Virus record (IMG/VR): IMGVR_UViG_3300027708_000019
Source of the DNA: a virus
Reading direction: 5' to 3' (one strand)
Length of the DNA stretch: 64,000 bases
Below the pieces are notes generated by a model. It saw only the letters and a program-made list of their open reading frames with translations. It did no database searches and had not been told where the DNA came from. The translations under genes and the position numbers were made by a program. Positions 1-64,000 of this stretch are shown one piece after another (position 1 is the first letter of the stretch; every line of letters starts with the position of its first letter).

Positions 1-460
1 TGGCTGACTCACGCAATTTATTGACAGTTGTATCTTCATCGGCATTTCGTTCGCCTGTTGATACAACTTTGATGCTATTGAAATTAAATTCTTTACCGTT
101 GTGTTTTTCTAACAACTTTTGACACTCAGCAACTTGATCGATTCCAACAACCAAAACGATACTGTTATATTTCTCGTTCAATTCAGTAGCAGCTTCTAAA
201 AGGTTTCCTGCTGATTTGAATTTGGATTCTGGGAACATGCGATTAAGGTAATATACCTTACGATCGGCTGGTAGGGGATTCTTTTTGTCGTCTTGCAGTG
301 AAGACGTATAGATAATTTTTGTGGCATTCTGTTGTTCAGCTACCTGTTCAACAGTTTTGATGAGAAGTTCGTGGTCTGCCGTTGGTGGCTGGAAGCTACC
401 AAATGTGAATACTGCATTTTTAGAGGGCAACCCTCTTAAGAACTGGCTATATGCTTTCAT
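1..460 (-). CDS. Cytidylyltransferase-like (HxGH/TxGH nucleotidyltransferase fold) protein, degenerate paralog; 3' end runs off the window
   Basis: Not in the ORF track. Manual translation MKAYSQFLRGLPSKNAVFTFGSFQPPTADHELL...QDDKKNPL...VVGIDQ...FNSIKVVSTGERNAD aligns by eye with 7093-7698 (FGRMNPITSGH, QDAKKNPL, VVAGSDR, FKSITVHSSGARDPD). Confidence 0.75.
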   Translation of the reverse strand, partial: MKAYSQFLRGLPSKNAVFTFGSFQPPTADHELLIKTVEQVAEQQNATKIIYTSSLQDDKKNPLPADRKVYYLNRMFPESKFKSAGNLLEAATELNEKYNSIVLVVGIDQVAECQKLLEKHNGKEFNFNSIKVVSTGERNADEDTTVNKLRESA

Positions 461-491
461 TTAATCCATCTATATGTTGATATTATTCATT

Positions 492-498
492 TATTTAG
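492..498 (-). promoter_or_regulatory. T4-type late promoter variant (CTAAATA)
   Basis: CTAAATA about 30 nt upstream of the ATG at 460. Confidence 0.5.
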
Positions 499-531
499 TC
501 ATCTGGAGAGTTACCCCCTAGAGATAACATT

Positions 532-1161
532 CTATTGCATTAATAAAAAGAAATTACCAGGATTTGCTGATACTGCCGCTTCTTTAATTGAAAAAGCAAA
601 ACTTGTAAAAGTGGCTGCTGTAGATGAGGATGTAGCAGTTCTTACGGTTGTTGCGCCAGCACTTGTTTGCAATTCATCTACTAATAATATGCCCCTAATA
701 GATGATGTTCCTGAAGCATTTACCCTTGTGTTTGTAGATGCTGGAGCAGTCCATGTTTGCGCTACAGTAACTTGTGCATAAAAACTAATAATATAATCAT
801 TATTTGTAGTTGTTGTTAATGAATTGGTTGCAATTGTTGAATTTCCAGACGTAGCTTGTTTAAATGTTCCAGTAACACCAAGTCCTGATTGACCACGATA
901 AGCAACCATTACTACCCTAGTATTGGGTGAAGCAGATGTCATAACAACAGAAGATTCACTTGCACTAGCAGTTTTATAATAAACAAAACATATTGGTGCT
1001 GTAGCGTTATTGCTTAATAATGTCCATCCTGATGGAGTTGATACAGTTGTACCTGTAATGGCAATTATTAATAAATCACCAGCCGCATAACCAGTAGGCA
1101 CAGTAACAGTTGGGTTTGTTCCTGAAGCTACTGTACCAGCCGCTACAAATGAAATAGCCAT
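532..1161 (-). CDS. Virion structural / tail fibre-associated protein
   Basis: Thr/Ser/Ala-rich, beta-strand-like; motifs GDLLII, PSGWT, YYKTA; in a tail fibre cluster. Confidence 0.6.
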   Translation of the reverse strand: MAISFVAAGTVASGTNPTVTVPTGYAAGDLLIIAITGTTVSTPSGWTLLSNNATAPICFVYYKTASASESSVVMTSASPNTRVVMVAYRGQSGLGVTGTFKQATSGNSTIATNSLTTTTNNDYIISFYAQVTVAQTWTAPASTNTRVNASGTSSIRGILLVDELQTSAGATTVRTATSSSTAATFTSFAFSIKEAAVSANPGNFFLLMQ

Positions 1162-1162
1162 C

Positions 1163-2353
1163 TTATGCTACCGCCACGCAACGCCAAACGCTAGAAGCAG
1201 CGTTCCATACAAAACCTACATCAAGACGATTTGTAGTAACAGTGGTCGTAGGAAGGGCTACAGTAGAGGCTTCAAATTTTGCACCCCAAAGAATTGTCCT
1301 TGCAGCCGTACCTACAATGTAAATCCATAACTTTTGACCATCTGTAGGTGTACCAGACAAGTTAGTAGTAAATGATGTAATGTTAACCGCTTGCGCCGTT
1401 AAACCATACATATCCACGTTATCAGTGTTTATGGTAGGTGTTGCACTAGAAGTAGTGGTTGATACTCTAGGTGTTACACGTTTGTTAGTAAGTGTTTCAG
1501 TACCATTAATAGTGGCTAATGTTCCACTTGTTGGCAAGGTTATAGCGGTTGTTCCAGAAACAGTTAGTGTTGTTCCAAAAGCACCAGAAATTGTAAGCGT
1601 GCTTGATGCGTTATTTGCAACACCTGTACCGCCTTGTGCAGGAGTAACTGCGGCATTGGTTGTGAGAATTGTTGTTGTTGCATCTGGTAAGGTGTATGTT
1701 TTTTCTGCTGTAGTTGCACCACTAAACTTAGTAAAACCATTACCAGTACCACCATAAGTAGACGCAATAATTTGAGTCAGTGCAGCAGAGCCATCAAAAC
1801 TATTACCGTAGATAGCACGAGCAGTAGTAAGAGTTGCAGCAGAACCATCGATACTAGTAATACCAGTTAATGACTGTGAAGCAGAAGATCTATTGATAGC
1901 AATCGAAGTTGTACCAAGATAGAATGTTTGATTGTTTAACGCAACAGTACCAGTTGTGCTTGGTAGAGTAATTGTAGTTGAATCAGTACCAGCAAGAGTG
2001 ATTGTATTATTAACAGTGAATGTTTTACCATCAGCAACAGCAAGAGTTGAACCAGTTGTTGGAGCAGTAATTGTTACTTTGTTAATAGATGTAGCAGAAG
2101 CAACCCCAAGAGTAGGTGTTGTTAATATTGGGCTAGTAAGAGTTTTGTTAGTTAATGTATCAGTCGTTGCTCGACCAACTAGCGTATCTGTTGCAGCTGG
2201 TAGAGTTAGAGTAGTAGTCCCTGCAACAGCAGTGGCTAGGACAGTAGTTGTCCCTGATGTTGAGCCATTAAAAATTGCAGATGTTCCCAACGATAAAGTT
2301 GTATCTATAGTTGCTGATCCGTATATTCTTGTGCCAGATAGTAGTTTAGCCAT
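1163..2353 (-). CDS. Tail fibre protein
   Basis: T/G/S-rich; TLTNKTL and TLTLP repeats, ARAIYGNSFDGSA fibre motif, C-terminal W..VAVA. Confidence 0.7.
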   Translation of the reverse strand: MAKLLSGTRIYGSATIDTTLSLGTSAIFNGSTSGTTTVLATAVAGTTTLTLPAATDTLVGRATTDTLTNKTLTSPILTTPTLGVASATSINKVTITAPTTGSTLAVADGKTFTVNNTITLAGTDSTTITLPSTTGTVALNNQTFYLGTTSIAINRSSASQSLTGITSIDGSAATLTTARAIYGNSFDGSAALTQIIASTYGGTGNGFTKFSGATTAEKTYTLPDATTTILTTNAAVTPAQGGTGVANNASSTLTISGAFGTTLTVSGTTAITLPTSGTLATINGTETLTNKRVTPRVSTTTSSATPTINTDNVDMYGLTAQAVNITSFTTNLSGTPTDGQKLWIYIVGTAARTILWGAKFEASTVALPTTTVTTNRLDVGFVWNAASSVWRCVAVA

Positions 2354-2360
2354 AGTTTTC

Positions 2361-2367
2361 TATTTAG
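2361..2367 (-). promoter_or_regulatory. Late promoter variant (CTAAATA)
   Basis: Immediately upstream of the 2353 start. Confidence 0.45.
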
Positions 2368-3713
2368 GTAGGTTTAACATATTCATCAAAATATCCAGTA
2401 ACTTGGATTTTTCCAGTTGATGTTTCTTTTTTGACTAAACCTCCACCAGCCCCTTGTAATGTATACTCATCAAACTCACTAGAGTATAAAAAATTTGGTG
2501 TAAGACTAATTGTAGCCTGAGTAACTTCGTCTAACTCTCCAGATATTGATAATACACCTGTTGATGTAATTCTTGATGCTATTACTACACTAGGAGGTGC
2601 TGTAAACGTCCAACCTAAATTGTTTGCCCCATTGGTTGAGTGTGTGCCAGCATACCAGGCAGCACCACCTGTGGCGTTTGAATCTCGTATACTTAAATAA
2701 TCCACACTCACAGTACCTGATGCCATGGATAGATTCCATCTTGTACCATTAGTAACACTCTTCAAAATCCATAGGCTTCCAGAACTTCCCGAAACTGTAA
2801 AATTGGACACGGTTTGAGTGGAACCTGCCTCAAAAGATATCGTTTTAACACCTTGAATATAATTTGTAGTGATGGTATTAAAAGTGTTGTTGCCAGTAAT
2901 CGCTGAGACCTTACCCGTAATTGTTAAATTATAATAGGTGTATCCCATACCACAGAAAAAAGCGCCATATCCTGAGGTCCTACCGCCCATTTGTATAGTT
3001 GATGTTCCGGGATTTATAGTAATGGTGCCATCAGTTATTGGACTGCCAAAATTAATGTTCCAACCAAATGCATTGCCATCATCCCAAAGTTGCCAAGTTC
3101 CCGAACCCATGTTTATGGTGATGGAATTACCTGCGCCAGGATCAAAGATGTTGAAATCCATTGTTTGTATATTAAAATTATTTGCATTAAATGTGCTATT
3201 AGCAGCTACATAGAATGTGAAACTAGCACCTGAATTGCTGTCTGGTTGAATACACAGGTTATCTCCCAGTGTGGTAGTTGTAGCAGTTGTACCATCTCCA
3301 ACTGTTAAACCACTTATTGTTTTTCCTACAGACGTAAGTGTGCCTGTGCCTATCATGTTAACACCAAATCCTGACCCGCCAGATGACCCTCCATAAGGAG
3401 TTAGAAAATATGTTCCACCACTGGACAATGTAACATTGCCATAAACATTGAAACCCAGTCCGTCAAAAAAGGCAGGTATTGAATTCAATGTTCCAGTGAA
3501 ACCTGTGCAGTCTAAAGAAGCACATTCCACTGCACTGCCAGAAATAGTAAAACCAATTATAATTAATCCTGACCCTGAATTTGAATCCAAAAAGACTGCA
3601 TCTGCGGCAGTTGGTATACTGGCACCACCTGACCCACCAGAAGAAGTGCTCCAATGACTTGAGCTACTTCCATCCCATGTACCTGCGCCACCTACCCAAT
3701 ATCTATTAGCCAT
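2364..3713 (-). CDS. Tail fibre / beta-helical virion protein
   Basis: N-terminal RYWVGGAGTW...PTAADAVF motif, Gly/Thr/Asn-rich repeats, C-terminal GYFDE motif. Confidence 0.6.
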   Translation of the reverse strand: MANRYWVGGAGTWDGSSSSHWSTSSGGSGGASIPTAADAVFLDSNSGSGLIIIGFTISGSAVECASLDCTGFTGTLNSIPAFFDGLGFNVYGNVTLSSGGTYFLTPYGGSSGGSGFGVNMIGTGTLTSVGKTISGLTVGDGTTATTTTLGDNLCIQPDSNSGASFTFYVAANSTFNANNFNIQTMDFNIFDPGAGNSITINMGSGTWQLWDDGNAFGWNINFGSPITDGTITINPGTSTIQMGGRTSGYGAFFCGMGYTYYNLTITGKVSAITGNNTFNTITTNYIQGVKTISFEAGSTQTVSNFTVSGSSGSLWILKSVTNGTRWNLSMASGTVSVDYLSIRDSNATGGAAWYAGTHSTNGANNLGWTFTAPPSVVIASRITSTGVLSISGELDEVTQATISLTPNFLYSSEFDEYTLQGAGGGLVKKETSTGKIQVTGYFDEYVKPT

Positions 3714-3721
3714 TTAATTTA

Positions 3722-5980
3722 TTACCCAAAAATTGTATCTAAACTATTTGTAGTAGCATTATATACTTGATATACTGCGCTTACGTTACTTGCGTTTACG
3801 AAACCAACTTTACTTCCTGAACCTACATAAATGTTACCAACAACACCCAATCCACCACCAAGTTTTAATGAACCAGTAGTGCTAGATGTAGAAGCTGTTG
3901 TATCAGAAAGAGTTGGAGCACCTGTAAAAGTGCCAGACAATGCACCGCTATTAATAGTTGGAGATGTTAATGTTAATCCAGCAAATGTAGTTACTGTTGC
4001 GCCTAAAGAAACTGCTGTTGAACCAATAGTAACAGAACTGTTGGTCAACATGGTATTTGTTATAGAACTGGCACCCAACAAACCAGTAATATCTGCTTGA
4101 GCAACTGCCACAGTTCCAGTTACTAATCCCTTAGTGTTGGTAGTAATTTTCTTAAATGTGCCAGTACCAGAGTCAGTGATAGTTGCTAGTGTTAATGCGA
4201 TAGTTCCAGTGTTTAACGCAGTTGCTGGAGCAGTAGCATCACCAGTAACAGCAAGTGTTTGCGTATATACAAGTTGTTTATCATTCGTTACATTACCTAA
4301 ACCAACATCTGTGGATGTTAAAGTAACTACACCAGTTTTACCAGCGACAGAATCAACTGCTCCGCTGGTAATATAAACATAAACAGAACCTGACCATCTA
4401 TATGCTTTACTTGTATCTATGGCAATATAGATCTTTCCTGTTTCGCCAGTCGCAGGGAATGCTGCAAGGTTTGCATATTCAAGAACATCATCAACATATG
4501 ATGGCAAGTACGTAGAAGAAATTTTAGAAGTAGCATCAAGTGGCGCAACACCATTGGCAGCACCAACTAATGATGACGCAACACGAGCAGTAGAGTCAAC
4601 TGCGTTAATCGTAATATTAGCAGATCCATCAAATGAAACACCATTAATGGTACGAGCAGTTTGTAATATAGTTGCTGATCCAGCATTGCCAGTAACAGTT
4701 GTTTGAGCGGTAGAACTAATTACACCGCTGGCAATAGTGATTGTTGTACCATCAACTTTAACACCGCCAAGAACTGTTGTTGATGAGGTTGGTAGTGAGT
4801 AAGCATTAGGTATGTTTGTTAGATCATTATAACTACCAGAGAACAGAGTTGGTTTACCAGTTAGACTAGCGTATGCTCCATCAAACAATGTTGGCTTGTT
4901 GGTTAAGTCATTATAACTTCCACTGAACAATGCTGGTTTGTTTAGTATCTGTGCTAGTCCAGAACTGGCATTCCAATCACTATTAACTTGTGCGGCAGGT
5001 ATTGTTGGCTTGTTAGTTAAATCAGTATAACTTCCACTGAATGGTGCGGCTACACTGATAACACCTGCGTTGATAGTTATATTGCTACCAATCTTTACTC
5101 CACCTAATATTGTGTCAGTTGCTGTTGGTAAAGTATAAGCACTGGGTATTGTTGGCTTGTCAGTTAAGTCAGTATAACTACCTGAGAACAATGTAGGTTT
5201 GCCAGTTAGACTAGCGTATGCTCCATCAAACAATGTTGGTTTACCAGTTAGACTAGCGTATGCTCCATCAAACAATGTTGGTTTACCAGTTAGACTAGCG
5301 TATGCTCCATCAAACAATGTTGGTTTGTTTTTAATAAAACTTTTTAAAGTGTTGTCAGTAACATTCCAATCAGATTGTATCTGAGCAACACCACCTGAAC
5401 CACCACTTACTGCAGAGAATTCAAACTTTTTACTTGTACCATTGTACCCAAGATAATATCCATCTTGAATAGTAGAACGATCGATGTCGTCAAGATATCT
5501 TAGGTTTACTTCACCAGATCCTGGACCTGTGGCAGCAATGCGTCCGATTGCTTGCTCTAAAAATTTAAGTTTCTTTTGAATGCCAGTAATGTTGGGATCT
5601 ACTGGTTGTGGTGCTGGCTGTTGAAAAGAATCTTTATTGACTACTTCTTTTTCAACAATTACTTCTTTTTCAACAATTACTTCTTTTTCAACAATTACTT
5701 TTTTAACAGGTTGTTTCTTTTCAACAAACAACTCCATCATTTCACCAATATCATTATTGGCTTTGAGACTTTCTTTAACAGCTTTTAATGCTTTTCCTGC
5801 AGGTGTTTTTTCTTGTTCTTCTTTGAGTTTACGTTTCTCTTCAGCAGCAGCTTTGAATAGCGTAGAAAGATTTACTGGCTGTTCTGGCTCTGACTTTTGT
5901 TGTAGCAAAAGTTCTTCCTGCTCTTTGAGTTTACGTTTCTCTTCAGCAGCAGCTTTAAATAGATCACCAAGATCAGTCAT
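3722..5980 (-). CDS. Long tail fibre protein with repeat-rich N-terminus
   Basis: SGSYxDLxNKP, QSDWN, LGGVKVG, ARTINGVSFDGSANI and VDSVAGKTGVV fibre motifs. Confidence 0.7.
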   Translation of the reverse strand: MTDLGDLFKAAAEEKRKLKEQEELLLQQKSEPEQPVNLSTLFKAAAEEKRKLKEEQEKTPAGKALKAVKESLKANNDIGEMMELFVEKKQPVKKVIVEKEVIVEKEVIVEKEVVNKDSFQQPAPQPVDPNITGIQKKLKFLEQAIGRIAATGPGSGEVNLRYLDDIDRSTIQDGYYLGYNGTSKKFEFSAVSGGSGGVAQIQSDWNVTDNTLKSFIKNKPTLFDGAYASLTGKPTLFDGAYASLTGKPTLFDGAYASLTGKPTLFSGSYTDLTDKPTIPSAYTLPTATDTILGGVKIGSNITINAGVISVAAPFSGSYTDLTNKPTIPAAQVNSDWNASSGLAQILNKPALFSGSYNDLTNKPTLFDGAYASLTGKPTLFSGSYNDLTNIPNAYSLPTSSTTVLGGVKVDGTTITIASGVISSTAQTTVTGNAGSATILQTARTINGVSFDGSANITINAVDSTARVASSLVGAANGVAPLDATSKISSTYLPSYVDDVLEYANLAAFPATGETGKIYIAIDTSKAYRWSGSVYVYITSGAVDSVAGKTGVVTLTSTDVGLGNVTNDKQLVYTQTLAVTGDATAPATALNTGTIALTLATITDSGTGTFKKITTNTKGLVTGTVAVAQADITGLLGASSITNTMLTNSSVTIGSTAVSLGATVTTFAGLTLTSPTINSGALSGTFTGAPTLSDTTASTSSTTGSLKLGGGLGVVGNIYVGSGSKVGFVNASNVSAVYQVYNATTNSLDTIFG
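5187..5326. repeat. 42-bp tandem repeat (about 3.3 copies) encoding LFDGAYASLTGKPT; another copy near 4851-4893
   Basis: aacaatgttggtttaccagttagactagcgtatgctccatca repeated. Confidence 0.9.
5644..5700. repeat. 18-bp tandem repeat (3 copies) encoding EVIVEK
   Basis: acttctttttcaacaatt x3. Confidence 0.9.
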
Positions 5981-5984
5981 ATCA

Positions 5985-7091
5985 TTATACTGCTGTAAAG
6001 GTAGTCGTCAATGGCACCAAGGTAATTGCAGTTGAGATCTTGTTGGTTGTTCCATATTGGAAAATTGGTCCAGAATATAATACCACATTACCAGCAACCC
6101 CATTGATAGCACGATTAGTTGCCTGCGCAGCTGGTACGTTAAATGTACACACACCAAACTGCATGGTTGCTGAGCCACTCATTGAGACGCCATAGGTATT
6201 GGCACCTGTGCCAGTGTTAGTAATAATACATACACCCATACCCCACTGTACCGTTCCACTTAGAGTAACCACAGCACCTGTGTTGGCTTCTACTCCACAT
6301 CTTAGCATATTGCCTGTAGAATCATTTGCCATATTAAGCACTTGTCCTATGCCATTGGTTTCCAGATTGCTTATGCTACAGAATCCACGCTGAATGTCTA
6401 TTAGATATACGGAACCACTGGCTCTAGCCATGGTACAATCATACATTTCCACTCTGCTGCCAGTGCCAGTATTATCCGCATAAACACAACTCTTGGTAGC
6501 ATTGCTTTGATAGCAGTACACATCGTCTAGGTAAAGTTTTGATGGATTGGCGCCAGTCACTTGAATAGCATGATTTGTACTGTTGGGGTTGACAGCAACA
6601 TTAAACAAACCAAATCTATTGACGTTTATGGCGTTTGCGCTGGAGTCTGCTGGGGTAATAGTAACATACCCATTAATCCAGATTGGTACGTGTCCAGCAT
6701 CAGGAGTAGCAGCACCGATAAAAATATTTCCACGAGTCAGTGCCACGTTTTCTGTAGTTGAACTCAGTAGTTGAATAAACTGTGGGTTACTAACAACAGC
6801 ACCACTGATACTGATTGTTAAAGTGTTAGCAGCAATTCTTGCTTCAATATATGCTAAAGCAGCAGTAATAGTTTTAAATGGTTTGGCTACACTTCCATCT
6901 GATGTGTAAGTATCAGTTCTACTTGGATCAACAAGCCAATAGTTATTTGGTGGAACAACTGCGCCAAGTACATAGTTCTTTAATGCTAATGCTGTTAATT
7001 TTTTATTAACACTGCTTTCTACTACTGGAAAAGTTGTTGCATCAGTGGCTGCTGCCAACGATGTCATTGCTGATATTTTTATTTGTGTCAT
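5985..7091 (-). CDS. Tailspike-like right-handed beta-helix protein
   Basis: Likely start MTQIKISAM; DGSVAKPFKTITAAL motif typical of the N-terminus of pectin-lyase-like beta-helices. Confidence 0.55.
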   Translation of the reverse strand: MTQIKISAMTSLAAATDATTFPVVESSVNKKLTALALKNYVLGAVVPPNNYWLVDPSRTDTYTSDGSVAKPFKTITAALAYIEARIAANTLTISISGAVVSNPQFIQLLSSTTENVALTRGNIFIGAATPDAGHVPIWINGYVTITPADSSANAINVNRFGLFNVAVNPNSTNHAIQVTGANPSKLYLDDVYCYQSNATKSCVYADNTGTGSRVEMYDCTMARASGSVYLIDIQRGFCSISNLETNGIGQVLNMANDSTGNMLRCGVEANTGAVVTLSGTVQWGMGVCIITNTGTGANTYGVSMSGSATMQFGVCTFNVPAAQATNRAINGVAGNVVLYSGPIFQYGTTNKISTAITLVPLTTTFTAV

Positions 7092-7092
7092 T

Positions 7093-7698
7093 TTAGTGTC
7101 CCATTCCTTTGCGGACATCATTATACATCTCCGCTTTGTGTGCGTCGCTCATTTTGCTAGGTGCGCCAGCATGGAATTCTTTCTGATTGCCAGCTGCAGC
7201 ATGAGCACGCATTTTACTTGCGGACATGCCACTAGTACCCTCTGCGTCTGGATCACGAGCACCAGAAGAATGAACAGTTATAGATTTGAAATTATAGTGG
7301 CCATGAGCAGAATCTTTACCATTATATTTGTGAAGAAGATTATGCATTTCTTCTTTACGATCAGAACCAGCAACTACATGTAGATGTTGAGCACCAGCAG
7401 CATGAGCAGCTGCTGCGTGATGAAGAATTGTTGGTTTATCTTTACTTGCAGCAGAAACATTTGTTCCAGGAAAGGCACGACCAGCGTGTTTAACTTTCTG
7501 CTCACCAGTCAATGGATTCTTCTTAGCGTCTTGGCTATGAGAAACAACAACACCATGAGTGGCTTTATGTTGTTTCGCAACATCGTGAACCTTGTTAACA
7601 ACTGCTTCATGACCAGAAGTAATTGGATTCATACGACCAAATGCCAACACGTGGTGTTGTTCACCAGCTTCTTGTAAGTATTGTTTTAATGTTTTCAT
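7093..7698 (-). CDS. Cytidylyltransferase-like nucleotidyltransferase (TxGH), His-rich
   Basis: FGRMNPITSGH, KNPL, VAGSDR, MSASKMR motifs; start MKTLKQYLQE coupled (TAATG) to the upstream stop. Confidence 0.8.
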   Translation of the reverse strand: MKTLKQYLQEAGEQHHVLAFGRMNPITSGHEAVVNKVHDVAKQHKATHGVVVSHSQDAKKNPLTGEQKVKHAGRAFPGTNVSAASKDKPTILHHAAAAHAAGAQHLHVVAGSDRKEEMHNLLHKYNGKDSAHGHYNFKSITVHSSGARDPDAEGTSGMSASKMRAHAAAGNQKEFHAGAPSKMSDAHKAEMYNDVRKGMGH

Positions 7699-8597
7699 TA
7701 GCAGTGCCACTTTCTTAATGCGAGTGCTTTACGAGTTGGCTCGCCGTTTGGTTTTTTCATTGGACCTTCTACGCCAGACATTCTTGCGCAGAAAGATTTT
7801 CTACGATTAGCAGCTTTACTTCCTGGTTTCAATTTACTTGGCTTTGTTGTAACAGCAGTTTGTAAATGACTACCAGGAGTTTGTCTACGATAATGGTCAA
7901 CACCTTTTTGTGTTAAACCACCAGTAGATGATTTATAACCTTTTGCATCGATAGCATATTCTAGTAATTCTTCATCAGGATAGACTTCCAACCATTCCCA
8001 AACAAGTTCTGAATCAACACCATTGGTAGCTGCCATTTCTTCAACAACTTCTTCAATCAAATCGAACTGTGCTTCAACTTCTTCAGTTCTAGTTCTACGA
8101 CCAGCAAAGTTATGTATACCTCTATCTTTTAATTCAGAACGAGATGCTTCATATTCATAACGATTCTTATGAGCACTTGCTGATGTATTACCAAGAGTTT
8201 TAACTTTTTTATCTAAAGTTGAAGTTGCTTGTGTTTTAGCAATTTTGTTTGTTGCTCTATACAAACCAGTATCTCTTTTATCGCTAGTATCATTAGACTT
8301 TAGATTTTTATTAACATAAGATTTTAAAGTTTTTGTATCTAACTCAGCAATCTGCTCAAATTCTTCATTCTTTGGCTTCTTGCCAGCTTTTTTGATTGCG
8401 ATAGCAATTGCTGCTTGCTGGGCAGGATTTGCTGCTTCATTCTGAGAATCTTTTAACGATTTGTCAGTTGGCGCACCTTTACTTCCTGGCTTACGCATCT
8501 TCTCACCAGAACCATGTTTGATTCTTTCTTGTTTGGCATGGATATTATCCCACAATCCACGTTTTGCTTCTTCTAAGTATTCTTTGAACGAGATCAT
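7698..8597 (-). CDS. Basic conserved T4-like phage protein (DUF6321-like C-terminal domain), probable head internal protein
   Basis: KSSTGGLTQKG, RRKSFCARM, ALRKWHC motifs; N-terminus MISFKEYLEE. Confidence 0.55.
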   Translation of the reverse strand: MISFKEYLEEAKRGLWDNIHAKQERIKHGSGEKMRKPGSKGAPTDKSLKDSQNEAANPAQQAAIAIAIKKAGKKPKNEEFEQIAELDTKTLKSYVNKNLKSNDTSDKRDTGLYRATNKIAKTQATSTLDKKVKTLGNTSASAHKNRYEYEASRSELKDRGIHNFAGRRTRTEEVEAQFDLIEEVVEEMAATNGVDSELVWEWLEVYPDEELLEYAIDAKGYKSSTGGLTQKGVDHYRRQTPGSHLQTAVTTKPSKLKPGSKAANRRKSFCARMSGVEGPMKKPNGEPTRKALALRKWHC

Positions 8598-8598
8598 T

Positions 8599-9819
8599 TT
8601 ATTTCCTTGTCTTTAATAAGTTGGCTCTTGCGAATTCTGATCTATTGACCAATTTAGTTGGTTCATTAGCATGGTGAACAACGTAACCTTCTGGATTAGT
8701 TTTCGTACCATTAATAGAATGTTCAACTCCACCACCACCTGAGTGATGCGCATCAAGAGCACCTGTTAATACATGTTTAGCATTAGCAAGATGCCCATGC
8801 ATCTGCAATAAATTACCATAATGTTCTTTGTGTTTTTCAACGTGAGCAACCTGAGCAGCACCTTCACCAGTATGCGCTTCTTTTGCTTTTGGTGTTGAAA
8901 CTTTCGCAGCTTTTTTCTCATAATGAGATTGAACATGCTGTTGAAAACCTTTAACGCTTGGTTTCTCGCCAGTACGAACAGTTGAGTTGATATATGTTCC
9001 TAGATGACCAGCTTCCCCACTGTGTTGTGGATGGACAGCTGTATACATTGAAGATCCATGTTCTTTATGAATTTTCTCAGCTTCACCCATATGTTGATGG
9101 AATTCATCTTGTTTCTTTTTATCGTAAGCAACTTTGCTTGTATCAAGATGAGCCGAAGTCTGGTGAACATCAGGATGTTGATTAAATCCTGCATGACTTG
9201 TTAATGGCTTTGCTTGCATTGAATGCATATCTTTACCATGATACTGAGTATGAGTAACAATACCAAACTTTGATTTCTTAGCAGTTTCTGCTTCTGGACC
9301 AGAATGGGCGTAAGTAATTGTATTTGGCGTATACGATGCTTTACCATCTTTCGTCGTCACATCGCCTTTTGGATTTGCTTTACTTTTACCACCAGAATGC
9401 ATCACATCGCCTTGATAGATGCCTTGTTTTGGTGCAACCTTTGGTAGATGTTTTAAAGCAGCATTCATTTTGTCTGCCAATCCTGGAGCATGACCATGAT
9501 TCGCTTGAACATCTTTTGATGTGTAATTTAATTTTGGTGTTTTGTTGAATGCGGATTTTGTAGCAACAAAGAATTTACCTGACTCTGGATGATGTCCGTA
9601 AACGATAGATGGCGATCCATCATATTTTGTTGTTAGATTTGAATCTGATTTACCAGTAGCCATATGCTGGTGGGCTTGTTGTAGCGCACCTTTGGCATGA
9701 CCATAACCTGCTGCGCCATGGAACAGTGGACGATCCTCAGCGTGGGTAATGTGCTTTAACTTAGCACCTTCTTCGGCTTCTTCTTGAATTACCTGTAAAT
9801 ATTGTTTTAATTTTAACAT
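8599..9819 (-). CDS. ATP-dependent ligase-like nucleotidyltransferase (DUF6267-like), His-rich
   Basis: TKYDGSP (motif I KxDG), FFVATKS, YQGDVM, PEGYVV, KLVNRSEF. Confidence 0.6.
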   Translation of the reverse strand: MLKLKQYLQVIQEEAEEGAKLKHITHAEDRPLFHGAAGYGHAKGALQQAHQHMATGKSDSNLTTKYDGSPSIVYGHHPESGKFFVATKSAFNKTPKLNYTSKDVQANHGHAPGLADKMNAALKHLPKVAPKQGIYQGDVMHSGGKSKANPKGDVTTKDGKASYTPNTITYAHSGPEAETAKKSKFGIVTHTQYHGKDMHSMQAKPLTSHAGFNQHPDVHQTSAHLDTSKVAYDKKKQDEFHQHMGEAEKIHKEHGSSMYTAVHPQHSGEAGHLGTYINSTVRTGEKPSVKGFQQHVQSHYEKKAAKVSTPKAKEAHTGEGAAQVAHVEKHKEHYGNLLQMHGHLANAKHVLTGALDAHHSGGGGVEHSINGTKTNPEGYVVHHANEPTKLVNRSEFARANLLKTRK

Positions 9820-9843
9820 AAACTTCCTCTATTCCATCTATTT

Positions 9844-9899
9844 ATTATACTATAAAACCGAATAAATGTCAAGCATACCCCTACGGACAGTAGGGTTAT
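9844..9899 (-). promoter_or_regulatory. sigma70 promoter (TTGACA-17-TATAAT) with upstream palindrome; an ATAAATA late motif overlaps at 9839-9845
   Basis: -35 at 9867-9872, -10 at 9844-9849, palindrome at 9875-9899. Confidence 0.75.
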
Positions 9900-11215
9900 T
9901 ATACACCCTTGACTACAATATACAAAGAGCTGTCAGCACTTACCTTTTTGGAACTATAATAACAAAATGTCATATTTTCTTTAAATTTTGCTGGTGTTCC
10001 AGCAGCCATCATAAAACTGTAAAGGTAAGATATTAAATTAGCAAATCTGTCTTTTGTTAATTTATCTGCTTTGTCAAATATTGCTTCAGCTTGTTTATAA
10101 TCTTTTAATGTATTTGATAATCTTGGGAATTTACCAAACATCTGTTTCAACTCAGTTTTTGCTTTAGTATAATCTTGAGATGTTACACCAACACCACTTC
10201 TTACATTATACTGATAATTTTTTTGTACATGTGGTCCATATTGTTTAGCATCAACAGCACCAAGTTGATAACCTGCGCCAATAAATCTACCTTCTAATGA
10301 TACATTCAATGTTGTTGCGGATGCTTTAAAACCACATCTAACAGCAAAACCAGATTTTGTTTGAACAATAAAATTAGCAAAAGTATCTGATAAATCTACT
10401 TTAGAAAATGACATATCATATTCTAATTGCTGAGACATAGCATTTGCTGGATCAACAATCTCAACTTTCGCAGATTGATTTGATTCAACTTGCTTCAAAG
10501 AGATTGGAATTAAATCTTTCTTTTTGTATGCTGCAGCAATACCATTATTTAATTCTTCAATAGACTTGGCAGCAATTAACTTTTTCATATCAAAAGTTTT
10601 TTTAATCATCCACACATCAGCAGGATTCCAGTTGTCGTTTGCTTTACCAGAAAGTTTTCTTCCAACTGTATATAAATCTTTTGTCAAATCTTGCGCTTGT
10701 CTCTCGTAAGTATAACCCTTACCAGCTTTCAAAAACTTTTTCAACTCATTAACTTGTTTTACTGCACTCTCATAATACAAACTATCGTAATATGTTTTCT
10801 TTGCGCCAAGTTTATCGCGAATAGTGTCCTCTGATAACATTTTATTGTTTTCAAACACACTCTCAAAAAGATACATACTAACAAGTTCTTTAATCTCAGT
10901 AAGTTTACCTGTATCACTTTTTGCATTTTCACTAAAATGATTAAATGCAGTATTGATAGAACTCTCTGAACCTTTAATTAGAATTACTTTATTCTTCTCA
11001 TCTTTAACATACAGTGTCGCAGATCCAGCAGCCAACTCAATAACTGTTGAAATGTCTTTTGTTTTTGCTGATTTTGTAATGGAGAATACAGACTCGCCAA
11101 GTTTATACTTTTGAGCAGTAAACTTGCTACCAATCGCAGCAGATATTTTGCTTGCGTCTTTTAGGACAATTTTATGCCCTTCTCCGTATTTTGTGCTTCC
11201 TGCAATCGATGCCAT
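9899..11215 (-). CDS. Putative PD-(D/E)xK restriction-endonuclease-fold nuclease
   Basis: E in TEIKEL helix, WNPADVW, and IPISLKQ (PD...SxK variant). Confidence 0.5.
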   Translation of the reverse strand: MASIAGSTKYGEGHKIVLKDASKISAAIGSKFTAQKYKLGESVFSITKSAKTKDISTVIELAAGSATLYVKDEKNKVILIKGSESSINTAFNHFSENAKSDTGKLTEIKELVSMYLFESVFENNKMLSEDTIRDKLGAKKTYYDSLYYESAVKQVNELKKFLKAGKGYTYERQAQDLTKDLYTVGRKLSGKANDNWNPADVWMIKKTFDMKKLIAAKSIEELNNGIAAAYKKKDLIPISLKQVESNQSAKVEIVDPANAMSQQLEYDMSFSKVDLSDTFANFIVQTKSGFAVRCGFKASATTLNVSLEGRFIGAGYQLGAVDAKQYGPHVQKNYQYNVRSGVGVTSQDYTKAKTELKQMFGKFPRLSNTLKDYKQAEAIFDKADKLTKDRFANLISYLYSFMMAAGTPAKFKENMTFCYYSSKKVSADSSLYIVVKGV

Positions 11216-11232
11216 AGATATTCCAGTAAAAA

Positions 11233-11907
11233 TTACTGAATATTTAGGTATTCGGCACGCTGTTGATATTTTCTATCCCAGCGTAGGATTTCCTTGTAGA
11301 GATACTTGAGAGGATAGTCAAATCCGTCAAACGACTTCTTGATTGCCTTCAATGTAGGTGAGTAGCGTCCTATGCGTTTAGCACGGAGCATTTCGTGAAC
11401 TGGTTTTTTGAGATTAACTGATCTCATTTCCATAAGAATACAGTGAGAATATGCTTGTATCTCACACCAAGCAGCATAGTATTCTCTATCCTCTTGTTTG
11501 TCTGGGTCGTTGCTTTCTCTATGTAGCAACACAAACTCATACTCATTTTCATGGAAAGACCACTGCATGTGGTGAATATACTCATGCATCATGGTGATAA
11601 TAATTTCAAATTTGAACTTGTCCCATTCTGCGTTGGTGAAGATTCGTGGACGAACTGTAAAGACTTGAATCTTTTCTTCGTCAAAGGCAAACTCGCCTGA
11701 TACAGTAAAGTCCGAATTTTTGGATCTTTCTGTATACAGGGTTGTTTTATAGTAGCGTGCTAGATAACGCTTCAGATTGATTCCGAGATAGTCATCTCGG
11801 TATTTGTCCAACTTGCGCCACAGCTGTGATGGAACAAGTTTGGGCAAATCTACATTCAACAGTTCGGTAAAATTACCATTATAATTGCTTAAGAATTGCC
11901 CTTTCAT
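11233..11907 (-). CDS. Zincin-like HExxH metalloprotein
   Basis: MMHEYIHHMQ plus downstream YY...EIQAY. Confidence 0.55.
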   Translation of the reverse strand: MKGQFLSNYNGNFTELLNVDLPKLVPSQLWRKLDKYRDDYLGINLKRYLARYYKTTLYTERSKNSDFTVSGEFAFDEEKIQVFTVRPRIFTNAEWDKFKFEIIITMMHEYIHHMQWSFHENEYEFVLLHRESNDPDKQEDREYYAAWCEIQAYSHCILMEMRSVNLKKPVHEMLRAKRIGRYSPTLKAIKKSFDGFDYPLKYLYKEILRWDRKYQQRAEYLNIQ

Positions 11908-11927
11908 TTTCTGTCTCCTAAAGCATT

Positions 11928-11956
11928 ATTATACTATAAAATACAGGAAATGTCAA
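11928..11956 (-). promoter_or_regulatory. Consensus sigma70 promoter
   Basis: TTGACA-17bp-TATAAT. Confidence 0.75.
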
Positions 11957-11957
11957 G

Positions 11958-13307
11958 CTACCCGAAGAACTCGTCCAGTCCTTGGGTTGTTGGTGCTTCG
12001 AAATGTTCATCGAACATATTTCTTGCATTTCTGGGGATATTTGGATCATAATTCGACTTCGTCTTGAGTTCGTTTAGGAAACCTGTAGTTCTACCCATAG
12101 CCAAGTCGATGTAGTGCTGAGCAACTACTTTTCGATCAAATTGTTTAATCAATTCGTAGTTATTTAGCTGAATCTGTCTGTAGTCTTGTTCGCGCATGAA
12201 ACAATAGTTAGCGATCGCTTCGCCATATTCTTTTGGTGTAAAATCCTTTTTGAGCATACAGTAGTTAACACCTGCCTTCAAAACAGTTCCCATACCCTCA
12301 TCGTTGTTGGAAACCCCATAATTTACAGCGATGGGCACAGTCCCGATGCGCATAGCATCAATGACAACCCTATTGAAATGCTCACCAAAAGTGTTAGACC
12401 AGCTAGGATCAACAAGAAATTTAGAAGTTGCCAAAATTTCGTCACGTTTTGCTCCAGAAATAAAACCAAGATATTGAAAATTGCCTGAATTTTCAGCATT
12501 CTCCCAAATACGTTTACCTTCTCTATCTGGTGTAACATCTGGATCATACTGAGAAGTCGCAAAATATTCTTCTTTACATTTATCTTTGGACATCATATAT
12601 GCTGCTTCAATACCATATCCACCAACCAGTGTTTTTACATCTTTCATGTAAGGAACAGCACGAACCAAATCATCGACACGTTTCCAACGCTTAAATGTTT
12701 GGATAGATAAAATCTTATTTTCACGCTGATTGAATGGTGGTGTTTCAGGAATACCAGCAATGTCTTGTGGGTTTAAAATCAAGGCACGTGGTACGTCCAT
12801 AAAATCAGCTGAGTCATATGCTGCTGGATGTACACAAGCCAAACCAGCAAAGTGTTTCTCAAACAAAACAATCCAAGGATATAACTTTTTAAGATTAGCA
12901 TCATGAATAATTGGAACCTGCTTTGATGTAATTTGTTCAATCATCGGCAGCCATTCTAGATACTGCTCAGTGTCTTTATTTTTAAAACCAAAAATAGACT
13001 GCCAAATAACCAAGTCGTGTTTGTTAGCATCTTCAACAAACTGATCAATAGACTCTTTAACTTTATACGAATAGTATGGAGCAATCCAGCCATCGCCTTG
13101 ATGAACAGGATAACCTGTACCGATACCAATTTCGTAGCCTTCTTTTAACTCAGAAGGAATTTCAACTGGCTTCACTTGTTTATTTGGTTTAAGATAAGCA
13201 AATGTTACCTCATGACCAATTTCTTTCAATCCTGCTACGAGATGTTCACAGTGATTGATAATACCTCCAAAGTTGTTGAAGGTGTGCATTACCATCATAA
13301 TCTTCAT
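11958..13307 (-). CDS. GT-B fold glycosyltransferase (GT4-like), probably DNA-modifying
   Basis: N-terminal MKIMMVMH...GGIINH, KRWKRVDDL, DPSW...EHFNRVVIDAM motifs; close to the TET gene; C-terminus LDEFFG. Confidence 0.8.
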   Translation of the reverse strand: MKIMMVMHTFNNFGGIINHCEHLVAGLKEIGHEVTFAYLKPNKQVKPVEIPSELKEGYEIGIGTGYPVHQGDGWIAPYYSYKVKESIDQFVEDANKHDLVIWQSIFGFKNKDTEQYLEWLPMIEQITSKQVPIIHDANLKKLYPWIVLFEKHFAGLACVHPAAYDSADFMDVPRALILNPQDIAGIPETPPFNQRENKILSIQTFKRWKRVDDLVRAVPYMKDVKTLVGGYGIEAAYMMSKDKCKEEYFATSQYDPDVTPDREGKRIWENAENSGNFQYLGFISGAKRDEILATSKFLVDPSWSNTFGEHFNRVVIDAMRIGTVPIAVNYGVSNNDEGMGTVLKAGVNYCMLKKDFTPKEYGEAIANYCFMREQDYRQIQLNNYELIKQFDRKVVAQHYIDLAMGRTTGFLNELKTKSNYDPNIPRNARNMFDEHFEAPTTQGLDEFFG

Positions 13308-13489
13308 AGTGTTTTCCTTAGTTCATAACTTTTATGTTGTTGTTCAAGCCACTCTTGTGCTTCTATTTCGCTGTCAAAATATGGACTCACCAAATTACGA
13401 TAAGTTCTATTGATCCAAAAATAAGTATAGGTGTGCATACCAACGTCCCTATACTTAATTAGTTCCATGCCATCAAGTCCAGAGTCCAT
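13304..13489 (-). CDS. Hypothetical protein
   Basis: Overlaps both neighbours; SPYFDSExEAxEW motif. Confidence 0.5.
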   Translation of the reverse strand: MDSGLDGMELIKYRDVGMHTYTYFWINRTYRNLVSPYFDSEIEAQEWLEQQHKSYELRKTL

Positions 13490-14321
13490 GGCGCACCTTG
13501 ATAAGTCGTATCATCATTTCTTCGTCTTCAGTCTCATACGCTTGTTCAATTTTATGACACTCATCAAGCATTTTAGAAACTCTTTCTTTTTCTTCTGGTG
13601 TTTTTTCTTCACGACCCATAAAGCCATATGGTTCGCCATCTTCATCGCGATCGTTTCTACGCTCATCGCAGTAAGCAGACCATCCTGATGCTTCGTGAGG
13701 ATCAACACGTTTTGGTCTTTCAATTGTCCACCAATTATATAGATCTAGAATTTCTTGTGCTTTAATTGCTTGGTGAGTTGGTTTACCATAATCAGGACTA
13801 TCTTTCTCTACCCACTGTTCATCATGAACCAACTTACGTTGCCATTCTAAATTAGCAAGACCACATTCAGGTTTGCGCCATGTGCGCCAGCGGAACCATC
13901 CCCAAGCCCACCATGGTGCAACAAATTTCTTACGAGCATCTTCATCCCATGCTACATGCCACCATGCTAATTCAATTTCAACAAAATCGACAAGTTCATT
14001 AAACAAACAAGGAAGAAACCTATTACCCACGTCACACCAACTACCAGGACTGATATCACGAGCATGGGCAGTAAGAGAATGAGTGCGAGTAACAAATCTA
14101 TTGTTAATATAATATTTGAGAGCATAAAGTTTGTCCACTGGATAAAAGATTGTTTTTTGAATAATATCAAGTCCTTCTTCTGCCAACCAGTAGCGGAAAG
14201 GATGTGACTTTTTTGCTTGCTTGTTCCATTTGTGCCAACCTTCGCTGGTTTCAGCAGTTGGTTTCATTGTGCCACGAAGCCAGTCGGCAAACTTAGAACA
14301 TGTCCAATAATTGTTTCTCAT
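13473..14321 (-). CDS. Trp-rich hypothetical protein
   Basis: 282-aa ORF with a GGAG SD and its own sigma70 promoter. Confidence 0.7.
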   Translation of the reverse strand: MRNNYWTCSKFADWLRGTMKPTAETSEGWHKWNKQAKKSHPFRYWLAEEGLDIIQKTIFYPVDKLYALKYYINNRFVTRTHSLTAHARDISPGSWCDVGNRFLPCLFNELVDFVEIELAWWHVAWDEDARKKFVAPWWAWGWFRWRTWRKPECGLANLEWQRKLVHDEQWVEKDSPDYGKPTHQAIKAQEILDLYNWWTIERPKRVDPHEASGWSAYCDERRNDRDEDGEPYGFMGREEKTPEEKERVSKMLDECHKIEQAYETEDEEMMIRLIKVRHGLWT

Positions 14322-14338
14322 AATTACTCCAAAAGTAT

Positions 14339-14367
14339 ATTATACTATGTATTTGAGTTTTTGTCAA
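14339..14367 (-). promoter_or_regulatory. Consensus sigma70 promoter
   Basis: TTGACA-17bp-TATAAT. Confidence 0.75.
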
Positions 14368-15686
14368 GCAAAGAATTCATCTAAGTCAGCGTTATTTGCT
14401 GCTGGGTGATACTTAGCAACCATCGCATCGCCATTTGGTTGTTTACGAAGATAGTCATACCATTCTTCATCATCCCACATTCCTGGACTTACGCCATTCC
14501 AAAGTTTCTTCCACAACTTATGTTCTTTATTTAGACGACGTGATTCAACATACTCATAACGAGCATTCTCATATTCCCAACTACCAAGTTGCATCATATT
14601 TTCACGAAGATAAACAACAAGAGAAATACGCTCTGAACCTTCTTCACAAACAATCGGTGTGTTACCATGGATGACTTCATGATTGTTTACCAATAACAAA
14701 TCTCCTGGACGAACATTAACAGCAGTGCGAATCTCTGGGAAAATTAAATAACCACCTGTATATTTACCATCATTAGACAATGTCAACAGATTAGACATAC
14801 CTTCAGTAAAATCACCAGCATCACGATGAGCAGCTGTACGGAATGTTTTATTAACTGTTACTGTAGTAAATGGTGTTGCCTCAATAACAAATTTCTGATC
14901 AATCTTATCAGTTGCTGTTTTCTGATTAGCATAACGCTGTGGTAGTAGTGTTTTAAAACCACGTGCCAATGATTGTAGAAATGGATATGCCATTCTAAAC
15001 TTCTCAGGATTATCTCGAGTATAAGTTGTCGCACGACCAAAAGGAATTCTAGGATAACGATCAAACCAACCTGCGATACCAGAATCAACTGGATTACCAT
15101 AAGATGTTTCACTAATCATAGTCATAACTTCTTCTGTTGCTTTCGCACGTTCTTCTGGATTGAGTTTGATGATTGAATCAACCCACTCATCGAAATTAAA
15201 CTTGTTACGGAAACGTGAGATAACCCAAACATTATTTTTACCAGAACCCAATGCTTTCAAACGTGATTCTTGCGTTGGATACTTTTCTCTAATTGTGGTA
15301 ATAACATCATCATCAGACAATCGAGCAAAACGAGCAGACAGCAACTCACTAATCATTTCTTCTTGATAGTTAGTAACCCACTCACGTCCTTCGCCTGTGA
15401 CAGAAGTTCCTGCTTTGATACCAGAAGCAAGTCCACGATTTTCAGTACGAACTGCTGCTTCACGCAATCCAACATATGCTTGTTCCTGTTCTTCTTTGGT
15501 GAAGAAGTTCTTACGGAATTTAAAAGCGATCTTTGCTTCGCTGTGTGGATTGTCGTCTTCATGATCAGGTGGCAAATAGAAATCAGTATCTTCCTCAACC
15601 AAAAGATCATAATGAGATTCATCTACGAACATACCAAGTAAATGTTCTGAATCGTGAATTTTATCTGCTACAATAATTTTTGTCAT
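14364..15686 (-). CDS. TET/JBP-family 2OG-Fe(II) 5-methylpyrimidine dioxygenase
   Basis: PFTTVTVNKTFRTAAHRDAGD (HxD), GGYLIFPE, HGNTPI (distal His), ERISLVVYLRE (RxS); C-terminus LDEFFA. Confidence 0.85.
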   Translation of the reverse strand: MTKIIVADKIHDSEHLLGMFVDESHYDLLVEEDTDFYLPPDHEDDNPHSEAKIAFKFRKNFFTKEEQEQAYVGLREAAVRTENRGLASGIKAGTSVTGEGREWVTNYQEEMISELLSARFARLSDDDVITTIREKYPTQESRLKALGSGKNNVWVISRFRNKFNFDEWVDSIIKLNPEERAKATEEVMTMISETSYGNPVDSGIAGWFDRYPRIPFGRATTYTRDNPEKFRMAYPFLQSLARGFKTLLPQRYANQKTATDKIDQKFVIEATPFTTVTVNKTFRTAAHRDAGDFTEGMSNLLTLSNDGKYTGGYLIFPEIRTAVNVRPGDLLLVNNHEVIHGNTPIVCEEGSERISLVVYLRENMMQLGSWEYENARYEYVESRRLNKEHKLWKKLWNGVSPGMWDDEEWYDYLRKQPNGDAMVAKYHPAANNADLDEFFA

Positions 15687-17077
15687 ACCTTAAATCCCTC
15701 AAAATTGTTTTCTTTCATTCTTTTGCCAAACTTAGACTGATCAAACAAAGGTGTGTCATCATCAACAGTTCCCTGTCCTGCGATATTCATTTGAGCACTC
15801 ATCTCAACATCATACAATCTCATTTGCTTTCTATCAATACCAATAACAAAACGCTTGAAATAATTTGGATCTGAATAACGATTCTTCAACTGTTTTACCA
15901 TAACCTGATTCATCTGATCCAACTCTTCAGTCGCAATTAACGCAACCATCAAATCAGCAGTTGCTGGCAAACCAAACGATTCTGAAGTATCCTCAAGTCC
16001 TGGATCTGTGTTAGCATATCCAGAACGAGTCGTTTGTGTTGCGGAAACAATTGGCACTTTATATTCACCAGCCAAACCACGCAACTCTTCAGCAATCGAC
16101 TTAATATATGTATAAGAGTTTACATTGGCTCCCATACGAATTCTTTGAGAAGAACAAATGTTCAAGTAATCAATGTAAATAATATCTGGTTTGAAATTAC
16201 GTTTCATCTTAAGTTCTTCAATCAATGCTCGGAAATGACCAGAATGAGCAGAAGAAGTTGGATATTCTTTAACAATGAATTTACCTTGTGTTTTGTTACG
16301 GACTTTCTCAAGTCTAGCATCAAATACACGTTTCTCAACCATAGGAATTGATTCAATTGACAACTCAAGTAAGTTCGCATCAATACGCTCAGCAATCTTT
16401 TCTTCAGCCATCTCCATAGTTATGTATAATACATTTTTACCAGTCAACAAATTAGCAGCAGCAAAATGACACATCGCCAAAGATTTACCAACACCTGTAC
16501 CTGCCAAAATAATGTTGAGGGTTTTCTTACTCAAACCACCATTCGTGATTTTGTTAAGGATCTCCAAGTCGAAAGGAATTTTCTCTTCAACTCTGTGATA
16601 AAAATCATACCTCGCATCTGAGTCATCAAGATAGTCATGTCCAACATGTGAGTCGAATGTGACACCCAACGCTTTAGACAATAAATCTGGGATCGCATCT
16701 TGTGTTCTAATCTTATCTTTACCATCAATAATTTTAATTGAATCGATAATCGCATTATAAACAGCCTTGTCTTTACAAAACTTTTCAGTAGAAGTTGTGA
16801 TCCAATCAATGTGAGTTTTCTCAGAATTGGTTGAATCGAGAATCTCATTCGCAAGTCTAACTTGATCTTCAGTTACATCGGTGCGATTTGAGATTTCAAT
16901 TTTCAATACATCTTTTGTTGGTGCTTCATTATATGTGACAAAGAATTTTGTTATCTCTTCAAAAACTACTCTGTCAGTTCTATCGGTAAAATATTCTGGC
17001 TGAAGGAAAGGCATAACCTTTCTTGAATATTCTTCATGACACAATAAATTACCGAAGATTTGGTCTTCAATTCGCAT
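15683..17077 (-). CDS. 41: Replicative DNA helicase gp41 (DnaB-like)
   Basis: AGTGVGKS, YITMEM, DYLNI, SATQTTR, LKNRY. Confidence 0.97.
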   Translation of the reverse strand: MRIEDQIFGNLLCHEEYSRKVMPFLQPEYFTDRTDRVVFEEITKFFVTYNEAPTKDVLKIEISNRTDVTEDQVRLANEILDSTNSEKTHIDWITTSTEKFCKDKAVYNAIIDSIKIIDGKDKIRTQDAIPDLLSKALGVTFDSHVGHDYLDDSDARYDFYHRVEEKIPFDLEILNKITNGGLSKKTLNIILAGTGVGKSLAMCHFAAANLLTGKNVLYITMEMAEEKIAERIDANLLELSIESIPMVEKRVFDARLEKVRNKTQGKFIVKEYPTSSAHSGHFRALIEELKMKRNFKPDIIYIDYLNICSSQRIRMGANVNSYTYIKSIAEELRGLAGEYKVPIVSATQTTRSGYANTDPGLEDTSESFGLPATADLMVALIATEELDQMNQVMVKQLKNRYSDPNYFKRFVIGIDRKQMRLYDVEMSAQMNIAGQGTVDDDTPLFDQSKFGKRMKENNFEGFKV

Positions 17078-18122
17078 CTACTTCTTCCTCTATCTCTTGT
17101 GGGGTATCTTCTTCACTACCATAATTATACTTGCTTTTGCAGTATTTGTCAAGTTGTTTCAAGATATCTTCGGAGAAAAATTCAGAAGGATTATTTGCGA
17201 TATTTTTGCCGAACACTTTACGTCCATCGTGGACTTCAATTCGACCACCTTGGGATTTCCAAATTCCTGCCTCAATCGCAAGATCAGCAAGTCCGTGGTA
17301 TCGGTCAAGACCTTTGGTAAATGAAAGTTTAGTTTCGACCATGGATTTCTCGCGAGTGAAGCGAGATTTTTCCAGTTTACATTTTATAATATTACCAACC
17401 ACTTCGGTGCCGTCTTTATCTTGCGATTTTGACAGAAACACAATAGTAGATGCTGCGTACTTAAGACCATCGCCACCACCCATAGTTTTCGTTGGCATAT
17501 ACGCACCAACAACAGCATAGGTATGATTAGTAACAACCATAGCAACATCCAACTTTGATAGTTTCAATGATAGAACACGAAATGCTCCACGAATTAACTG
17601 AGCACGTGTCATATCACGAGTATCTTTACCTTCAAGTGTATCTTCCATCTCTTTAGAAGTTGAGAGCATACCCAATGAATCAAGAAAGAACATCAATGGT
17701 GGACGATCTTTCTTTGGTGTTTTTTCATAAGCATCTAAAACTTTAGTAGCTTGAGTGCGGAATTCTTGAATCGTAGAAACAGGAACAATCATGAAACGCT
17801 TGGTATCAATACCACGATCAACCAACATATCTTTGTTCAGTGCTCCTTCTGTTTCAAAGTATATAACTCCAGCCTGTTCATTAGTTCGTAGAAAATTGTT
17901 CGCAATGCCAATAGCATAAAATGTTTTTCCTGTGGAAGACTCACCAGCCAGAGCTGTAACTTTGTTGCCAGGAAGACCACCATAGATGCTACCGCTGACA
18001 AGAGCATTAAGGGAATAAGAACCAGTGTCGATAAAACTACTAGTATCACCAACCACACCATCATCAGCAAGTCCCGCATATTCATTATCAAGTTCCTTTA
18101 CGATATTCTTTAAAAAACTCAT
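17067..18122 (-). CDS. uvsX: UvsX RecA-like recombinase
   Basis: GESSTGKT, FLDSLGML, DMTRA, MGGG. Confidence 0.95.
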   Translation of the reverse strand: MSFLKNIVKELDNEYAGLADDGVVGDTSSFIDTGSYSLNALVSGSIYGGLPGNKVTALAGESSTGKTFYAIGIANNFLRTNEQAGVIYFETEGALNKDMLVDRGIDTKRFMIVPVSTIQEFRTQATKVLDAYEKTPKKDRPPLMFFLDSLGMLSTSKEMEDTLEGKDTRDMTRAQLIRGAFRVLSLKLSKLDVAMVVTNHTYAVVGAYMPTKTMGGGDGLKYAASTIVFLSKSQDKDGTEVVGNIIKCKLEKSRFTREKSMVETKLSFTKGLDRYHGLADLAIEAGIWKSQGGRIEVHDGRKVFGKNIANNPSEFFSEDILKQLDKYCKSKYNYGSEEDTPQEIEEEVDAN

Positions 18123-18367
18123 TCTTGTGTCTCCTTATTTGGTACCAATTTAACTTCAGCAGTAATCATCTGTAAATATTCAGCGATGCATACTAAACAG
18201 TAGTGTTCATCCTCAATCCCAAACTCTGGCATGTTTACACGAATCGTGTATTCACCAATCTCACCATGTTTATCACAAACAACTTTTGGTGGTGTCTTGA
18301 GATCAATTTCTTCTGTTTTTACATCTTTAAATTTGACATCTTGGATGTCTGGAAATTCTTGTGTCAT
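18119..18367 (-). CDS. Small Zn-ribbon-like hypothetical protein
   Basis: CDKHG...CLVC. Confidence 0.6.
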   Translation of the reverse strand: MTQEFPDIQDVKFKDVKTEEIDLKTPPKVVCDKHGEIGEYTIRVNMPEFGIEDEHYCLVCIAEYLQMITAEVKLVPNKETQE

Positions 18368-18420
18368 ATTAAACTCCTTATTTCAGTATTATACTATATT
18401 CCGTATTAAAAATCAAATAA

Positions 18421-20922
18421 TTAAAAGAATTCTGCCAAGTCATTCTTTTCGTCAACAGACCAGCCAATCGAATTCATAATTGCGGAAAGTGGGTCAAGGA
18501 AAACTTTTTCAAATTGTTTTTCATAATCTACGTATTTATGTAGGTCTAACTGTTTGGGTAATGTTGTAGTAAACGCAATAACATCTTCACGAATAGTATT
18601 TGGTTCACGAAGATAGATAAATTTAATTCTATCGCCTTCACGAATCGGTTGGTATAATTCTGTTAACCCAAGTTCCTTAATGTGATGATTGAACATCAAC
18701 GCACCTCGAACATGAATCGGTGTTGATTTGCGATAAATCGAACCAGAATCAGAATACTCTTTCAAATTGTTTACGCTTCGTGGGAATGCGATATCTTCAA
18801 TCGGTAACCCATAAAACTCTTTTCTAAAATCAACAATAAATTTACGTAATTGAATCTCATCACCAGCAATCAAAATCTTCATTGAATCTTTTAATTTACC
18901 ACGAACTACCATAGGGGTTGACGACTTAACCATCTCAAGACCCATGATTTTCATTTTGGGTTCAGCATATTGAACACCCTCAGAATTGTGTACGTTAAGA
19001 ACATAACGCTTCTTCGCAGTCCACACACCCTTGTCGGCAATAACTTCACGCTTCATAATCATTTTCTGAGAGAATGCGTTTTGTCTTTGAGCCAAGTCAG
19101 AATAACACTTATCTATGTATAATTGAATTTTATCTTCACAAATCTTATCAATATATTCAACAACTTTTGTTTTATCTTTCTGTTGTTCTTTCGTGAATAC
19201 TTTATCAACAAGTGGACCAAATCGTAGATATACAGAGTCAGTGTCAACAGCAATTACATAATCTTCTTTTTCAGTCTTGAGTAATTTGTTGAAGTATTCA
19301 TTAAATTTCTTTTCCATCCAACGAATAGACAACTGACCACTCAACGTGATACCTTCAGACATGCGTTTGTCATAATATCGGAAATATTGATTAGCCAACG
19401 CACCATAAGCTGAGTTCAACGCAATCTTAAGAGCCATCTGAAGATTATTCAATCGAGATATCTCATTTGTTAGAGATTCGTCTTTTGTGTTTTCATATTC
19501 TTGTTGAATCTTCAACATTTGTTTCTTTGCTTTACTGCGATTGATGTACATAGTTTCCATCAACTCAGGCAAGAAACCTTTGATGTCTTTACGGTAACAC
19601 CAACCATTCGCAGTACAAGATAAATCTAAATCATGAAAACCACCAGTTTCTTCATGCTCAAGGAAATACCCAACACCACCAACGTGTTTATAACCTGCGT
19701 CCATTGTTTCAGGACTAATGTTATATTGCATAATCAAATGAGGATATAGACTGTTCAAGTCAAAAGAAACAACCCAGTTATGCATACCAACAAGTGGTTC
19801 TTTAACATAAGCACCTTCAATAACAGAATCTTTATCATTGTGTTGTTTGTTTGGAATCACAATCTTTTTAGAACGCAAATGATTATAGATGATTGTATCC
19901 CACATTCTAACTTGAGAGAACACATCCTCATAGTTTACCTTTGCGTTATACGCCATAACCATAGCCAATTCAATCAACTTCATCTTGTCTTCAAGTTTAT
20001 CAACAAGCACAGTATCATGAATGTTATAATCAACAAACTTCTTCCATCCGTAGGTATAGAAATCTTTGAAAGTATCGTATTCAGAATAATCTAATTTGTT
20101 TTCACCAAGTTCAACAAACGCAATGTGATCCAACTTGTATGATTCTTGCATTGAGTAAGTAAACTTTTTATACAAGTCAATATAATCAAGAGCAGAAATA
20201 CCTGCGATGTCATATGAGATTTCTTCAGATCCCTTAACATGAATCCTACGTTCGTTTATAATACCCCATGGGGATAGTTGCTTAGCATGAGATTCGCCAA
20301 GCACATTCATAATCCTGCGTGTTAGATACGGAATATCAAAGAAGTTGATGTTCCAGCCTGTAACGATGTCGGGATAGTTTTCTTTCCAGAAGTCCAGGAA
20401 ATTCATAAGAAGTGCTCGCTCACTTTCGCAGTGATGAAATCTTACTTCTCTATTTCCTGTGTATGGATTTTTACCAAAGGTATGAATCTCTTTGGTTTTG
20501 TTGTCCATAAGTGTGATGAGAAGGATTTCCTCATTAGCAGTTTCTATGTTAGGAAATCCTTCCTCGGTTGTGGTTTCAATATCAATAGAGAAACATTTGA
20601 TTAGATCTTTATTGAATGTGATGTCAGTAGGATATGTATCTGAGATATACTGGTAAGCAAAGTTTGTGTTACCATATACCATGAATCCTTGAACGTCTTT
20701 ATAACGATCGATAAATTCTTTTGAGTCGCGAATAGATCCTGGACGAATTGAGTAAACAACCTCACCATCAAGTGTACGGAAAATTTCACCAGCATTTTTA
20801 CTCTTAGATGATGCGTAGAGTGTTGGCTTGAAATCTATTTTGTCTGTATATTGTTTTCCGTTTTGATATCCACGTACACAAAGTTTGTTTCCCAGAGGGA
20901 ACACATTTGTATAAAATTCCAT
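18421..20922 (-). CDS. 43: DNA polymerase gp43 (family B)
   Basis: DIETT exonuclease I, SFDLNSLYP, KIALNSAYG, DTDS, KKRY. Confidence 0.98.
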   Translation of the reverse strand: MEFYTNVFPLGNKLCVRGYQNGKQYTDKIDFKPTLYASSKSKNAGEIFRTLDGEVVYSIRPGSIRDSKEFIDRYKDVQGFMVYGNTNFAYQYISDTYPTDITFNKDLIKCFSIDIETTTEEGFPNIETANEEILLITLMDNKTKEIHTFGKNPYTGNREVRFHHCESERALLMNFLDFWKENYPDIVTGWNINFFDIPYLTRRIMNVLGESHAKQLSPWGIINERRIHVKGSEEISYDIAGISALDYIDLYKKFTYSMQESYKLDHIAFVELGENKLDYSEYDTFKDFYTYGWKKFVDYNIHDTVLVDKLEDKMKLIELAMVMAYNAKVNYEDVFSQVRMWDTIIYNHLRSKKIVIPNKQHNDKDSVIEGAYVKEPLVGMHNWVVSFDLNSLYPHLIMQYNISPETMDAGYKHVGGVGYFLEHEETGGFHDLDLSCTANGWCYRKDIKGFLPELMETMYINRSKAKKQMLKIQQEYENTKDESLTNEISRLNNLQMALKIALNSAYGALANQYFRYYDKRMSEGITLSGQLSIRWMEKKFNEYFNKLLKTEKEDYVIAVDTDSVYLRFGPLVDKVFTKEQQKDKTKVVEYIDKICEDKIQLYIDKCYSDLAQRQNAFSQKMIMKREVIADKGVWTAKKRYVLNVHNSEGVQYAEPKMKIMGLEMVKSSTPMVVRGKLKDSMKILIAGDEIQLRKFIVDFRKEFYGLPIEDIAFPRSVNNLKEYSDSGSIYRKSTPIHVRGALMFNHHIKELGLTELYQPIREGDRIKFIYLREPNTIREDVIAFTTTLPKQLDLHKYVDYEKQFEKVFLDPLSAIMNSIGWSVDEKNDLAEFF

Positions 20923-20925
20923 TAA

Positions 20926-21495
20926 TTATTTTCCATGTACTAGTTGCATGATGTCATATGCGCAGTCATGCACAGGATGATGTTTAATTACATTTGATCC
21001 CTTGTCGAAAGGAATTGTTAAATCACAGTAACCATTTTTTGCTGTTGTTGTTAAACAGTCTAATGCTGTTCTTACATCTCGCCATTGATTATATGGTGCG
21101 AGTAACTCTTGACCTGTGACTTTACACAAACTGTCAATCGCCATTTGATCTAGTGAACCACGTGCCCAAAATGTATTTTTACCTGGATTTCCAATGTAAT
21201 CACGAAGTCGATTGATGCCTTCGATCGCTTCTAGGTCGTCTTCCTCACTCGGAATGAAACTTACCTTGCGAACGTAGTCATGTTGATTTGACCACCACTC
21301 AATGGTAGATTTATCAATCGTACGTTTATACTTAGCTACTTGTTCCTGCACATTAAACTTTACAAACAGTGCTTCGGAGATATAGTCATCGTAGGTTTGT
21401 GTTTTATCGTTTGGGTCAAATGCGATAATCGCAGCAGACAATACAACAGTCGTAGACTCTACACCGAGAGTCTCAATATCAAACATATACATCAT
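20926..21495 (-). CDS. dexA: DexA-like DEDDh 3'-5' exonuclease
   Basis: FDIETLG, WARG, RDVRT, HHPVHDC. Confidence 0.85.
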   Translation of the reverse strand: MMYMFDIETLGVESTTVVLSAAIIAFDPNDKTQTYDDYISEALFVKFNVQEQVAKYKRTIDKSTIEWWSNQHDYVRKVSFIPSEEDDLEAIEGINRLRDYIGNPGKNTFWARGSLDQMAIDSLCKVTGQELLAPYNQWRDVRTALDCLTTTAKNGYCDLTIPFDKGSNVIKHHPVHDCAYDIMQLVHGK

Positions 21496-21659
21496 TTTTC
21501 GTTATCCTTATCAATTCGAATTATTCGCACTTCATCATATAGAGTGCCACGTTTCAACATATCTTCCGCTACTTGATCTGCTTCAAGCCAGTTGTCGCAA
21601 TGTTCTGTTGACATTACCAAACCCTGACGATATGCGACTACTTTAAATTGTGGTACCAT
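21492..21659 (-). CDS. Hypothetical protein (55 aa)
   Basis: Manual translation MVPQFKVVAYRQG...; coupled to both neighbours. Confidence 0.5.
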   Translation of the reverse strand: MVPQFKVVAYRQGLVMSTEHCDNWLEADQVAEDMLKRGTLYDEVRIIRIDKDNEK

Positions 21660-21904
21660 TACAAAATCATCCTTTGTAGTTTCAACTTCGCTTCGTGTAC
21701 TGATTTGAACAAATCTCCGTTGATTTTAATGTTGCGATTATGCTTGATTGCGACAGTAACATTACCAGCAGTGAGTGTGGTAGTGTCAGTTGTCTTTGTT
21801 TTTGATACTGTGTTACCAGTAGAGAAGAATAGCGTGTCCATGAGTTCGTCAGAAGCCATTTTACGCAAAAAGTGGTTATTAGCCATACAATACCCCATAA
21901 TCAA
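21659..21904 (-). CDS. Hypothetical protein
   Basis: ORF downstream of the sigma70 promoter at 21918-21946. Confidence 0.55.
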   Translation of the reverse strand: MIMGYCMANNHFLRKMASDELMDTLFFSTGNTVSKTKTTDTTTLTAGNVTVAIKHNRNIKINGDLFKSVHEAKLKLQRMIL

Positions 21905-21917
21905 GAATTATAGTATA

Positions 21918-21946
21918 ATTATACCTCGAAACCTATTAAATGTCAA
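21918..21946 (-). promoter_or_regulatory. Consensus sigma70 promoter
   Basis: TTGACA-17bp-TATAAT. Confidence 0.7.
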
Positions 21947-22116
21947 GGGTTTTTCCGAAAAAGACCAAATTGGAGCGATTTTGGACGATTTTTGTGGTTT
22001 GGGAGGGGTAAAGGTCGGTCCAGACAGAAAAATCGTCCCTGTAGGGTCTAAAATCGGTCTACAGGGACGTTTTTTTGGGTTTTTAGACCCTATGAGGACC
22101 CCTATGAGGACGCTTT

Positions 22117-22329
22117 TTAGACGTTTCCAAGGGTCAAATACTCTAAAAACATAACACTTTCTTGATATGAACCAAATATTCTAGTAAAATAGTCGCCTGT
22201 TACCTCATTATAACCAACAATCATAATCTGCTCATCAAGGTATACAGACGCTTTGATGAACCAATCACCTCTCATCGCAGTTGCGTAAGATATAATACCT
22301 TTACCGATGGTGACTTTTTTTATACTCAT
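22117..22329 (-). CDS. Hypothetical protein
   Basis: Likely start MSIKKV, just downstream of ATAAATA (22335-22341). Confidence 0.55.
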   Translation of the reverse strand: MSIKKVTIGKGIISYATAMRGDWFIKASVYLDEQIMIVGYNEVTGDYFTRIFGSYQESVMFLEYLTLGNV

Positions 22330-22350
22330 GCATTTATTTATCAGATGCAT

Positions 22351-22372
22351 GAAGGGAGCCGAAGCTCCCTTG
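22351..22372 (-). terminator. UUCG-loop hairpin (AAGGGAGC-UUCG-GCUCCCUU)
   Basis: Perfect stem right after the small ORF stop; no clear U-tract on the minus strand. Confidence 0.55.
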
Positions 22373-22375
22373 TTT

Positions 22376-22456
22376 TTATTTCACTGGTTTTGGTTCAGGT
22401 GACTTTTCATTCACCCAATCCCAATCATCATCTGTCATTGGGATCCAGTTGTTCAT
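22376..22456 (-). CDS. 26-aa peptide MNNWIPMTDDDWDWVNEKSPEPKPVK
   Basis: ATGA-coupled to the upstream ORF and followed by a hairpin. Confidence 0.45.
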   Translation of the reverse strand: MNNWIPMTDDDWDWVNEKSPEPKPVK

Positions 22457-22569
22457 CTTCCAATACCTCTTGTTATTGCATCCGCACGTGCTTTGCGTGC
22501 TTCACCAATTGATTCAAGAATTGATTTGAAAAATGTACCAATTAGTTTAAAGAGTTTCAGTGATCGCAT
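22453..22569 (-). CDS. 38-aa amphipathic peptide
   Basis: MRSLKLFKLIGTFFKSILESIGEARKARADAITRGIGR, overlapping the hsp20 3' end. Confidence 0.4.
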   Translation of the reverse strand: MRSLKLFKLIGTFFKSILESIGEARKARADAITRGIGR

Positions 22570-23044
22570 CTTGCTCTTCCTCTGTTAGAAGTTGTTTCTT
22601 AGATGCTTTCGCGTCTTTCACTTCAATCTTTTTTGGCTTTTTGTGTTCAGGAATAACACGCTCTAAGAAAATCTTTAGCATGCCATTGAACATTTCCGCA
22701 TCCTTAATTTCTGTTTGATCATTAAGTGCGAATGTACGAGTAAACGCACGATTAGCAATACCTTTGAAGACATAGTCAGAACCATCTTCTGCAGTAGTAC
22801 CCTTAACAATCAACTTGTCTCCATCAATCTCAATCTCGATGTCTTGCTTAGCAAAGCCAGCAACAGCGATCTCAATGACATACTTGTTCTCGTCTGTCTT
22901 CTTGATGTTGTAAGGTGGGTAGTTTGGGATATTTTTTGTTAGATCATCATGTAGTTTTGCTAGTTGATTGAATTGCTCATCAAAACCAACAAACACTCTA
23001 TCAAAGTCTTGACCGAAAATGGTCGGAATGAATTTATGTACCAT
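22547..23044 (-). CDS. hsp20: Small heat-shock protein Hsp20 (IbpA-like)
   Basis: NYPPYNI, EIAVAGF, GIANRAFTRTF, GMLKIFLERVIPE; AGGAG SD before MVHKF. Confidence 0.95.
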   Translation of the reverse strand: MVHKFIPTIFGQDFDRVFVGFDEQFNQLAKLHDDLTKNIPNYPPYNIKKTDENKYVIEIAVAGFAKQDIEIEIDGDKLIVKGTTAEDGSDYVFKGIANRAFTRTFALNDQTEIKDAEMFNGMLKIFLERVIPEHKKPKKIEVKDAKASKKQLLTEEEQDAITETL

Positions 23045-23306
23045 AAGTTTTCTCCTATTAAGCGAGTTAGAAAAACCCTCAAGCAATCCCCGAAAGCGAT
23101 TGAAGAGAGCCATATTAAATACTGGTTACGATTCCAGCGATATCGTGACGCCATATCCGCTTTATGCGATTCGTTACTTAGCGGTCCTAAGGTGAATCCA
23201 AATTAGTGGGGGTTCTGGGCTGGTTTCCCCCAACCAGTTTATCCTAGAGTATTACGTCGCGATAGGACTAGGTTCCATCTTTGACGTTCCCATCCCTGAG
23301 AATCGT
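23045..23306 (-). ncRNA. Candidate structured RNA (several hairpins and pseudoknots) between pqqA and hsp20
   Basis: Complementary pairs CCUAG/CUAGG, ACGUC/GACGU, CUGGUU/AACCAG with a GGGGG loop matching downstream CCCCC, GAUUC/GAAUC, CUUAG/CUAAG, CCGC/GCGG, GAUAU/AUAUC, CUGG/CCAG. Confidence 0.45.
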
Positions 23307-23378
23307 TTAGCGATTGGCTACGTACATTGTAATTTCAAAGCCAAAACGCATTTCCGTTGCAGTAGGTTTAGTCCACAT
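23307..23378 (-). CDS. pqqA: PQQ precursor peptide PqqA (23 aa, [23 protein letters not shown])
   Basis: W-x-x-P, RFGFE-x-T-M-Y (ExxxY) and terminal NR; canonical length; GGAG SD 8 nt upstream. Confidence 0.9.
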
Positions 23379-23465
23379 GTTTTCATCTCCGTATATGTCC
23401 GATTTGGACAATAATACTTATTGCCCGAAGGCAAATAAATGGCTAATGAAAATCATTAAAATCTA

Positions 23466-23744
23466 CTAACTGTTTTTATTTATATTATCAAACTTCATCA
23501 AAGCAAGTTGCCTTGCTAAAAAAAGTCTAAATTTTACATGTGCACTAAGATCTGTATCTGTATCTTCTTGAACAATTTTTGGACGACGATAGGGTGATTG
23601 AATATCTAGTTCATCAAACCAATCGTCATCATCGTCATCAATTTCTAAATTACTTAGAAGTTGCTGTTGCTTTCTTTGTGTCCTTGGTAGGTGTAGCTTG
23701 ACTTTTAGTGGCTGCTTTAGCAGCGTCCTTTTCTTTCTTGGCTT
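23466..23744 (-). CDS. Overlapping open frame without a canonical start (acidic patch, C-terminal RLFLARQLALMKF helix)
   Basis: 93-codon frame shifted +1 relative to 23650-23949; no in-frame ATG/GTG/TTG before the protein-like part. Confidence 0.4.
   Translation of the reverse strand, partial: KPRKKRTLLKQPLKVKLHLPRTQRKQQQLLSNLEIDDDDDDWFDELDIQSPYRRPKIVQEDTDTDLSAHVKFRLFLARQLALMKFDNINKNS
23477..23484 (-). promoter_or_regulatory. T4 late promoter TATAAATA upstream of pqqA
   Basis: Exact T4 gp55 consensus about 100 nt upstream of the pqqA ATG; UUCG hairpin at about 23421-23434 in the leader. Confidence 0.6.
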
Positions 23745-23949
23745 CTACCTTTGCCTTAGCATTTGCAGCTGCTTTCTCTTGAACAGAAGTTGGAGCATGT
23801 TTCGCTTCATCTTTCTTAGCAACTGGTTTCTTTGTCTCAGCTTTTTTGGCTGGGGCAGTAGCTGCTGGTTTTGGTTCAGGTGATTTGGCTGGTTGAGCAA
23901 ATGATACTGTTGCTACTGAAAGTGCTACGATTGCGATAAGATTTTTCAT
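23650..23949 (-). CDS. Signal-peptide-bearing Lys/Ala/Pro-rich protein
   Basis: MKNLIAIVALSVATVSFA signal peptide followed by a low-complexity basic tail. Confidence 0.7.
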   Translation of the reverse strand: MKNLIAIVALSVATVSFAQPAKSPEPKPAATAPAKKAETKKPVAKKDEAKHAPTSVQEKAAANAKAKVEAKKEKDAAKAATKSQATPTKDTKKATATSK

Positions 23950-24134
23950 GATTGCGTTTCCTCATTAGTTGAAGTTTGGATTTCCTGCGCTTCTTGGATC
24001 GCTTTCCATTGTGGTACAGCTTGATTGCGTAACTTCTCAATTAAGCCACTTACTTTGATGTATGGTTGTTCGCCAAGCGCAGATAACACAAGATCAACCT
24101 CATCAACATTAAGATTCAATTTAATAATACTCAT
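23946..24134 (-). CDS. Hypothetical protein
   Basis: ALGEQPY..V..LIEKLR.QA.PQ small phage protein pattern. Confidence 0.65.
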   Translation of the reverse strand: MSIIKLNLNVDEVDLVLSALGEQPYIKVSGLIEKLRNQAVPQWKAIQEAQEIQTSTNEETQS

Positions 24135-24186
24135 AATTTCCTACTCTCCATAGTAATATAACGCTACAGCATTATAATTGGTTGAC

Positions 24187-24609
24187 TTACTTCTTAACTT
24201 TTTTCCCAATATTATACTTGGGTACAAGTTCCCATTCGTCTTTCTCTTTGAAAGACAATACTTTAATTTGTGACAATGATGCTTGTGGTTCAGCTTCTGC
24301 TGGTTTTATAATTTTCAACAGTCCCCAATCTTGAAGCAACACAGCAACTGTGTTCCTACGTTCAATATCATTGTTTGTTAAATTTGATTCTTTTCCATCC
24401 AAAGCAAATAGTTCTTTGAAATGCACCAAGAAATATCTACCCTGTTTGTGTAGAATATGACATGACTGAAACAACTTATGCTCTTTACGTGATGCGATCC
24501 CAATACGTGTCAATGTTTCCTTAATCTTAAGGAAATTGTCTGGTTCTGGGAGTGTCACTTCGAGCATACTGTCTGATGTCCAATCATAATAAACAGTTTC
24601 AACACTCAT
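24187..24609 (-). CDS. regA: RegA translational repressor
   Basis: FLKIKETLTRIGIAS, QSCHILHKQGRY, HFKELF. Confidence 0.97.
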   Translation of the reverse strand: MSVETVYYDWTSDSMLEVTLPEPDNFLKIKETLTRIGIASRKEHKLFQSCHILHKQGRYFLVHFKELFALDGKESNLTNNDIERRNTVAVLLQDWGLLKIIKPAEAEPQASLSQIKVLSFKEKDEWELVPKYNIGKKVKK

Positions 24610-24989
24610 TTTCTTCCACCTTTATCCATTTTTCGTTTTATCAGTTGTAACTGTTCTTCTGTCAAAATGTCGAGAACAGTCATTGCTTTACGCTTACTAT
24701 AATCATAGTATTGCATTACCATTTCCAAGTCATCTGTTTTTGGGACTTTCTCAGCCCATTTACTGAATCGTTTTTTCTTGGTAATTGTATTTAGCAAATA
24801 CGAAAATTGCCAATCTTTCGGAATGGCACGATGGATATTCATCTGATTGGCTTGAAGTACTGTATCTGGAAAGTACGCCAAACCTCTGTTGATGATGAAA
24901 GAGTTATAGTCTTTTTCAGCTTGTGGTTCTTTTATTAGATCCTTGTTTTTGTTGTCGCAGATCGCATTAATAAAATCAAATGGGGTCAT
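24606..24989 (-). CDS. 62: Clamp loader small subunit gp62
   Basis: Synteny 45-44-62-regA; INRGL, KKKRFSKW. Confidence 0.92.
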   Translation of the reverse strand: MTPFDFINAICDNKNKDLIKEPQAEKDYNSFIINRGLAYFPDTVLQANQMNIHRAIPKDWQFSYLLNTITKKKRFSKWAEKVPKTDDLEMVMQYYDYSKRKAMTVLDILTEEQLQLIKRKMDKGGRK

Positions 24990-24996
24990 GATAACC

Positions 24997-25938
24997 TCAC
25001 TTGAATTTACAGTTTGCCATAATCTCTGTCAAAGCAGCAACATTATTAACTTCAATGTCAGCAACGAATGCTGCTTTATACTGATAATCAGCAAGTATCA
25101 ACACAAGCTGAGGAACAGATTGTCCCTCAACAATATCTGCAGCAGTGTCATAAAGTCTTCGGAATAATACCGAAGTTTCAATGTCGTTGTTTCTAGCAAC
25201 CCACTTACGTGCTTCAATAAAGTTTTTCTCCTTGAGATAACCAACCAACTCTTTCATGGTTTCATCGGACATGTTGGCCAAAATGCCAGCATCAACTTTA
25301 CCACTAACACTATATCTTTGAAGTTCGTTAAGAACTCTACGGAAGTCTGGGAAAAATGTTTCTACAACTTTAGCAACAACTTTAGAATCAGATTCTACAC
25401 CTTCAGATGTTAGAACATCATTAACCCTGCGGAAAAATGATGCTGCGATCTTTGGTTTATCTTTGCTTTCAATCTTAAAGTCTACGACTGCACATCGACT
25501 GTGGAGTGGGGCAATGATTCTGTTTTTGAAGTTACATGTAAGGATGAATCGACAGTTGTTTGAAAACTCTTCGATAAAAGCACGCAAGGCTGCTTGTGTG
25601 TCTGGCGTAAGATAGTCGGCTTCGTCAAGGATGACGACTTTTGCACCTTCTGCGGTGATACTAACAGACGAGGCAAATTGTTTGATTTTTGTACGTAAGA
25701 CATCGATTCCTCTTTCTTCAGATCCGTTGATAAACAAATAATCAGCACCCAACTCATTACACAAAGCACGTGCCACTGTAGTTTTACCTACACCAGCACT
25801 GCCTGAGAAAATAAAATTGGGCAACTGTCCCTCAGCAATATATTGCTTAAATGTATCTTTGATTTGTTGCGGTAGGATGCAATCATCAATAACTTGTGGG
25901 CGATACTTCTCGCACCAGAGAAACTCTTCACGACTCAT
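24997..25938 (-). CDS. 44: Clamp loader large subunit gp44
   Basis: WCEKYRP, GVGKTT, LDEAD, SRC, PDFRR. Confidence 0.97.
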   Translation of the reverse strand: MSREEFLWCEKYRPQVIDDCILPQQIKDTFKQYIAEGQLPNFIFSGSAGVGKTTVARALCNELGADYLFINGSEERGIDVLRTKIKQFASSVSITAEGAKVVILDEADYLTPDTQAALRAFIEEFSNNCRFILTCNFKNRIIAPLHSRCAVVDFKIESKDKPKIAASFFRRVNDVLTSEGVESDSKVVAKVVETFFPDFRRVLNELQRYSVSGKVDAGILANMSDETMKELVGYLKEKNFIEARKWVARNNDIETSVLFRRLYDTAADIVEGQSVPQLVLILADYQYKAAFVADIEVNNVAALTEIMANCKFK

Positions 25939-25956
25939 AATATAATATCCTTAAAA

Positions 25957-26616
25957 TTATTCAGATGTTGAATCAGATTCAACTGCTACATAATATGATA
26001 GACTTGTTTTTGCAGATTTAAAACGACAAATTTTCATCTTAGCAATAGAAACATCATATGCTCCTGGAAGCATTTTGAAGTTTTCAATTTTAAGGTTTGC
26101 TGTAAAGTTCTTATCAGTTGTACCAACCTCAACTTCAAATTTATTTGTTAGAGGATTTTTCTTATCCACAACAACAGCATTTACTTTGCCATTTGAACCG
26201 ATGAAAGATACATCAGATACTTTAAGAACACCAGCAGCACGGATCAAGTTTGATAGATCGCCAGCTGAGAGTGAGAAATTGATTTCCGCTTCTGGGAAAT
26301 TGATTGCCTTGGCAGGTGTCTTCAAAGTAGTTTCTTCCGCAGCACGGTAACTAATTTGATTCTTACCTTCTTTGATTGTTACAGTGTTTCCACTGAAAGA
26401 TAGATCTGGGTCATTGAACAATGACAATGTGCCAAGAAATTCATTGATATCATAGATACCAAAATTTTGTGGGAATGTTTCAGGAACAATTACTTCCCCA
26501 AACACAGTTTTGTTTTCAGTCATCGAATAGATGCTGTTACCTTCACGAAGCAACAGGTTTAAATTGATAGAAGCAAAGTTCTTCAATACCTCTTGCGTTT
26601 CTTTACTAATCTTCAT
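25957..26616 (-). CDS. 45: Sliding clamp gp45
   Basis: LKNFASIN, FGIYDINEFL, YYVAVE; synteny. Confidence 0.95.
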   Translation of the reverse strand: MKISKETQEVLKNFASINLNLLLREGNSIYSMTENKTVFGEVIVPETFPQNFGIYDINEFLGTLSLFNDPDLSFSGNTVTIKEGKNQISYRAAEETTLKTPAKAINFPEAEINFSLSAGDLSNLIRAAGVLKVSDVSFIGSNGKVNAVVVDKKNPLTNKFEVEVGTTDKNFTANLKIENFKMLPGAYDVSIAKMKICRFKSAKTSLSYYVAVESDSTSE

Positions 26617-26657
26617 TCACGTCTCCTTTAAAAATGATATATCAATATGTATAAAGT

Positions 26658-26686
26658 ATTATACCTATAAAAGTGTTTTGTGTCAA
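26658..26686 (-). promoter_or_regulatory. Consensus sigma70 promoter for the 45-44-62 operon
   Basis: TTGACA-17bp-TATAAT. Confidence 0.7.
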
Positions 26687-27234
26687 ATATATTTACTGTT
26701 GGCAGGATGATCTAACGAATGTGGCACATCGAACACAAAGGTAAGACGTTCTTCGTCACCAACTTGTTTCGCAGCATGATACTCTTTATTATTAAACCAA
26801 AAGAAAGTTCCTGGCTCAATGATATGTTGCTCATCGCCACATGTGTAAAGATATTTTCCTTGTAGACAAAGATGAAATCTATCACGTGTTTTGTAATATG
26901 TTCCATCATCGATGTGAGACAAAACTTCTCCACCAATTGCCAACTTGAAAAATGCTGCTCGGGAATGTTCAGTTATTCCACGCTCGATCAGCCATTTCCT
27001 AATCTCAGTGTATTTTGTGTATAGTGGTGTGTTCATTTGTAGTTCTGAGTTCTTAGGATTGTCTCCTTCTTTACGAACTACTGCCATAGTCAAAGGCATA
27101 AAGCCATATGGCTTGAGATCGCCAGCAATGTTCTTATAAGAAGACACTGCTTGCCAATCTTGTGGGTTGTCCAATACTTGTTCTAGTATCGAACTAACAT
27201 CAACATTATAATTCCAAAATTTAAAATTACTCAT
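26683..27234 (-). CDS. Aspartyl/asparaginyl beta-hydroxylase-like 2OG-Fe(II) oxygenase
   Basis: HIDDGTYY, RFHLCL, WFNNKEYH, RLTFVFD. Confidence 0.8.
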   Translation of the reverse strand: MSNFKFWNYNVDVSSILEQVLDNPQDWQAVSSYKNIAGDLKPYGFMPLTMAVVRKEGDNPKNSELQMNTPLYTKYTEIRKWLIERGITEHSRAAFFKLAIGGEVLSHIDDGTYYKTRDRFHLCLQGKYLYTCGDEQHIIEPGTFFWFNNKEYHAAKQVGDEERLTFVFDVPHSLDHPANSKYI

Positions 27235-27472
27235 CTATCTGATAAAACCTTTTTTCTTGTATGGTTTTTTCACCAAGTGTTTTTCTTGGATTAGAACACA
27301 TAAAACAATCTGGATTTCCACAATCCATAGCGTGATGTTTATTCAATCTATGTGGTTGTTGCAAATACTTGTTTATACCAGATACTGTTGCTATCTTTAA
27401 CTGTTTTCGTATCTTAACTTCTTTTTGATGGATACGTTTAGAGTGTTGTTCTTTGTCGAGTTCATTTGACAT
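27227..27472 (-). CDS. Hypothetical protein (CxxxxCxxC)
   Basis: HAMDCGNPDCFMCSNPRK. Confidence 0.65.
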   Translation of the reverse strand: MSNELDKEQHSKRIHQKEVKIRKQLKIATVSGINKYLQQPHRLNKHHAMDCGNPDCFMCSNPRKTLGEKTIQEKRFYQIDE

Positions 27473-27500
27473 ATATCCTCCATAGAGTTAAGTAGTAAAG

Positions 27501-27866
27501 TTATTTATCAGTGTCCTTTGAGTATTTTACATCATGTTCATATAAAAACATCAAACAACACATTGCATGTGCCAAATGATTTTTATCAGTTTCGGGATCG
27601 TTTTGTTCACCATTTTTCCATGCCCATAGATGCCTTTGCATTGCGTCAAAGTATCTACGTTTAGAATCAGGAACATGTTTCCAATTATCTGGTTCGTATT
27701 TCTCCGCACCAAATGTCAGAATATCCACAGTTGCTTCTAGAGCAAGTGGAGGCAACAAGCCATATTGAAGTTTACCACCATCAAATTTACGACCACCAGT
27801 AGTGGCAGTTTGAGATGCTTTGATATTATCTTGAATCAAGTCTCTAGTTGTTTTACTTCTAGCCAT
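27501..27866 (-). CDS. DUF5664-like dNTP diphosphohydrolase
   Basis: GRKFDGGK, FGAEKY..DNW, AMQRHL, DPET...HLAHA. Confidence 0.8.
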   Translation of the reverse strand: MARSKTTRDLIQDNIKASQTATTGGRKFDGGKLQYGLLPPLALEATVDILTFGAEKYEPDNWKHVPDSKRRYFDAMQRHLWAWKNGEQNDPETDKNHLAHAMCCLMFLYEHDVKYSKDTDK

Positions 27867-27885
27867 TTGTTTTCTCCATAAATGA

Positions 27886-27918
27886 TGGATCTGGACACTT
27901 TCCCAATGTCCAGATCCA
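27886..27918. other. Long perfect hairpin in the intergenic region
   Basis: tggatctggaca...tgtccagatcca. Confidence 0.6.
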
Positions 27919-27927
27919 GTTACTCAA

Positions 27928-28185
27928 TTAACGTGAGAACATGCCTGTACCAGCAACACGATAAGCGAGAGCGAGCATACGCTTGCTTGGCTTGCCGATG
28001 CGATACTTAACAGCAACTGCGCCATTGCTCAATTTTGCTGTGTTGCTATAAACACAATAACCTTGTTCACGCAAGTTACGAACAGCAGAAGCAGGGTGGG
28101 CGATACCGAAAGAAGCAGCGATTTGCTTTGCGGTAAATGCTTTACCAGCTTGTAGGTGTTTCAACAAAAGACTTTGCTTTGTCAT
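27928..28185 (-). CDS. Winged-helix DNA-binding protein
   Basis: LLKHLQAGKAFTAKQIAASFGI...VRNLREQGY; likely start MTKQS. Confidence 0.7.
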   Translation of the reverse strand: MTKQSLLLKHLQAGKAFTAKQIAASFGIAHPASAVRNLREQGYCVYSNTAKLSNGAVAVKYRIGKPSKRMLALAYRVAGTGMFSR

Positions 28186-28273
28186 AATTAATACTCCATA
28201 AAATAATGTCACCAAATAAATGGGAAAAGGATGCGCTGGTGACCACACGCATCCATCCCACGAAACTATCTAA

Positions 28274-28660
28274 TTAAGAATTGATATCAGCAATGTCTTG
28301 CTTAATACTCTCAAGTTCTTCATCATACCCATCGTCAATCTCAGGAACATCTACGATACCATCGTTAACGATTTGTTCAAACTTTTGTTTTTCTGCATTA
28401 GCAGTTTTCTTTGCTTTCGCAGCAACTGCTTCTGGCATTGGCAAAGCAAACACACCACGACCAACCTTGTTAGGTCCAGTCAACCAGTTAGGGAAACCAA
28501 CTTTCTCCCCACCTTTGGCACGCTTCTCATTCAAAGTCCAGTAGATTGACTCAAGTTCCTTACGGGAAACTGTGCCAGTCTTTTTAACTTCAGGAAATTC
28601 ACGAACAACTGTATCAACGAAACGCTTTTGCGCTTTTGTTAGATCATTATACTTCAACAT
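28274..28660 (-). CDS. Hypothetical protein with a domain shared with the CobS-like N-terminus
   Basis: FPEV..TGTVSR...PNWL...KVGRG, also present in 28710-29849. Confidence 0.65.
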   Translation of the reverse strand: MLKYNDLTKAQKRFVDTVVREFPEVKKTGTVSRKELESIYWTLNEKRAKGGEKVGFPNWLTGPNKVGRGVFALPMPEAVAAKAKKTANAEKQKFEQIVNDGIVDVPEIDDGYDEELESIKQDIADINS

Positions 28661-28691
28661 AATAATACTCCTTTATCAATTTACAAAAATA

Positions 28692-28720
28692 ATTATACCT
28701 GATTTACTATTAAATGTCAA
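28692..28720 (-). promoter_or_regulatory. Consensus sigma70 promoter
   Basis: TTGACA-17bp-TATAAT. Confidence 0.7.
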
Positions 28721-29849
28721 GCACTTTTTCTGTTTCTTCGGAAACAGGTACTTGCTCTGTTACAACAGCAGTTGGTTCCGAAGAAACTTTATCGAACAAG
28801 TCCATAAAAGCATCTTTGGTGTGACTGTCAAATCGATTGATAGCCAACTGTACTGCCTTACGCTTGTCCTTATAGATCGCAAAGTTTTTCACAATGTGAA
28901 CCAAACGACGAGTCGTAATTGTTTCGTCAACACCACCATCCTCGAAGGTGCGACGAATTGCATCAGCCCATTTAATTAGAACCGAAGTAAAATCACCATC
29001 TAAACAGTCAAGAGACTTCATCAGATTGGTAACGATTTTCGCTTCAACCTTTTGACCAGGATATTCCTGCTCGAAGACAATAGCGAACCGCTCGAGGAAT
29101 GCTTCATTCAAGACGTTGGTGCCGATATAGCGACCATCGTCACTGCCTTTACCTTTGGTGTTAGCAGTTGCGATTACATTAAAACCCTTCTGTGGGTATA
29201 CGATTTCGTTCTTGGCTTTGATGTAAAGTGGCTTACCTTCAAGAACACCCTGCAAACACATAAGCAAGTTTGCGCCACCAGCGTCAATCTCATCAATCAA
29301 GATTGGGATACCCTTACGCATCGCAATCACAACTGGACCATCTTCAATAACCACGTTACCTTCAACCAAAGTCTTAGATGCGATCAACTTATCTTCGTCA
29401 TCAGTTGCGTTCAAGTTAACACGGATAAGAGGTGTCTTTTGTTTTGCACAAATCTGTTCAACCATAGTTGACTTACCATTCCCAGTCGGACCTGTGATAT
29501 AGATCGGGTGAAACAATTTAGATTTTACAATCGCTTCAACATCAGTGTGGTTACCCCAAGCAACATAATTGCTATCAACGATTGGAGCAGCAACTGTGGC
29601 TTCAGTAATATATGTAGGTTTGTTCACAGCATTCTCACCGATTTCTTGTTCAACAACTTTACGGACTGTGTTACCACCAGCAATTGCGTAAAGACCACGA
29701 CCAACTTTATTGGTCATCAGCCAGTTAGGATACTTAGTAGTACCCAAGGCATTCATCGTGTCAACAATTTGAGCACGACTAACAGTCCCAGTGTCAACAA
29801 CATCGGGAAACATTTCAAACAATTTAGACTCAAAAACATTTTGTTCCAT
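28710..29849 (-). CDS. CobS/CbbQ/MoxR-like AAA+ ATPase
   Basis: GPTGNGKS, LIDEID, ATANTKGKG, NEAFLERF, TTRRL. Confidence 0.9.
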   Translation of the reverse strand: MEQNVFESKLFEMFPDVVDTGTVSRAQIVDTMNALGTTKYPNWLMTNKVGRGLYAIAGGNTVRKVVEQEIGENAVNKPTYITEATVAAPIVDSNYVAWGNHTDVEAIVKSKLFHPIYITGPTGNGKSTMVEQICAKQKTPLIRVNLNATDDEDKLIASKTLVEGNVVIEDGPVVIAMRKGIPILIDEIDAGGANLLMCLQGVLEGKPLYIKAKNEIVYPQKGFNVIATANTKGKGSDDGRYIGTNVLNEAFLERFAIVFEQEYPGQKVEAKIVTNLMKSLDCLDGDFTSVLIKWADAIRRTFEDGGVDETITTRRLVHIVKNFAIYKDKRKAVQLAINRFDSHTKDAFMDLFDKVSSEPTAVVTEQVPVSEETEKVLDI

Positions 29850-29874
29850 CACAAACTCCATCATGTAAAATTAT

Positions 29875-29931
29875 ATTATACCGCATTTACGAATTAATGT
29901 CAAGCATTAACCCTACAACCTGTAGGGGTTT
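29875..29931 (-). promoter_or_regulatory. sigma70 promoter plus palindrome module
   Basis: TTGACA-17-TATAAT; taaccctac-aacct-gtaggggtt. Confidence 0.75.
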
Positions 29932-30394
29932 ACCAAGACGACTGGTAGTAAAAATCTGCTTTCTCAAAGGCAGGATCAGCAAGGATTTTTCCAATACGTT
30001 GAGCAGTATGATCAACATCGCCCATATACCAGTCATCGTATTCAGTTGAGCCAAAGAAGAAACCACTCTTGGTTGGCAACAATTCACGAGCAAGTTTCTT
30101 ATCTTTAAGAATATCTTGACACAGTTTCATCAAGCTGTCCAACTGTTCACGACTAACACGGTATTCGCCACAATCATCTTCACCATCCTGAACATTGTCA
30201 ACGAACCACTGATGGATTGCGTTGGCTTTACGCCAGTAGGCTACTTTGAAGATAACTTCTTGCGCACCATAATCATTTTCTTCATCGCCATCGACTCCGA
30301 ACAAATCATTAATGGAAGCAATCTTATCAGAATCAGCTGGATCGAAATACTTACTCATATATTTCCTTGCTGACAAATACATATCCAAACCCAT
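29930..30394 (-). CDS. Hypothetical phage protein
   Basis: MGLDMYL, YWRKANAIHQWF, LLPT.SGFFFGS, YYQSSW. Confidence 0.8.
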   Translation of the reverse strand: MGLDMYLSARKYMSKYFDPADSDKIASINDLFGVDGDEENDYGAQEVIFKVAYWRKANAIHQWFVDNVQDGEDDCGEYRVSREQLDSLMKLCQDILKDKKLARELLPTKSGFFFGSTEYDDWYMGDVDHTAQRIGKILADPAFEKADFYYQSSW

Positions 30395-30426
30395 AATCTA
30401 ACTCCTTTTATCAATTCAATAGAGTA

Positions 30427-30519
30427 ATTATACTCTAAACCCGAATAAATGTCAAGCACTTTATTGGGATAACCCTACGTCTTGTAGGGTTATTTTTCCC
30501 ATTTAAAATCAATGACTTA
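30427..30519 (-). promoter_or_regulatory. sigma70 promoter plus palindrome plus IHF-consensus site
   Basis: TTGACA-17-TATAAT; ataaccctac-gtctt-gtagggttat at 30469-30493; AATCAATGACTTA at 30507-30519. Confidence 0.75.
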
Positions 30520-32790
30520 CGCAACCGCAGCCACAAACCGATTCAGAAGGATTCGGCTGGTCTTCTTTGCCCCCAAATATTTGCCGAATTTCTTAGCAAT
30601 TTGGTTCGAAGTCAGATTAGCCATACCCTCATCGAGTTCGGTTTCATCAACTTTGATTGAGTTCGGCAACAAGAACATTTCTGTATGACCAGTCATGGTG
30701 ATTGGGAAGAACATCTCATCGTTGAAACCCTTACGGATTTTGATAGCCAAGTCATTTTCTTGGTAGCTGTTGGTAGCAATACCATAGCGACCAATTGTGT
30801 ACATAAGTTCACGACGACCTTTACCAACAACATGATAACCAACAACGCTGGCATCATAACGATCTTGAATCATTTTACAGATAATGTTGGTACAACTATG
30901 AGCAGCGTAGGTATACGTTTTCTTTGAAACTTTGTCAGTCAACAGAGTAACAATCTTTGTACGTTTACGTTCACCATCTTCATAAGAATAGTCCATTGTG
31001 TTGATCCACTCTGAACCTTTGGATACATCATCAGTAAAGTAAGAAGTAGCACCAGTGGCATCACCATCGGTCAACTTGATGACAGTCAATTTCTCAACTT
31101 GGTTAACAGTTTTGAATTCACCGACATAGTTATACAACCACATCATACCTTCGTTGAGCGGAGTGCCATTGAGTTCGTACTTACCACTGAATTTTACATT
31201 CTGGTCAATATACTCAGACTCATGACAATAAGGTGAGCGGAAACGACCAGTCGTACTCATTATGTATAGATTTTTACAAGCAGTATTGAATTCACTGTTT
31301 GTCATCTTATGGCTGAAGAATTCAATCATCTGAAAATCATGAGTGAAAGTCAGAGTATTTGGCTGAGACATCACTGTATGATCATGCGCACGTTCTTCAG
31401 CAGTTTTCTCACAGTTATCGCTGAAGGCAAATACTTCAAATGGAATCTTTAGACGATAGCAGAATGTAACCAAAGAGATCAACTGTTTTACAGTTTCCTC
31501 AAGGTAATCTCCCATCGAACCAGACCAGTCGATAGTAAACACCATACCATGTTTCTTACCATCCTTAGTGATTTGAATTTGTTTGAACAAGTCCTCACGG
31601 ATTTTGTAAGAAGCAAGTTTACGAACATCAAGAACACCAGTCTTAGCAACGCTGGTACGTTTGTAGTCAGACGCAGCTTTCTTCATCTCAAATTCTTTGA
31701 TGAGATAGTTTACGATACGACTAGTATCAACACGGAATTGATCATAGTTCTTTTCTGAAGTTGTAAACATCTCATAGAATCGTGCCTGTGGATTCTTAAA
31801 CTGTTTCAACATCATAGTTGTCTCAGCAAGATAAGTTTTGTAAGGAATACGGATGTGTTTCGTTTTGCTTGTATCAGGCAACGACACTTGAATGTACTTG
31901 GTTGAAGTATCGGCAGACTCAGCCAGTTTCTCAGCGAATGCGTTTTGAGTAATACTCTCAGTAGCATCATCAGGCAACGATGGCTCGTCGGATTGTTTCA
32001 CCTCATCAGGTGCTTGGTTACCCTTTACCTTAACTTCTTCCTGTTCTTCATCAGGTGTTTCGTCAGTTTCCTCAGGATCACTGTAGTCAACATCGGATGC
32101 CCAGTCGTCATCGTCAAAAGATTCATCTTGCTGTAGTTCAAGTTGTTCTTCCAACAAATCTTTAGCAGCATCTTCTGCTTCCTCTTGTTTCATTTTCTTG
32201 TACTCAGAATCATTTTCACGTTCTTTGTGCTTACGCTCATTTTCACGTTTGATGAATTCATAGATTGCGTTACCAAGAGAAACCACATTGTCGATGGACT
32301 CAAGTTTCTCAGCACGTTCGACAAGATATTTCTCAGCGACAGAGAATCGCACACCAGATTTGAAACCAACTTTGAACCAAAGATTGATACGATCAATCAA
32401 ACTCAATTGAGTTACATCGCGACGACTCACATTAAAGAAATCCAATTCATTCAACTCAGCGTAACCCAAGTTGAAAGTTTTACGCAGTCCTGGATACTTA
32501 CGCTTCATCAATTTCTCGATGCGAGCATCTTCTAAAATGTTAAGAATAGCAAAGGGAACAGAGGATTTTTGTGCTTTCTCAGCAAACAGTTTTTCATCGG
32601 TATAGATAGCATGACCAACTTCGTGGGCTTTCAGCATTTCCTCAATTTGAGGTGTCATGTTTTGCCACATTGGCAATGTTAAAATTCGATTCCTAACATC
32701 AAACGAAGCAGTCTTAACAGGTGCTCGGTTGATGAGTAAGTTTTCCTGAGCCAACAGGCGAGTGGATAAGTCGTTCGTAATTTCAGTCAT
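30517..32790 (-). CDS. CobT-like protein: HExxH metallopeptidase domain, acidic linker and vWA domain
   Basis: AHEVGH, NILEDARIE, DWSGSM (MIDAS), GTPL, LTDGD; partner of the AAA+ ATPase. Confidence 0.85.
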   Translation of the reverse strand: MTEITNDLSTRLLAQENLLINRAPVKTASFDVRNRILTLPMWQNMTPQIEEMLKAHEVGHAIYTDEKLFAEKAQKSSVPFAILNILEDARIEKLMKRKYPGLRKTFNLGYAELNELDFFNVSRRDVTQLSLIDRINLWFKVGFKSGVRFSVAEKYLVERAEKLESIDNVVSLGNAIYEFIKRENERKHKERENDSEYKKMKQEEAEDAAKDLLEEQLELQQDESFDDDDWASDVDYSDPEETDETPDEEQEEVKVKGNQAPDEVKQSDEPSLPDDATESITQNAFAEKLAESADTSTKYIQVSLPDTSKTKHIRIPYKTYLAETTMMLKQFKNPQARFYEMFTTSEKNYDQFRVDTSRIVNYLIKEFEMKKAASDYKRTSVAKTGVLDVRKLASYKIREDLFKQIQITKDGKKHGMVFTIDWSGSMGDYLEETVKQLISLVTFCYRLKIPFEVFAFSDNCEKTAEERAHDHTVMSQPNTLTFTHDFQMIEFFSHKMTNSEFNTACKNLYIMSTTGRFRSPYCHESEYIDQNVKFSGKYELNGTPLNEGMMWLYNYVGEFKTVNQVEKLTVIKLTDGDATGATSYFTDDVSKGSEWINTMDYSYEDGERKRTKIVTLLTDKVSKKTYTYAAHSCTNIICKMIQDRYDASVVGYHVVGKGRRELMYTIGRYGIATNSYQENDLAIKIRKGFNDEMFFPITMTGHTEMFLLPNSIKVDETELDEGMANLTSNQIAKKFGKYLGAKKTSRILLNRFVAAVA

Positions 32791-32813
32791 CGTTTTCTCC
32801 AATTTATAGAGTA

Positions 32814-32900
32814 ATTATACACTATTTCGGAATAAATGTCAATACCCCTGCAAAGTCTTATCTGCAGGGGTTTGAATAACCCTACTGTTCGGAGGGTTAT
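32814..32900 (-). promoter_or_regulatory. sigma70 promoter plus extra hairpin plus palindrome module
   Basis: TTGACA-17-TATAAT; acccctgca...tgcaggggt; ataaccctac-tgttc-ggagggttat. Confidence 0.75.
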
Positions 32901-34030
32901 AGTGCACGCCAGTCGTAGAAGGTTTCGACTTTCTTGGTCAGCACAGCCTCAGCCTGTGAGTTGCGGAAGATGTAGCGACCTTCCTGTGGGAATACTTGAT
33001 ATAAGTCATTTGGTTTAAATGTCAAGTCAATCCAGCGATCTCCATCCTCATCGTCATCAATAGCAGCAGTAAGAGCAGGAGCCAGAGTAGATTTGATTTT
33101 ACCTTTGGTTCCCTTTACTACAGGTTTTGTTTTCTTAGACTTGAAGAAGAAAGAGAAACACACATCATCATTGAGAGGATTACCTTTCCACTCATCGCGA
33201 CGTAGTTCAGTAATTTTCTCACCCTCAAATGTAACTTCAACAGAATACTTTGAACCTGAGTCAAACTCTGGCTTGGCATTCAGAATACGCAGGGCATCGG
33301 CTGGTGATTCATCATAGCGATTCATCTCCTCAACCAGTGCCTTCAACATGTCAAAATTAAACTGATCGAACATAGATGCGATCGTGCAGATTTTCTCAAT
33401 GTATTGTTTAGCATTAAGATTATCTTGGCAGTACTCAATGATGAAGGCATGGTCTAAACCTTTGTAGTCGATCATGTAGTACAGGCGACCAGGACGATTG
33501 CGCATATGAGAGTTGATGCGCCACTTGTCATTACAAGTTAGAACAAACAGTTTCTTGGTAGGAAACACACCATCCATCAAAGTCAGAACAGCTTCCTGAG
33601 TTTCTTCACCATAAACTTTCTCAAACTCATCAAACATAATGATGGCTGGCTGGTTGATGTCTTGAATCAACTTGTTAAATTTATCACCATGCCAATCGGT
33701 GTTGATGATAATAGTAGGAATACCTTTGTTACCAGCTTCGATAGACAGAGTCTTAGCAAGCAAAGTTTTACCTGAACCTTTCTCACCATTCAGAAGCACA
33801 CCTGTTGACATCTCACGTGAGTCAAATGTGTTGAGAATGCGATCTGCGTTCTTCAGCGCATCACCATAAACTTTCTTGATTGGTTTAAATTGTTCGACTT
33901 CCTCAAGGAAGAAGTTCTCGAACGGATCGATCTTTACGATGTAGTTTCCAGCAGGAAGAAACTCATGGACTTCGATGGCTTTGTCATCGGCAACACGGAA
34001 CGTATTACCATTACGAAAAAAATGTGACAT
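32897..34030 (-). CDS. AAA-family ATPase
   Basis: GEKGSGKT, MFDEFEK, NRPGR. Confidence 0.85.
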   Translation of the reverse strand: MSHFFRNGNTFRVADDKAIEVHEFLPAGNYIVKIDPFENFFLEEVEQFKPIKKVYGDALKNADRILNTFDSREMSTGVLLNGEKGSGKTLLAKTLSIEAGNKGIPTIIINTDWHGDKFNKLIQDINQPAIIMFDEFEKVYGEETQEAVLTLMDGVFPTKKLFVLTCNDKWRINSHMRNRPGRLYYMIDYKGLDHAFIIEYCQDNLNAKQYIEKICTIASMFDQFNFDMLKALVEEMNRYDESPADALRILNAKPEFDSGSKYSVEVTFEGEKITELRRDEWKGNPLNDDVCFSFFFKSKKTKPVVKGTKGKIKSTLAPALTAAIDDDEDGDRWIDLTFKPNDLYQVFPQEGRYIFRNSQAEAVLTKKVETFYDWRAL

Positions 34031-34065
34031 TGTAACTCCTTGATGAATGTCAGCTTCAAAATTAT

Positions 34066-34094
34066 ATTATACCTGCTAAGTCCTTATTTGTCAA
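34066..34094 (-). promoter_or_regulatory. Consensus sigma70 promoter
   Basis: TTGACA-17bp-TATAAT. Confidence 0.7.
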
Positions 34095-34200
34095 GGACTA
34101 TTTCCGAATAAATATTCGGACAGTGGGTCAATAACGCATAGCAGGATGCCGTGGGTAAGGTTTTCGTTATTTCCCCCACAACTGGCCAAATGCTACACTG

Positions 34201-34422
34201 TCACTCTCCACCAAAGTATTCGATGAGTTTGTTCATAGAACGGATCAGGACAAAGTTGTTCGCTAGATCGTCAGGATGTAGCCAGTAGCCATCAGGATTG
34301 TCCTCGCTCTTAGGATTAGCCAACCACTGGTCGTTCTCCGACTTAAGATAGTTGCGATAATCAATCAGAGTTGCCTTAGTAATACCATCAGCAACTTCAC
34401 TTGGGATTTTAATTTCTCTCAT
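34201..34422 (-). CDS. Hypothetical protein
   Basis: ORF coupled to its upstream neighbour. Confidence 0.6.
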   Translation of the reverse strand: MREIKIPSEVADGITKATLIDYRNYLKSENDQWLANPKSEDNPDGYWLHPDDLANNFVLIRSMNKLIEYFGGE

Positions 34423-34763
34423 CGACTCACTCTCAATTCTGCATCTGGATTATCCCAGCATGCGTTACGATACTTATACACAAAGTCACAGAGTCCTTCA
34501 TATGAACCCCATCCATTCTCTGGATTGAATTTCTTATACTTTTCTGGATCTGATAGTAGATCATTCCAACCTTCATCAAGAAATTCTGAGATATCTTTAG
34601 CGTATTTCCAACCACACTCATCTGGACGCCATAGTACATGATACAAAGTTGCTCCATTTGATAATTCTACTTTAGCAGCCATTATATTCAGATTGTGCGT
34701 GATATTACCTTCATACACAGAGACTGGTTGCGTCACCATTAAATCAACATCTAAACTCATCAA
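34419..34763 (-). CDS. Hypothetical phage protein
   Basis: NITHNL..MA, LWRP, NPENGWGSY. Confidence 0.7.
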   Translation of the reverse strand: MMSLDVDLMVTQPVSVYEGNITHNLNIMAAKVELSNGATLYHVLWRPDECGWKYAKDISEFLDEGWNDLLSDPEKYKKFNPENGWGSYEGLCDFVYKYRNACWDNPDAELRVSR

Positions 34764-34955
34764 GTCACTCCATTTATAAAATCAACAACAGCTTGAATCA
34801 AGTAAGGATCCAAGTGTAACTTATGGGCAATATCATTTACCCCAAAACGCTCCATCATTTCTCTAACTTCTAAGACCAAACTTCTGTTGAACATACGATT
34901 CTCCTTTTAGTGGCTCGTATATATACAACGCTCGAACAGAGAGTTTGGTTGACGA

Positions 34956-35366
34956 TTAGTTAATCCAACCTGCAATAGTAACATGAGATTTTTTTATATT
35001 GTGTGCTGTCAACAGCCATTCCGACAGTCTCCTAAGAGATAATCCTTGTTTACGCATACTTCTCACATCCTCTATAATTTCCAATTCTTTTGTATTCTTT
35101 ATCAGTTTATTATTCTTAAGTCTATAACCAAAGGGAACATGTCCTCCTAGGAATATTCCGTTTTCTTTTTGTTTCGTTTTGGCTGCTCGGATTAGTTCAG
35201 CTGAATGAACACGATTGCTAGAAAGGTTGTGTATCTTTACATGATGTTTTGAACATAAAGTCAATATATTTTCTTCTTCATCAGAACCACCAAGGGATTT
35301 TGGCACTACATGATGATGCTCCAATTTATCAGTTACCCCACACAGAACACAGAAATTAAGTTTCAT
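34956..35366 (-). CDS. HNH endonuclease fused to a recombinase-type DNA-binding domain
   Basis: CVLC, HHVVPKSLGG...NILTLCSKHH; C-terminal GGHVPFGY...E..II.......GLSLRRLS. Confidence 0.7.
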   Translation of the reverse strand: MKLNFCVLCGVTDKLEHHHVVPKSLGGSDEEENILTLCSKHHVKIHNLSSNRVHSAELIRAAKTKQKENGIFLGGHVPFGYRLKNNKLIKNTKELEIIEDVRSMRKQGLSLRRLSEWLLTAHNIKKSHVTIAGWIN

Positions 35367-35367
35367 T

Positions 35368-35862
35368 TCAGAACAACCTCTCAACAATAATAGCACTACC
35401 CATGTCATCACCAAGAGTAAGGTTATCATAATGGGTACGCACAAGACCCTTACGATCCAAGCCAACAATAGCAATAATGTTCACCATCATACCAAGCTGG
35501 GTTCGGATTTTTTCTAGATCGCTCAAGTCATCCGTACCCTCAGCAGAAGCCAACATACAAGTCAGAAGCATAATCTGCTCCATACTTTCTTCAACACCAG
35601 CAGACACCAAGTCAGCCAACTCAAGCAGTTCATTCATGCTGGTTTCAGGTAGCGCACGGAACCAGTCTCCAATTCTCACATACGGATTTTTTTGTAAATC
35701 CATAGCAAGCAATCTAATAGTAGGCGACACATGGGAAGCCATAGCAATCTCAGAAAGGTTAAGAGAATAACCCTCCTCGCTAAACTCGATACGAAAATCA
35801 TCCTCATCCATCACCATTCTCCTTATATCATCATTCTGTCGTTTACGCCAAAGACTAGCCAT
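35368..35862 (-). CDS. Hypothetical protein
   Basis: Long ORF; start uncertain. Confidence 0.6.
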   Translation of the reverse strand: MASLWRKRQNDDIRRMVMDEDDFRIEFSEEGYSLNLSEIAMASHVSPTIRLLAMDLQKNPYVRIGDWFRALPETSMNELLELADLVSAGVEESMEQIMLLTCMLASAEGTDDLSDLEKIRTQLGMMVNIIAIVGLDRKGLVRTHYDNLTLGDDMGSAIIVERLF

Positions 35863-36014
35863 TATACCCTCACTGGTCCAAGATGCCAAGAGGTAGGTGA
35901 GTATAGAGATTCTATTAGTCGCCTTGCCTGAAACACATCATTTGCTTGCACAATCACTTCTATCATCGATCCCCCAACCTTTGGTGTAATCGTTGCTTTC
36001 CATGAACTACTCAT
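35862..36014 (-). CDS. Hypothetical protein
   Basis: Likely start MSSSWKAT after GAGG. Confidence 0.5.
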   Translation of the reverse strand: MSSSWKATITPKVGGSMIEVIVQANDVFQARRLIESLYSPTSWHLGPVRV

Positions 36015-36178
36015 AATTATCCTCATCATATAAGCCACGCATCTCCATCTGCTCTTCAATCATGGTGAGATAATGTTCATCATCCACACTGAGAGAGGTA
36101 AGTGTTGAGTAAAAGTTGTATGCCTCAAACACTTCACTGTCTGTCATGTTAATGGGATTAAGTCTTATTGTCATAGTG

Positions 36179-36397
36179 TTACCTTATTAAATCAATATAC
36201 TCGCCAAAGTGTGTGTCAAATACAGCCAGTAAGTGTTCATAATCCCCTGCCTGCATTTCTTCAGTGATCGCTTTCCAGTCTAAGCCATTGTCCTTAGCAA
36301 TCTGCTTAGCATAACCAAGAAGTGCGAATGCGTTGCCATCTGGACCCCTAAGATTAATGTAAGGTTTACGTCCCTTCAAGTCTTCGATAATAGCCAT
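36179..36397 (-). CDS. Hypothetical phage protein
   Basis: LRGPDGNAFALLG, GDYEHL. Confidence 0.75.
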   Translation of the reverse strand: MAIIEDLKGRKPYINLRGPDGNAFALLGYAKQIAKDNGLDWKAITEEMQAGDYEHLLAVFDTHFGEYIDLIR

Positions 36398-36430
36398 TCA
36401 TATTCTCCATTTAGAATTGTATACACTGAT

Positions 36431-36459
36431 ATTATACCTGAATGCGGTATTAATGTCAA
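36431..36459 (-). promoter_or_regulatory. Consensus sigma70 promoter
   Basis: TTGACA-17bp-TATAAT. Confidence 0.7.
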
Positions 36460-36705
36460 GGGTGTAGTGTATACAGTTACCCCCCCACGATTCAAACCAT
36501 CTGCCAAGTTTCGGACTTTTAACCCCCCCCCCCTTTGGAGATGGATACTAAAGGTGTAAGAAAATTGGGTGGGGGCAAGCCGATAGGGACCCGAGCCAAA
36601 TTTTAGGGGACCCGAATTTAACTTCCCTTTTTGAACCCCTACCCCCCTTATGCTCTCAGCGAAAGGTTAGGGTGTTTCCGCAAAGAAACTATTACAACTT
36701 TCTAC

Positions 36706-36906
36706 TCAGCAATCTGGATCAAAATCGTGCCACTCCTGTGCTTCATCAACAGTATCATAGCGAGCAAATGTTTCCTCAAGAAAATCTACTGCATCATATA
36801 CTACATCAACAGGCACACTCAGCATAGCAGCAATCTCTGGTACTGTCATATCAGTAGTGCTTAGCAACTCTTCAACATCAACCAAGATATCTTTGAATAC
36901 ACTCAT
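36706..36906 (-). CDS. Hypothetical HTH-like protein
   Basis: EIAAMLSVP..VV; C-terminal EAQEWHDFDPDC; promoter at 36951-36979. Confidence 0.6.
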   Translation of the reverse strand: MSVFKDILVDVEELLSTTDMTVPEIAAMLSVPVDVVYDAVDFLEETFARYDTVDEAQEWHDFDPDC

Positions 36907-36950
36907 AATTTATTACTCCTCTTTTATCTTTTATCAAACCCAACACTGTT

Positions 36951-36979
36951 ATTATACAGCATTCATAATTATTTGTCAA
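36951..36979 (-). promoter_or_regulatory. Consensus sigma70 promoter
   Basis: TTGACA-17bp-TATAAT. Confidence 0.7.
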
Positions 36980-37061
36980 ATCAATTTCCGAACAACACTC
37001 ACATGCTGTTCGCTTCACAATGAGGCACTAGTATATATACCCCCCCATCAGCATTAAGGGT

Positions 37062-37307
37062 TCATCCCTTTCCCATGGAGAAAGTCATTAACAGCTGTTG
37101 CGCATCAGAAAGGTCTTCCTCAGCAATACTATCAATGTCATTCAGCAACAGCAGCTGCTCTAGCAATTCAACTTCACGTTGGTCACTAGTAGATATACCC
37201 CTCTTCCAGGAAAGGTACTCATCATACTCATCAATAGACCACATCTTGTCGAGCAATTTTATTTGCTTTTTATTTACGCCTGTTATTGTTACCGAATCTT
37301 TGCTCAT
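37062..37307 (-). CDS. Hypothetical protein
   Basis: Likely start MSKDSV. Confidence 0.6.
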   Translation of the reverse strand: MSKDSVTITGVNKKQIKLLDKMWSIDEYDEYLSWKRGISTSDQREVELLEQLLLLNDIDSIAEEDLSDAQQLLMTFSMGKG

Positions 37308-37506
37308 CTTTGTCTGGCTCCACAAATTAAAAATCAAACCTACTGCCACATTGGCGAACATAAACCACTGTTTTCAGCCAGTGCGATCACTACTTCCAAT
37401 GCCTACGCTAATGCCAATACCGCCAGCACAAAACCCAATATGGGATACCCAGCGAACACTAAAGCAAGGGCAATGATTACGCCCACGACCACGGCATCCC
37501 TCTCAG

Positions 37507-37737
37507 TCATAAACTACTGCCAATAACGCTACGCTGAACAATATCATAAGTCACCACATCACTCACCTCGTCAACAAGGTCTTTATCTGCCACTTCACTC
37601 TCGTCAATGTCAAAATATTCACGAATGATGGTAAACTTTTCCTGCTCAGCCAGTTCATAGGTTTCATATACACCGATAACAGCATATCCGACATCATAAT
37701 GGCTCTCAGTCAACACATAAACTTGATTGTTACTCAT
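37507..37737 (-). CDS. Hypothetical protein
   Basis: Likely start MSNNQVYVL; VIGVYET. Confidence 0.6.
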   Translation of the reverse strand: MSNNQVYVLTESHYDVGYAVIGVYETYELAEQEKFTIIREYFDIDESEVADKDLVDEVSDVVTYDIVQRSVIGSSL

Positions 37738-37936
37738 AGTCTTTTTTATCTCCGTATTCTTCATTGTAATCGTAACCAGCGTTATAGGCATGAACCTCTG
37801 CTTCTGTCAGTTCAGTTACCTTTGGGCTGGTTGCTGTTCCCTGCTCATAGTAATGCGGATCACGTGGGCGACGATAATAACTGTCAGCCGAACCACGATC
37901 AAACGCACCTCCATGTCTCTTGTCAAAATTTGTCAT
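37730..37936 (-). CDS. Hypothetical phage protein
   Basis: RHGGAFDRGSADSYYRR. Confidence 0.75.
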   Translation of the reverse strand: MTNFDKRHGGAFDRGSADSYYRRPRDPHYYEQGTATSPKVTELTEAEVHAYNAGYDYNEEYGDKKDYE

Positions 37937-37950
37937 ATTATTTCCTTATT

Positions 37951-37985
37951 AAAAAAACAGCCGATACCACAGATTGGTTTGGCTG
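37951..37985 (-). terminator. Rho-independent terminator
   Basis: CAGCC...GGCUG stem followed by U7 on the minus strand. Confidence 0.6.
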
Positions 37986-37986
37986 C

Positions 37987-38085
37987 TCACAGTCCCATCA
38001 GACGCAAGCGCAAGAGCTGTCCCAGTGTAGGTTTCAAGCCCAGTCGTTTGCGTAACAGCTGTCCCAATGTTTTCTTTTCTTTCAT
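37987..38085 (-). CDS. 32-aa cationic peptide with an internal TLGQLLR duplication
   Basis: MKEKKTLGQLLRKRLGLKPTLGQLLRLRLMGL; GGAGG SD upstream. Confidence 0.5.
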   Translation of the reverse strand: MKEKKTLGQLLRKRLGLKPTLGQLLRLRLMGL

Positions 38086-38108
38086 ATCACTTTCCTCCCT
38101 TGTTCTTA

Positions 38109-39041
38109 TTAAGCAGTCAACATATAAGTAGCAAGATCTTTCCAGTTGTCATTGCTAGCACGAACCTTGCTAACAGCGATAAGGGTACGCAGGCTGATTT
38201 CCTTCACGTCGTCCTTGATCTCACGAATCAAAGCCAAAGCATCAGATTTGATTGTCTTGCTGTACTCAGGCAGGAATTCAGCTGACTGGGCGATAGTTTC
38301 CATACGATCAATTTTCTGATCAAGCGACATAGTCAAGTCAATCATCATAGAACGTGAACGAATGGCTTGGTCAATTTTGTCTTCAGTCATATTGCTAATG
38401 AAAATAACACGACCTTCAAAATTGAATGACTTTGGCAGGTCTTCGTCTTTGAAGTCAGCATTCCAGCTGATGATGCGTTTGCCGTAGCTGTCAAGTGCAC
38501 CTTTCAACAGGTTCAACGCAACTGGGTCTTTGAGGATAGCATCACAGTCATCAAACACAACGATTGACTTGTTGTTTTCGAACAGAGTGCGGTACAAACC
38601 CTTAGCAGTCGAGAAACCCTTGACCATACGGAAGCACTTACGCATAGACACAACGCTACCTACTTGAAACTCAGCCAAGTCAGAGATATCGGTGTAGCCT
38701 TTGGTTTCCAAAGTCTTAGTCACAGTATAGGTTTTACCCAAGCCACCTTCACCAGTGATAACTGCGGAGGGCTGAACACCATCAGCAACCATAGACACGA
38801 GTTGCTCAACAAAGGCGAAACGCTGGTTGATACCGAAACGCTGGTCTTTCTTGGCTTTGGCTTCAACAGCACCAGCAGTGATTTCGTCATAGGACAAGTC
38901 CATACCTGTCACTTGTTTGAATTTCCACTCAATGTGGGATTTTTTACCAGTGGTGAAGGGTTTAGCATCACCGATTTGGCAGGTATATTTGCCAGTGTTT
39001 TTGTCGAAATTCACAGTAGTTTTCACGGTATTCTTAGTCAT
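38109..39041 (-). CDS. P-loop (AAA-like) ATPase
   Basis: GEGGLGKT, VFDDCD, LKGALDS, IFISN, SRS. Confidence 0.85.
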   Translation of the reverse strand: MTKNTVKTTVNFDKNTGKYTCQIGDAKPFTTGKKSHIEWKFKQVTGMDLSYDEITAGAVEAKAKKDQRFGINQRFAFVEQLVSMVADGVQPSAVITGEGGLGKTYTVTKTLETKGYTDISDLAEFQVGSVVSMRKCFRMVKGFSTAKGLYRTLFENNKSIVVFDDCDAILKDPVALNLLKGALDSYGKRIISWNADFKDEDLPKSFNFEGRVIFISNMTEDKIDQAIRSRSMMIDLTMSLDQKIDRMETIAQSAEFLPEYSKTIKSDALALIREIKDDVKEISLRTLIAVSKVRASNDNWKDLATYMLTA

Positions 39042-39077
39042 TTTCAGTTCCTTCTTCATTATCAAGTCAATATAGTA

Positions 39078-39143
39078 ATTATGCCTTAAAACCGAATTTA
39101 CGTCAAGCACTAAATTCGATTCCCCTACTCACAGTAGGGTTAT
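39078..39143 (-). promoter_or_regulatory. sigma70 promoter plus palindrome module
   Basis: TTGACG-17-CATAAT; cccctac-tcaca-gtagggttat. Confidence 0.7.
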
Positions 39144-39298
39144 TGGTTCATCGCCTTTACGCCAGATGCCAGGATAGCCAGACCGACCAAGGCAACCAGC
39201 AACAGGGGCAACAGCTGGGCATCGGTACAGGTGTCCATGCCACCAACAGCACCGAAAGTCACTAGAAAACCCACACCAGCACGAATAGAACCACGCAT
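39140..39298 (-). CDS. Small membrane protein (52 aa)
   Basis: MRGSIRAGVGFLVTFGAVGG...LLLVALVGLAILASG; stop codon lies inside the palindrome. Confidence 0.6.
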   Translation of the reverse strand: MRGSIRAGVGFLVTFGAVGGMDTCTDAQLLPLLLVALVGLAILASGVKAMNQ

Positions 39299-39334
39299 AA
39301 TTAACTCACTTTCTTTATCAATTTCAATACCGTA

Positions 39335-39401
39335 AGTATACCTGAATTACGAATTAATGTCAATCACTACCTACGTATAACCCTACTGTGTGAAGGGTTA
39401 T
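39335..39401 (-). promoter_or_regulatory. sigma70 promoter plus palindrome module
   Basis: TTGACA-17-TATACT; ataaccctac-tgtgt-gaagggttat. Confidence 0.75.
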
Positions 39402-39763
39402 TTACGGAAGTAGCCATAGGGCAGACCAACCAAAAAGCACAGGTACTCATCGTCGCCATCGCTACCTTCGGCTTCGTGTACCCAACGCAATGCCATCTCA
39501 TAGGACTTGGCTCCGCTCATCATCAAATTCTGCATGCGCATTTCAAAGTCATGGGCTGCTGCTTCTTGCGCTACCTGCTCATCAGCGTAGTTGCGCTGAA
39601 TGGTAGTGGCGAGTCGTTCAAACTCTTGCTCAAACTGCTCAAGCGACCACTCGGTTGTGTCGATTCCACGAGGACGGACGCCATACGCATCCTTGTACAT
39701 ATCCCAATACTGACACTGGGCTTGCTCAACAGGGGACATTTCATTCCAACTCAACATACTCAT
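39398..39763 (-). CDS. Hypothetical phage protein
   Basis: YWDMYKDAYGVRPRG, GLPYGYF. Confidence 0.75.
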   Translation of the reverse strand: MSMLSWNEMSPVEQAQCQYWDMYKDAYGVRPRGIDTTEWSLEQFEQEFERLATTIQRNYADEQVAQEAAAHDFEMRMQNLMMSGAKSYEMALRWVHEAEGSDGDDEYLCFLVGLPYGYFRK

Positions 39764-39772
39764 CTCCAAAAA

Positions 39773-39901
39773 TTAACGTGACAATTCATAGCTGGTTGTC
39801 TTGACTGTGTCAACGGCACGATCAAGCACACGTGCCACACCAGCGAAACCGATAGTAGACACAACCACACCAAGGATAAAACCGATTACCAATTTAGTCA
39901 T
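39773..39901 (-). CDS. Small membrane protein (42 aa)
   Basis: MTKLVIGFILGVVVSTIGFAGVARVLD. Confidence 0.55.
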   Translation of the reverse strand: MTKLVIGFILGVVVSTIGFAGVARVLDRAVDTVKTTSYELSR

Positions 39902-39937
39902 TTTTTTCTCACTTTCATTTTCAATTTCAATAGAGTA

Positions 39938-40003
39938 AGTATACTAAAAAACCGAATTTCCGTCAAGCATTTTCGGAAATAACCTTACAACTTGTAGGGT
40001 TAT
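39938..40003 (-). promoter_or_regulatory. sigma70 promoter plus palindrome module
   Basis: TTGACG-17-TATACT; ataaccttac-aactt-gtagggttat. Confidence 0.75.
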
Positions 40004-40191
40004 GCCTGTGGACCAGAAAAGGTAGTTTTACGTGGGAAACCAACAGCAAAGCCAGATGTACCTGTGGAAGCCGAGCGAGTCGTTTTACCAGACATCCAGC
40101 CAGACTTGGGGGTCTTGCGTGGTTTGTACACAGTCACTGTAACGCCATTTTCAACAGTCACAGACAACACATTACGAGGGATCTTAGTCAT
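40000..40191 (-). CDS. Small basic hypothetical protein
   Basis: Likely start MTKIPRN. Confidence 0.55.
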   Translation of the reverse strand: MTKIPRNVLSVTVENGVTVTVYKPRKTPKSGWMSGKTTRSASTGTSGFAVGFPRKTTFSGPQA

Positions 40192-40227
40192 TTTTATTTC
40201 CTTTTCTTTATCAATTTCAATACAGTA

Positions 40228-40294
40228 AGTATACCTGAATTCGGAATTAATGTCAACCACTTTATTCGGATAACCCTACTACCTGTAGGGTTTT
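40228..40294 (-). promoter_or_regulatory. sigma70 promoter plus palindrome module
   Basis: TTGACA-17-TATACT; ataaccctac-tacct-gtagggtt. Confidence 0.75.
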
Positions 40295-40518
40295 ACATCA
40301 GCGTGCTTGACGATAATCACTGAGCGATAGCTACCTTCATACTTCATGGGCAGGTCAAGCGTAACAGTCAAAATTGGACCATCATCGGTGCTGCGGATGT
40401 CATCACTACCTACGGTGCCAACGAAAGGAATTCCGTGGTAGCGACCAAACACACGTGCGCCGAATTCATAAACAGGCTGGTATGCTTTGTTGTTAAAATA
40501 ATCTGCTAGTGTTCCCAT
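40279..40518 (-). CDS. Hypothetical protein (SH3/KOW-like)
   Basis: GARVFG...IPFVGTVG...LDLP. Confidence 0.6.
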   Translation of the reverse strand: MGTLADYFNNKAYQPVYEFGARVFGRYHGIPFVGTVGSDDIRSTDDGPILTVTLDLPMKYEGSYRSVIIVKHADVKPYR

Positions 40519-40531
40519 GTTATGTCCTTGT

Positions 40532-40921
40532 TCAAGCGTAGTTTTTGTAGCGATTCAAATCGCCAGAGAGCCTACTTTTAATTTTATGACAGATTACACA
40601 TAATTCTTGTATATTAGAAACTCTGTTGTCAGCATGGTCTCCATTTATGTGATCAATTTCAGTAAGATGCATATCCTTAGGCAACAGCTTGTGATTGACT
40701 GCACATTTAAATCCTAATTTACCATCTGTGTTCTCACAAATTCCAGTACGATATGGAACAACTCCAGCTGCATATGATTGTCTATTTTGTTGTGCTTTTT
40801 CACAAGAACAGCATATAGGTTTCCAACGATATGTTCCATCTTGATTTTTACGATTCCATGTCACAGGTTTTTTACAACCCTTGTTTATACAGATTGGTCT
40901 GAATTCTAAAATTTTTGCCAT
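40532..40921 (-). CDS. HNH endonuclease
   Basis: EIDHINGDHADNRVSNIQELCVICHKIK; N-terminal Cys cluster. Confidence 0.85.
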   Translation of the reverse strand: MAKILEFRPICINKGCKKPVTWNRKNQDGTYRWKPICCSCEKAQQNRQSYAAGVVPYRTGICENTDGKLGFKCAVNHKLLPKDMHLTEIDHINGDHADNRVSNIQELCVICHKIKSRLSGDLNRYKNYA

Positions 40922-40923
40922 GA

Positions 40924-41133
40924 TTAAACCTTTGAAATTTGAACATCATACGAAACACGATTCATCTTGTGATCGTAAACATGCATCGTTGAACCGATAC
41001 CCACTGCGTTGAACATGTTTTCAAACAGCTGGCGCACGACAGTGTTAACACTGACTGAGTTTCCGACGCCACGTTTGATGGCAGCACCAGATGCATAAAA
41101 AGACACACCATTCACAACGACAAGGTATTTCAT
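40924..41133 (-). CDS. Hypothetical protein
   Basis: Coupled ORF. Confidence 0.55.
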   Translation of the reverse strand: MKYLVVVNGVSFYASGAAIKRGVGNSVSVNTVVRQLFENMFNAVGIGSTMHVYDHKMNRVSYDVQISKV

Positions 41134-41366
41134 ACAGTTTCCTTTGCTTCCATCATTTCACACAAAATAAATTTTGCGATATTGATATTCTTGCGAGCTT
41201 GGTCAGTTGCTTGAGCATGACCGAAGGACATCAATTCTTGAGCATCGGACAGGACACCCATCGCAACCATTTCAAGACCAGACAACTTAGCAGTGATGCT
41301 ATTCATGTATTGCTCACGGATGTCATCTTGAGTCATACCGTAGCAGTTTTTTTCGAATTCAGTCAT
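41130..41366 (-). CDS. Hypothetical phage protein
   Basis: Likely start MTEFEKNCYG; LSDAQE, ARKNINIAKF. Confidence 0.7.
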   Translation of the reverse strand: MTEFEKNCYGMTQDDIREQYMNSITAKLSGLEMVAMGVLSDAQELMSFGHAQATDQARKNINIAKFILCEMMEAKETV

Positions 41367-41399
41367 TTTTTTCCTTTCGTTTTCAATCACAATAAAGTA

Positions 41400-41481
41400 A
41401 TTATGCCTGAATTCGGAATTTATAGCAAGCACTAAATGTGAAAAACCCTACACTCGATAGGGTTATTGTAAGTCATTGATT
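41400..41481 (-). promoter_or_regulatory. sigma70 promoter plus palindrome plus IHF-consensus site
   Basis: TTGCTA-17-CATAAT; aaccctac-actcg-atagggttat; taagtcattgatt at 41469-41481. Confidence 0.65.
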
Positions 41482-41494
41482 TGCTTAGGTTTTT

Positions 41495-41818
41495 TTACGT
41501 CCAGATGTCGCCATCAGCGTCCTTCTCATAGCTGAAGCCAATGTCGCTTGGGGGCACCACTCCGTATTCCTCCATCTCGGCATACAGCTGTGCTTCTGTT
41601 TTGCCGTCAGCCCTGCGTTGCTGTGTGATGAGCCAGCGTTGCCTTTCGGCTACTTCGGTTTCGCTATTCATGTGCTTGCGTTGCGCAGCACGTTTGACTT
41701 CTTTCTGTTCTTCCGTATAGGTGCGTTTGTTACCACAACTACGTGAACAATATGGACCACGTTTCCTGTGCTCCGCACCACACGAAGGACATTCCTTTAG
41801 TCTATATACGTTTGGCAT
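41495..41818 (-). CDS. Zn-finger hypothetical protein
   Basis: CPSC...HRKRGPYCSRSC; likely start MPNVY. Confidence 0.65.
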   Translation of the reverse strand: MPNVYRLKECPSCGAEHRKRGPYCSRSCGNKRTYTEEQKEVKRAAQRKHMNSETEVAERQRWLITQQRRADGKTEAQLYAEMEEYGVVPPSDIGFSYEKDADGDIWT

Positions 41819-41819
41819 T

Positions 41820-42077
41820 TTATTCAGCCAATAATTCTTCAATCATTTGAATTGCCATCTCACGCTTCATCTCATCACTAGTGTGATTCAATGCATCAAG
41901 AGCAATTTCTAGTGCTCCTTTATAACGCTGAAGACCAAGACCAATACTCAAGATGGCTTGTGATTCTTGCTCTCTTAATGTTAGTGGTGAGATCTGTGTT
42001 GGTGTCTTATCATATGTGCCATCGAAAGGGTTTTCTAATATGATTGAATCAACCAGCTGTTTTGTGCTATCATTCAT
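41820..42077 (-). CDS. Hypothetical protein
   Basis: Coupled ORF. Confidence 0.55.
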   Translation of the reverse strand: MNDSTKQLVDSIILENPFDGTYDKTPTQISPLTLREQESQAILSIGLGLQRYKGALEIALDALNHTSDEMKREMAIQMIEELLAE

Positions 42078-42291
42078 CTGTTTTCTCCTGTGGGGTTGCT
42101 TCTTTTTTAGATAGGATTACTTGATTGGTTTCATTTTCGCCACGCACAATTTCCCATACGAGTGTGTCGCCTTCTGCCCAGCCAAGTACCTCAAGCATGT
42201 CTGGACTGAGTGGGATAACGAGATCTTTCGTTTCTGGATCTTCCTCAACAACAACTGTCCAGCAATTAACACTTATGCGTTCTGATATCAT
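42070..42291 (-). CDS. AbrB/MazE-like small protein
   Basis: DLVIPLSPDMLEVLGWAEGDTLVW. Confidence 0.65.
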   Translation of the reverse strand: MISERISVNCWTVVVEEDPETKDLVIPLSPDMLEVLGWAEGDTLVWEIVRGENETNQVILSKKEATPQEKTDE

Positions 42292-42593
42292 AACTTCAAT
42301 CCTTGCATTGATGGTACGATTTGAATTCCGCTACCAAATGATGTGTTATAGTGATTGGCCAGATCAGGAGTTGGCTCATAGTCAGCAGCAATAGCATGTG
42401 GGTAGATGCCAATTGTTTTGTCTGGAATTCCATATGCAGCATATGGAAGGAAATTCAGTTTGACTTTTCCACTCATTTCATCTTGGGCTGGTGCGAGTAT
42501 CATTGGTGATTTGATTTCAACAACACCTGTTGGTTGTGCTGACACATCACCAATAATTTCTTCGCCTGTCATTAATTTAATAATACGTATCAT
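42288..42593 (-). CDS. Conserved T4-like hypothetical protein (Sm-like)
   Basis: IKLMTGEEIIG...YNTSFGSGIQI. Confidence 0.7.
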   Translation of the reverse strand: MIRIIKLMTGEEIIGDVSAQPTGVVEIKSPMILAPAQDEMSGKVKLNFLPYAAYGIPDKTIGIYPHAIAADYEPTPDLANHYNTSFGSGIQIVPSMQGLKL

Positions 42594-42826
42594 TATGCTC
42601 CTCTCGCTGCTGCTTTCACAACAGGTTTCGTTGGTAGTTGACTATTGTTTTTCATCACACGTTTGGTTGCTTCCTTAACAAGTTTCTTTGCTGCTTTCGG
42701 ACCAACTTGTGGTGTGATTTCTTTTCTTGCTTTTTTCTTTGCTTTACGCAACTCACGTTCTTGTTTCCATCGTGTTTTGCTATCAATGTATATAGGTGCG
42801 GTAACGATCGCTGATTCATCTGTCAT
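42593..42826 (-). CDS. Basic hypothetical protein
   Basis: Lys/Arg-rich coupled ORF. Confidence 0.6.
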   Translation of the reverse strand: MTDESAIVTAPIYIDSKTRWKQERELRKAKKKARKEITPQVGPKAAKKLVKEATKRVMKNNSQLPTKPVVKAAARGA

Positions 42827-43446
42827 AATTTTAACTCCGTAAGTGAATTGTTAGAACCAAGTGTGCCTTTAACAAACACATTAAATGCCAAACTAATCCG
42901 TGTCTTAGTATTTCCTTCTGGTATAATTTCTACCATATGCTGCATCCAACTTGGGAAAATCAACAACAGCCCTGTTCTGGTTGAGAAATCCCATGTCTCT
43001 GTGTTGAAATGATTTACTTCTTTGTGTTGAATTTTAATTGTGCGATACGTATCATTGATGAACACAAGTTTATCTTTAGTATCATCAGCAGCAATATAGA
43101 ACACACCAGACAGATAACTGTTACTATGATTATGTTTGTGGTGCCATTCGCCAGGACGTGTCCAGTTCATCCAACTTTGTGTGATATACAATTCTATATC
43201 GTTTTGGGCTGGTGCCATAATATTGTCACGCCACTGTAACAATACATCTTCAATTTCTTTTTTGATATCTGCCAACTCTGGCTCATTCAAAATATAATTG
43301 TTGTGGCTCATTGAGTTGCCAACATTTCTTGTTTGTTTGCTATTTTGTTTAGCAAGAAACTTTCTTTCCACATCAGTGAAGTCACGTTCTAATTGTGATA
43401 CACAGATAGGTGTTGGAAATATTGGTTGAATGATTGGATCTCTCAT
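42823..43446 (-). CDS. 2OG-Fe(II) oxygenase (TIGR02466-like)
   Basis: IFPTP, QSWMN, HKHNHSNS, SGVFY, FPSWMQHMV, RISLAFN. Confidence 0.85.
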   Translation of the reverse strand: MRDPIIQPIFPTPICVSQLERDFTDVERKFLAKQNSKQTRNVGNSMSHNNYILNEPELADIKKEIEDVLLQWRDNIMAPAQNDIELYITQSWMNWTRPGEWHHKHNHSNSYLSGVFYIAADDTKDKLVFINDTYRTIKIQHKEVNHFNTETWDFSTRTGLLLIFPSWMQHMVEIIPEGNTKTRISLAFNVFVKGTLGSNNSLTELKL

Positions 43447-43580
43447 TTAAAATTTTCCTTGTAATATTTGAACATCTTCACATACCATGCGAATCGTTTT
43501 GGCTCATGTTCAAAGTTTGGTAACTCACCATAATGCTCAAGCATTTCGTTATAAAATTTCAATACTTCCTCATCTGTCAT
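43443..43580 (-). CDS. Small hypothetical protein
   Basis: Manual translation MTDEEVLKFYNEMLEHYGELPNFEHEPKRFAWYVKMFKYYKENFK, coupled to gp46. Confidence 0.6.
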   Translation of the reverse strand: MTDEEVLKFYNEMLEHYGELPNFEHEPKRFAWYVKMFKYYKENFK

Positions 43581-45289
43581 ACTATCACCGAGAAGTCATT
43601 TTTCTTTTCAAATTTAACAACTGATCTAAATTTATCAAACAGTTGGTCACCTTTGTGGCTGATGACAAACACATTCGTCTTATCATCAAAACTATTCATC
43701 AGCGATAAGAAATAATCGGTACCTGACACATCCAAACTACTGTCAAAGATTTCATCAAGTAACAATAGGTTTGTATTAACAGAGTTTTTCATCTTAGCAA
43801 TCTGTCTCCATGTGAATAACATTGCCAAGTCAATGCGCATCTTCTCACCTTCAGAGAATGAATCATATGTGAATTCATCACGATATCTGGCTTTGATCTT
43901 TTCGTTGAATGTTTCATCCAACTCAAAATGAACATAGAAGTCCATTGATGCCAAATATTTGTTGATCAATTTATTCATCACAGGCAAATACTCACGGATG
44001 ATTGTTGTTTTGATTCCTGTGTCTCTCAATAGATTTGATGCTAGTTCTTCATATTGTCTTTTCTCAATGAGTTCATTTTTTCTATTAAGATATGACAACG
44101 CTTCTTCAGCCATTGCCTTGAGTTTTGACTTCTCATCATCCACATTACCAGTATCATTCTTTGCGTTTTCCATTTCCTCAGCCAATTCTCTGTTAAGTTT
44201 ATTCAACAAAGAAACAGTTTGATTGGCTGTGGATATTTCGATGTTCTTATCTGTTATTTGTTCTTGTATTGCATTGATGGTTTCTAGTCTGGTAGTCAAC
44301 TTTCCTAGTGCCTTTGTAATCTCGTCAATATTCGCTCGATTTTGTTCAATTTCGCGATTAATTTCGTCAATAATTGAGGATTTATGCTCATGTGGGATGT
44401 CTTGTTCACACTGAGGGCATATATCATTATTGTTAAAGAAATCGACAGTTACAGTGAGATCTGTGCTCTTGTTAGATTTCTTATTGGCAAAAACTTTCGC
44501 CTTTTCGATGTCTTCGAGAACTGACTTCCTGTCTGTGATACTCGATTTAAGATTACCAAGGTCTTGATTGAGAACATTAAGAGTTTCATTCGTGGTAATG
44601 ATTTGTACTTCATTATCGCTAATCTTTTTCTGTATCGCTGATACAGCATCTTTTCTAGTTTCGAGCAAAATCTTAATGGTTTTCTGCTGATTGTCAACCC
44701 TCTCACGTGCCAAGTTGAGCGCAGATTCGGTACGATTGATTTCATCTTTTGTCTCCTGCATTCTTTGTTTCAACAACGTGTTCATTGTGCTGAACACACG
44801 GATATCTAAGATATCTTCGATAACCTCACGTCTTTGATGTGATGGCAACTGCATGAATGGCACAAATGAAGCACTACCAAGTATAACTACTTGAGTAAAG
44901 GTTTTATAATTCAACTTCAGAATCTGTTGTTCAAGAACCTTTTGGTAGTCTCTTGATGCAGCATCCTGATTCATTAATTCATTGTCGCACCAGATTTCAA
45001 ATTTGTTTGGTTTGATTGTACGAATAACTTTATAATCTTTACCACCAACAGTAAATTCAACTGTGGTTTCACAGTTCTTTCCATTAATGCTGTTAATCAA
45101 CTGTGGTTTATTGATGTTACGAAATGGTTTTCCAAACAATGAAAAGCACAATGCATCTAGGATTGTGCTTTTACCTTCACCATTTTTACCAACGATTAAT
45201 GTACTTGATGATTTGTCAAGTAGAATTTTGTTTGCTTGGTTACCTGTTGATAGGAAATTTTTCCATTCAACACTTTTGAATTTAATCAA
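43577..45289 (-). CDS. 46: Recombination endonuclease subunit gp46 (Rad50/SbcC-like)
   Basis: GKNGEGKST, CPQC hook, FSEGEKMRID, LLDEIFD, ISHK. Confidence 0.97.
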   Translation of the reverse strand: MIKFKSVEWKNFLSTGNQANKILLDKSSSTLIVGKNGEGKSTILDALCFSLFGKPFRNINKPQLINSINGKNCETTVEFTVGGKDYKVIRTIKPNKFEIWCDNELMNQDAASRDYQKVLEQQILKLNYKTFTQVVILGSASFVPFMQLPSHQRREVIEDILDIRVFSTMNTLLKQRMQETKDEINRTESALNLARERVDNQQKTIKILLETRKDAVSAIQKKISDNEVQIITTNETLNVLNQDLGNLKSSITDRKSVLEDIEKAKVFANKKSNKSTDLTVTVDFFNNNDICPQCEQDIPHEHKSSIIDEINREIEQNRANIDEITKALGKLTTRLETINAIQEQITDKNIEISTANQTVSLLNKLNRELAEEMENAKNDTGNVDDEKSKLKAMAEEALSYLNRKNELIEKRQYEELASNLLRDTGIKTTIIREYLPVMNKLINKYLASMDFYVHFELDETFNEKIKARYRDEFTYDSFSEGEKMRIDLAMLFTWRQIAKMKNSVNTNLLLLDEIFDSSLDVSGTDYFLSLMNSFDDKTNVFVISHKGDQLFDKFRSVVKFEKKNDFSVIV

Positions 45290-46353
45290 ACGACCTCCGT
45301 ATTAACTGCTTCAGTATATAGTTCCTTCATATACTGTTTAATCTTTTCCTTATCCGAATCTGTTTGAATTGAATCAACATAATTCTCAAGTACAGACATG
45401 GTGTCTTCAAGATTAATGTCACCATCGATTGTTCCTTCTTCAAATTCGCTGAAGTTTTCAACAATCTTAATGTCCGCACAACCCTTATTATACAACTTCT
45501 GAGTAAATTGGTCAAATTTATAATAGTCTGTTTTGTTAACAACAATCAATTTTACAAATTTGCCTTTGAAGTCACATTCACTTAGATCAAGTGGTTCTGT
45601 TTCCTTGTCGTCGTATTCGACTCTGAAGAACATTCTATTTGGATTCTGTATGAATTCAAGTCCTCTTGTTGCAAGATCGAACAAGTGGAATCCTCGGGGA
45701 TCGTTATAGTCCTGCCATGTGAGTTCGTACGGATTTCCCAAATAATAGATATGATCATTAGAACTACGATGATGGTAATGCCCACTGAACACCATATCAA
45801 ACCTTTTAAACAAATCTTTAGAAAGTCCTTCATGCGATTCCATCCCTCTATGCATTGCAAAACCAGCAATTTCCAAATGTCCCATACATAAGGTTGCTGA
45901 TGTGTTGTTAATTTCGTCCATACTTTGTTGATAATTATCAGCACAAATCCATGGCAACATCAATACATCTGCTGACGTATCTTCATAGTTTAAATGAATC
46001 GTTTGTGGTGTATCAATAACAGTAATATTTTCATATTCACATAACAATAAGTCAGGTGAGTTTACATCATTTGTGTTTTTATAGTAAGTATCATGATTGC
46101 CAGCAAGCATGTATACATTGATGTTACGAGCAGCAAGTTTATCAAAGAACATTTCTTTTGCTCTTTGAAGTGAATAGAAGTTCACATATTTGCGTCGATC
46201 AAAAGTATCACCAAGAATAAGAACAGTGCTAATACCAGCTGCGTCGATATCAGGAAAGAAAGTATTGTCATAAAATTCCTGAAAGAAATCTAGAAATCCA
46301 ATACTATCATTGCGTGCACCAAAATGTTGGTCTGTAATAATTGCTACTTTCAT
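45286..46353 (-). CDS. 47: Recombination endonuclease subunit gp47 (Mre11/SbcD-like)
   Basis: TDQHFG, GDTFDRR, GNHD, SGHYH. Confidence 0.97.
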   Translation of the reverse strand: MKVAIITDQHFGARNDSIGFLDFFQEFYDNTFFPDIDAAGISTVLILGDTFDRRKYVNFYSLQRAKEMFFDKLAARNINVYMLAGNHDTYYKNTNDVNSPDLLLCEYENITVIDTPQTIHLNYEDTSADVLMLPWICADNYQQSMDEINNTSATLCMGHLEIAGFAMHRGMESHEGLSKDLFKRFDMVFSGHYHHRSSNDHIYYLGNPYELTWQDYNDPRGFHLFDLATRGLEFIQNPNRMFFRVEYDDKETEPLDLSECDFKGKFVKLIVVNKTDYYKFDQFTQKLYNKGCADIKIVENFSEFEEGTIDGDINLEDTMSVLENYVDSIQTDSDKEKIKQYMKELYTEAVNTEVV

Positions 46354-46550
46354 TAGCTGAAGTCCAAGTCTGCGTCAGGATATCCTTCGGGAATTTCTAT
46401 TTGTCCTTGTTCGACAACTCTATCTCCCACTCTTTTTGCGAATTCATCCGCATCTTGTTTTGATCTATAAAATTTAGATAGAATAGCACTTTCCGCAGAT
46501 GATTCTTGCGGACGAAATGTTACTTTATATAAGAATTTTGTTTCACTCAT
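46353..46550 (-). CDS. Hypothetical protein
   Basis: Coupled ORF. Confidence 0.55.
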   Translation of the reverse strand: MSETKFLYKVTFRPQESSAESAILSKFYRSKQDADEFAKRVGDRVVEQGQIEIPEGYPDADLDFS

Positions 46551-47103
46551 TACTGTCCTCTTCTAAAAATGTTTCAAGTGAATTTTTGGGTTTCTTTTTT
46601 GCTGCTTTCTTCACTGGCATATTATAATTGGCATCGTTATTGCTACGTAAATAATCCATCATCTGATTAGTATACTCACCACCTTCGTCTTGTTCTTGGA
46701 GTTCGAACATTTCGAATGGCATCTCCATAATCATTTTATTCTTGACGTATGTTTGTTTCTTTTCTTTTTGGATTTTTCGAATGAATGCATAGTAAATGAT
46801 TTGAGTAAAGTAAGCGAATGGGTTACTTGACTTTGTGGGATCAAAATTGTGGATGTACTGTAAACAGTTCTCAACACCATCGAGAATCATATCTTCTCGG
46901 TATGTATAATTGATGAAGTTTGCTTTATACGATAAATGTGTGGCTATCTTTAATAGACACTCACCTATGTACTCAGGTACTCTTGGTTTATCTTCGCCAG
47001 CTGCTTCTGCTTCGATTACAGATTCTCTATACTTTTTAATTGCTACTAGAAAATCAGCATTGCTTACATAATGTGCTTTGGCTTTGGGTATTGCTTCGGT
47101 CAT
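46543..47103 (-). CDS. 55: Late-transcription sigma factor gp55
   Basis: HYVSN, NFINYTYREDMI, NPFAYFTQI..YAF. Confidence 0.95.
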   Translation of the reverse strand: MTEAIPKAKAHYVSNADFLVAIKKYRESVIEAEAAGEDKPRVPEYIGECLLKIATHLSYKANFINYTYREDMILDGVENCLQYIHNFDPTKSSNPFAYFTQIIYYAFIRKIQKEKKQTYVKNKMIMEMPFEMFELQEQDEGGEYTNQMMDYLRSNNDANYNMPVKKAAKKKPKNSLETFLEEDSNE

Positions 47104-47130
47104 GATTCACTCCACTTACTATAATTATTC

Positions 47131-47159
47131 ATTATACCTCATAATCAATAAATTGTCAA
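47131..47159 (-). promoter_or_regulatory. Consensus sigma70 promoter for gp55
   Basis: TTGACA-17bp-TATAAT. Confidence 0.7.
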
Positions 47160-47165
47160 ATTTAT

Positions 47166-47636
47166 TTAATGTACTGTCTTATTTGGTGGTGTCCAAATGT
47201 GAGCATCAGAAACTGAAGTCTCTTCTTCAATTTCTTCCATTTTGTTTATAAGATTTTCGACACGTGTTTGTATGTCTTGTTTAAATTCATCTTGTTGATT
47301 CTCTTCTGGCGCAACCAATTCTTCTAAGTTATATGCCTTGAGCGCATCAACTTCTTCGTGTCTATTCAACATCTCAATATAATATGGAACAGCATGCTCA
47401 GACATTGGTTTGATGTATGTTAATTCGTGTTTCCAAAATGTAAAATGTTTGTCATCGCTGAATGGACAAAATATAGTTGTTGAGTGGATTTCGCGGAGAA
47501 TATTTTTTGCTATCGGAACATGTTGTGTTCTGATTGAAAGTGGGAACAATACATTGATTGTATCATCTGTTTCTGATTCTACTATGCACAGGAAACTTTC
47601 TCCTGTGTTCATACGGATAACTCTAAAATCTGTCAT
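47166..47636 (-). CDS. Conserved hypothetical protein between uvsW and 55
   Basis: IRMNTGE N-terminus, TVH C-terminus; synteny. Confidence 0.7.
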   Translation of the reverse strand: MTDFRVIRMNTGESFLCIVESETDDTINVLFPLSIRTQHVPIAKNILREIHSTTIFCPFSDDKHFTFWKHELTYIKPMSEHAVPYYIEMLNRHEEVDALKAYNLEELVAPEENQQDEFKQDIQTRVENLINKMEEIEEETSVSDAHIWTPPNKTVH

Positions 47637-49120
47637 AGGTCAATCTCTACAATCTTAGCTGAAAATTGTTCTTCTGAGTACAGTTTAACTCTCTCCAAAA
47701 AATGATTTAATGTATGATTCTTCCAAGATTTATATGTTAAGTCATCAGCAATGTCATATAGATTACAATGTGTTTTGCCTTCATTAAGTCTTAGACCACG
47801 ACCAATTGATTGTAGGTTACGTATCTTAGACTTACTTGGGCTTGCAAAAATAACATTCTCAATTGATGGCATGTTAATACCAGTAGAGAATGTACCATAT
47901 GAAGCAAACACTAACATATTACTATTCTTAGTAGCTTTATATCTAATTGCCTCACGTTCTGTTACTTTTACATCACCATGAACAATGTGTACTTCTAAAT
48001 CTTCAGAATCTTTACACATATCATAAAGCACTATACCATGTTTGTCCACATACTGAAATAAGACAAGTGTATTTCCTTTTAGGGATTTGGCAAGATTTAC
48101 TATGAAACGATTACGTTTGGAGTTGCTGACTAAAAAGTCCATCTCTTCTTGGTATAAATTATTCTTGCGCTTCTTTCTGGTGTCCTCATCATATTTCAGC
48201 AGTAGACATTTAATATTTAGTTCAGCGACTCTTCCTGACTTCATCAGTTCTTTTGTAGTTGTTACTTTAAACACTGGTCCAAACATACCTTCAAGCACTA
48301 GGCGATGTACTTGTTTACCATCAAGTGTTCCTGTGGTACCGATGCGATATGGGATATTTGTCATCTTTTCCATAACAGTTCCCAATGATTTTGCTTTAAA
48401 TTGATGCGCTTCGTCACCGAATACTACATTGAATTGTTCAAACCAAGCACGTGGTTGTTTATAAATTGATTGCCATGTTGTAATCAATACATCAGACGTA
48501 ATGTCTTTAGTGAAACCACTGTATAATTTCTGACAGTATCTATCAACTGGCCACTGGTTAACATATGAGTAGTCTTCAAAATCTTTATACATTTGTTCAA
48601 CAAGTGATGTTGTTGGTACGATAAGAATACATTTCTTACCAGTACCTACGTAATGTCTCATCAGCGTATAGATTATTAGGGATTTACCTGATGCGGTAGG
48701 AGAGAGCAACATAGCACGATGTTCATTCATGCATTTTTGTATTGCGTCTAATTGATAGTCACGAATCTCGATTGATTCGCCACGTGCTGTTAGTTCTAAA
48801 CTATCAGCAAACTCTTCAACATTTTCATATGTAAAATTGCCTACTGGTAGTTTTTTGTATGTATCATTTTTAGCATCAAGGAATTGATAACCATTGCGAT
48901 TAGCAAATTCTCTAACATAACTATACAATCCTGCGTATAATGTTTTACGATGGATATCATATAATCTTATCTTCCCATCCCATAAACGTGCTTTATATGC
49001 TGGCATAAACTTAGCACCTGGAACTTCGAATGTAAAAAAGTTTGCCAGTTCTTGTTCTATTCCTGCATCTGAAAACACACGGATATATACATCATCAACT
49101 TGTTCTACGTATATCTTCAT
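47633..49120 (-). CDS. uvsW: UvsW SF2 helicase
   Basis: SPTASGKS, DEAH, GTTGT, QSIGRGLR. Confidence 0.96.
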   Translation of the reverse strand: MKIYVEQVDDVYIRVFSDAGIEQELANFFTFEVPGAKFMPAYKARLWDGKIRLYDIHRKTLYAGLYSYVREFANRNGYQFLDAKNDTYKKLPVGNFTYENVEEFADSLELTARGESIEIRDYQLDAIQKCMNEHRAMLLSPTASGKSLIIYTLMRHYVGTGKKCILIVPTTSLVEQMYKDFEDYSYVNQWPVDRYCQKLYSGFTKDITSDVLITTWQSIYKQPRAWFEQFNVVFGDEAHQFKAKSLGTVMEKMTNIPYRIGTTGTLDGKQVHRLVLEGMFGPVFKVTTTKELMKSGRVAELNIKCLLLKYDEDTRKKRKNNLYQEEMDFLVSNSKRNRFIVNLAKSLKGNTLVLFQYVDKHGIVLYDMCKDSEDLEVHIVHGDVKVTEREAIRYKATKNSNMLVFASYGTFSTGINMPSIENVIFASPSKSKIRNLQSIGRGLRLNEGKTHCNLYDIADDLTYKSWKNHTLNHFLERVKLYSEEQFSAKIVEIDL

Positions 49121-49557
49121 TACATTCCAACTAAAAATTCTTTCCATTGAATGCTATTTCTAATTTGCCAATCACGTTGTTTGATTGCATTTAGAACTGA
49201 CTCAAGAAACATAACAACAGTATTCAAGTATTCAACTTTCTGTTGCATTTGAACAAGGTCGGTGTCGCCTTCTAAAAATTCTTCCATCTCATTCTTTAAT
49301 GGTTTTAGTCCTTGCCATTGTAACCAACCAAGATCTTCTAACTCTTGACGACTCAACTCACCACGATAGTAGCGAAACTTATTCTTGCGAAGAATATTAT
49401 AGTCGCCTTTGAGTTTACTCAATTTTAGTTTATAAGTTACAAGATACTGAATATACTCTGCGTGAAGATTTGGTGTATATGTTGATGCTTCACCAAGATG
49501 ATCATCATCAATCGAACAGTCATCTTCCCATTTCTTCATCAATTGCTCAAGATTCAT
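49120..49557 (-). CDS. uvsY: UvsY recombination mediator
   Basis: W..D..ID, PNLHAEY, YYRG, R.WQIRNSI.W; synteny. Confidence 0.9.
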   Translation of the reverse strand: MNLEQLMKKWEDDCSIDDDHLGEASTYTPNLHAEYIQYLVTYKLKLSKLKGDYNILRKNKFRYYRGELSRQELEDLGWLQWQGLKPLKNEMEEFLEGDTDLVQMQQKVEYLNTVVMFLESVLNAIKQRDWQIRNSIQWKEFLVGM

Positions 49558-49574
49558 AACAACTCCAATTTTAA

Positions 49575-50174
49575 TTATGCAAATTCGTAATACGTATACT
49601 TAAATGTAGCATTTCCAATCAAATATGTAACATCAGTATCAACACCTGTGAATGTCAATGTGTCTAGCGATGTCGGAAATACGTTCCTGAAGTTTAATAG
49701 TATATTCTCACTGTTATTATTTGTCAAAATAAAAAGCGAAGCATCTGAATAGTTCTTCGATAAATCATTTCGATCTGTTATGCCACTGACTGTGTCTTGT
49801 GTAACACCTGTTGGGAATGCTGATGTTGGAAAAGATTGATCAATCTTTTGAAAGTTTACATATTGTTGATAATTTTGTGGAAATCCAAGACCATACATCC
49901 ATCCTTGAATTGCTTTAAAATTTTCCATGTTTTTATCAATCAAAAACTGTACTTGTAAATCAGAAAAGGTAAGGGTGTCGCCAGGAAGTGGAATTGCTGA
50001 GAATGGTGTTCCGAACGATGGTTCACCAAGCACGATGCCTGGAAGATTTACTGTTTGGCAGTAAAATTGTAATTTTGGTAGTTTTTGAATACCGAATCGA
50101 AAACCAGTGGGCGACAGTGGATTGATGTTGTCTGGTATTTTGGTTTTCCATTCTGCTGCTACTTGGATAGTCAT
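49575..50174 (-). CDS. 3: Tail tube terminator gp3
   Basis: LSPTGF, VNLPG, GDTLTF, FPTSL, ATFKYTYY; synteny. Confidence 0.85.
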   Translation of the reverse strand: MTIQVAAEWKTKIPDNINPLSPTGFRFGIQKLPKLQFYCQTVNLPGIVLGEPSFGTPFSAIPLPGDTLTFSDLQVQFLIDKNMENFKAIQGWMYGLGFPQNYQQYVNFQKIDQSFPTSAFPTGVTQDTVSGITDRNDLSKNYSDASLFILTNNNSENILLNFRNVFPTSLDTLTFTGVDTDVTYLIGNATFKYTYYEFA

Positions 50175-50199
50175 TTATGTATCTCCTGAGATAATCCAC

Positions 50200-50207
50200 T
50201 ATTTATA
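50200..50207 (-). promoter_or_regulatory. Late promoter TATAAATA
   Basis: Exact consensus upstream of gp3. Confidence 0.75.
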
Positions 50208-50211
50208 TGTG

Positions 50212-50239
50212 AAAAAAAAGGGCACCGAAGTGCCCTTTT
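50212..50239 (-). terminator. Rho-independent terminator after gp23
   Basis: AAAGGGCAC-UUCG-GUGCCCUUUUUUUU. Confidence 0.9.
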
Positions 50240-50268
50240 AAGTACTGATCTTACGTCAGCTTCATCAA

Positions 50269-51624
50269 TTATAGTACGTTCTGTACACGTACACGGCGAT
50301 AGTATACGTTGTTGTTAGAACCAATTGAAGATGCTAATGTAGTACCTGTTGCGAATGGGTTAGCAGCCATACCGTAACGTGTCTTGAAACCAATTTTAGG
50401 TTGGAAGGTGTTAGGGTCAACAGCACGAACCATTTGTAGAGGTACGTATGGGCAGTAGAATACACCAGCGTCAAACGCTGAAGCACCTTTGTAACCAACT
50501 ACATAGAATTGGTCGTTTGCGCCACCATTAGATGCATATGGATCGATATAAACTTTATAACGACCATTCAATACGCCAGCGAAAGTATTACCTGTGTCAT
50601 CAACAGTTAGGTTAGTTGATAGAGCAGGAGCGTAGTCAAGAACACCAGCCATTGCTAATGCAGATGCAACATCTGAAGAGCAAAGGATGAAGTTACCTTT
50701 TCCACGACGTGTTTCTTGAGCGATTACGTTAGCATCACGTTCGATTTGGAACAATAGACCTTTGAATTTCTCAACAGACCAACGACCATTAGAGTCAGTA
50801 TCCAAGTCAAAAATACCAGCTGTTGTAACTGTACCACTGTTAGCACCAGACTTAGCTGTGTAATAGATTGTACGGATAACTTCACGATTGATTTCGGCAA
50901 GAATTTCTGTTGAAAGAATATTGCTTAGTTCGCTTTCAGCGTCAAGACCATGAACTGATTTCAAGTCTTGTGCTAATTCGATTGAGTATTCAGCCTTTAG
51001 AGCACGTGACTTAGCAGTAACGCTTGTCTTCTCGATTGAGAATGCCATTTGGTTGAATGTTGTAGAACCAGGACCTGGATCAGAAGCAGGTGAAGCACCT
51101 GTTTGTGAAGATGTATAACCACCTTCAGCCTGAGCTGTAGTCATACCACCTGGAGCATTAACTGAACTAAACCAGTTAGAACCAGAGATAGTTGATTCGT
51201 TAGTGTTAGCACCTAAGTCACCACCAGAGAACTCAGCGTCAGCTTCGTTGTATAGTGCCTCAGTACCACCTTGTGTTGAATAACGTGACTTCATCGCGAA
51301 GATTAAGCCAGTTGGACCAGTCATCGGTTGAACACCGCAAATGTCATAAGCGATCATTTGTGGAGCAGCACGACGTACTAGGTTGATAAGAATTGGGTCA
51401 TACTTAGCAACACCACCAGTGTCTGGGTTTGTTGATGAGCCGTTGTAGTTAGACATTGTTGGAGCTGTCTCAAACAATGCGCTACGCTCTTCGCGTAATG
51501 CCTTTTCTTGGTTTTCTAAAAGAACTGCAGTAACTTCTTTACGGTACTGGTCTTTGATTTCTGGCGCAGATTCGTGTTCTAGAATCGGTGCCCATTTTTT
51601 TACGAGATCTTCTCTTAACATCAT
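50269..51624 (-). CDS. 23: Major capsid protein gp23
   Basis: KWAPILEH, GVQPMTGPTGLIFA, ELAQDLK, QPKIGFKTRYG. Confidence 0.98.
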   Translation of the reverse strand: MMLREDLVKKWAPILEHESAPEIKDQYRKEVTAVLLENQEKALREERSALFETAPTMSNYNGSSTNPDTGGVAKYDPILINLVRRAAPQMIAYDICGVQPMTGPTGLIFAMKSRYSTQGGTEALYNEADAEFSGGDLGANTNESTISGSNWFSSVNAPGGMTTAQAEGGYTSSQTGASPASDPGPGSTTFNQMAFSIEKTSVTAKSRALKAEYSIELAQDLKSVHGLDAESELSNILSTEILAEINREVIRTIYYTAKSGANSGTVTTAGIFDLDTDSNGRWSVEKFKGLLFQIERDANVIAQETRRGKGNFILCSSDVASALAMAGVLDYAPALSTNLTVDDTGNTFAGVLNGRYKVYIDPYASNGGANDQFYVVGYKGASAFDAGVFYCPYVPLQMVRAVDPNTFQPKIGFKTRYGMAANPFATGTTLASSIGSNNNVYYRRVRVQNVL

Positions 51625-51652
51625 TGTAGTTTCTCCTGAAAGGGTTTTGGTT

Positions 51653-52726
51653 TTATCTTAGTTTCTTAATTGCTGAAGCATAATGAGCCACTGATTCATT
51701 AATCATCTGCTCATCAGTTGACACTTGAGTATCAACATCTTTAGCCACAGGGGATGACTTCTTGAAATATGATTCACGAATCAACTGTAGTTTACCTTGT
51801 AGGGTATCAGCATCTTCGCTAACAATTTCAGCTGCCAAACCTTTGAATTTCTCTGCTTCTGTGTCAGTTAAACCTTCACATAAGCCAGAAACGATTTCTG
51901 CTCGCTTCATTTCTGCAATTTGCTTGCTCATTTCAATATTTGCATTTACGGAATCATTCAATTTGCTGCCTAATTCACTGACTTGTTCTTCAAGTGATCC
52001 TAGAACATCATACTTCTCTGCTGGGACATCGACGTAGTGCTCTTCGAATACTCTCTTGATACCATCAATGAAAGATTCTGCAAGTTCAGCTTTAATTCCG
52101 CTTTCGAGGGCAAGTTCATTCTGTTTCATCCACTGCTCGGTAATATAACCGAGATATCCATCAACCTTTTCAACGAGTTCCTCTTTAATTTTCACAAACT
52201 CTTCTACGAGTTGTGCATCATACTGCTCTTGGATTTTAACAAGTTCAGTTTTGATTCTTGACGTAACAGCTGCTTCAAAAATAGTAGCTGCTTTTTCTTT
52301 AAATTCTTCTGATAGGTCTTCACCATCAACCAATGCTGCAACATCTTCAGCCATGCCATGAGAAACACCACCTGGAGTGATATCAATTTTAGCACCTGCT
52401 GCTTTGTATTGACCAGCAACTGGATCTTTTACACTTGGTTGTGGCTCAGAGCCAGCACCACCTTGACCAGATCTAGATGTATCTTTAGATGTTCCTGGAG
52501 CTGGAGGTGCAAAGTTGTTGTTACGATCATTGTCGTCATTATCACCATCAACATTAGCATCAGAAGATACCTGTTTGTTTGATTTTTCTTTGATTGTTGC
52601 TTTAGCAGATGTGTTGTTAGAACCTTCTGATGCTTCACCATCTGGATCTTGACCATTAATGGCTTTTAATTCCTGAAGTTTTTGCGATTCAGCTAACAAT
52701 TCTGCGATTTTTCTTTCAATTGACAT
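51653..52726 (-). CDS. 22: Prohead core scaffold gp22
   Basis: LSEEFKEKAATIFEAAV, KVDGYL; synteny. Confidence 0.93.
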   Translation of the reverse strand: MSIERKIAELLAESQKLQELKAINGQDPDGEASEGSNNTSAKATIKEKSNKQVSSDANVDGDNDDNDRNNNFAPPAPGTSKDTSRSGQGGAGSEPQPSVKDPVAGQYKAAGAKIDITPGGVSHGMAEDVAALVDGEDLSEEFKEKAATIFEAAVTSRIKTELVKIQEQYDAQLVEEFVKIKEELVEKVDGYLGYITEQWMKQNELALESGIKAELAESFIDGIKRVFEEHYVDVPAEKYDVLGSLEEQVSELGSKLNDSVNANIEMSKQIAEMKRAEIVSGLCEGLTDTEAEKFKGLAAEIVSEDADTLQGKLQLIRESYFKKSSPVAKDVDTQVSTDEQMINESVAHYASAIKKLR

Positions 52727-52777
52727 TCTAGTCTCCTGTTTTTAAGTAGGTTATGTCCGATTAGTTTCGATAAAGTC

Positions 52778-52785
52778 TATTTATA
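52778..52785 (-). promoter_or_regulatory. Late promoter TATAAATA
   Basis: Exact consensus upstream of gp22. Confidence 0.75.
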
Positions 52786-52789
52786 ATTT

Positions 52790-53440
52790 TCAAAGTTTAG
52801 ATAAAAACTTCTGAAATTCAATAATAGATTGTTCTTTAAGTCTTCTAGAAGGAGTGTTTCGGATAGTTCTTTTTGCTTCTTCTATGTTTCTTTGCACATA
52901 TTTTCCATCAACATATACCCACTCTACGTTTTCCATAATGCCACGAACGAAGGCATCTGGAGCACTTGGGTCGGCGACGATATCAGCTGCAGTTGATAAC
53001 ATAAAGTCATCCTGAACAATCTGAACACCTTCGTTGTTTGCTTTTAGAGATCCAAGCGCACGGCTTGAAACACCAAGATTTGCGCCACCATCAAGTAATC
53101 CTCTTGCGATCATACCCATTGGTGTCTCTAAAATTTTGGCTCTACCAATCCAGTTTGTTCCTTCTTTCTTTAAAGAAGTAATCATGTGTGAAACACGATC
53201 TAGATTGATTGTTGGTGTATCAGGATGTCCCAATTCACCATAAGCACGATTCTTTTCAACATACTCTTTGATGTAACGATTAACTTCATTATCCATTGTT
53301 TTCTCTGGATACATACGACCATTACGATTCTTGAGTTCTGATTGAAGGTACACACCTTCAATGTAATATTGTTTACCCTTACCTAGTTTTTCTTCAACTA
53401 TGTAACTTGTTTGTTCGAAAACTTCTCTAATTAGTTTCAT
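52790..53440 (-). CDS. 21: Prohead protease gp21
   Basis: NRNGRMY, GELGHP, GVSSRALGS, DIVADPSAPDAF. Confidence 0.97.
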   Translation of the reverse strand: MKLIREVFEQTSYIVEEKLGKGKQYYIEGVYLQSELKNRNGRMYPEKTMDNEVNRYIKEYVEKNRAYGELGHPDTPTINLDRVSHMITSLKKEGTNWIGRAKILETPMGMIARGLLDGGANLGVSSRALGSLKANNEGVQIVQDDFMLSTAADIVADPSAPDAFVRGIMENVEWVYVDGKYVQRNIEEAKRTIRNTPSRRLKEQSIIEFQKFLSKL

Positions 53441-53442
53441 GA

Positions 53443-53871
53443 TTAACTTCCTACAGCAGCTGGGTTATCACCACCACCAAATTGAGCAGTCTCAATTTTA
53501 GGTGAGTATCCAGTTTGTTTACGTAGTTTGAGAATTAGAGTTGCTTCAGCACCAGAAACAGTAACTACGATATCAGAAGTGTTGTTTTGCGTTTGCGCAA
53601 ACCCTTGTCCTTGAAAATCAAACGTACCACTGTTTTCTGGTGCGAATGTCATTTGGTTAACAGAGTTACGAGTAACAGTAATTGCTGATGTTAGTAAACC
53701 AGAAACCATATAACCAGTAATATCAACAGTTGGTGTACCACCAGAAGTAAGTGACTGCGAGGAAGCAAGCAAGTCTGTGTTTAGACTGATGGTCGCTGAA
53801 GCAGCAGTACCACTAACTTGGACAATAGTCTCTAAGTTAGTATTTCTTAAAATTGTTTTTGTAACAGCCAT
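53443..53871 (-). CDS. Virion-associated hypothetical protein
   Basis: Lies in the head operon. Confidence 0.6.
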   Translation of the reverse strand: MAVTKTILRNTNLETIVQVSGTAASATISLNTDLLASSQSLTSGGTPTVDITGYMVSGLLTSAITVTRNSVNQMTFAPENSGTFDFQGQGFAQTQNNTSDIVVTVSGAEATLILKLRKQTGYSPKIETAQFGGGDNPAAVGS

Positions 53872-53874
53872 TTG

Positions 53875-54441
53875 TTATCCTTGTAATTGTCTGACTACTG
53901 ACACAAAATTATCTCTACTTTCTGTCATATAATCAATAATCTCTTGTTTATCATTACAATTATTTAGCAATTCACTGATCTTTTGCATCGTTTGTTCACC
54001 GATAGCAACTTGTTTACCATCATTTAATTTAAAATCTAATTTTGTATCAAAAATATTGGCAGTTTTATAAGAATTTCTCATCTCCAACAAAACTGGATCA
54101 ATAGTAAAAACCTTAGAGGAAGCAAGAGTCATGTAGTTTTCAATAAGTTTGGTCGTAATTTTAGTATCTTCGTTATATTTTTTGATAGTCGATGCAATCT
54201 TAGTTTCTGATATGTCTTCGTATAGTCTTATCTTCGTCTTGCTTGCTGTCTCTTGTAAATCAATATAATCTCTTACTTCCTCTAAACTTTCTAACCTTAC
54301 CTCTAACTGAATACCATCAACAAAATATTCACCTTTATCATTTTCCACAATTTTGTGGTTGTAATGTGAAGCAACGGAAACTACGTTGCCGTAGTTCCCT
54401 TGTGAACTGTATAGTTTGCTAACAAACTCATTCAGTTTCAT
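53875..54441 (-). CDS. Putative prohead core protein
   Basis: Between gp20 and gp21. Confidence 0.5.
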   Translation of the reverse strand: MKLNEFVSKLYSSQGNYGNVVSVASHYNHKIVENDKGEYFVDGIQLEVRLESLEEVRDYIDLQETASKTKIRLYEDISETKIASTIKKYNEDTKITTKLIENYMTLASSKVFTIDPVLLEMRNSYKTANIFDTKLDFKLNDGKQVAIGEQTMQKISELLNNCNDKQEIIDYMTESRDNFVSVVRQLQG

Positions 54442-54643
54442 CTGCCTGTTCCTCTGTTGCTAATTCTTCTACTTCAAGATCTTCTTCTGCAACAGGATTA
54501 AAATATGTGTTAGCAACTTCTTGACGATATGTATCAATTCTATCTGCTACTCTAGTAACCATCAAATCATTGAATGTTGCCTCAGATCCTACTGGGTTTT
54601 CATCAATAATTGTATCAATCAGTTCGCGAATTTTGTCATCCAT
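54428..54643 (-). CDS. Small acidic prohead core protein (gp67-like)
   Basis: Directly after the portal gene; acidic tail. Confidence 0.55.
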   Translation of the reverse strand: MDDKIRELIDTIIDENPVGSEATFNDLMVTRVADRIDTYRQEVANTYFNPVAEEDLEVEELATEEQADETE

Positions 54644-54645
54644 AA

Positions 54646-56226
54646 TTACTCTCCTTGTTGTTGGGCAGTTGGTGCTTCCTGTGCTTCAGGTGGAGCATTT
54701 TGCTGCAAATAATTTTGTTGGGCTGTTTGTGTAACACCAGCAACCATACCTTGATGGTCAGCTGCCACAACATCCAAATCTTTCTCAGTTTCAATCTGAG
54801 TCTGAATTTCTTTAATATCCTGATCAGTCAAGCGTAGGATCTTAGATTGGATATACTCTCTTGAGTAATATTTACCAACGAAAGGATCCATTTGTTGCAC
54901 CATTGCAACACGACCATTCACGATTTCATTTTCTTTTAGTTCTGAATAGTAATTATCTCTTACATAATCAAAACGAATATTCTTTTTAATTTCATCCCAC
55001 TCATCTTCACGAATGATTCCTTTAAGAATCAACTGAACACGAATTACCTCTAAAAACAACATAGAGAAACGTGCACGAAGTCTATCAATAAACTTTGAAA
55101 ACTTCACCTCATCACGAGATATTTCTGAAGATTTACCAAGATTGAAGCCATTTGATTCTTGGCTTTGTCTTGACATTGGGACGTTCAATGACATAAGCAA
55201 TTTTGTCTTGAAGTAAGTGACGTCATCCATCTGTCCTAGATTCTGACCACCCTGCAATGTTGTAATTTCTGTACCCTTGCCACCTTCGCGACGAGGCATC
55301 CAAAAATCTTCAAGCATTGACATATGCTTACGGTCATCTCTAATCTCACCAGTTGTTGCATCATAAACAAGTTTATTACGATACTTGTTCATAATATCAC
55401 GGATATATTGTTCCGCTTTAATCTTTGGTAAGTTACCCACGTCAATATAGAAAATACGACGTTCAGGCGCACGACTTACTCGATAGATAACGATTGAATC
55501 CTCAAGCATTTTTAACATGTTAACTGGCTTAATTGCCTTGTGTAAATAACTTAGAACCAAGTTCTTAGTTGTATCAACAAGACCAGATGTGCATGAAACA
55601 ACACTATCTGCGCTCAGTTTAACACCTTGTGCTGCTGAGTTTGTGATACCTTTGTCATTAAAAACATAATAATCTTTTATGTCAGTAATAACATCTGTAC
55701 CAGTTTGCTTTACACGCTCTTTCTTGACTTCTTTTACTTTACGAATCTTAAGAGCATCAATATAACGAAGTTCTTTGATACCTGCTTTTGGATCTTTCTC
55801 ATCAATCAATACTTGATAATGAGTTTTTCCATCAACATACCATGTTCTAAAAATGTCATGTCCCTTTTGGTGGAAACCCAAAAGAGCAAGGACATTAGTA
55901 AATTCGTCATTAAATTTTTTCTTGATATTGTCAGATAATTTGACAGAATCAAGATTAAGTTTGATTGGTGGTTGATTATCTACAACCACCAATGCTTCAT
56001 TTACGATATCTTCAATCGCAGCGTCAACTTCCGTATATCCTGCGATCTCTCTATACTTTCTAATTAAATCAACATCATTCTGTATAATTGTATCCGTATT
56101 AAGGACTTGCGCATAGTATCCAGCTTGTGATGCTACTAAGGCAGAACCATCATCAACTGGTGGGTTCACCACTGATTCTAGTTGTTCATCCTTCTTACGT
56201 TTTATTTCAAAGCCAAAAAATTGCAT
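54646..56226 (-). CDS. 20: Portal protein gp20
   Basis: WYVDG, RAPERRIFYIDVGNLP, EDFWMPRREGGKGTEI. Confidence 0.98.
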   Translation of the reverse strand: MQFFGFEIKRKKDEQLESVVNPPVDDGSALVASQAGYYAQVLNTDTIIQNDVDLIRKYREIAGYTEVDAAIEDIVNEALVVVDNQPPIKLNLDSVKLSDNIKKKFNDEFTNVLALLGFHQKGHDIFRTWYVDGKTHYQVLIDEKDPKAGIKELRYIDALKIRKVKEVKKERVKQTGTDVITDIKDYYVFNDKGITNSAAQGVKLSADSVVSCTSGLVDTTKNLVLSYLHKAIKPVNMLKMLEDSIVIYRVSRAPERRIFYIDVGNLPKIKAEQYIRDIMNKYRNKLVYDATTGEIRDDRKHMSMLEDFWMPRREGGKGTEITTLQGGQNLGQMDDVTYFKTKLLMSLNVPMSRQSQESNGFNLGKSSEISRDEVKFSKFIDRLRARFSMLFLEVIRVQLILKGIIREDEWDEIKKNIRFDYVRDNYYSELKENEIVNGRVAMVQQMDPFVGKYYSREYIQSKILRLTDQDIKEIQTQIETEKDLDVVAADHQGMVAGVTQTAQQNYLQQNAPPEAQEAPTAQQQGE

Positions 56227-56252
56227 AGTATCTCCACCAAAGCATTAATAAA

Positions 56253-56855
56253 TTAAATCGAAATAGGTACGTTAATTCCACCAATGTTGACGTTTGTCGA
56301 TGCTGAAACTAAACCACCTGTACCAGATGTACTTGTTTCTGATGTCCAGTAATTGTATTGGAAAGTTGTTGTAAACTCTTCAATTTGATTATTGGTATCA
56401 AAGTTAAGTTCAATTGCTGATAACTCTGTTGGGTATGCGTCAACAAACTTATAATGTTTAACTGGCGTACCATTACGATCTAGTTGATATACATCTAAGT
56501 CAACTTGGTAATCGCCAGGACGTAAACGACCTGTGTTATTTGCTACATCGTTAATACCATTCATCCATGATTCAAATGCATTACGTAATGCAAAGTCATT
56601 GTCATTGATGATAGTAACTGTCCAAGGTGCGAAAGTTCTTTCGCCAGCCAAGTTTACTTGACGACCACGGAAGTTAACTGGGGTGTTATCGATTGTTGAT
56701 GCTGGTAGTTGTGCGCCTTTACAAACGAATTGTCCTTTTGCGCTCAACAAAGCACCACCAGCCACATATCTTGGGAATGTTAACTGAACGAAAAACTGGT
56801 TCGCTCTAGCACCACCCCCAAGTAGATTGGCTTTAAATGCGTCAATATTTGCCAT
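56253..56855 (-). CDS. 19: Tail tube protein gp19
   Basis: GGARANQF, FRGR...AGERTF..W, EEFTTTF. Confidence 0.95.
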   Translation of the reverse strand: MANIDAFKANLLGGGARANQFFVQLTFPRYVAGGALLSAKGQFVCKGAQLPASTIDNTPVNFRGRQVNLAGERTFAPWTVTIINDNDFALRNAFESWMNGINDVANNTGRLRPGDYQVDLDVYQLDRNGTPVKHYKFVDAYPTELSAIELNFDTNNQIEEFTTTFQYNYWTSETSTSGTGGLVSASTNVNIGGINVPISI

Positions 56856-56879
56856 TTAATTTCTCTCCTGTTTATTGTT

Positions 56880-56886
56880 TATTTAG
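56880..56886 (-). promoter_or_regulatory. Late promoter variant CTAAATA
   Basis: Upstream of gp19. Confidence 0.6.
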
Positions 56887-56889
56887 GGG

Positions 56890-58971
56890 TTATCCACCGA
56901 TCTCATCAAACGAAACGCTTGTTCTAGCAGCAACAAAATTAAGAGTAATAAAGTTGATAGAACGAGCAGGTTTGATATAGATGTCAGCAACGAACTGATT
57001 GGTATCGATAATCTGACCAGTGTTGTTTGATTCATCACAAACAACTTTATAGTCATAGATACCACGGCGACCTTGAACATCACGTAGGAATGGCTCTACT
57101 AAGTTGCGGAATTGAGCACGAGTGAAACCATCGTTGAATTCGAACAACTGGAATTTAGCAGCTGTAGAGATTGACTTCTCAAGAATAATAAACAAGCGAC
57201 GCACGTTGATACGATCAAAAGCGGATGGCTTAGATTGTAGAGTTTTGTCACCAAACAACACAGTACCTTGTCCTGGGAATGTAGTTACTGGGTTGATACC
57301 ATTCTTGTAAAGTGTATCACGTTCTGCTTGACTTGGATTGTAAGAAAGTTTAACAACATTCTTAATTACACCACGATTATAACCACCTGGAGAGAACCAT
57401 GGGTCAGCAGTAAAGTCAGTACGAGCACATAGACCAGCTACGTCACCATTCAATGGTACATAGATGTATTTGTCATTATACTTATCGTACATATATTTGT
57501 AACCAGAGTCCATAGAAGCATATGAACTTGATGTGTTAACAGCATTTGAAGATGCAGTTCTGTAGCTGATCAAATTGTTAAACAATGTTGAAGTAGTACA
57601 GATTGTTAATGAAGAACCATCGTCCTTAGCAGCTGATACGAATGCGATACAATCTTTACGAACCTCAGCAACGCTTTGGATTACATAGTTAGCAACAACT
57701 GATTCAACTTCACCAGTAGCAATTAAACCGATGTCGATATTTTCTGTGTTAGTGAACAAACCGAAAGCAGTTTGTAAACCAGATTTGATAGCTGCATCAT
57801 GTGCTTTAGAAGAAACTGTATATCCGTCAACACCTTTACCGTTTGTCATAATAGCAAGAGCACCTGTTGACTCTGTCAAACTATAACCAAGGTATGTTGT
57901 ATATGGACGCTTAAATGTCTTAAACACTGTATTAGAACCCATACCAAGAGCATTAATGCTAACACCAAAAGCAGCAGCAGAAGATGTATTTTGATATGTA
58001 GTTGAAACAACTGCATCTAATTGTTGCATCAACCAAGCGTAATCAGAATTACGATTTAGTTGAGTTTTGTAGTAGTTAATTGTACCATCGTTTAACACAG
58101 CATCAGATGCTTTAGAAACAGCAGTAAATTTCTCTAGTATTTGTCCTTGAACACCAGTAAAGTAACCAAGACGATCAACAACAACAATGTGCATTTCATC
58201 TTTAGCAGAAGAATAACCATTGTTAGATAGGTATGTTGATGTTGCTGGAGCTGTTACGAATGAATCATAGTATTCCCACTTGAACACGATTGACACGATA
58301 CCAGAAGCAATCGCTGGGTTAGATGTTAGAGTAGCAGCTGATGCGCTAGTGATAGAAGCAATAGCAGATGTACCCAACAGAGTACCAGTACCTGCAGAAC
58401 CTGACCAGAACTGAACTACTGTACCAACAGCAGCTTGAGTAGTTAGAGCACCACCAGTGATTGACAATGCTGTTGAGTTTTGTGTAGCAGCAATAGTACC
58501 TGTAGCTGTTTGGCTGAACGAATCAGCATCAGCAACAGAAATCTTCAATGAGTTACCCATTGAACCTGGATACTTAGCAATTGTTGACACTGTTGTTGCT
58601 GAATAACTTGCGTAGTTAGCAACATAGTCATCTGAACTCTTAACTGTAACTGCAGTAACATCTTCAGACTGAGCATTAAACGCAGTCGGAACACCAGATG
58701 AGTATGGCAAAGCACGAACAACTACCATATTGCTTGAATATGATAGGAAGTTTGCTGCAGTAAAGAATGAGCGAGCAATAAAATCATTAACACCTACTGG
58801 TTTACCAAATGTAGATGCTAAATCTGCTTCAGATCCTAATGTTAGTGCTTGTTCGGCAGGTCCCCAGCGGAAAAATCCAGCTGTTGCGCCTACAGAGGCA
58901 GCGATTTGAGGAATTACCAGAGAGAGATCTTTCTCTACAACTGATATTCCTGGAGAAACTTGAAATGGCAT
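56890..58971 (-). CDS. 18: Tail sheath protein gp18
   Basis: SPGI...E.D, WFSPGG.NRG, FDRINVRRLF, IKPARSINFI. Confidence 0.97.
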   Translation of the reverse strand: MPFQVSPGISVVEKDLSLVIPQIAASVGATAGFFRWGPAEQALTLGSEADLASTFGKPVGVNDFIARSFFTAANFLSYSSNMVVVRALPYSSGVPTAFNAQSEDVTAVTVKSSDDYVANYASYSATTVSTIAKYPGSMGNSLKISVADADSFSQTATGTIAATQNSTALSITGGALTTQAAVGTVVQFWSGSAGTGTLLGTSAIASITSASAATLTSNPAIASGIVSIVFKWEYYDSFVTAPATSTYLSNNGYSSAKDEMHIVVVDRLGYFTGVQGQILEKFTAVSKASDAVLNDGTINYYKTQLNRNSDYAWLMQQLDAVVSTTYQNTSSAAAFGVSINALGMGSNTVFKTFKRPYTTYLGYSLTESTGALAIMTNGKGVDGYTVSSKAHDAAIKSGLQTAFGLFTNTENIDIGLIATGEVESVVANYVIQSVAEVRKDCIAFVSAAKDDGSSLTICTTSTLFNNLISYRTASSNAVNTSSSYASMDSGYKYMYDKYNDKYIYVPLNGDVAGLCARTDFTADPWFSPGGYNRGVIKNVVKLSYNPSQAERDTLYKNGINPVTTFPGQGTVLFGDKTLQSKPSAFDRINVRRLFIILEKSISTAAKFQLFEFNDGFTRAQFRNLVEPFLRDVQGRRGIYDYKVVCDESNNTGQIIDTNQFVADIYIKPARSINFITLNFVAARTSVSFDEIGG

Positions 58972-59031
58972 GGCTATATCTCCTTGATACGATTATTTGT
59001 CGTTGTTAAACAACCCTATGTTTCATCTTTT

Positions 59032-59038
59032 TATTTAG
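59032..59038 (-). promoter_or_regulatory. Late promoter variant CTAAATA
   Basis: Upstream of gp18. Confidence 0.6.
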
Positions 59039-59051
59039 TAATTTGGTGATT

Positions 59052-60635
59052 TCAGAAGTTTTGAATCACTTCTTCTGGTCTTCCATCATCAATAAACCCA
59101 AATGGAGTCAATTCTTCTTCAATCGCTTTCATTTGTTTTTCGTACATACTCTTTCTCAGATTAACATCTTTAATGCTTAAATCTTTGAAATACGTATTTG
59201 TTGTCAACCAACCAAATAACACCAATGGCATAACCAAGTCATCGTGATACCCATCATCGGCTTCGTAGGATCCCTTTTTCTCAATAAATGTTGATATTTC
59301 AGAAATTGTATCGATATCGTTTACAATCAATTTATTTTCTTCAACCATACTCTTAAAATTGTGGCAACCGATGCGTTTTACACGCTTATCTGTATTTACC
59401 CCAAACTGAACCTTACCTCCACCAAAACCACCTGAGACAACTTGACCCATGGTAGTTCTATTTACGAAAATTATATTTTCATACATTAGTTCATCGTGCA
59501 AGATGTAAGCAACCTGTTCGCTAATGTTAATTTCAATTAATACATATGCATCATTATAGTCTGTCGCAATCTTATGTATTACGTTAGGATACAACAGAGG
59601 ACTTATCTTATTGTTTCTATACTTACCAACCATTTTATAAGGCAACTCTGTCATGTCAACAATCACAAATGCAGAGTAGTCACCACCAACACCTTTAGCG
59701 ATGTCAGCAATAATACAGTACTGGTGTCCTTTCTTAGGATACTCAGTTAAATCTAAACCATCTTTAGTATGTATAATTTCATCTGGGGATAGTTTAGCAA
59801 TAGTAGATGCATCAACAAGGGTTAAACTAGAACCCAAGAATTTACACATTACCTCTTGGTTGTATTTCAACTCACCAAGTTGACGACGCTGTTCTTCAGC
59901 CCATGCTTCATCACGTCCTGGAATTTTCCAGTAAGGAATGAACATAGGAACAAAGTCATTACGACCTTTCTCTGCATCGTTCCAGAATTTCCAGAAGTGA
60001 TTATAACCCAATGGAGTTGAGGTAATCAAAATCTTAGATGTCGTACCAGCAGAGATCGTTGGATAGACAGAAGTAAAGAAAGATTCAGCAACAGTATTCG
60101 GAATAATCGCTGCTTCGTCAATATACAACAAGTTAACTGACTTAGAACGAATACCAGCTGCTGTTGTTGCAGCAGTAAATACCTTTGAACCATTCTCTAA
60201 TTCAACATCTCCCTTGTTCCAAGTAGTTACCCCCTGCTGCATCCAAAGTGGCAAATTCTCGTACATTAATTGATATCTAGAGAGAATTTCACGAGCAGTT
60301 GATGCTTTATTGGCCAAAATCGCCACGTTTTTGCTACCCTGAAACAAAGTGTACCATAATATATATGCAGCTGCAGTTGTTGTTTTACCTTGCTGACGAC
60401 CTTCCATAATAATAACTTTACGATTATTATGGATCGTTTCAATTTTTTCTTTTTGACATTCGTATAATTTAAACTGTTGTAAACCTTTGTCAATCGTAAC
60501 AATGTAACAATAATTATCTACAAAATAAACTGGGTCTTGCGAACATTTGATGTATTCTTGGATGTTCTCTTGAGTAAACTCAACAACAACACCAGCAGCT
60601 TTTAAATTCGAATTAGCATTATATGTTTTTGCCAT
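59052..60635 (-). CDS. 17: Terminase large subunit gp17
   Basis: RQQGKTT, YIDEAA, TSTPLG, DYSAF, HDDLVM. Confidence 0.97.
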   Translation of the reverse strand: MAKTYNANSNLKAAGVVVEFTQENIQEYIKCSQDPVYFVDNYCYIVTIDKGLQQFKLYECQKEKIETIHNNRKVIIMEGRQQGKTTTAAAYILWYTLFQGSKNVAILANKASTAREILSRYQLMYENLPLWMQQGVTTWNKGDVELENGSKVFTAATTAAGIRSKSVNLLYIDEAAIIPNTVAESFFTSVYPTISAGTTSKILITSTPLGYNHFWKFWNDAEKGRNDFVPMFIPYWKIPGRDEAWAEEQRRQLGELKYNQEVMCKFLGSSLTLVDASTIAKLSPDEIIHTKDGLDLTEYPKKGHQYCIIADIAKGVGGDYSAFVIVDMTELPYKMVGKYRNNKISPLLYPNVIHKIATDYNDAYVLIEINISEQVAYILHDELMYENIIFVNRTTMGQVVSGGFGGGKVQFGVNTDKRVKRIGCHNFKSMVEENKLIVNDIDTISEISTFIEKKGSYEADDGYHDDLVMPLVLFGWLTTNTYFKDLSIKDVNLRKSMYEKQMKAIEEELTPFGFIDDGRPEEVIQNF

Positions 60636-61424
60636 TTAGAAATCGCCCAATGTCCAACTTTGCGTTACAGGAATAGGATCTGTTCCTACTGGTGTAGTTG
60701 ATGGAGTAACAGAAGAACTAAATGTCTCAAGTGTTTGATTAACAGCTGCGCCAGCAACATCAGTAGTTGGGTTAATAACAGTAGCAGTAACTGTCTTAAT
60801 AACCTTAGAAGTTGTAATTGGTCCAAACATTTGCGTTTTCATTGTAAATGTTAGAGTATAAATTACAGATCTTTTTGTTTCAAACTGACCATCGTAGTCA
60901 TCTGTCAATGATACTGAATTTAAAACTGTAGGAACATCATATGTATAACCCATATCTGGGTCCAAATTAACAGTCACATTATAATGTGGTGTAAAGAAAG
61001 GAAGAATCTGCTCAACAATTTGAAGAGCATCTTCTTGTGTTTTTGCTAAGATGTATAATTGAATAGACAAGTTATATGGAACAGGAACAAACTGTTCACG
61101 TCTTACTGTTCCATCTGTTGTATCTTGCACAGCAAGTTTGTTAATTGAGTGTAGTTTTCTTGCGTTATCGTATTGAAAATCTGTAATTTCAAAAGTCATT
61201 CTTGGCAACACAATCTCGATCGGACGATTGTTATCTAAATCTGGATCCATCTCAGTACGAACCAACCATTTTTCTTTTGGTCCATATGTGATTGGCACTT
61301 TGATAAATTGATTGTCTGTGCCATCAAGATTATCTCTTTTTACATAGATATCATTGAACAGTTTACCGAAAACGATAATGCTATTTTTTACTGTTGAGAA
61401 ATAAAAATGTGAATGATTAAGCAT
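60636..61424 (-). CDS. 15: Tail sheath stabiliser gp15
   Basis: FGKLFNDI, VPITYGPKEK, QIVEQILPFF. Confidence 0.93.
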   Translation of the reverse strand: MLNHSHFYFSTVKNSIIVFGKLFNDIYVKRDNLDGTDNQFIKVPITYGPKEKWLVRTEMDPDLDNNRPIEIVLPRMTFEITDFQYDNARKLHSINKLAVQDTTDGTVRREQFVPVPYNLSIQLYILAKTQEDALQIVEQILPFFTPHYNVTVNLDPDMGYTYDVPTVLNSVSLTDDYDGQFETKRSVIYTLTFTMKTQMFGPITTSKVIKTVTATVINPTTDVAGAAVNQTLETFSSSVTPSTTPVGTDPIPVTQSWTLGDF

Positions 61425-62136
61425 CGTTTACTTCTCCGAATGGATTTGTTTCATCAAAATCGATTAATCCTGAACCTGCGACATCAAGATTAGTATTATC
61501 TGTTTGATCAGTTGTTGGTCCAGTTGCGTCCTCTGATGAAATATCTAAACCAGATTCGGTATCAAATATTTCTCCATGTTCAGCACGGATATAAGGTTGA
61601 TCATATGTGAAGTTATCTTCAATTGCATCAATCTCAGCAACACCAGTTTCAAGTTTCTCACTAGCATACTGGAATGTTTCAATTCTTAACTTGTAAACAT
61701 ACAATTTACCAAGCTGATAGAATGGGTCTTCGTGTTCTACGAAACGAACCTCAAACAATTTCTTTGTGAGTGGAAAATAAATCAAGTCGCCCTCTGCTGG
61801 ACGTGTAAGTCTTGTTACATTATGACGTGCAATTTCTTTTTCCCAAGTGCGACGAGCAACTACTAATGTTGCTGATTTCTCTACTTCAATACCAAACTTT
61901 TGTAAAAATGTTCCTTGACCTTGGAAGTCATCAACATCTTCAAAATACATTTCTATTTGATAGGCTGCTTCGAATTTAGAAAGCACATCTTCACCAAACA
62001 CGATATCCTTGGCAACAAGAATACGTGGAATGTAGTACACGTCCTGACCATAAATCTTAAGAGACTCAACGATTAAGTCTTCTACTAGATATTGTTCAGA
62101 TCGTGTTCCTTGTGTGAAGTATACATTTCTAGCCAT
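61417..62136 (-). CDS. 14: Neck protein gp14
   Basis: YGQDVYYIPR, PAEGDLIYFP, PFYQLGK, NPFG. Confidence 0.93.
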   Translation of the reverse strand: MARNVYFTQGTRSEQYLVEDLIVESLKIYGQDVYYIPRILVAKDIVFGEDVLSKFEAAYQIEMYFEDVDDFQGQGTFLQKFGIEVEKSATLVVARRTWEKEIARHNVTRLTRPAEGDLIYFPLTKKLFEVRFVEHEDPFYQLGKLYVYKLRIETFQYASEKLETGVAEIDAIEDNFTYDQPYIRAEHGEIFDTESGLDISSEDATGPTTDQTDNTNLDVAGSGLIDFDETNPFGEVNDA

Positions 62137-62137
62137 T

Positions 62138-62893
62138 TCATCCTACCATAAAGTCTGCTGGCAATGAGAACATAGTTTGAATTTCTTGTTCCAACTCTTC
62201 TTTTTCTTGAACTGCTTCGGCATATAATTTATCGCCATCAAGAGTAACGCCACCTGGAAGAGCAATACCAGAAAACTTTTTAATATTTGTTGCCCATTGT
62301 TTTTTAATTAAACAAGTAGCATAACGCTTCAACCAAATATCATTCCAAACACTAGCCCACAATTCTGGATCCATAGCACGATAGCAGTCTACAATAATAT
62401 ACATACTAGAATCCAATTCATCACTCCATGATTGATCGATATACAAACGATTTTGATGTTTGTTAAATCTTAATGGCTTTGATCCATTTAACAATAAGTC
62501 AAGAGTAGCAATATAATCGCGAACTGTGTTGTAGTAAACAAGACTTGTGTTTGTTAAATCATATAGATCGTTAAGACGTAGTTGGTATTGTAGGTTAAAC
62601 AAACCATCAGTACCACCAGAAGCAGTATTATCACCAGAGTATGGGAAAATATTACGAACACCAATAATCAGTTCGTTGAGAGGAATATATCCGTTGGTGA
62701 TATCTGTTTGTGTTACTTGATACTTGAGATAAATGCGTTCAACACCATCATAATGGAATTCTTGAAAGTATTGAAGTGCTTCGTCTATACGATCAGAAAC
62801 TTGATCGTCGTCTACGTTAATTTCGACTACTGGTGCTCCAAGTTTACGGAGCACGTAATCAATTAAAGTATCTCTAGTAGTTGGGTGTGCCAT
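62138..62893 (-). CDS. 13: Neck protein gp13
   Basis: LRKLGAPVVEINVDDDQ, LPGGVTLDG; start MAHPT. Confidence 0.93.
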   Translation of the reverse strand: MAHPTTRDTLIDYVLRKLGAPVVEINVDDDQVSDRIDEALQYFQEFHYDGVERIYLKYQVTQTDITNGYIPLNELIIGVRNIFPYSGDNTASGGTDGLFNLQYQLRLNDLYDLTNTSLVYYNTVRDYIATLDLLLNGSKPLRFNKHQNRLYIDQSWSDELDSSMYIIVDCYRAMDPELWASVWNDIWLKRYATCLIKKQWATNIKKFSGIALPGGVTLDGDKLYAEAVQEKEELEQEIQTMFSLPADFMVG

Positions 62894-62894
62894 A

Positions 62895-64000
62895 TTACGC
62901 TTGTGCCTCTGTCCAAGATAAACGAGAAGCGATATTACCTGGAGGTGCAACAATTAGCGTACCATTAATACCGCTAGTTGAGTTCTTAGAGAATGCTAAA
63001 TCAAAACCACCACCTGATTTTGCTGTAATTGCTTGTACAACAGAACCAACAGGAATACCACCATTTGATTGGAAAACAACCCAACCTAAGTTAATACCAG
63101 TAACATCACCAACAGTAACAATTGGTGAACCAGTTGTTGTAACTGTTGGATTTACTACAATTGGTGTTGCCACGTTTGACGCAACAACAGTAATAATATC
63201 TGGACCATCAGGATAGATACCAGTACCAGAACTGAGTGTTAGAGTATTAGTAGTACCACCACCAAGAATAGAATTACCCAAATCACGAACTGGTGTTAAA
63301 TCAAAAGATGTAACAGCATATGCGCTACCACCACCACCTTGATCCGTATAGAACGCAAAGATTGTTTCGCCACCAGTAATCTGAGTACCAGTTGGGTGAT
63401 AAGCAATTTGTGATAAACTTGAACCACCAACTGCTTGGAATGTTGGTGCATTTGTAACAAATTTTGGATTCAAAACGATACGTACGAAGAACGCACCATT
63501 GGTTGTAATACCAAGTGAGTTTAATTTTAACTGCATTCTGTTAACAAGTTCTTTATATCCAAGAACACCAGTTGAGCCATTATCAACAGAAGGCGACATA
63601 CGCAAACTAATAACAGCGTTCAAAGTTGATGTGTAGTTTGTAATGTAAGCTGAATTACCTGCCGTGAAAACCAAAGATTTATCGTCATCGAAACGACCAT
63701 CCATAATTACAGAAGTGCCCCAGTGGTTAGCTGTTGGTGAGAATTGTTGAGTATGTAAATAAACAGGAATCGCAGGTCCAGAACTACTATATGTATGCGT
63801 TGGTCCGTTGTTGTTTGAACTGTTAAAGTTACTACTCATTGAGTAGATGATAAAATCACTAATACTAGCAGTGGCAGTACATGCTTGGCTCAACTCAATT
63901 GTTGAGTTTGTTTGATTGTAGCCAGTAATATATGTGTTTTCTGGAATACCTGTTCCTGTTACATAACAGCCAACTGGTACCATGTTAGCAGAGTTACCAA
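62895..64000 (-). CDS. Large virion structural protein (C-terminal part; start lies outside the window)
   Basis: HWGTSVIMDGRFDDD, PSVDNG, LGNSILGG, PDGPD, SWTEAQA; upstream of gp13. Confidence 0.65.
   Translation of the reverse strand, partial: GNSANMVPVGCYVTGTGIPENTYITGYNQTNSTIELSQACTATASISDFIIYSMSSNFNSSNNNGPTHTYSSSGPAIPVYLHTQQFSPTANHWGTSVIMDGRFDDDKSLVFTAGNSAYITNYTSTLNAVISLRMSPSVDNGSTGVLGYKELVNRMQLKLNSLGITTNGAFFVRIVLNPKFVTNAPTFQAVGGSSLSQIAYHPTGTQITGGETIFAFYTDQGGGGSAYAVTSFDLTPVRDLGNSILGGGTTNTLTLSSGTGIYPDGPDIITVVASNVATPIVVNPTVTTTGSPIVTVGDVTGINLGWVVFQSNGGIPVGSVVQAITAKSGGGFDLAFSKNSTSGINGTLIVAPPGNIASRLSWTEAQA

Follow-up and report, generated by a model that had tools for sequence, protein, structure and literature searches.

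The TET/JBP dioxygenase (TET) and the GT-B glycosyltransferase (GT) of this T4-like phage carry C-terminal tails resembling that of its own DNA polymerase gp43, and the predicted binding of both enzymes to the sliding clamp gp45 probably couples DNA modification in this phage to replication. The window, i.e. the whole analysed stretch of 64,000 nucleotides, had been described in an earlier sequence-only reading, and all the features claimed there were found in their places on the minus strand. Its view of TET and GT as putatively clamp-tethered enzymes is supported by the comparisons of sequences presented here. The whole explanation, a hypermodification module of TET and GT with both enzymes docked on gp45 by their tails, is regarded as fairly likely. 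The module and its borders are composed of the following features:

17124-17152, minus strand: sigma-70 promoter of perfect consensus (TTGACA-17-TATAAT, 12/12), upstream of gp41-TET
15683-17077, minus strand: gp41 replicative helicase (DnaB_C, 9e-20)
14364-15686, minus strand: TET/JBP 2OG/Fe(II) dioxygenase (5-methylpyrimidine dioxygenase), 440 aa, PF12851
14367-14387, minus strand: TET C-terminal tail DLDEFFA, putative gp45-binding epitope (the protein ends ADLDEFFA)
14339-14367, minus strand: sigma-70 promoter of perfect consensus (12/12), overlapping the stop codon of TET, ahead of ORF282-ORF61-GT
13473-14321, minus strand: ORF282, Trp-rich, 282 aa, between TET and GT, conserved, tail-less
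13304-13489, minus strand: ORF61, 61 aa, overlapping the end of ORF282 and the start of GT
11958-13307, minus strand: GT-B glycosyltransferase (Glycos_transf_1), 449 aa, PF00534, presumed DNA glycosyltransferase
11961-11981, minus strand: GT C-terminal tail GLDEFFG, putative gp45-binding epitope (the protein ends QGLDEFFG)
11928-11956, minus strand: sigma-70 promoter of perfect consensus (12/12), directly past the stop codon of GT, where the module ends

The start of TET lies over the stop of gp41 in a 4-base overlap, which fits the translational coupling proposed before. The distance from the TET stop to GT was determined to be 1,057 bases, in agreement with the approximately 1 kb given earlier, and this interval is occupied by the coupled ORF282 and ORF61. 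The order of gp41-TET followed by ORF282-ORF61-GT is best explained as an early-expressed two-operon DNA hypermodification module amid T4-like replication genes.

TET matched PF12851 at 1.2e-25 with 90 bits (curated cut-off 34.9). The iron triad, H287-x-D289 and H340, and the 2OG-binding R353 were invariant in 14 close homologs, and each of the four residues was conserved in at least 90% of 132 diverse homologs. The AF2 model of TET (pLDDT 94.7, pTM 0.91) had a TET-type double-stranded beta-helix fold with CcTet, human TET2, NgTET1 and CMD1 as the best Foldseek matches (E ~1e-10). The pLDDT of the last 10 residues was 78 compared with 96-98 in the body of the protein; residues 435-439 were modelled as a helix with a pLDDT near 78, and disorder of this region is not clear-cut. 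In comparison with published phage 5mYOX, TET is longer by about 190 N-terminal and 60 C-terminal residues.

The match of GT with PF00534 resulted in 2.2e-9 and 37.5 bits (cut-off 26.4). At E<=1e-5, 316 homologs were detected. Homologs bear PF00534 or PF13692, and the sequence search gave no relative of solved structure. Of the first 25 TET loci examined, 11 have GT beside TET, and the same arrangement was seen in loci L093 and L094. Its linkage with TET and its tail are the sole grounds on which we infer that the acceptor of GT is DNA, i.e. its 5-hydroxymethylpyrimidine.

The tails of TET (DLDEFFA), GT (GLDEFFG), gp43 (DLAEFF) and gp55 (SLETFL) were all as the sequence-only reading had stated. 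The pattern L[DEAG][DE]FF was present in exactly 3 copies in the 20,257 residues of the predicted window proteins, each at the extreme C-terminus of one protein (gp43, TET, GT), with zero internal copies, whereas 0.0008 C-terminal copies were expected from the composition. Among 629 six-frame open reading frames of at least 40 aa, the motif was detected within the last 15 residues solely in these three proteins. The codons of the three tails differ synonymously, which indicates that selection acts on the peptide, and no DNA repeat common to the three tails was found. The TET and GT tails are in the same register as SLDFLFG of T4 gp43. The tail is just 5-7 residues long. A further window protein, 3722-5980, has the C-terminus NSLDTIFG, apparently by chance.

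Homologs retained the tails and varied in the linker ahead of them, and the conservation that the earlier reading proposed to check was thereby confirmed. In the case of GT, 118 of 120 homologs (53-98% identity) end in xL[DEN]x[FL]F[GAS], which follows a conserved EHFE block and 5-7 variable residues. TET homologs similarly have a conserved YHP block, a variable stretch and the tail, whose consensus in the T4-like TET clade, xL[DEA][DE]FF[AGVS], is present in most members; the consensus of gp43 in relatives is xL[DEA][DE]FF[AG]. The linkers before the tails are short. At the 25 TET loci the tail was carried by 24 of 24 complete TETs, being degenerate in Cr30 and variant (DLGDEWFA) in L026, and among the closest TET representatives by roughly three-quarters of the complete sequences. 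The conservation reaches 41% identity and comprises hundreds of homologs. In short core-only TETs (n ~110) the tail was rare, and it was not found in the TETs of S-CBWM1, HTVC112P and P12024L, phages without T4-type gp43 or gp45. Three near-complete relatives were compared for motif carriers, and in two of them, G003 (165 kb, terminal repeats) and G005, the motif was restricted to gp43, TET and GT of 850-930 open reading frames.

The tail was detected on three TET architectures in T4-like phages: this clade, L096 and Melnitz. Within lineages, the enzyme tails appear to co-vary with that of gp43 in part. In L096, the TET has SLDDLFG and the C-terminal half of gp43 has TLDDLFG; in Cr30, the gp43, TAGT-like and TET tails are DLSSLFD, DLSKLF and ..ATLF, respectively; in DLP6, FF is common to all three. 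A mismatch was observed in L093, where GT has DLESLFG versus FF on gp43 and TET. TAGT glycosyltransferases, which had no detectable sequence similarity to the GT studied here, carried the tail in 13 of 13 cases in addition to DLP6 and Cr30, and cyanophage-type Dam methyltransferases in 76 of 76; these carriers belong to other T4-like phages. At least four sequence-unrelated enzyme families, TET/JBP, GT-B, TAGT and Dam, have been found with a polymerase-type tail.

The proposed docking partner and the counterparts of its established T4 clients are encoded in the same window:

18421-20922, minus strand: gp43 family-B DNA polymerase with PolB exonuclease and polymerase domains
18424-18441, minus strand: gp43 tail DLAEFF (the protein ends NDLAEFF), equivalent in position to SLDFLFG of T4 gp43
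24606-24989, minus strand: gp62 clamp loader (Phage_clamp_A)
24997-25938, minus strand: gp44 clamp loader (AAA and Gp44_lid)
25957-26616, minus strand: gp45 sliding clamp, proposed docking partner (PF09116)
46543-47103, minus strand: gp55 late sigma factor candidate, adjoining gp47, with a weak Sigma70_r2 match
46564-46581, minus strand: gp55 epitope SLETFL, followed by an acidic extension

The assignment of gp45 was upheld by the PF09116 match and by end-to-end alignments with 1CZD of T4 and 1B77/1B8H of RB69 (~1e-26). In the T4 record, gp43, gp55 and gp33 end in SLDFLFG, SLDFLYEAND and TLDFLL, respectively. These epitopes are interchangeable clamp-binding motifs on divergent linkers, the gp45 trimer has only three sites, common to the three proteins, and RB69 gp45 has been crystallised together with the polymerase C-terminal peptide (PMC2988020). 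The gp43 tail of the phage studied here is most likely the peptide by which its polymerase grips the clamp. The C-terminus of the gp55 candidate is NSLETFLEEDSNE, and the protein has 45% identity to a DLP6 gene annotated 'sigma factor late transcription'. Five of the six gp55 homologs examined retain xL[DES]x[FWL][FLMV] with an acidic extension comparable with the T4 SLDFLYEAND, while in the DLP6 homolog the epitope was not seen within the last 18 residues. In this phage group the gp33 candidates have TLDV or LDIDV at the C-terminus, short of the full motif.

The TET and GT tails resemble the T4 and RB69 epitopes in being short, acidic/hydrophobic and extremely C-terminal, in the register [S/T/D]-L-D-x-hydrophobic-F-[G/A], in the variable linker ahead and in the cognate gp45, gp44 and gp62 encoded nearby. 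In contrast, the carriers in T4 and RB69 are polymerase and transcription factors, whereas here they are a dioxygenase and a glycosyltransferase, both putative clamp binders, and the middle residues are E-F-F instead of the F-L-F of T4.

In the proposed mechanism, the substrate oxidised by TET in DNA would be a 5-methylpyrimidine, with the conversion of thymine to 5-hydroxymethyluracil as the most likely case, and GT would glycosylate the new hydroxyl to a base-J-like product. The tail, x-L-[D/E/A]-[D/E]-F-F-[A/G], set off from the rest of each enzyme by about 6-8 variable linker residues, corresponds to the gp45-binding epitope of T4 gp43, gp55 and gp33. Both enzymes could then dock on gp45 clamps, which the clamp loader of the phage would put on at forks and nicks. 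Such docking would concentrate TET and GT on newly made phage DNA, could add processivity, and might bring them into competition with gp43 and gp55 over clamp sites. The enzymes may act at the fork and may discriminate against host DNA, as had been suggested before.

The likeness of the three tails could be a coincidence or a composition effect, as the motif is short and a chance ending of a similar kind was seen in protein 3722-5980. Such an origin is extremely improbable and is effectively refuted by the 0.0008 expectation, by the conservation in homologs and by the recurrence of the tail on unrelated enzyme families. It is also unlikely that the tail binds a partner other than gp45, such as a chaperone, a different protein of the replisome or a protease recognising a C-terminal degron, with the enzymes co-regulated with gp43 and not clamp-tethered. 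The gp33 candidates without the FF part and the LDEFF instead of the LDFLF of T4 are in favour of this possibility. However, the gp43 tail occupies the position of the established clamp-binding epitope in T4 and RB69 (PMC2988020; 1B8H family match), the same core is retained in gp55, the other established client, tails were lacking in the compared phages that lack gp45, and a degron on a replicative polymerase is implausible. Equally doubtful is the explanation that the tails do bind gp45, mainly for regulation: TET and GT, made early and in abundance, would contend with gp43 and gp55 for clamp sites, so that the change-over from replication to late transcription is modulated or late transcription is held back until modification of the DNA, and targeting would be secondary. 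The three common sites per gp45 trimer, the perfect early promoters ahead of TET and GT and the glucosylation levels in T4, which are not determined by the clamp binding of alpha-GT, are compatible with it. In contrast, in the genomes surveyed the tail was carried by four different DNA-modifying enzyme families and by no non-DNA enzyme, which points to targeting of the substrate more than to a generic competition. The docking of TET and GT on gp45 for modification of DNA is preferred.

Regarding the substrate, the sequence-only reading had left the choice between 5-methylcytosine (5mC) and thymine; the thymine option is now favoured and the 5mC option disfavoured. A C5-methyltransferase was found neither in the scanned window open reading frames, which also had no match to PF02195, nor in five records of related phages, of which three have a completeness of 90% or more. 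In the same five records PF00145, PF00303 (ThyA-type enzyme) and ParB (PF02195) were absent, with working positive controls for PF00145 and ParB, and ThyX was encoded in 4 of the 5. These results together point to thymine as the likelier substrate, which would be converted to 5hmU and then to glycosyl-5hmU. Formation of glycosyl-5hmC from 5mC made by the host or by an unrecognised phage methyltransferase, as in published C5-methyltransferase/TET/GT clusters, is rather improbable, if less so than the alternatives to clamp targeting. 5mC is the base oxidised by phage TETs characterised in clades A and B, some phage enzymes use both T and 5mC (PMC8256090), and the distant T4-like phage Melnitz has a tail-bearing TET-like gene and a C5-methyltransferase beside gp43. 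However, relatives are linked to thymidine-hypermodification genes (an amino acid:DNA transferase in Cr30, a P-loop kinase fusion), and thymine oxidation has been predicted or shown for phage 5mYOX without a C5-methyltransferase neighbour (PMC8256090, PMC13229309), which are grouped with thymine dioxygenases in a network analysis (PMC13229309). The lack of C5-methyltransferase and ParB matches the ParB-independent type of phage thymine dioxygenase (O'Toole 2026).

In the base J pathway of trypanosomatids (JBP1/2 and JGT), a TET/JBP enzyme oxidises DNA thymine to 5hmU and a glycosyltransferase adds the sugar. That pathway is eukaryotic, is targeted by a J-binding or SNF2 domain and not by a clamp tail, and employs another GT family. 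Phage 5mYOX/TET and GT clusters (Burke 2021 PMC8256090; Pyle 2023/24; O'Toole 2026 PMC13229309) have in common with the module described here TET/JBP beside a glycosyltransferase and the post-replicative action on DNA, which is proposed for the module. In those papers, clamp or gp45 genes are mentioned as neighbours only and a gp45-type tail is not mentioned; our literature search likewise found no published report of these tails. One 5mYOX subclass requires the DNA-clamp-like activator ParB (PMC13229309), which was not found in the relatives of this phage. The alpha-GT of T4 co-purifies with gp45 (Sommer 2004; confirmed in PMC13216743) and is similarly a phage DNA glycosyltransferase associated with the clamp and proposed to modify DNA alongside replication, while the clamp association of the GT studied here is putative. 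T4 alpha-GT has no sequence homology to this GT, ends in EQFDIITK without a gp43-like tail (T4 record) and acts on 5hmC incorporated before replication. Promoter swaps in T4 indicated that the clamp affinity of alpha-GT is not what sets the glucosylation levels (PMC13216743), and tethering may therefore matter little quantitatively.

It is tentatively suggested, at slightly below an even chance, that gp45 serves the post-replicative DNA-modifying enzymes of T4-like phages in general as a docking platform, and possibly also as an activator or processivity factor that they require. If so, it would be a viral counterpart of PCNA-DNMT1, in which a short clamp-binding motif (PIP-box) targets a DNA-modifying enzyme to newly replicated DNA (PMC9690074); the clamp, the motif and the enzyme chemistry all differ, and the comparison is an analogy only. 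It would also be a second pairing of a DNA clamp with a thymine dioxygenase beside the ParB-dependent subclass, and might explain the inactivity of some phage 5mYOX clades in gp45-free E. coli assays, should they carry the tail.

ORF282 gave zero Pfam or PHROG matches, and its Atlas neighbours were exclusively viral hypothetical proteins. It is missing from L093 and another gene is in its place in L094. ORF61 is weakly conserved, in 4 further loci, and homologs of ORF282 were present in 16 related loci.

The window is T4-like phage DNA, and nearly all of its genes lie on the minus strand. The positions of the genes and promoters were determined as follows.

Genes and promoters in the window
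50269-51624, minus strand, gp23
47633-49147, minus strand, UvsW
46543-47103, minus strand, gp55 candidate (late sigma factor)
45286-46353, minus strand, gp47
43577-45289, minus strand, gp46
25957-26616, minus strand, gp45 (sliding clamp)
24997-25938, minus strand, gp44 (clamp loader)
24606-24989, minus strand, gp62 (clamp loader)
24187-24609, minus strand, RegA
18421-20922, minus strand, gp43 (polymerase)
17124-17152, minus strand, perfect 12-of-12 sigma-70 consensus promoter (TTGACA-17-TATAAT) at or just after a stop codon
17067-18122, minus strand, UvsX
15683-17077, minus strand, gp41
14364-15686, minus strand, TET/JBP dioxygenase (TET)
14339-14367, minus strand, perfect 12-of-12 sigma-70 consensus promoter (TTGACA-17-TATAAT), the -35 box including the TET stop codon
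13473-14321, minus strand, ORF282 (282 aa)
13304-13489, minus strand, ORF61 (61 aa)
11958-13307, minus strand, GT-B glycosyltransferase (GT)
11928-11956, minus strand, perfect 12-of-12 sigma-70 consensus promoter (TTGACA-17-TATAAT) at or just after a stop codon

The coordinates of gp41 and TET overlap by 4 bases, and mutual overlaps were found among ORF282, ORF61 and GT. The three promoters delimit two units of early type: gp41-TET and ORF282-ORF61-GT. ORF282 is conserved, Trp-rich and tail-less, is missing from some relatives, and gave no Pfam or PHROG match and no named Atlas neighbour. Two further oxygenase-type genes, both without a tail, are present: a cupin/Asp-Arg-hydroxylase-like gene next to gp45 (26683-27234, minus strand) and a 2OG-Fe(II)_Oxy_5 gene next to gp46 (42823-43446, minus strand).

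TET matched PF12851, and its sequence shows both the HxD...H triad and the Arg. Its predicted structure, based on a 132-sequence alignment, reached a pLDDT of 94.7 and was closest to CcTet, human TET2 and NgTET1; the last ten residues had a pLDDT of 78 versus 96-98 in the preceding blocks. The first AF2 model, built from a 14-sequence alignment, was discarded (pLDDT 47). GT matched Glycos_transf_1, with no match among PDB sequences.

The C-terminal tails that the sequence-only reading had claimed were confirmed: TET ends in ...ADLDEFFA, GT in ...QGLDEFFG, gp43 in ...NDLAEFF and gp55 in ...NSLETFLEEDSNE. Across the 20,257 residues of predicted protein, L[DEAG][DE]FF was found three times, always C-terminally and never internally, compared with 0.0008 copies expected by composition; the tails are not a product of chance. 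A constraint at the DNA level, such as a repeat or promoter, was rejected as the source of the shared tail. The three copies are encoded by CTG GAC GAG TTC TTC, TTA GAT GAA TTC TTT and TTG GCA GAA TTC TTT, which differ synonymously, and the DNA comparison revealed nothing in common around them beyond the tail codons; the constraint thus acts on the peptide and not on a DNA element. A promoter constraint on the TET tail was likewise rejected, since the -35 box reaches no further into the gene than the stop codon and the single base preceding it.

Chance does appear to account for two other endings. A 752-aa repetitive Lys/Glu-rich protein (3722-5980, minus strand) ending in NSLDTIFG was rejected as a fourth client; its ending is probably fortuitous, because in relatives the homologs match it at the N-terminus alone and have other C-termini. 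In genome-wide scans, the tail carriers among recognisable genes were gp43, gp55 and DNA-modifying enzymes, plus a single baseplate protein whose ending was put down to chance (PF12322; 233 aa, ending in KDFFL, in Caulobacter phage Cr30). Related IMG/VR records stood in for the whole genome of the window; the nearest of those tested, G002, differs from it. In two near-complete relatives, G003 (165 kb, with terminal repeats) and G005, the carriers among 850-930 scanned ORFs were gp43, TET and GT only. The TET of a further record, G004, ends in the variant DLGDEWFA.

The tails proved to be well conserved, which had been proposed as a check of the idea. The TET tail was present in all 24 complete TETs from 25 loci (43-100% identity), being reduced to ..ATLF in Cr30 and variant in L026. 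The pattern xL[DEN]x[FL]F[GAS] ended 118 of 120 GT homologs (53-98% identity); one of the two exceptions is truncated, while the second continues briefly past the motif. Between the conserved EHFE block of GT and the tail lie 5-7 freely variable residues. A wider set comprised 150 TET representatives of 50%-identity clusters. Of the 35 closest, about three-quarters of those that are complete carried the tail, most being of the long T4-like architecture, and hardly any of the roughly 110 short core-only TETs had it. Many short phage TETs (about 300 aa; P0161-P0269) end in another recurring motif, ...EEL(E/K)RAK..(R/K)xGDPL(Y/W), which could serve for docking on some other partner, e.g. ParB or a host clamp.

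The T4 clamp epitopes are among the closest precedents for these tails. In the T4 record gp43 ends in SLDFLFG, gp55 in SLDFLYEAND and gp33, the co-activator, in TLDFLL, and by sequence comparison the tails described here are in the same register. Such gp45-binding epitopes of T4 gp43, gp55 and gp33 can replace one another, are short and combine hydrophobic and acidic residues, the linker ahead of them is divergent and probably unstructured, and RB69 gp45 has been crystallised with the C-terminal 11-mer of the polymerase (Geiduschek and Kassavetis, PMC2988020). The gp45 of the window aligned end-to-end with its T4 and RB69 counterparts, the 1B77/1B8H sequence among them (about 1e-26). In most gp55 homologs of the phage group, as in T4, the pattern xL[D/E]x[F/W][F/L/M] is retained and an acidic extension follows it; the DLP6 homolog is an exception. 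As the tails of gp43 and gp55 are kept, both recognisable established clamp clients carry the motif here. Candidates for gp33 adjoin gp59 with weak E-values (0.001-0.01), and their TLDV or LDIDV endings match the motif in its first half only.

Candidates for gp33 (stitched-record coordinates; all weak matches)
G003:18743-19006
G004:140478-140750
G005:105138-105413
C48C1 (phage):111879-112124

The same kind of tail was detected on unrelated DNA-modifying enzymes. In Stenotrophomonas phage DLP6 (L001:3057-3920) and Cr30 (L003:10238-11164), the tail-bearing partner of TET is a TET-associated glycosyltransferase (TAGT, PF20691), not a GT-B. Thirteen of 13 further TAGT homologs (L184-L196) end in SLEDFF, TLDEFFG or similar, and TET and gp43 beside them share this kind of ending. 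Phage S-CBWM1, which is not T4-like, has a TAGT that ends in ...HELEDLLP instead. In phage C48C1 (L085:14480-15364), a D12-class N6-adenine methyltransferase (Dam) just downstream of gp43 ends in STLDAFFG. Its homologs in cyanophage-type T4-like phages (L099-L178), often also encoded just downstream of gp43, carried the tail in 76 of 76 full-length proteins (53-93% identity), a few in divergent form, and the adjoining gp43, where captured, almost always had the same motif, most often TLEDFFG. The tails of TET, GT-B, TAGT and Dam thus place the polymerase tail of T4-like phages on four families acting on DNA bases, with no mutual similarity detectable by sequence.

The tail was absent from TETs of phages without a T4-type replisome. 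These were S-CBWM1, in which neither gp43 nor gp45 was matched, HTVC112P, which is ParB-associated, and P12024L, a non-T4-type phage of 36 kb that encodes its own primase. In T4-like phages it was found on three TET architectures: the long form, a 366-aa form (L096) and a 328-aa form (Melnitz). The 366-aa TET sits between the halves of a split gp43, beside a GIY-YIG endonuclease. At this locus (L096:8550-13293, on a 220-kb T4-like contig) gp43 is in two pieces, an N-terminal one of 484 aa and a C-terminal one of 293 aa, separated by the short TET and a SegE-like homing endonuclease; the stretch of the polymerase at about residues 483-539 could not be located. The Melnitz TET ends in NLNDFLGE and gp43 in TLEDFFG, and this TET adjoins a C5-methyltransferase without a tail. 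In Methylophilales phage Melnitz-3 (L180:1344-3528) the HhaI-like C5-methyltransferase is followed by the 328-aa TET-like protein, both between gp43 and UvsX.

Tail variants track lineages, if imperfectly; a mismatch was found in L093, where GT ends in DLESLFG, and gp43 and TET end in FF.

Tail variants by phage or homolog locus
L096: gp43 TLDDLFG; TET SLDDLFG; other enzyme none
Cr30: gp43 DLSSLFD; TET ..ATLF; TAGT-like DLSKLF
DLP6: gp43 TLDSFFA; TET TLGDFFV; TAGT DLSSFFN
L094: gp43 not in locus; TET SLDSFFA; GT SLDSFFA

Another locus, L018, has a TET ending in SLADFLG and yielded no GT-B homolog. The 335-aa protein that follows (L018:11321-12328) has no Pfam match, ends in ...KIDLSFL and may be a different partner enzyme.

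From these comparisons we infer that TET and GT dock on gp45. Both enzymes would be produced early, alongside the replisome, and each would bind via its C-terminal peptide to gp45 trimers loaded by gp44/62 at primer termini and nicks. Clamps remaining on new phage DNA would carry or concentrate the enzymes, resulting in a higher local concentration, processivity and preference for phage DNA. If the enzymes compete with gp43, gp55 and gp33 for the three sites per clamp, modification could also become linked to when late transcription takes place.

Among known systems, T4 alpha-GT is reported to bind gp45, yet without a canonical tail (PMC13216743), and neither alpha-GT nor beta-GT has such a tail in the T4 record. 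Promoter-swap tests showed modification levels to depend little on the clamp binding of alpha-GT (PMC13216743). DNMT1-PCNA is a functional analogy only, and the ParB-dependent thymine dioxygenases indicate that a DNA-clamp-like partner can activate phage 5mYOX. Full-text literature searches found no link between gp45-binding tails and TET/5mYOX, TAGT, GT-B or Dam; the 5mYOX/TET and related literature lists clamp/gp45 genes merely as neighbours. Phage TET/5mYOX and glycosyltransferase pathways act on DNA after replication, the rationale for which has been called 'a mystery', and the field asks how and why phages modify their own DNA efficiently and selectively (PMC13229309). A clamp-binding tail, if true, would be a concrete answer, the enzymes being delivered to DNA bearing phage-loaded clamps. 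The gp45 clients (polymerase, late sigma factor, co-activator and alpha-GT) would then gain four base-modifying enzyme families, the idea would generalise beyond the window, and tail peptides could act as portable tags steering enzymes to replicating phage DNA. One published in-vitro study used enzymes with His tags at the C-terminus, and in-vivo screens lacked gp45; each could hide activity. As cultured relatives exist (DLP6 and Cr30), the prediction is directly testable.

Concerning the substrate, the sequence-only reading had seen no C5-methyltransferase and left 5mC and thymine as alternatives. The absence extends to five related records, of which three are at least 90% complete; in these, PF00145 (C5-methyltransferase), PF00303 (ThyA-type), PF02086 (Dam), TAGT and ParB gave no match while the positive controls worked. 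ThyX was detected in four of the five. In relatives, the TET clade is associated with genes for thymidine hypermodification: in Cr30 TET has an amino acid:DNA transferase as its neighbour, and in another relative TET is fused to a P-loop nucleotide kinase (PF18751; L097:1259-3235, 658 aa), the fusion also having a tail-like end, ADLSEMFG. Phage 5mYOX enzymes without a C5-methyltransferase neighbour cluster with proven thymine dioxygenases, and most phage 5mYOX enzymes overall are estimated to make 5hmU (PMC13229309; Pyle et al.). Considering the missing C5-methyltransferase, ThyX, the thymidine-hypermodification links and the published grouping, the route from thymine via 5hmU to glycosyl-5hmU is quite probable, and 5mC is the less likely substrate.

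Follow-up and report, generated by a model that had tools for sequence, protein, structure and literature searches.

A stand-alone pqqA gene in a T4-like freshwater phage and its likely role in PQQ precursor supply to Methylophilaceae hosts

Results

Genomic context of the pqqA locus

The viral DNA analysed here is a 64,000-nt stretch (IMG/VR record IMGVR_UViG_3300027708_000019; hereafter the window) with a GC content of 35–43%. All of its genes lie on the minus strand, and the gene set is that of a T4-like myovirus. It includes replication genes (regA, gp62 and gp44 for the clamp loader, gp45 for the clamp, the family-B polymerase gp43, and an exonuclease), recombination genes (a gp46/47-type nuclease, UvsW, and UvsY), and capsid genes (gp23, a gp22-type scaffold, a prohead protease, and the gp20 portal). 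By DNA, the best phage match to the window is the Methylophilales phage Melnitz, and the runs that contain the stretch are metagenomes from lakes and freshwater. At 99% identity, the locus is also present in G001, the nearest IMG/VR record, which is 102.5 kb long and 62% complete.

A short open reading frame (ORF) encoding PqqA, the peptide precursor of the cofactor PQQ, lies within the replication module (Table 1). Its immediate neighbors are a small secreted Lys/Ala-rich ORF, located downstream of regA, on one side and hsp20 on the other. Viral genes therefore enclose it on both sides, with regA, gp62, and gp44 upstream and hsp20, the exonuclease, and gp43 downstream. The spacer between pqqA and hsp20 has only weak terminator-like sites, and its conserved block is 82–89% identical in nucleotide sequence to the corresponding regions of three related contigs (L060, L082, and L258). 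This block, located just upstream of hsp20 on the minus strand, is richer in GC, includes a CTTAG/CTAAG hairpin, and may serve as a leader element of hsp20. An Rfam search gave no match in the window at the gathering thresholds and none around the locus at E ≤ 1. In most T4-like relatives (L029, L035, L039, L067, L078, L108, L110, L119, and L121), pqqA is immediately followed by a strong terminator, a GC hairpin plus T-run, and thus forms a unit of a single gene. The window, L060, and L082 have no such terminator, and the conserved non-coding block leads into hsp20.

Table 1 Features of the pqqA locus in the window
Feature	Position	Strand	Remarks
hsp20 (small heat-shock protein), downstream neighbor	22547..23113	-	PF00011, 1.5e-17; syntenic with pqqA in T4-like relatives
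pqqA–hsp20 non-coding spacer	23114..23306	-	No clear terminator; block 23122–23205 conserved in relatives
pqqA coding sequence	23307..23378	-	23 codons plus stop; ATG at 23378–23376, TAA ending at 23307; Glu15 and Tyr19 form the ExxxY pair
Shine-Dalgarno sequence GGAG	23387..23390	-	8 nt 5' of the pqqA ATG
Small hairpin just before the Shine-Dalgarno sequence	23397..23409	-	4-bp stem, 5-nt loop
TATTAT, putative sigma-70 -10 box	23411..23416	-	27 nt downstream of the palindrome; inferred
UUCG-loop hairpin	23421..23434	-	5-bp stem; not conserved in relatives
Perfect 6-3-6 palindrome TAATGA-TTT-TCATTA, host-type pqqA control box	23444..23458	.	15 bp; sole copy in the window
TATAAATA, T4-type late-promoter consensus	23477..23484	-	Exact; 98 nt upstream of the ATG
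regA translational repressor, upstream neighbor	24187..24609	-	PF01818, 9.8e-48; marks the T4-like replication module, with gp62, gp44, gp45, and gp43 nearby

Identity and integrity of the ORF

The original prediction, made from the sequence alone, was that a stand-alone minus-strand ORF of 72 nt with a GGAG ribosome-binding site encodes PqqA. The frame is indeed intact, and an identical ORF is present in G001. We ran the profile searches that had been proposed as a check, using the translated peptide without the stop codon (window:23310-23378:-). The peptide scored 40.4 bits against PF08042 (cut-off 21.1, E 2.7e-10) and 41.8 bits against the equivalog model TIGR02107 (cut-off 20, E 6.5e-11). 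Both scores are about twice the curated cut-offs and far beyond chance for a 64-kb window. The gene also has the form expected of pqqA: it is a short independent ORF in the range of about 20–40 codons with its own ribosome-binding site, and it encodes the ExxxY motif, whose Glu15 and Tyr19 are the two residues that become PQQ. The window ORF is thus confirmed as a real, intact pqqA. In a longer, 34-codon version that starts at TTG, the extra residues add nothing to the model match. Homologous peptides start with Met directly before the conserved Trp or 1–2 residues (Lys/Ala) upstream of it, and an AGGAG/GGAG-like Shine-Dalgarno sequence is found at the same place in all pqqA homologs. Between the two cross-linked residues, the window peptide has Ile16, a residue that is absent from the 127 bacterial copies sampled and occurs in only a few viral PqqA copies. 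We assume that the Ile16-bearing peptide is a fully competent substrate.

Three metatranscriptome runs from lakes yielded contigs that align to the window with no mismatch, which places the locus in RNA libraries and says only that it is present there. X12, one of these contigs, runs from 22382 to 23457 and contains hsp20, the spacer, the whole of pqqA, and the leader as far as the palindrome. Two further contigs, spanning 23372–24141 and 23355–23634, cover the leader and promoter region and only the first bases of pqqA. These are assembled contigs that carry no information on strand, start site, level, or infection state, and DNA carry-over is possible. Gaps (e.g., over gp44) and differences in depth among them are uninterpretable, and we draw no conclusion from them.

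Stand-alone state of the gene

The original prediction noted no pqqBCDE in the window, and this holds. A tblastn search of the window and 127 viral loci (together 1.1 Mb) with PqqB, PqqC, PqqD, and PqqE of Acinetobacter gave no match. In 27 of 120 bacterial loci the same probes detected pqqB-E of Methylophilaceae, at 42–67% identity, and the viral negative is therefore meaningful. The probes were taken from L008 (CAKLQF020000010.1), a bacterial contig mislabeled as 'Acinetobacter phage MD-2021a', which is a stretch of chromosome with fur, ppk, pqqABCDE, and a dipeptidase gene. Since L008 is not a phage, its pqqA match was not counted as viral. Family searches of G001 and four larger viral records, G002, G004, and G005 among them, likewise found no true pqqE or pqqC. 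The absence applies to an incomplete genome, as the window is partial and G001 is 62% complete, and the rest of the genome could carry pqqB-E. Among the 120 bacterial loci with the same peptide core, 93 are also without pqqB-E within 8 kb. The lack of linkage to pqqBCDE does not disqualify the phage gene, because orphan copies of pqqA are normal in Methylophilaceae and the partner enzymes are expected in the host.

Conservation and selection of pqqA in viruses

A tblastn search of GenBank phages returned 12 records, 10 of which are true methylophages, and all 10 carry pqqA: Venkman, MEP301, MEP401, MEP402, P19250A, four Melnitz genomes, and one phage from spring water. In most of these records the gene is unannotated, or an ORF on the opposite strand is called in its place. 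Degenerate-pattern scans of IMG/VR found at least 144 contigs with pqqA, at least 120 with a core pattern in which residues 9–19 are fixed and 24 more with a pattern of the N-terminal half. All viral copies found begin with a start codon preceded by a ribosome-binding site and end at a stop after 23–25 codons. The 23-codon copies comprise 108 distinct DNA sequences that encode only 39 peptides. Over these 108 sequences pN/pS is 0.13 with synonymous sites near saturation, a value to be read with the caveat that residues 9–19 were fixed by the first search pattern, for which the N-terminal-half pattern serves as an independent control. With a pattern that leaves out Glu15 and Tyr19, these two residues and the stop were kept in 126 of 126 viral homologs. 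Conservation of this pair in related phages, which the original prediction demanded, is thus complete in this sample. Taken as a pattern of substitutions, these data indicate that viral pqqA is under purifying selection.

Conservation of the position next to hsp20 and regA had also been anticipated, and it extends to diverged T4-like relatives. Thirteen T4-like contigs have pqqA in the same module (gp45, gp44, gp62, regA, hsp20, and gp43), and their neighboring proteins are only 33–80% identical to those of the window.

L176, a contig binned as part of a Methylobacillus MAG, has two pqqA copies about 180 nt apart and shares an identical upstream region with L121, a T4-like viral contig. L176 is probably of phage origin, with a tandem pqqA, and was placed in a bacterial MAG by the binning. 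G003 (L130/L131, the contig of L043) is a 72-kb viral contig that is rated 20% complete and possibly derives from a giant phage.

Sequence link to Methylophilaceae

The peptide pattern had been read as betaproteobacterial, with a methylotroph as the probable host, and the distribution of the core motif among Methylophilaceae and other Betaproteobacteria fits this prediction. In a scan for the core with one genome per prokaryote species, 63 of the 80 matches listed have titles naming Methylophilaceae or Methylophilales; the other matches listed comprise 16 with higher-rank labels (Burkholderiales, Betaproteobacteria, etc.) and one Acidovorax. Six PqqA peptide variants are identical between viruses and bacteria, the commonest of which accounts for 26 viral and 51 bacterial copies. 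The window peptide matches the nearest bacterial PqqA at 20 of 23 positions. The phage host is most likely a methanol-oxidizing member of the Methylophilaceae.

For the family of one such host, 60 of 61 sampled genomes contained pqqE, usually as a single copy, and pqqA was present in all 41 examined for it, in 1–9 copies each and in three copies even in 1.3-Mb genomes. The maturation enzymes are therefore available in likely hosts, which have themselves expanded only the gene for the precursor. Beck et al. (2014) described 3–12 copies of pqqA and a single pqqBCDEFG in Methylophilaceae (PMC4109929). No nucleotide similarity to host DNA was found beyond the ORF and about 15 nt on either side of it. 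Recent raw capture from a host was rejected on the ground that the similarity ends so close to the gene.

A host-type palindrome upstream of pqqA

The palindrome upstream of the window gene is found before pqqA of Methylophilaceae as a 17-bp box of 7-3-7 form. Its core was located ahead of the gene in 50 of 118 bacterial pqqA copies, compared with a background rate of about 1% per 150 nt. The strict core occurs at only 6 of 124 viral loci, and a relaxed form, defined as the left half-site plus the T-run, is needed to see the viral signal. This form precedes 52 of 145 viral pqqA copies (36%; median position -88; background 1.1%), including those of P19250A, MEP301, and Melnitz, and 71 of 109 bacterial copies (median -124; background 0.8%). 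Bacterial copies often have one more half-site, the third, about 7 nt beyond the palindrome (consensus from L132–L251).

Three host genomes have 6–8 palindrome sites each, compared with 0–1 for the reversed control. Genes that follow the sites include copies of pqqA, the pqqB operon, and a rhodopsin gene of the proteorhodopsin type, the last in two streamlined, Ca. Methylopumilus-like genomes of the Methylophilaceae (L289, L276, and L286; host genomes G006 and G026). This distribution suggests a single regulon for PQQ synthesis and light-driven energy in the hosts. Besides the sites before pqqA, pqqB, and the rhodopsin gene, the resolved sites include single matches before unrelated genes, and several sites were unresolved. 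The palindrome resembles the E. coli Fur box, but the idea of a Fur site was dropped, as no iron-uptake gene follows any resolved site in the three host genomes. A search for a regulator beside a host pqqA yielded no response regulator, just an orphan PAS histidine kinase and a fragment of an integrase.

Because the sequences surrounding the palindrome in phage and host cannot be aligned, its presence in both is attributed to selection and not to recent transfer. From its sequence, the palindrome suggests that a host regulator also acts on the phage gene. We tentatively propose, as a possibility that falls somewhat short of an even chance, that phage pqqA is wired into the host PQQ regulon, in which case the host regulator would time its reading and the supply of precursor would follow the energy or methanol signal of the host and not only the phage program.

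Leader and promoter signals

Two further upstream elements of the original prediction are present but carry less weight than was given to them. The exact T4-type late-promoter box TATAAATA occurs three times in the window against 3.97 expected, a count not above chance, and a similar box lies upstream of pqqA in only 2 of 13 T4-like relatives. None of the three copies lies within a gene, and all are in coding-strand orientation; one of them stands before the gp22 scaffold gene. A late promoter before pqqA is plausible, and transcription of the gene probably starts at or upstream of this box. The UUCG-loop hairpin exists as described, but it is not conserved in relatives. A structured leader as a whole was discarded, since the leader folds no better than shuffled sequence (whole-leader z = -1.07). 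The small hairpin before the Shine-Dalgarno sequence has a positional counterpart with different stem letters in three close relatives (L029, L060, and L082), too few sequences for statistics. Boxes resembling a -10 element are located 22–27 nt after the palindrome motif of the relatives. A second conserved leader motif, CTCAAGGTAGAC ... CTCTACTGA, in which GTAGA and TCTAC are able to pair, lies upstream of pqqA in another subgroup of T4-like methylophage contigs (L035, L039, L065, L067, L078, L108, and L121).

Discussion

We consider it likely that the ORF is a functional phage pqqA from Methylophilaceae-type hosts, and that it serves as an auxiliary metabolic gene supplying the consumable PQQ precursor to host PqqBCDE. 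Here we infer translation and processing of the peptide and a benefit to the phage. During infection, the phage would make the 23-residue precursor, and PqqD/PqqE of the host would cross-link its Glu15 to Tyr19. Host PqqB, PqqC, and a protease would then complete PQQ, which would be loaded into periplasmic methanol dehydrogenases (XoxF/MxaF), so that PQQ-dependent methanol oxidation could continue during infection. According to established PQQ biochemistry (Barr et al. 2016; Zhu and Klinman 2020), one PqqA is consumed per PQQ, and PqqB-E are catalytic. A T4-like infection is expected to cut off host transcripts. The phage would thus carry just the consumable part, because PqqA alone is consumed one-for-one and its host transcripts are expected to be lost. 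Reports on engineered production suggest PqqE or PqqB/C as further possible limits on PQQ output (PMC9851590).

Several other explanations of the gene were weighed. The original prediction had itself allowed for a decoy, that is, a peptide that occupies PqqD/PqqE of the host without giving PQQ and thereby lowers host PQQ and methanol oxidation. The three differences between the window peptide and the nearest bacterial copy, including the Ile16 not seen in bacteria, could be taken in this sense; however, the other two changes, Ala21 and Arg23, are also found in bacterial PqqA that is linked to an operon, the Glu15/Tyr19 pair does not vary among the 126 copies, and several viral peptides are letter-identical to host PqqA. 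Moreover, one viral contig with pqqA encodes a full PQQ-dependent dehydrogenase, which would need more PQQ and not less, and we regard inhibition of the host pathway as highly improbable. The same contig (G003) is a reason to consider that the peptide feeds a phage-encoded PQQ enzyme instead of the host dehydrogenases: alongside pqqA, it has an open frame (about 625 aa; 608 bits, TIGR03075) that encodes a PQQ-dependent alcohol/methanol dehydrogenase, and Baikal viruses have been reported with a methanol dehydrogenase (PMC7678222). As searches of the window, of G001, and of the regions flanking the other viral pqqA copies gave no dehydrogenase of this type, and most phages with pqqA have genomes of 35–45 kb without one, we regard this explanation as very unlikely.

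The gene might also be a neutral passenger, a piece of host DNA or the remnant of an attachment site left by recombination, with no function for the phage. The many dispersed pqqA copies of the hosts are possible frequent partners for recombination, and in Venkman pqqA is antisense to its neighbors. A scar of this kind would not be expected to show a pN/pS of 0.13 with near-saturated synonymous change, nor an intact ORF, Shine-Dalgarno sequence, and stop in every copy. The gene also recurs across several phage types that are unrelated to each other, one of its carriers being a T4-like genome of lytic type, and host nucleotide similarity stops about 15 nt outside the ORF. A passenger without function has, in our judgment, an equally small chance of being correct as a supply to a phage enzyme. 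Least probable of all is that the locus works mainly as DNA, with the palindrome titrating the host pqq regulator and the ORF being secondary. The palindrome is the pqq box of the host and occurs once in the window, exactly at pqqA, but 64% of viral pqqA copies are without even the relaxed motif and all of them keep the ORF under purifying selection. We retain supply of the precursor to the host enzymes as the preferred explanation.

Phages of Methylophilaceae, a family abundant in lakes and coastal seas, carry the consumable part of PQQ synthesis almost routinely, and this recurrence suggests that the supply of cofactor may be a bottleneck for methylotrophy in infected cells. A parallel is provided by psbA of cyanophages, which encodes D1: there, too, the phage carries only the fastest-consumed part of a host energy system, and the host supplies the rest. 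D1 is a structural subunit that turns over, whereas PqqA is a substrate peptide that is converted into a cofactor, and the benefit, demonstrated by experiment for psbA, is proposed for pqqA.

Viral pqqA is already known, and the window gene is a further, well-supported member of this group. The first report, by Coutinho et al. in 2020 (Microbiome 8:163, PMC7678222), described PqqA in VP_266, a T4-like virus population of Lake Baikal with about 35% GC; Methylophilaceae were predicted as hosts, and PqqA was proposed to be an auxiliary metabolic gene for methanol oxidation. The window phage is likewise a freshwater, T4-like, low-GC virus with a predicted Methylophilaceae host and a proposed auxiliary metabolic role for PqqA, and it may be the same virus as VP_266 or a sister of it. 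The earlier report differs in that the gene was described in one population, together with a viral methanol dehydrogenase; no such enzyme was found in the window. It also states that phage P19250A has none of these genes, which is contradicted by the unannotated pqqA that we found in this phage (L004) by tblastn. A 2026 study of sediment listed viral pqqA, pqqD, and pqqE among phosphate-solubilization genes (PMC13188868). In the papers on Melnitz, MEP301, and MEP401/402, pqqA goes unmentioned. The gene is below the length that gene callers pick up, and most GenBank annotations do not include it.

What the present analysis adds is modest: a host-type control box that is shared with phage pqqA. 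The box offers a concrete connection of phage gene and host regulon that can be tested, and cultured pairs exist (OM43 with Melnitz, Venkman, or MEP phages; LD28 with P19250A). Orphan chromosomal pqqA copies of Methylophilaceae resemble the window gene in length and core, in some cases encode a peptide identical to a viral one, lie away from pqqBCDE, and have the same palindromic box upstream (PMC4109929). The window copy differs from them in its location in a phage replication module, in the position of the box (about -80 instead of about -124), in the added T4-type late box, and in Ile16. The pqqA genes of cultured methylophages (Melnitz, Venkman, MEP301, MEP401/402, and P19250A) are also stand-alone, with 23–24 codons and 73–83% peptide identity to the window copy, and Melnitz, like the window phage, is a T4-like myovirus. 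These phages differ in being marine or other-lake isolates and in having other pqqA neighbors, such as tRNA genes and recombination genes. In Melnitz-1 (L002), pqqA lies just before tRNA-Leu, and a hypothetical ORF on the opposite strand is annotated over it; in Venkman (L003), the gene is antisense to the whole early operon.
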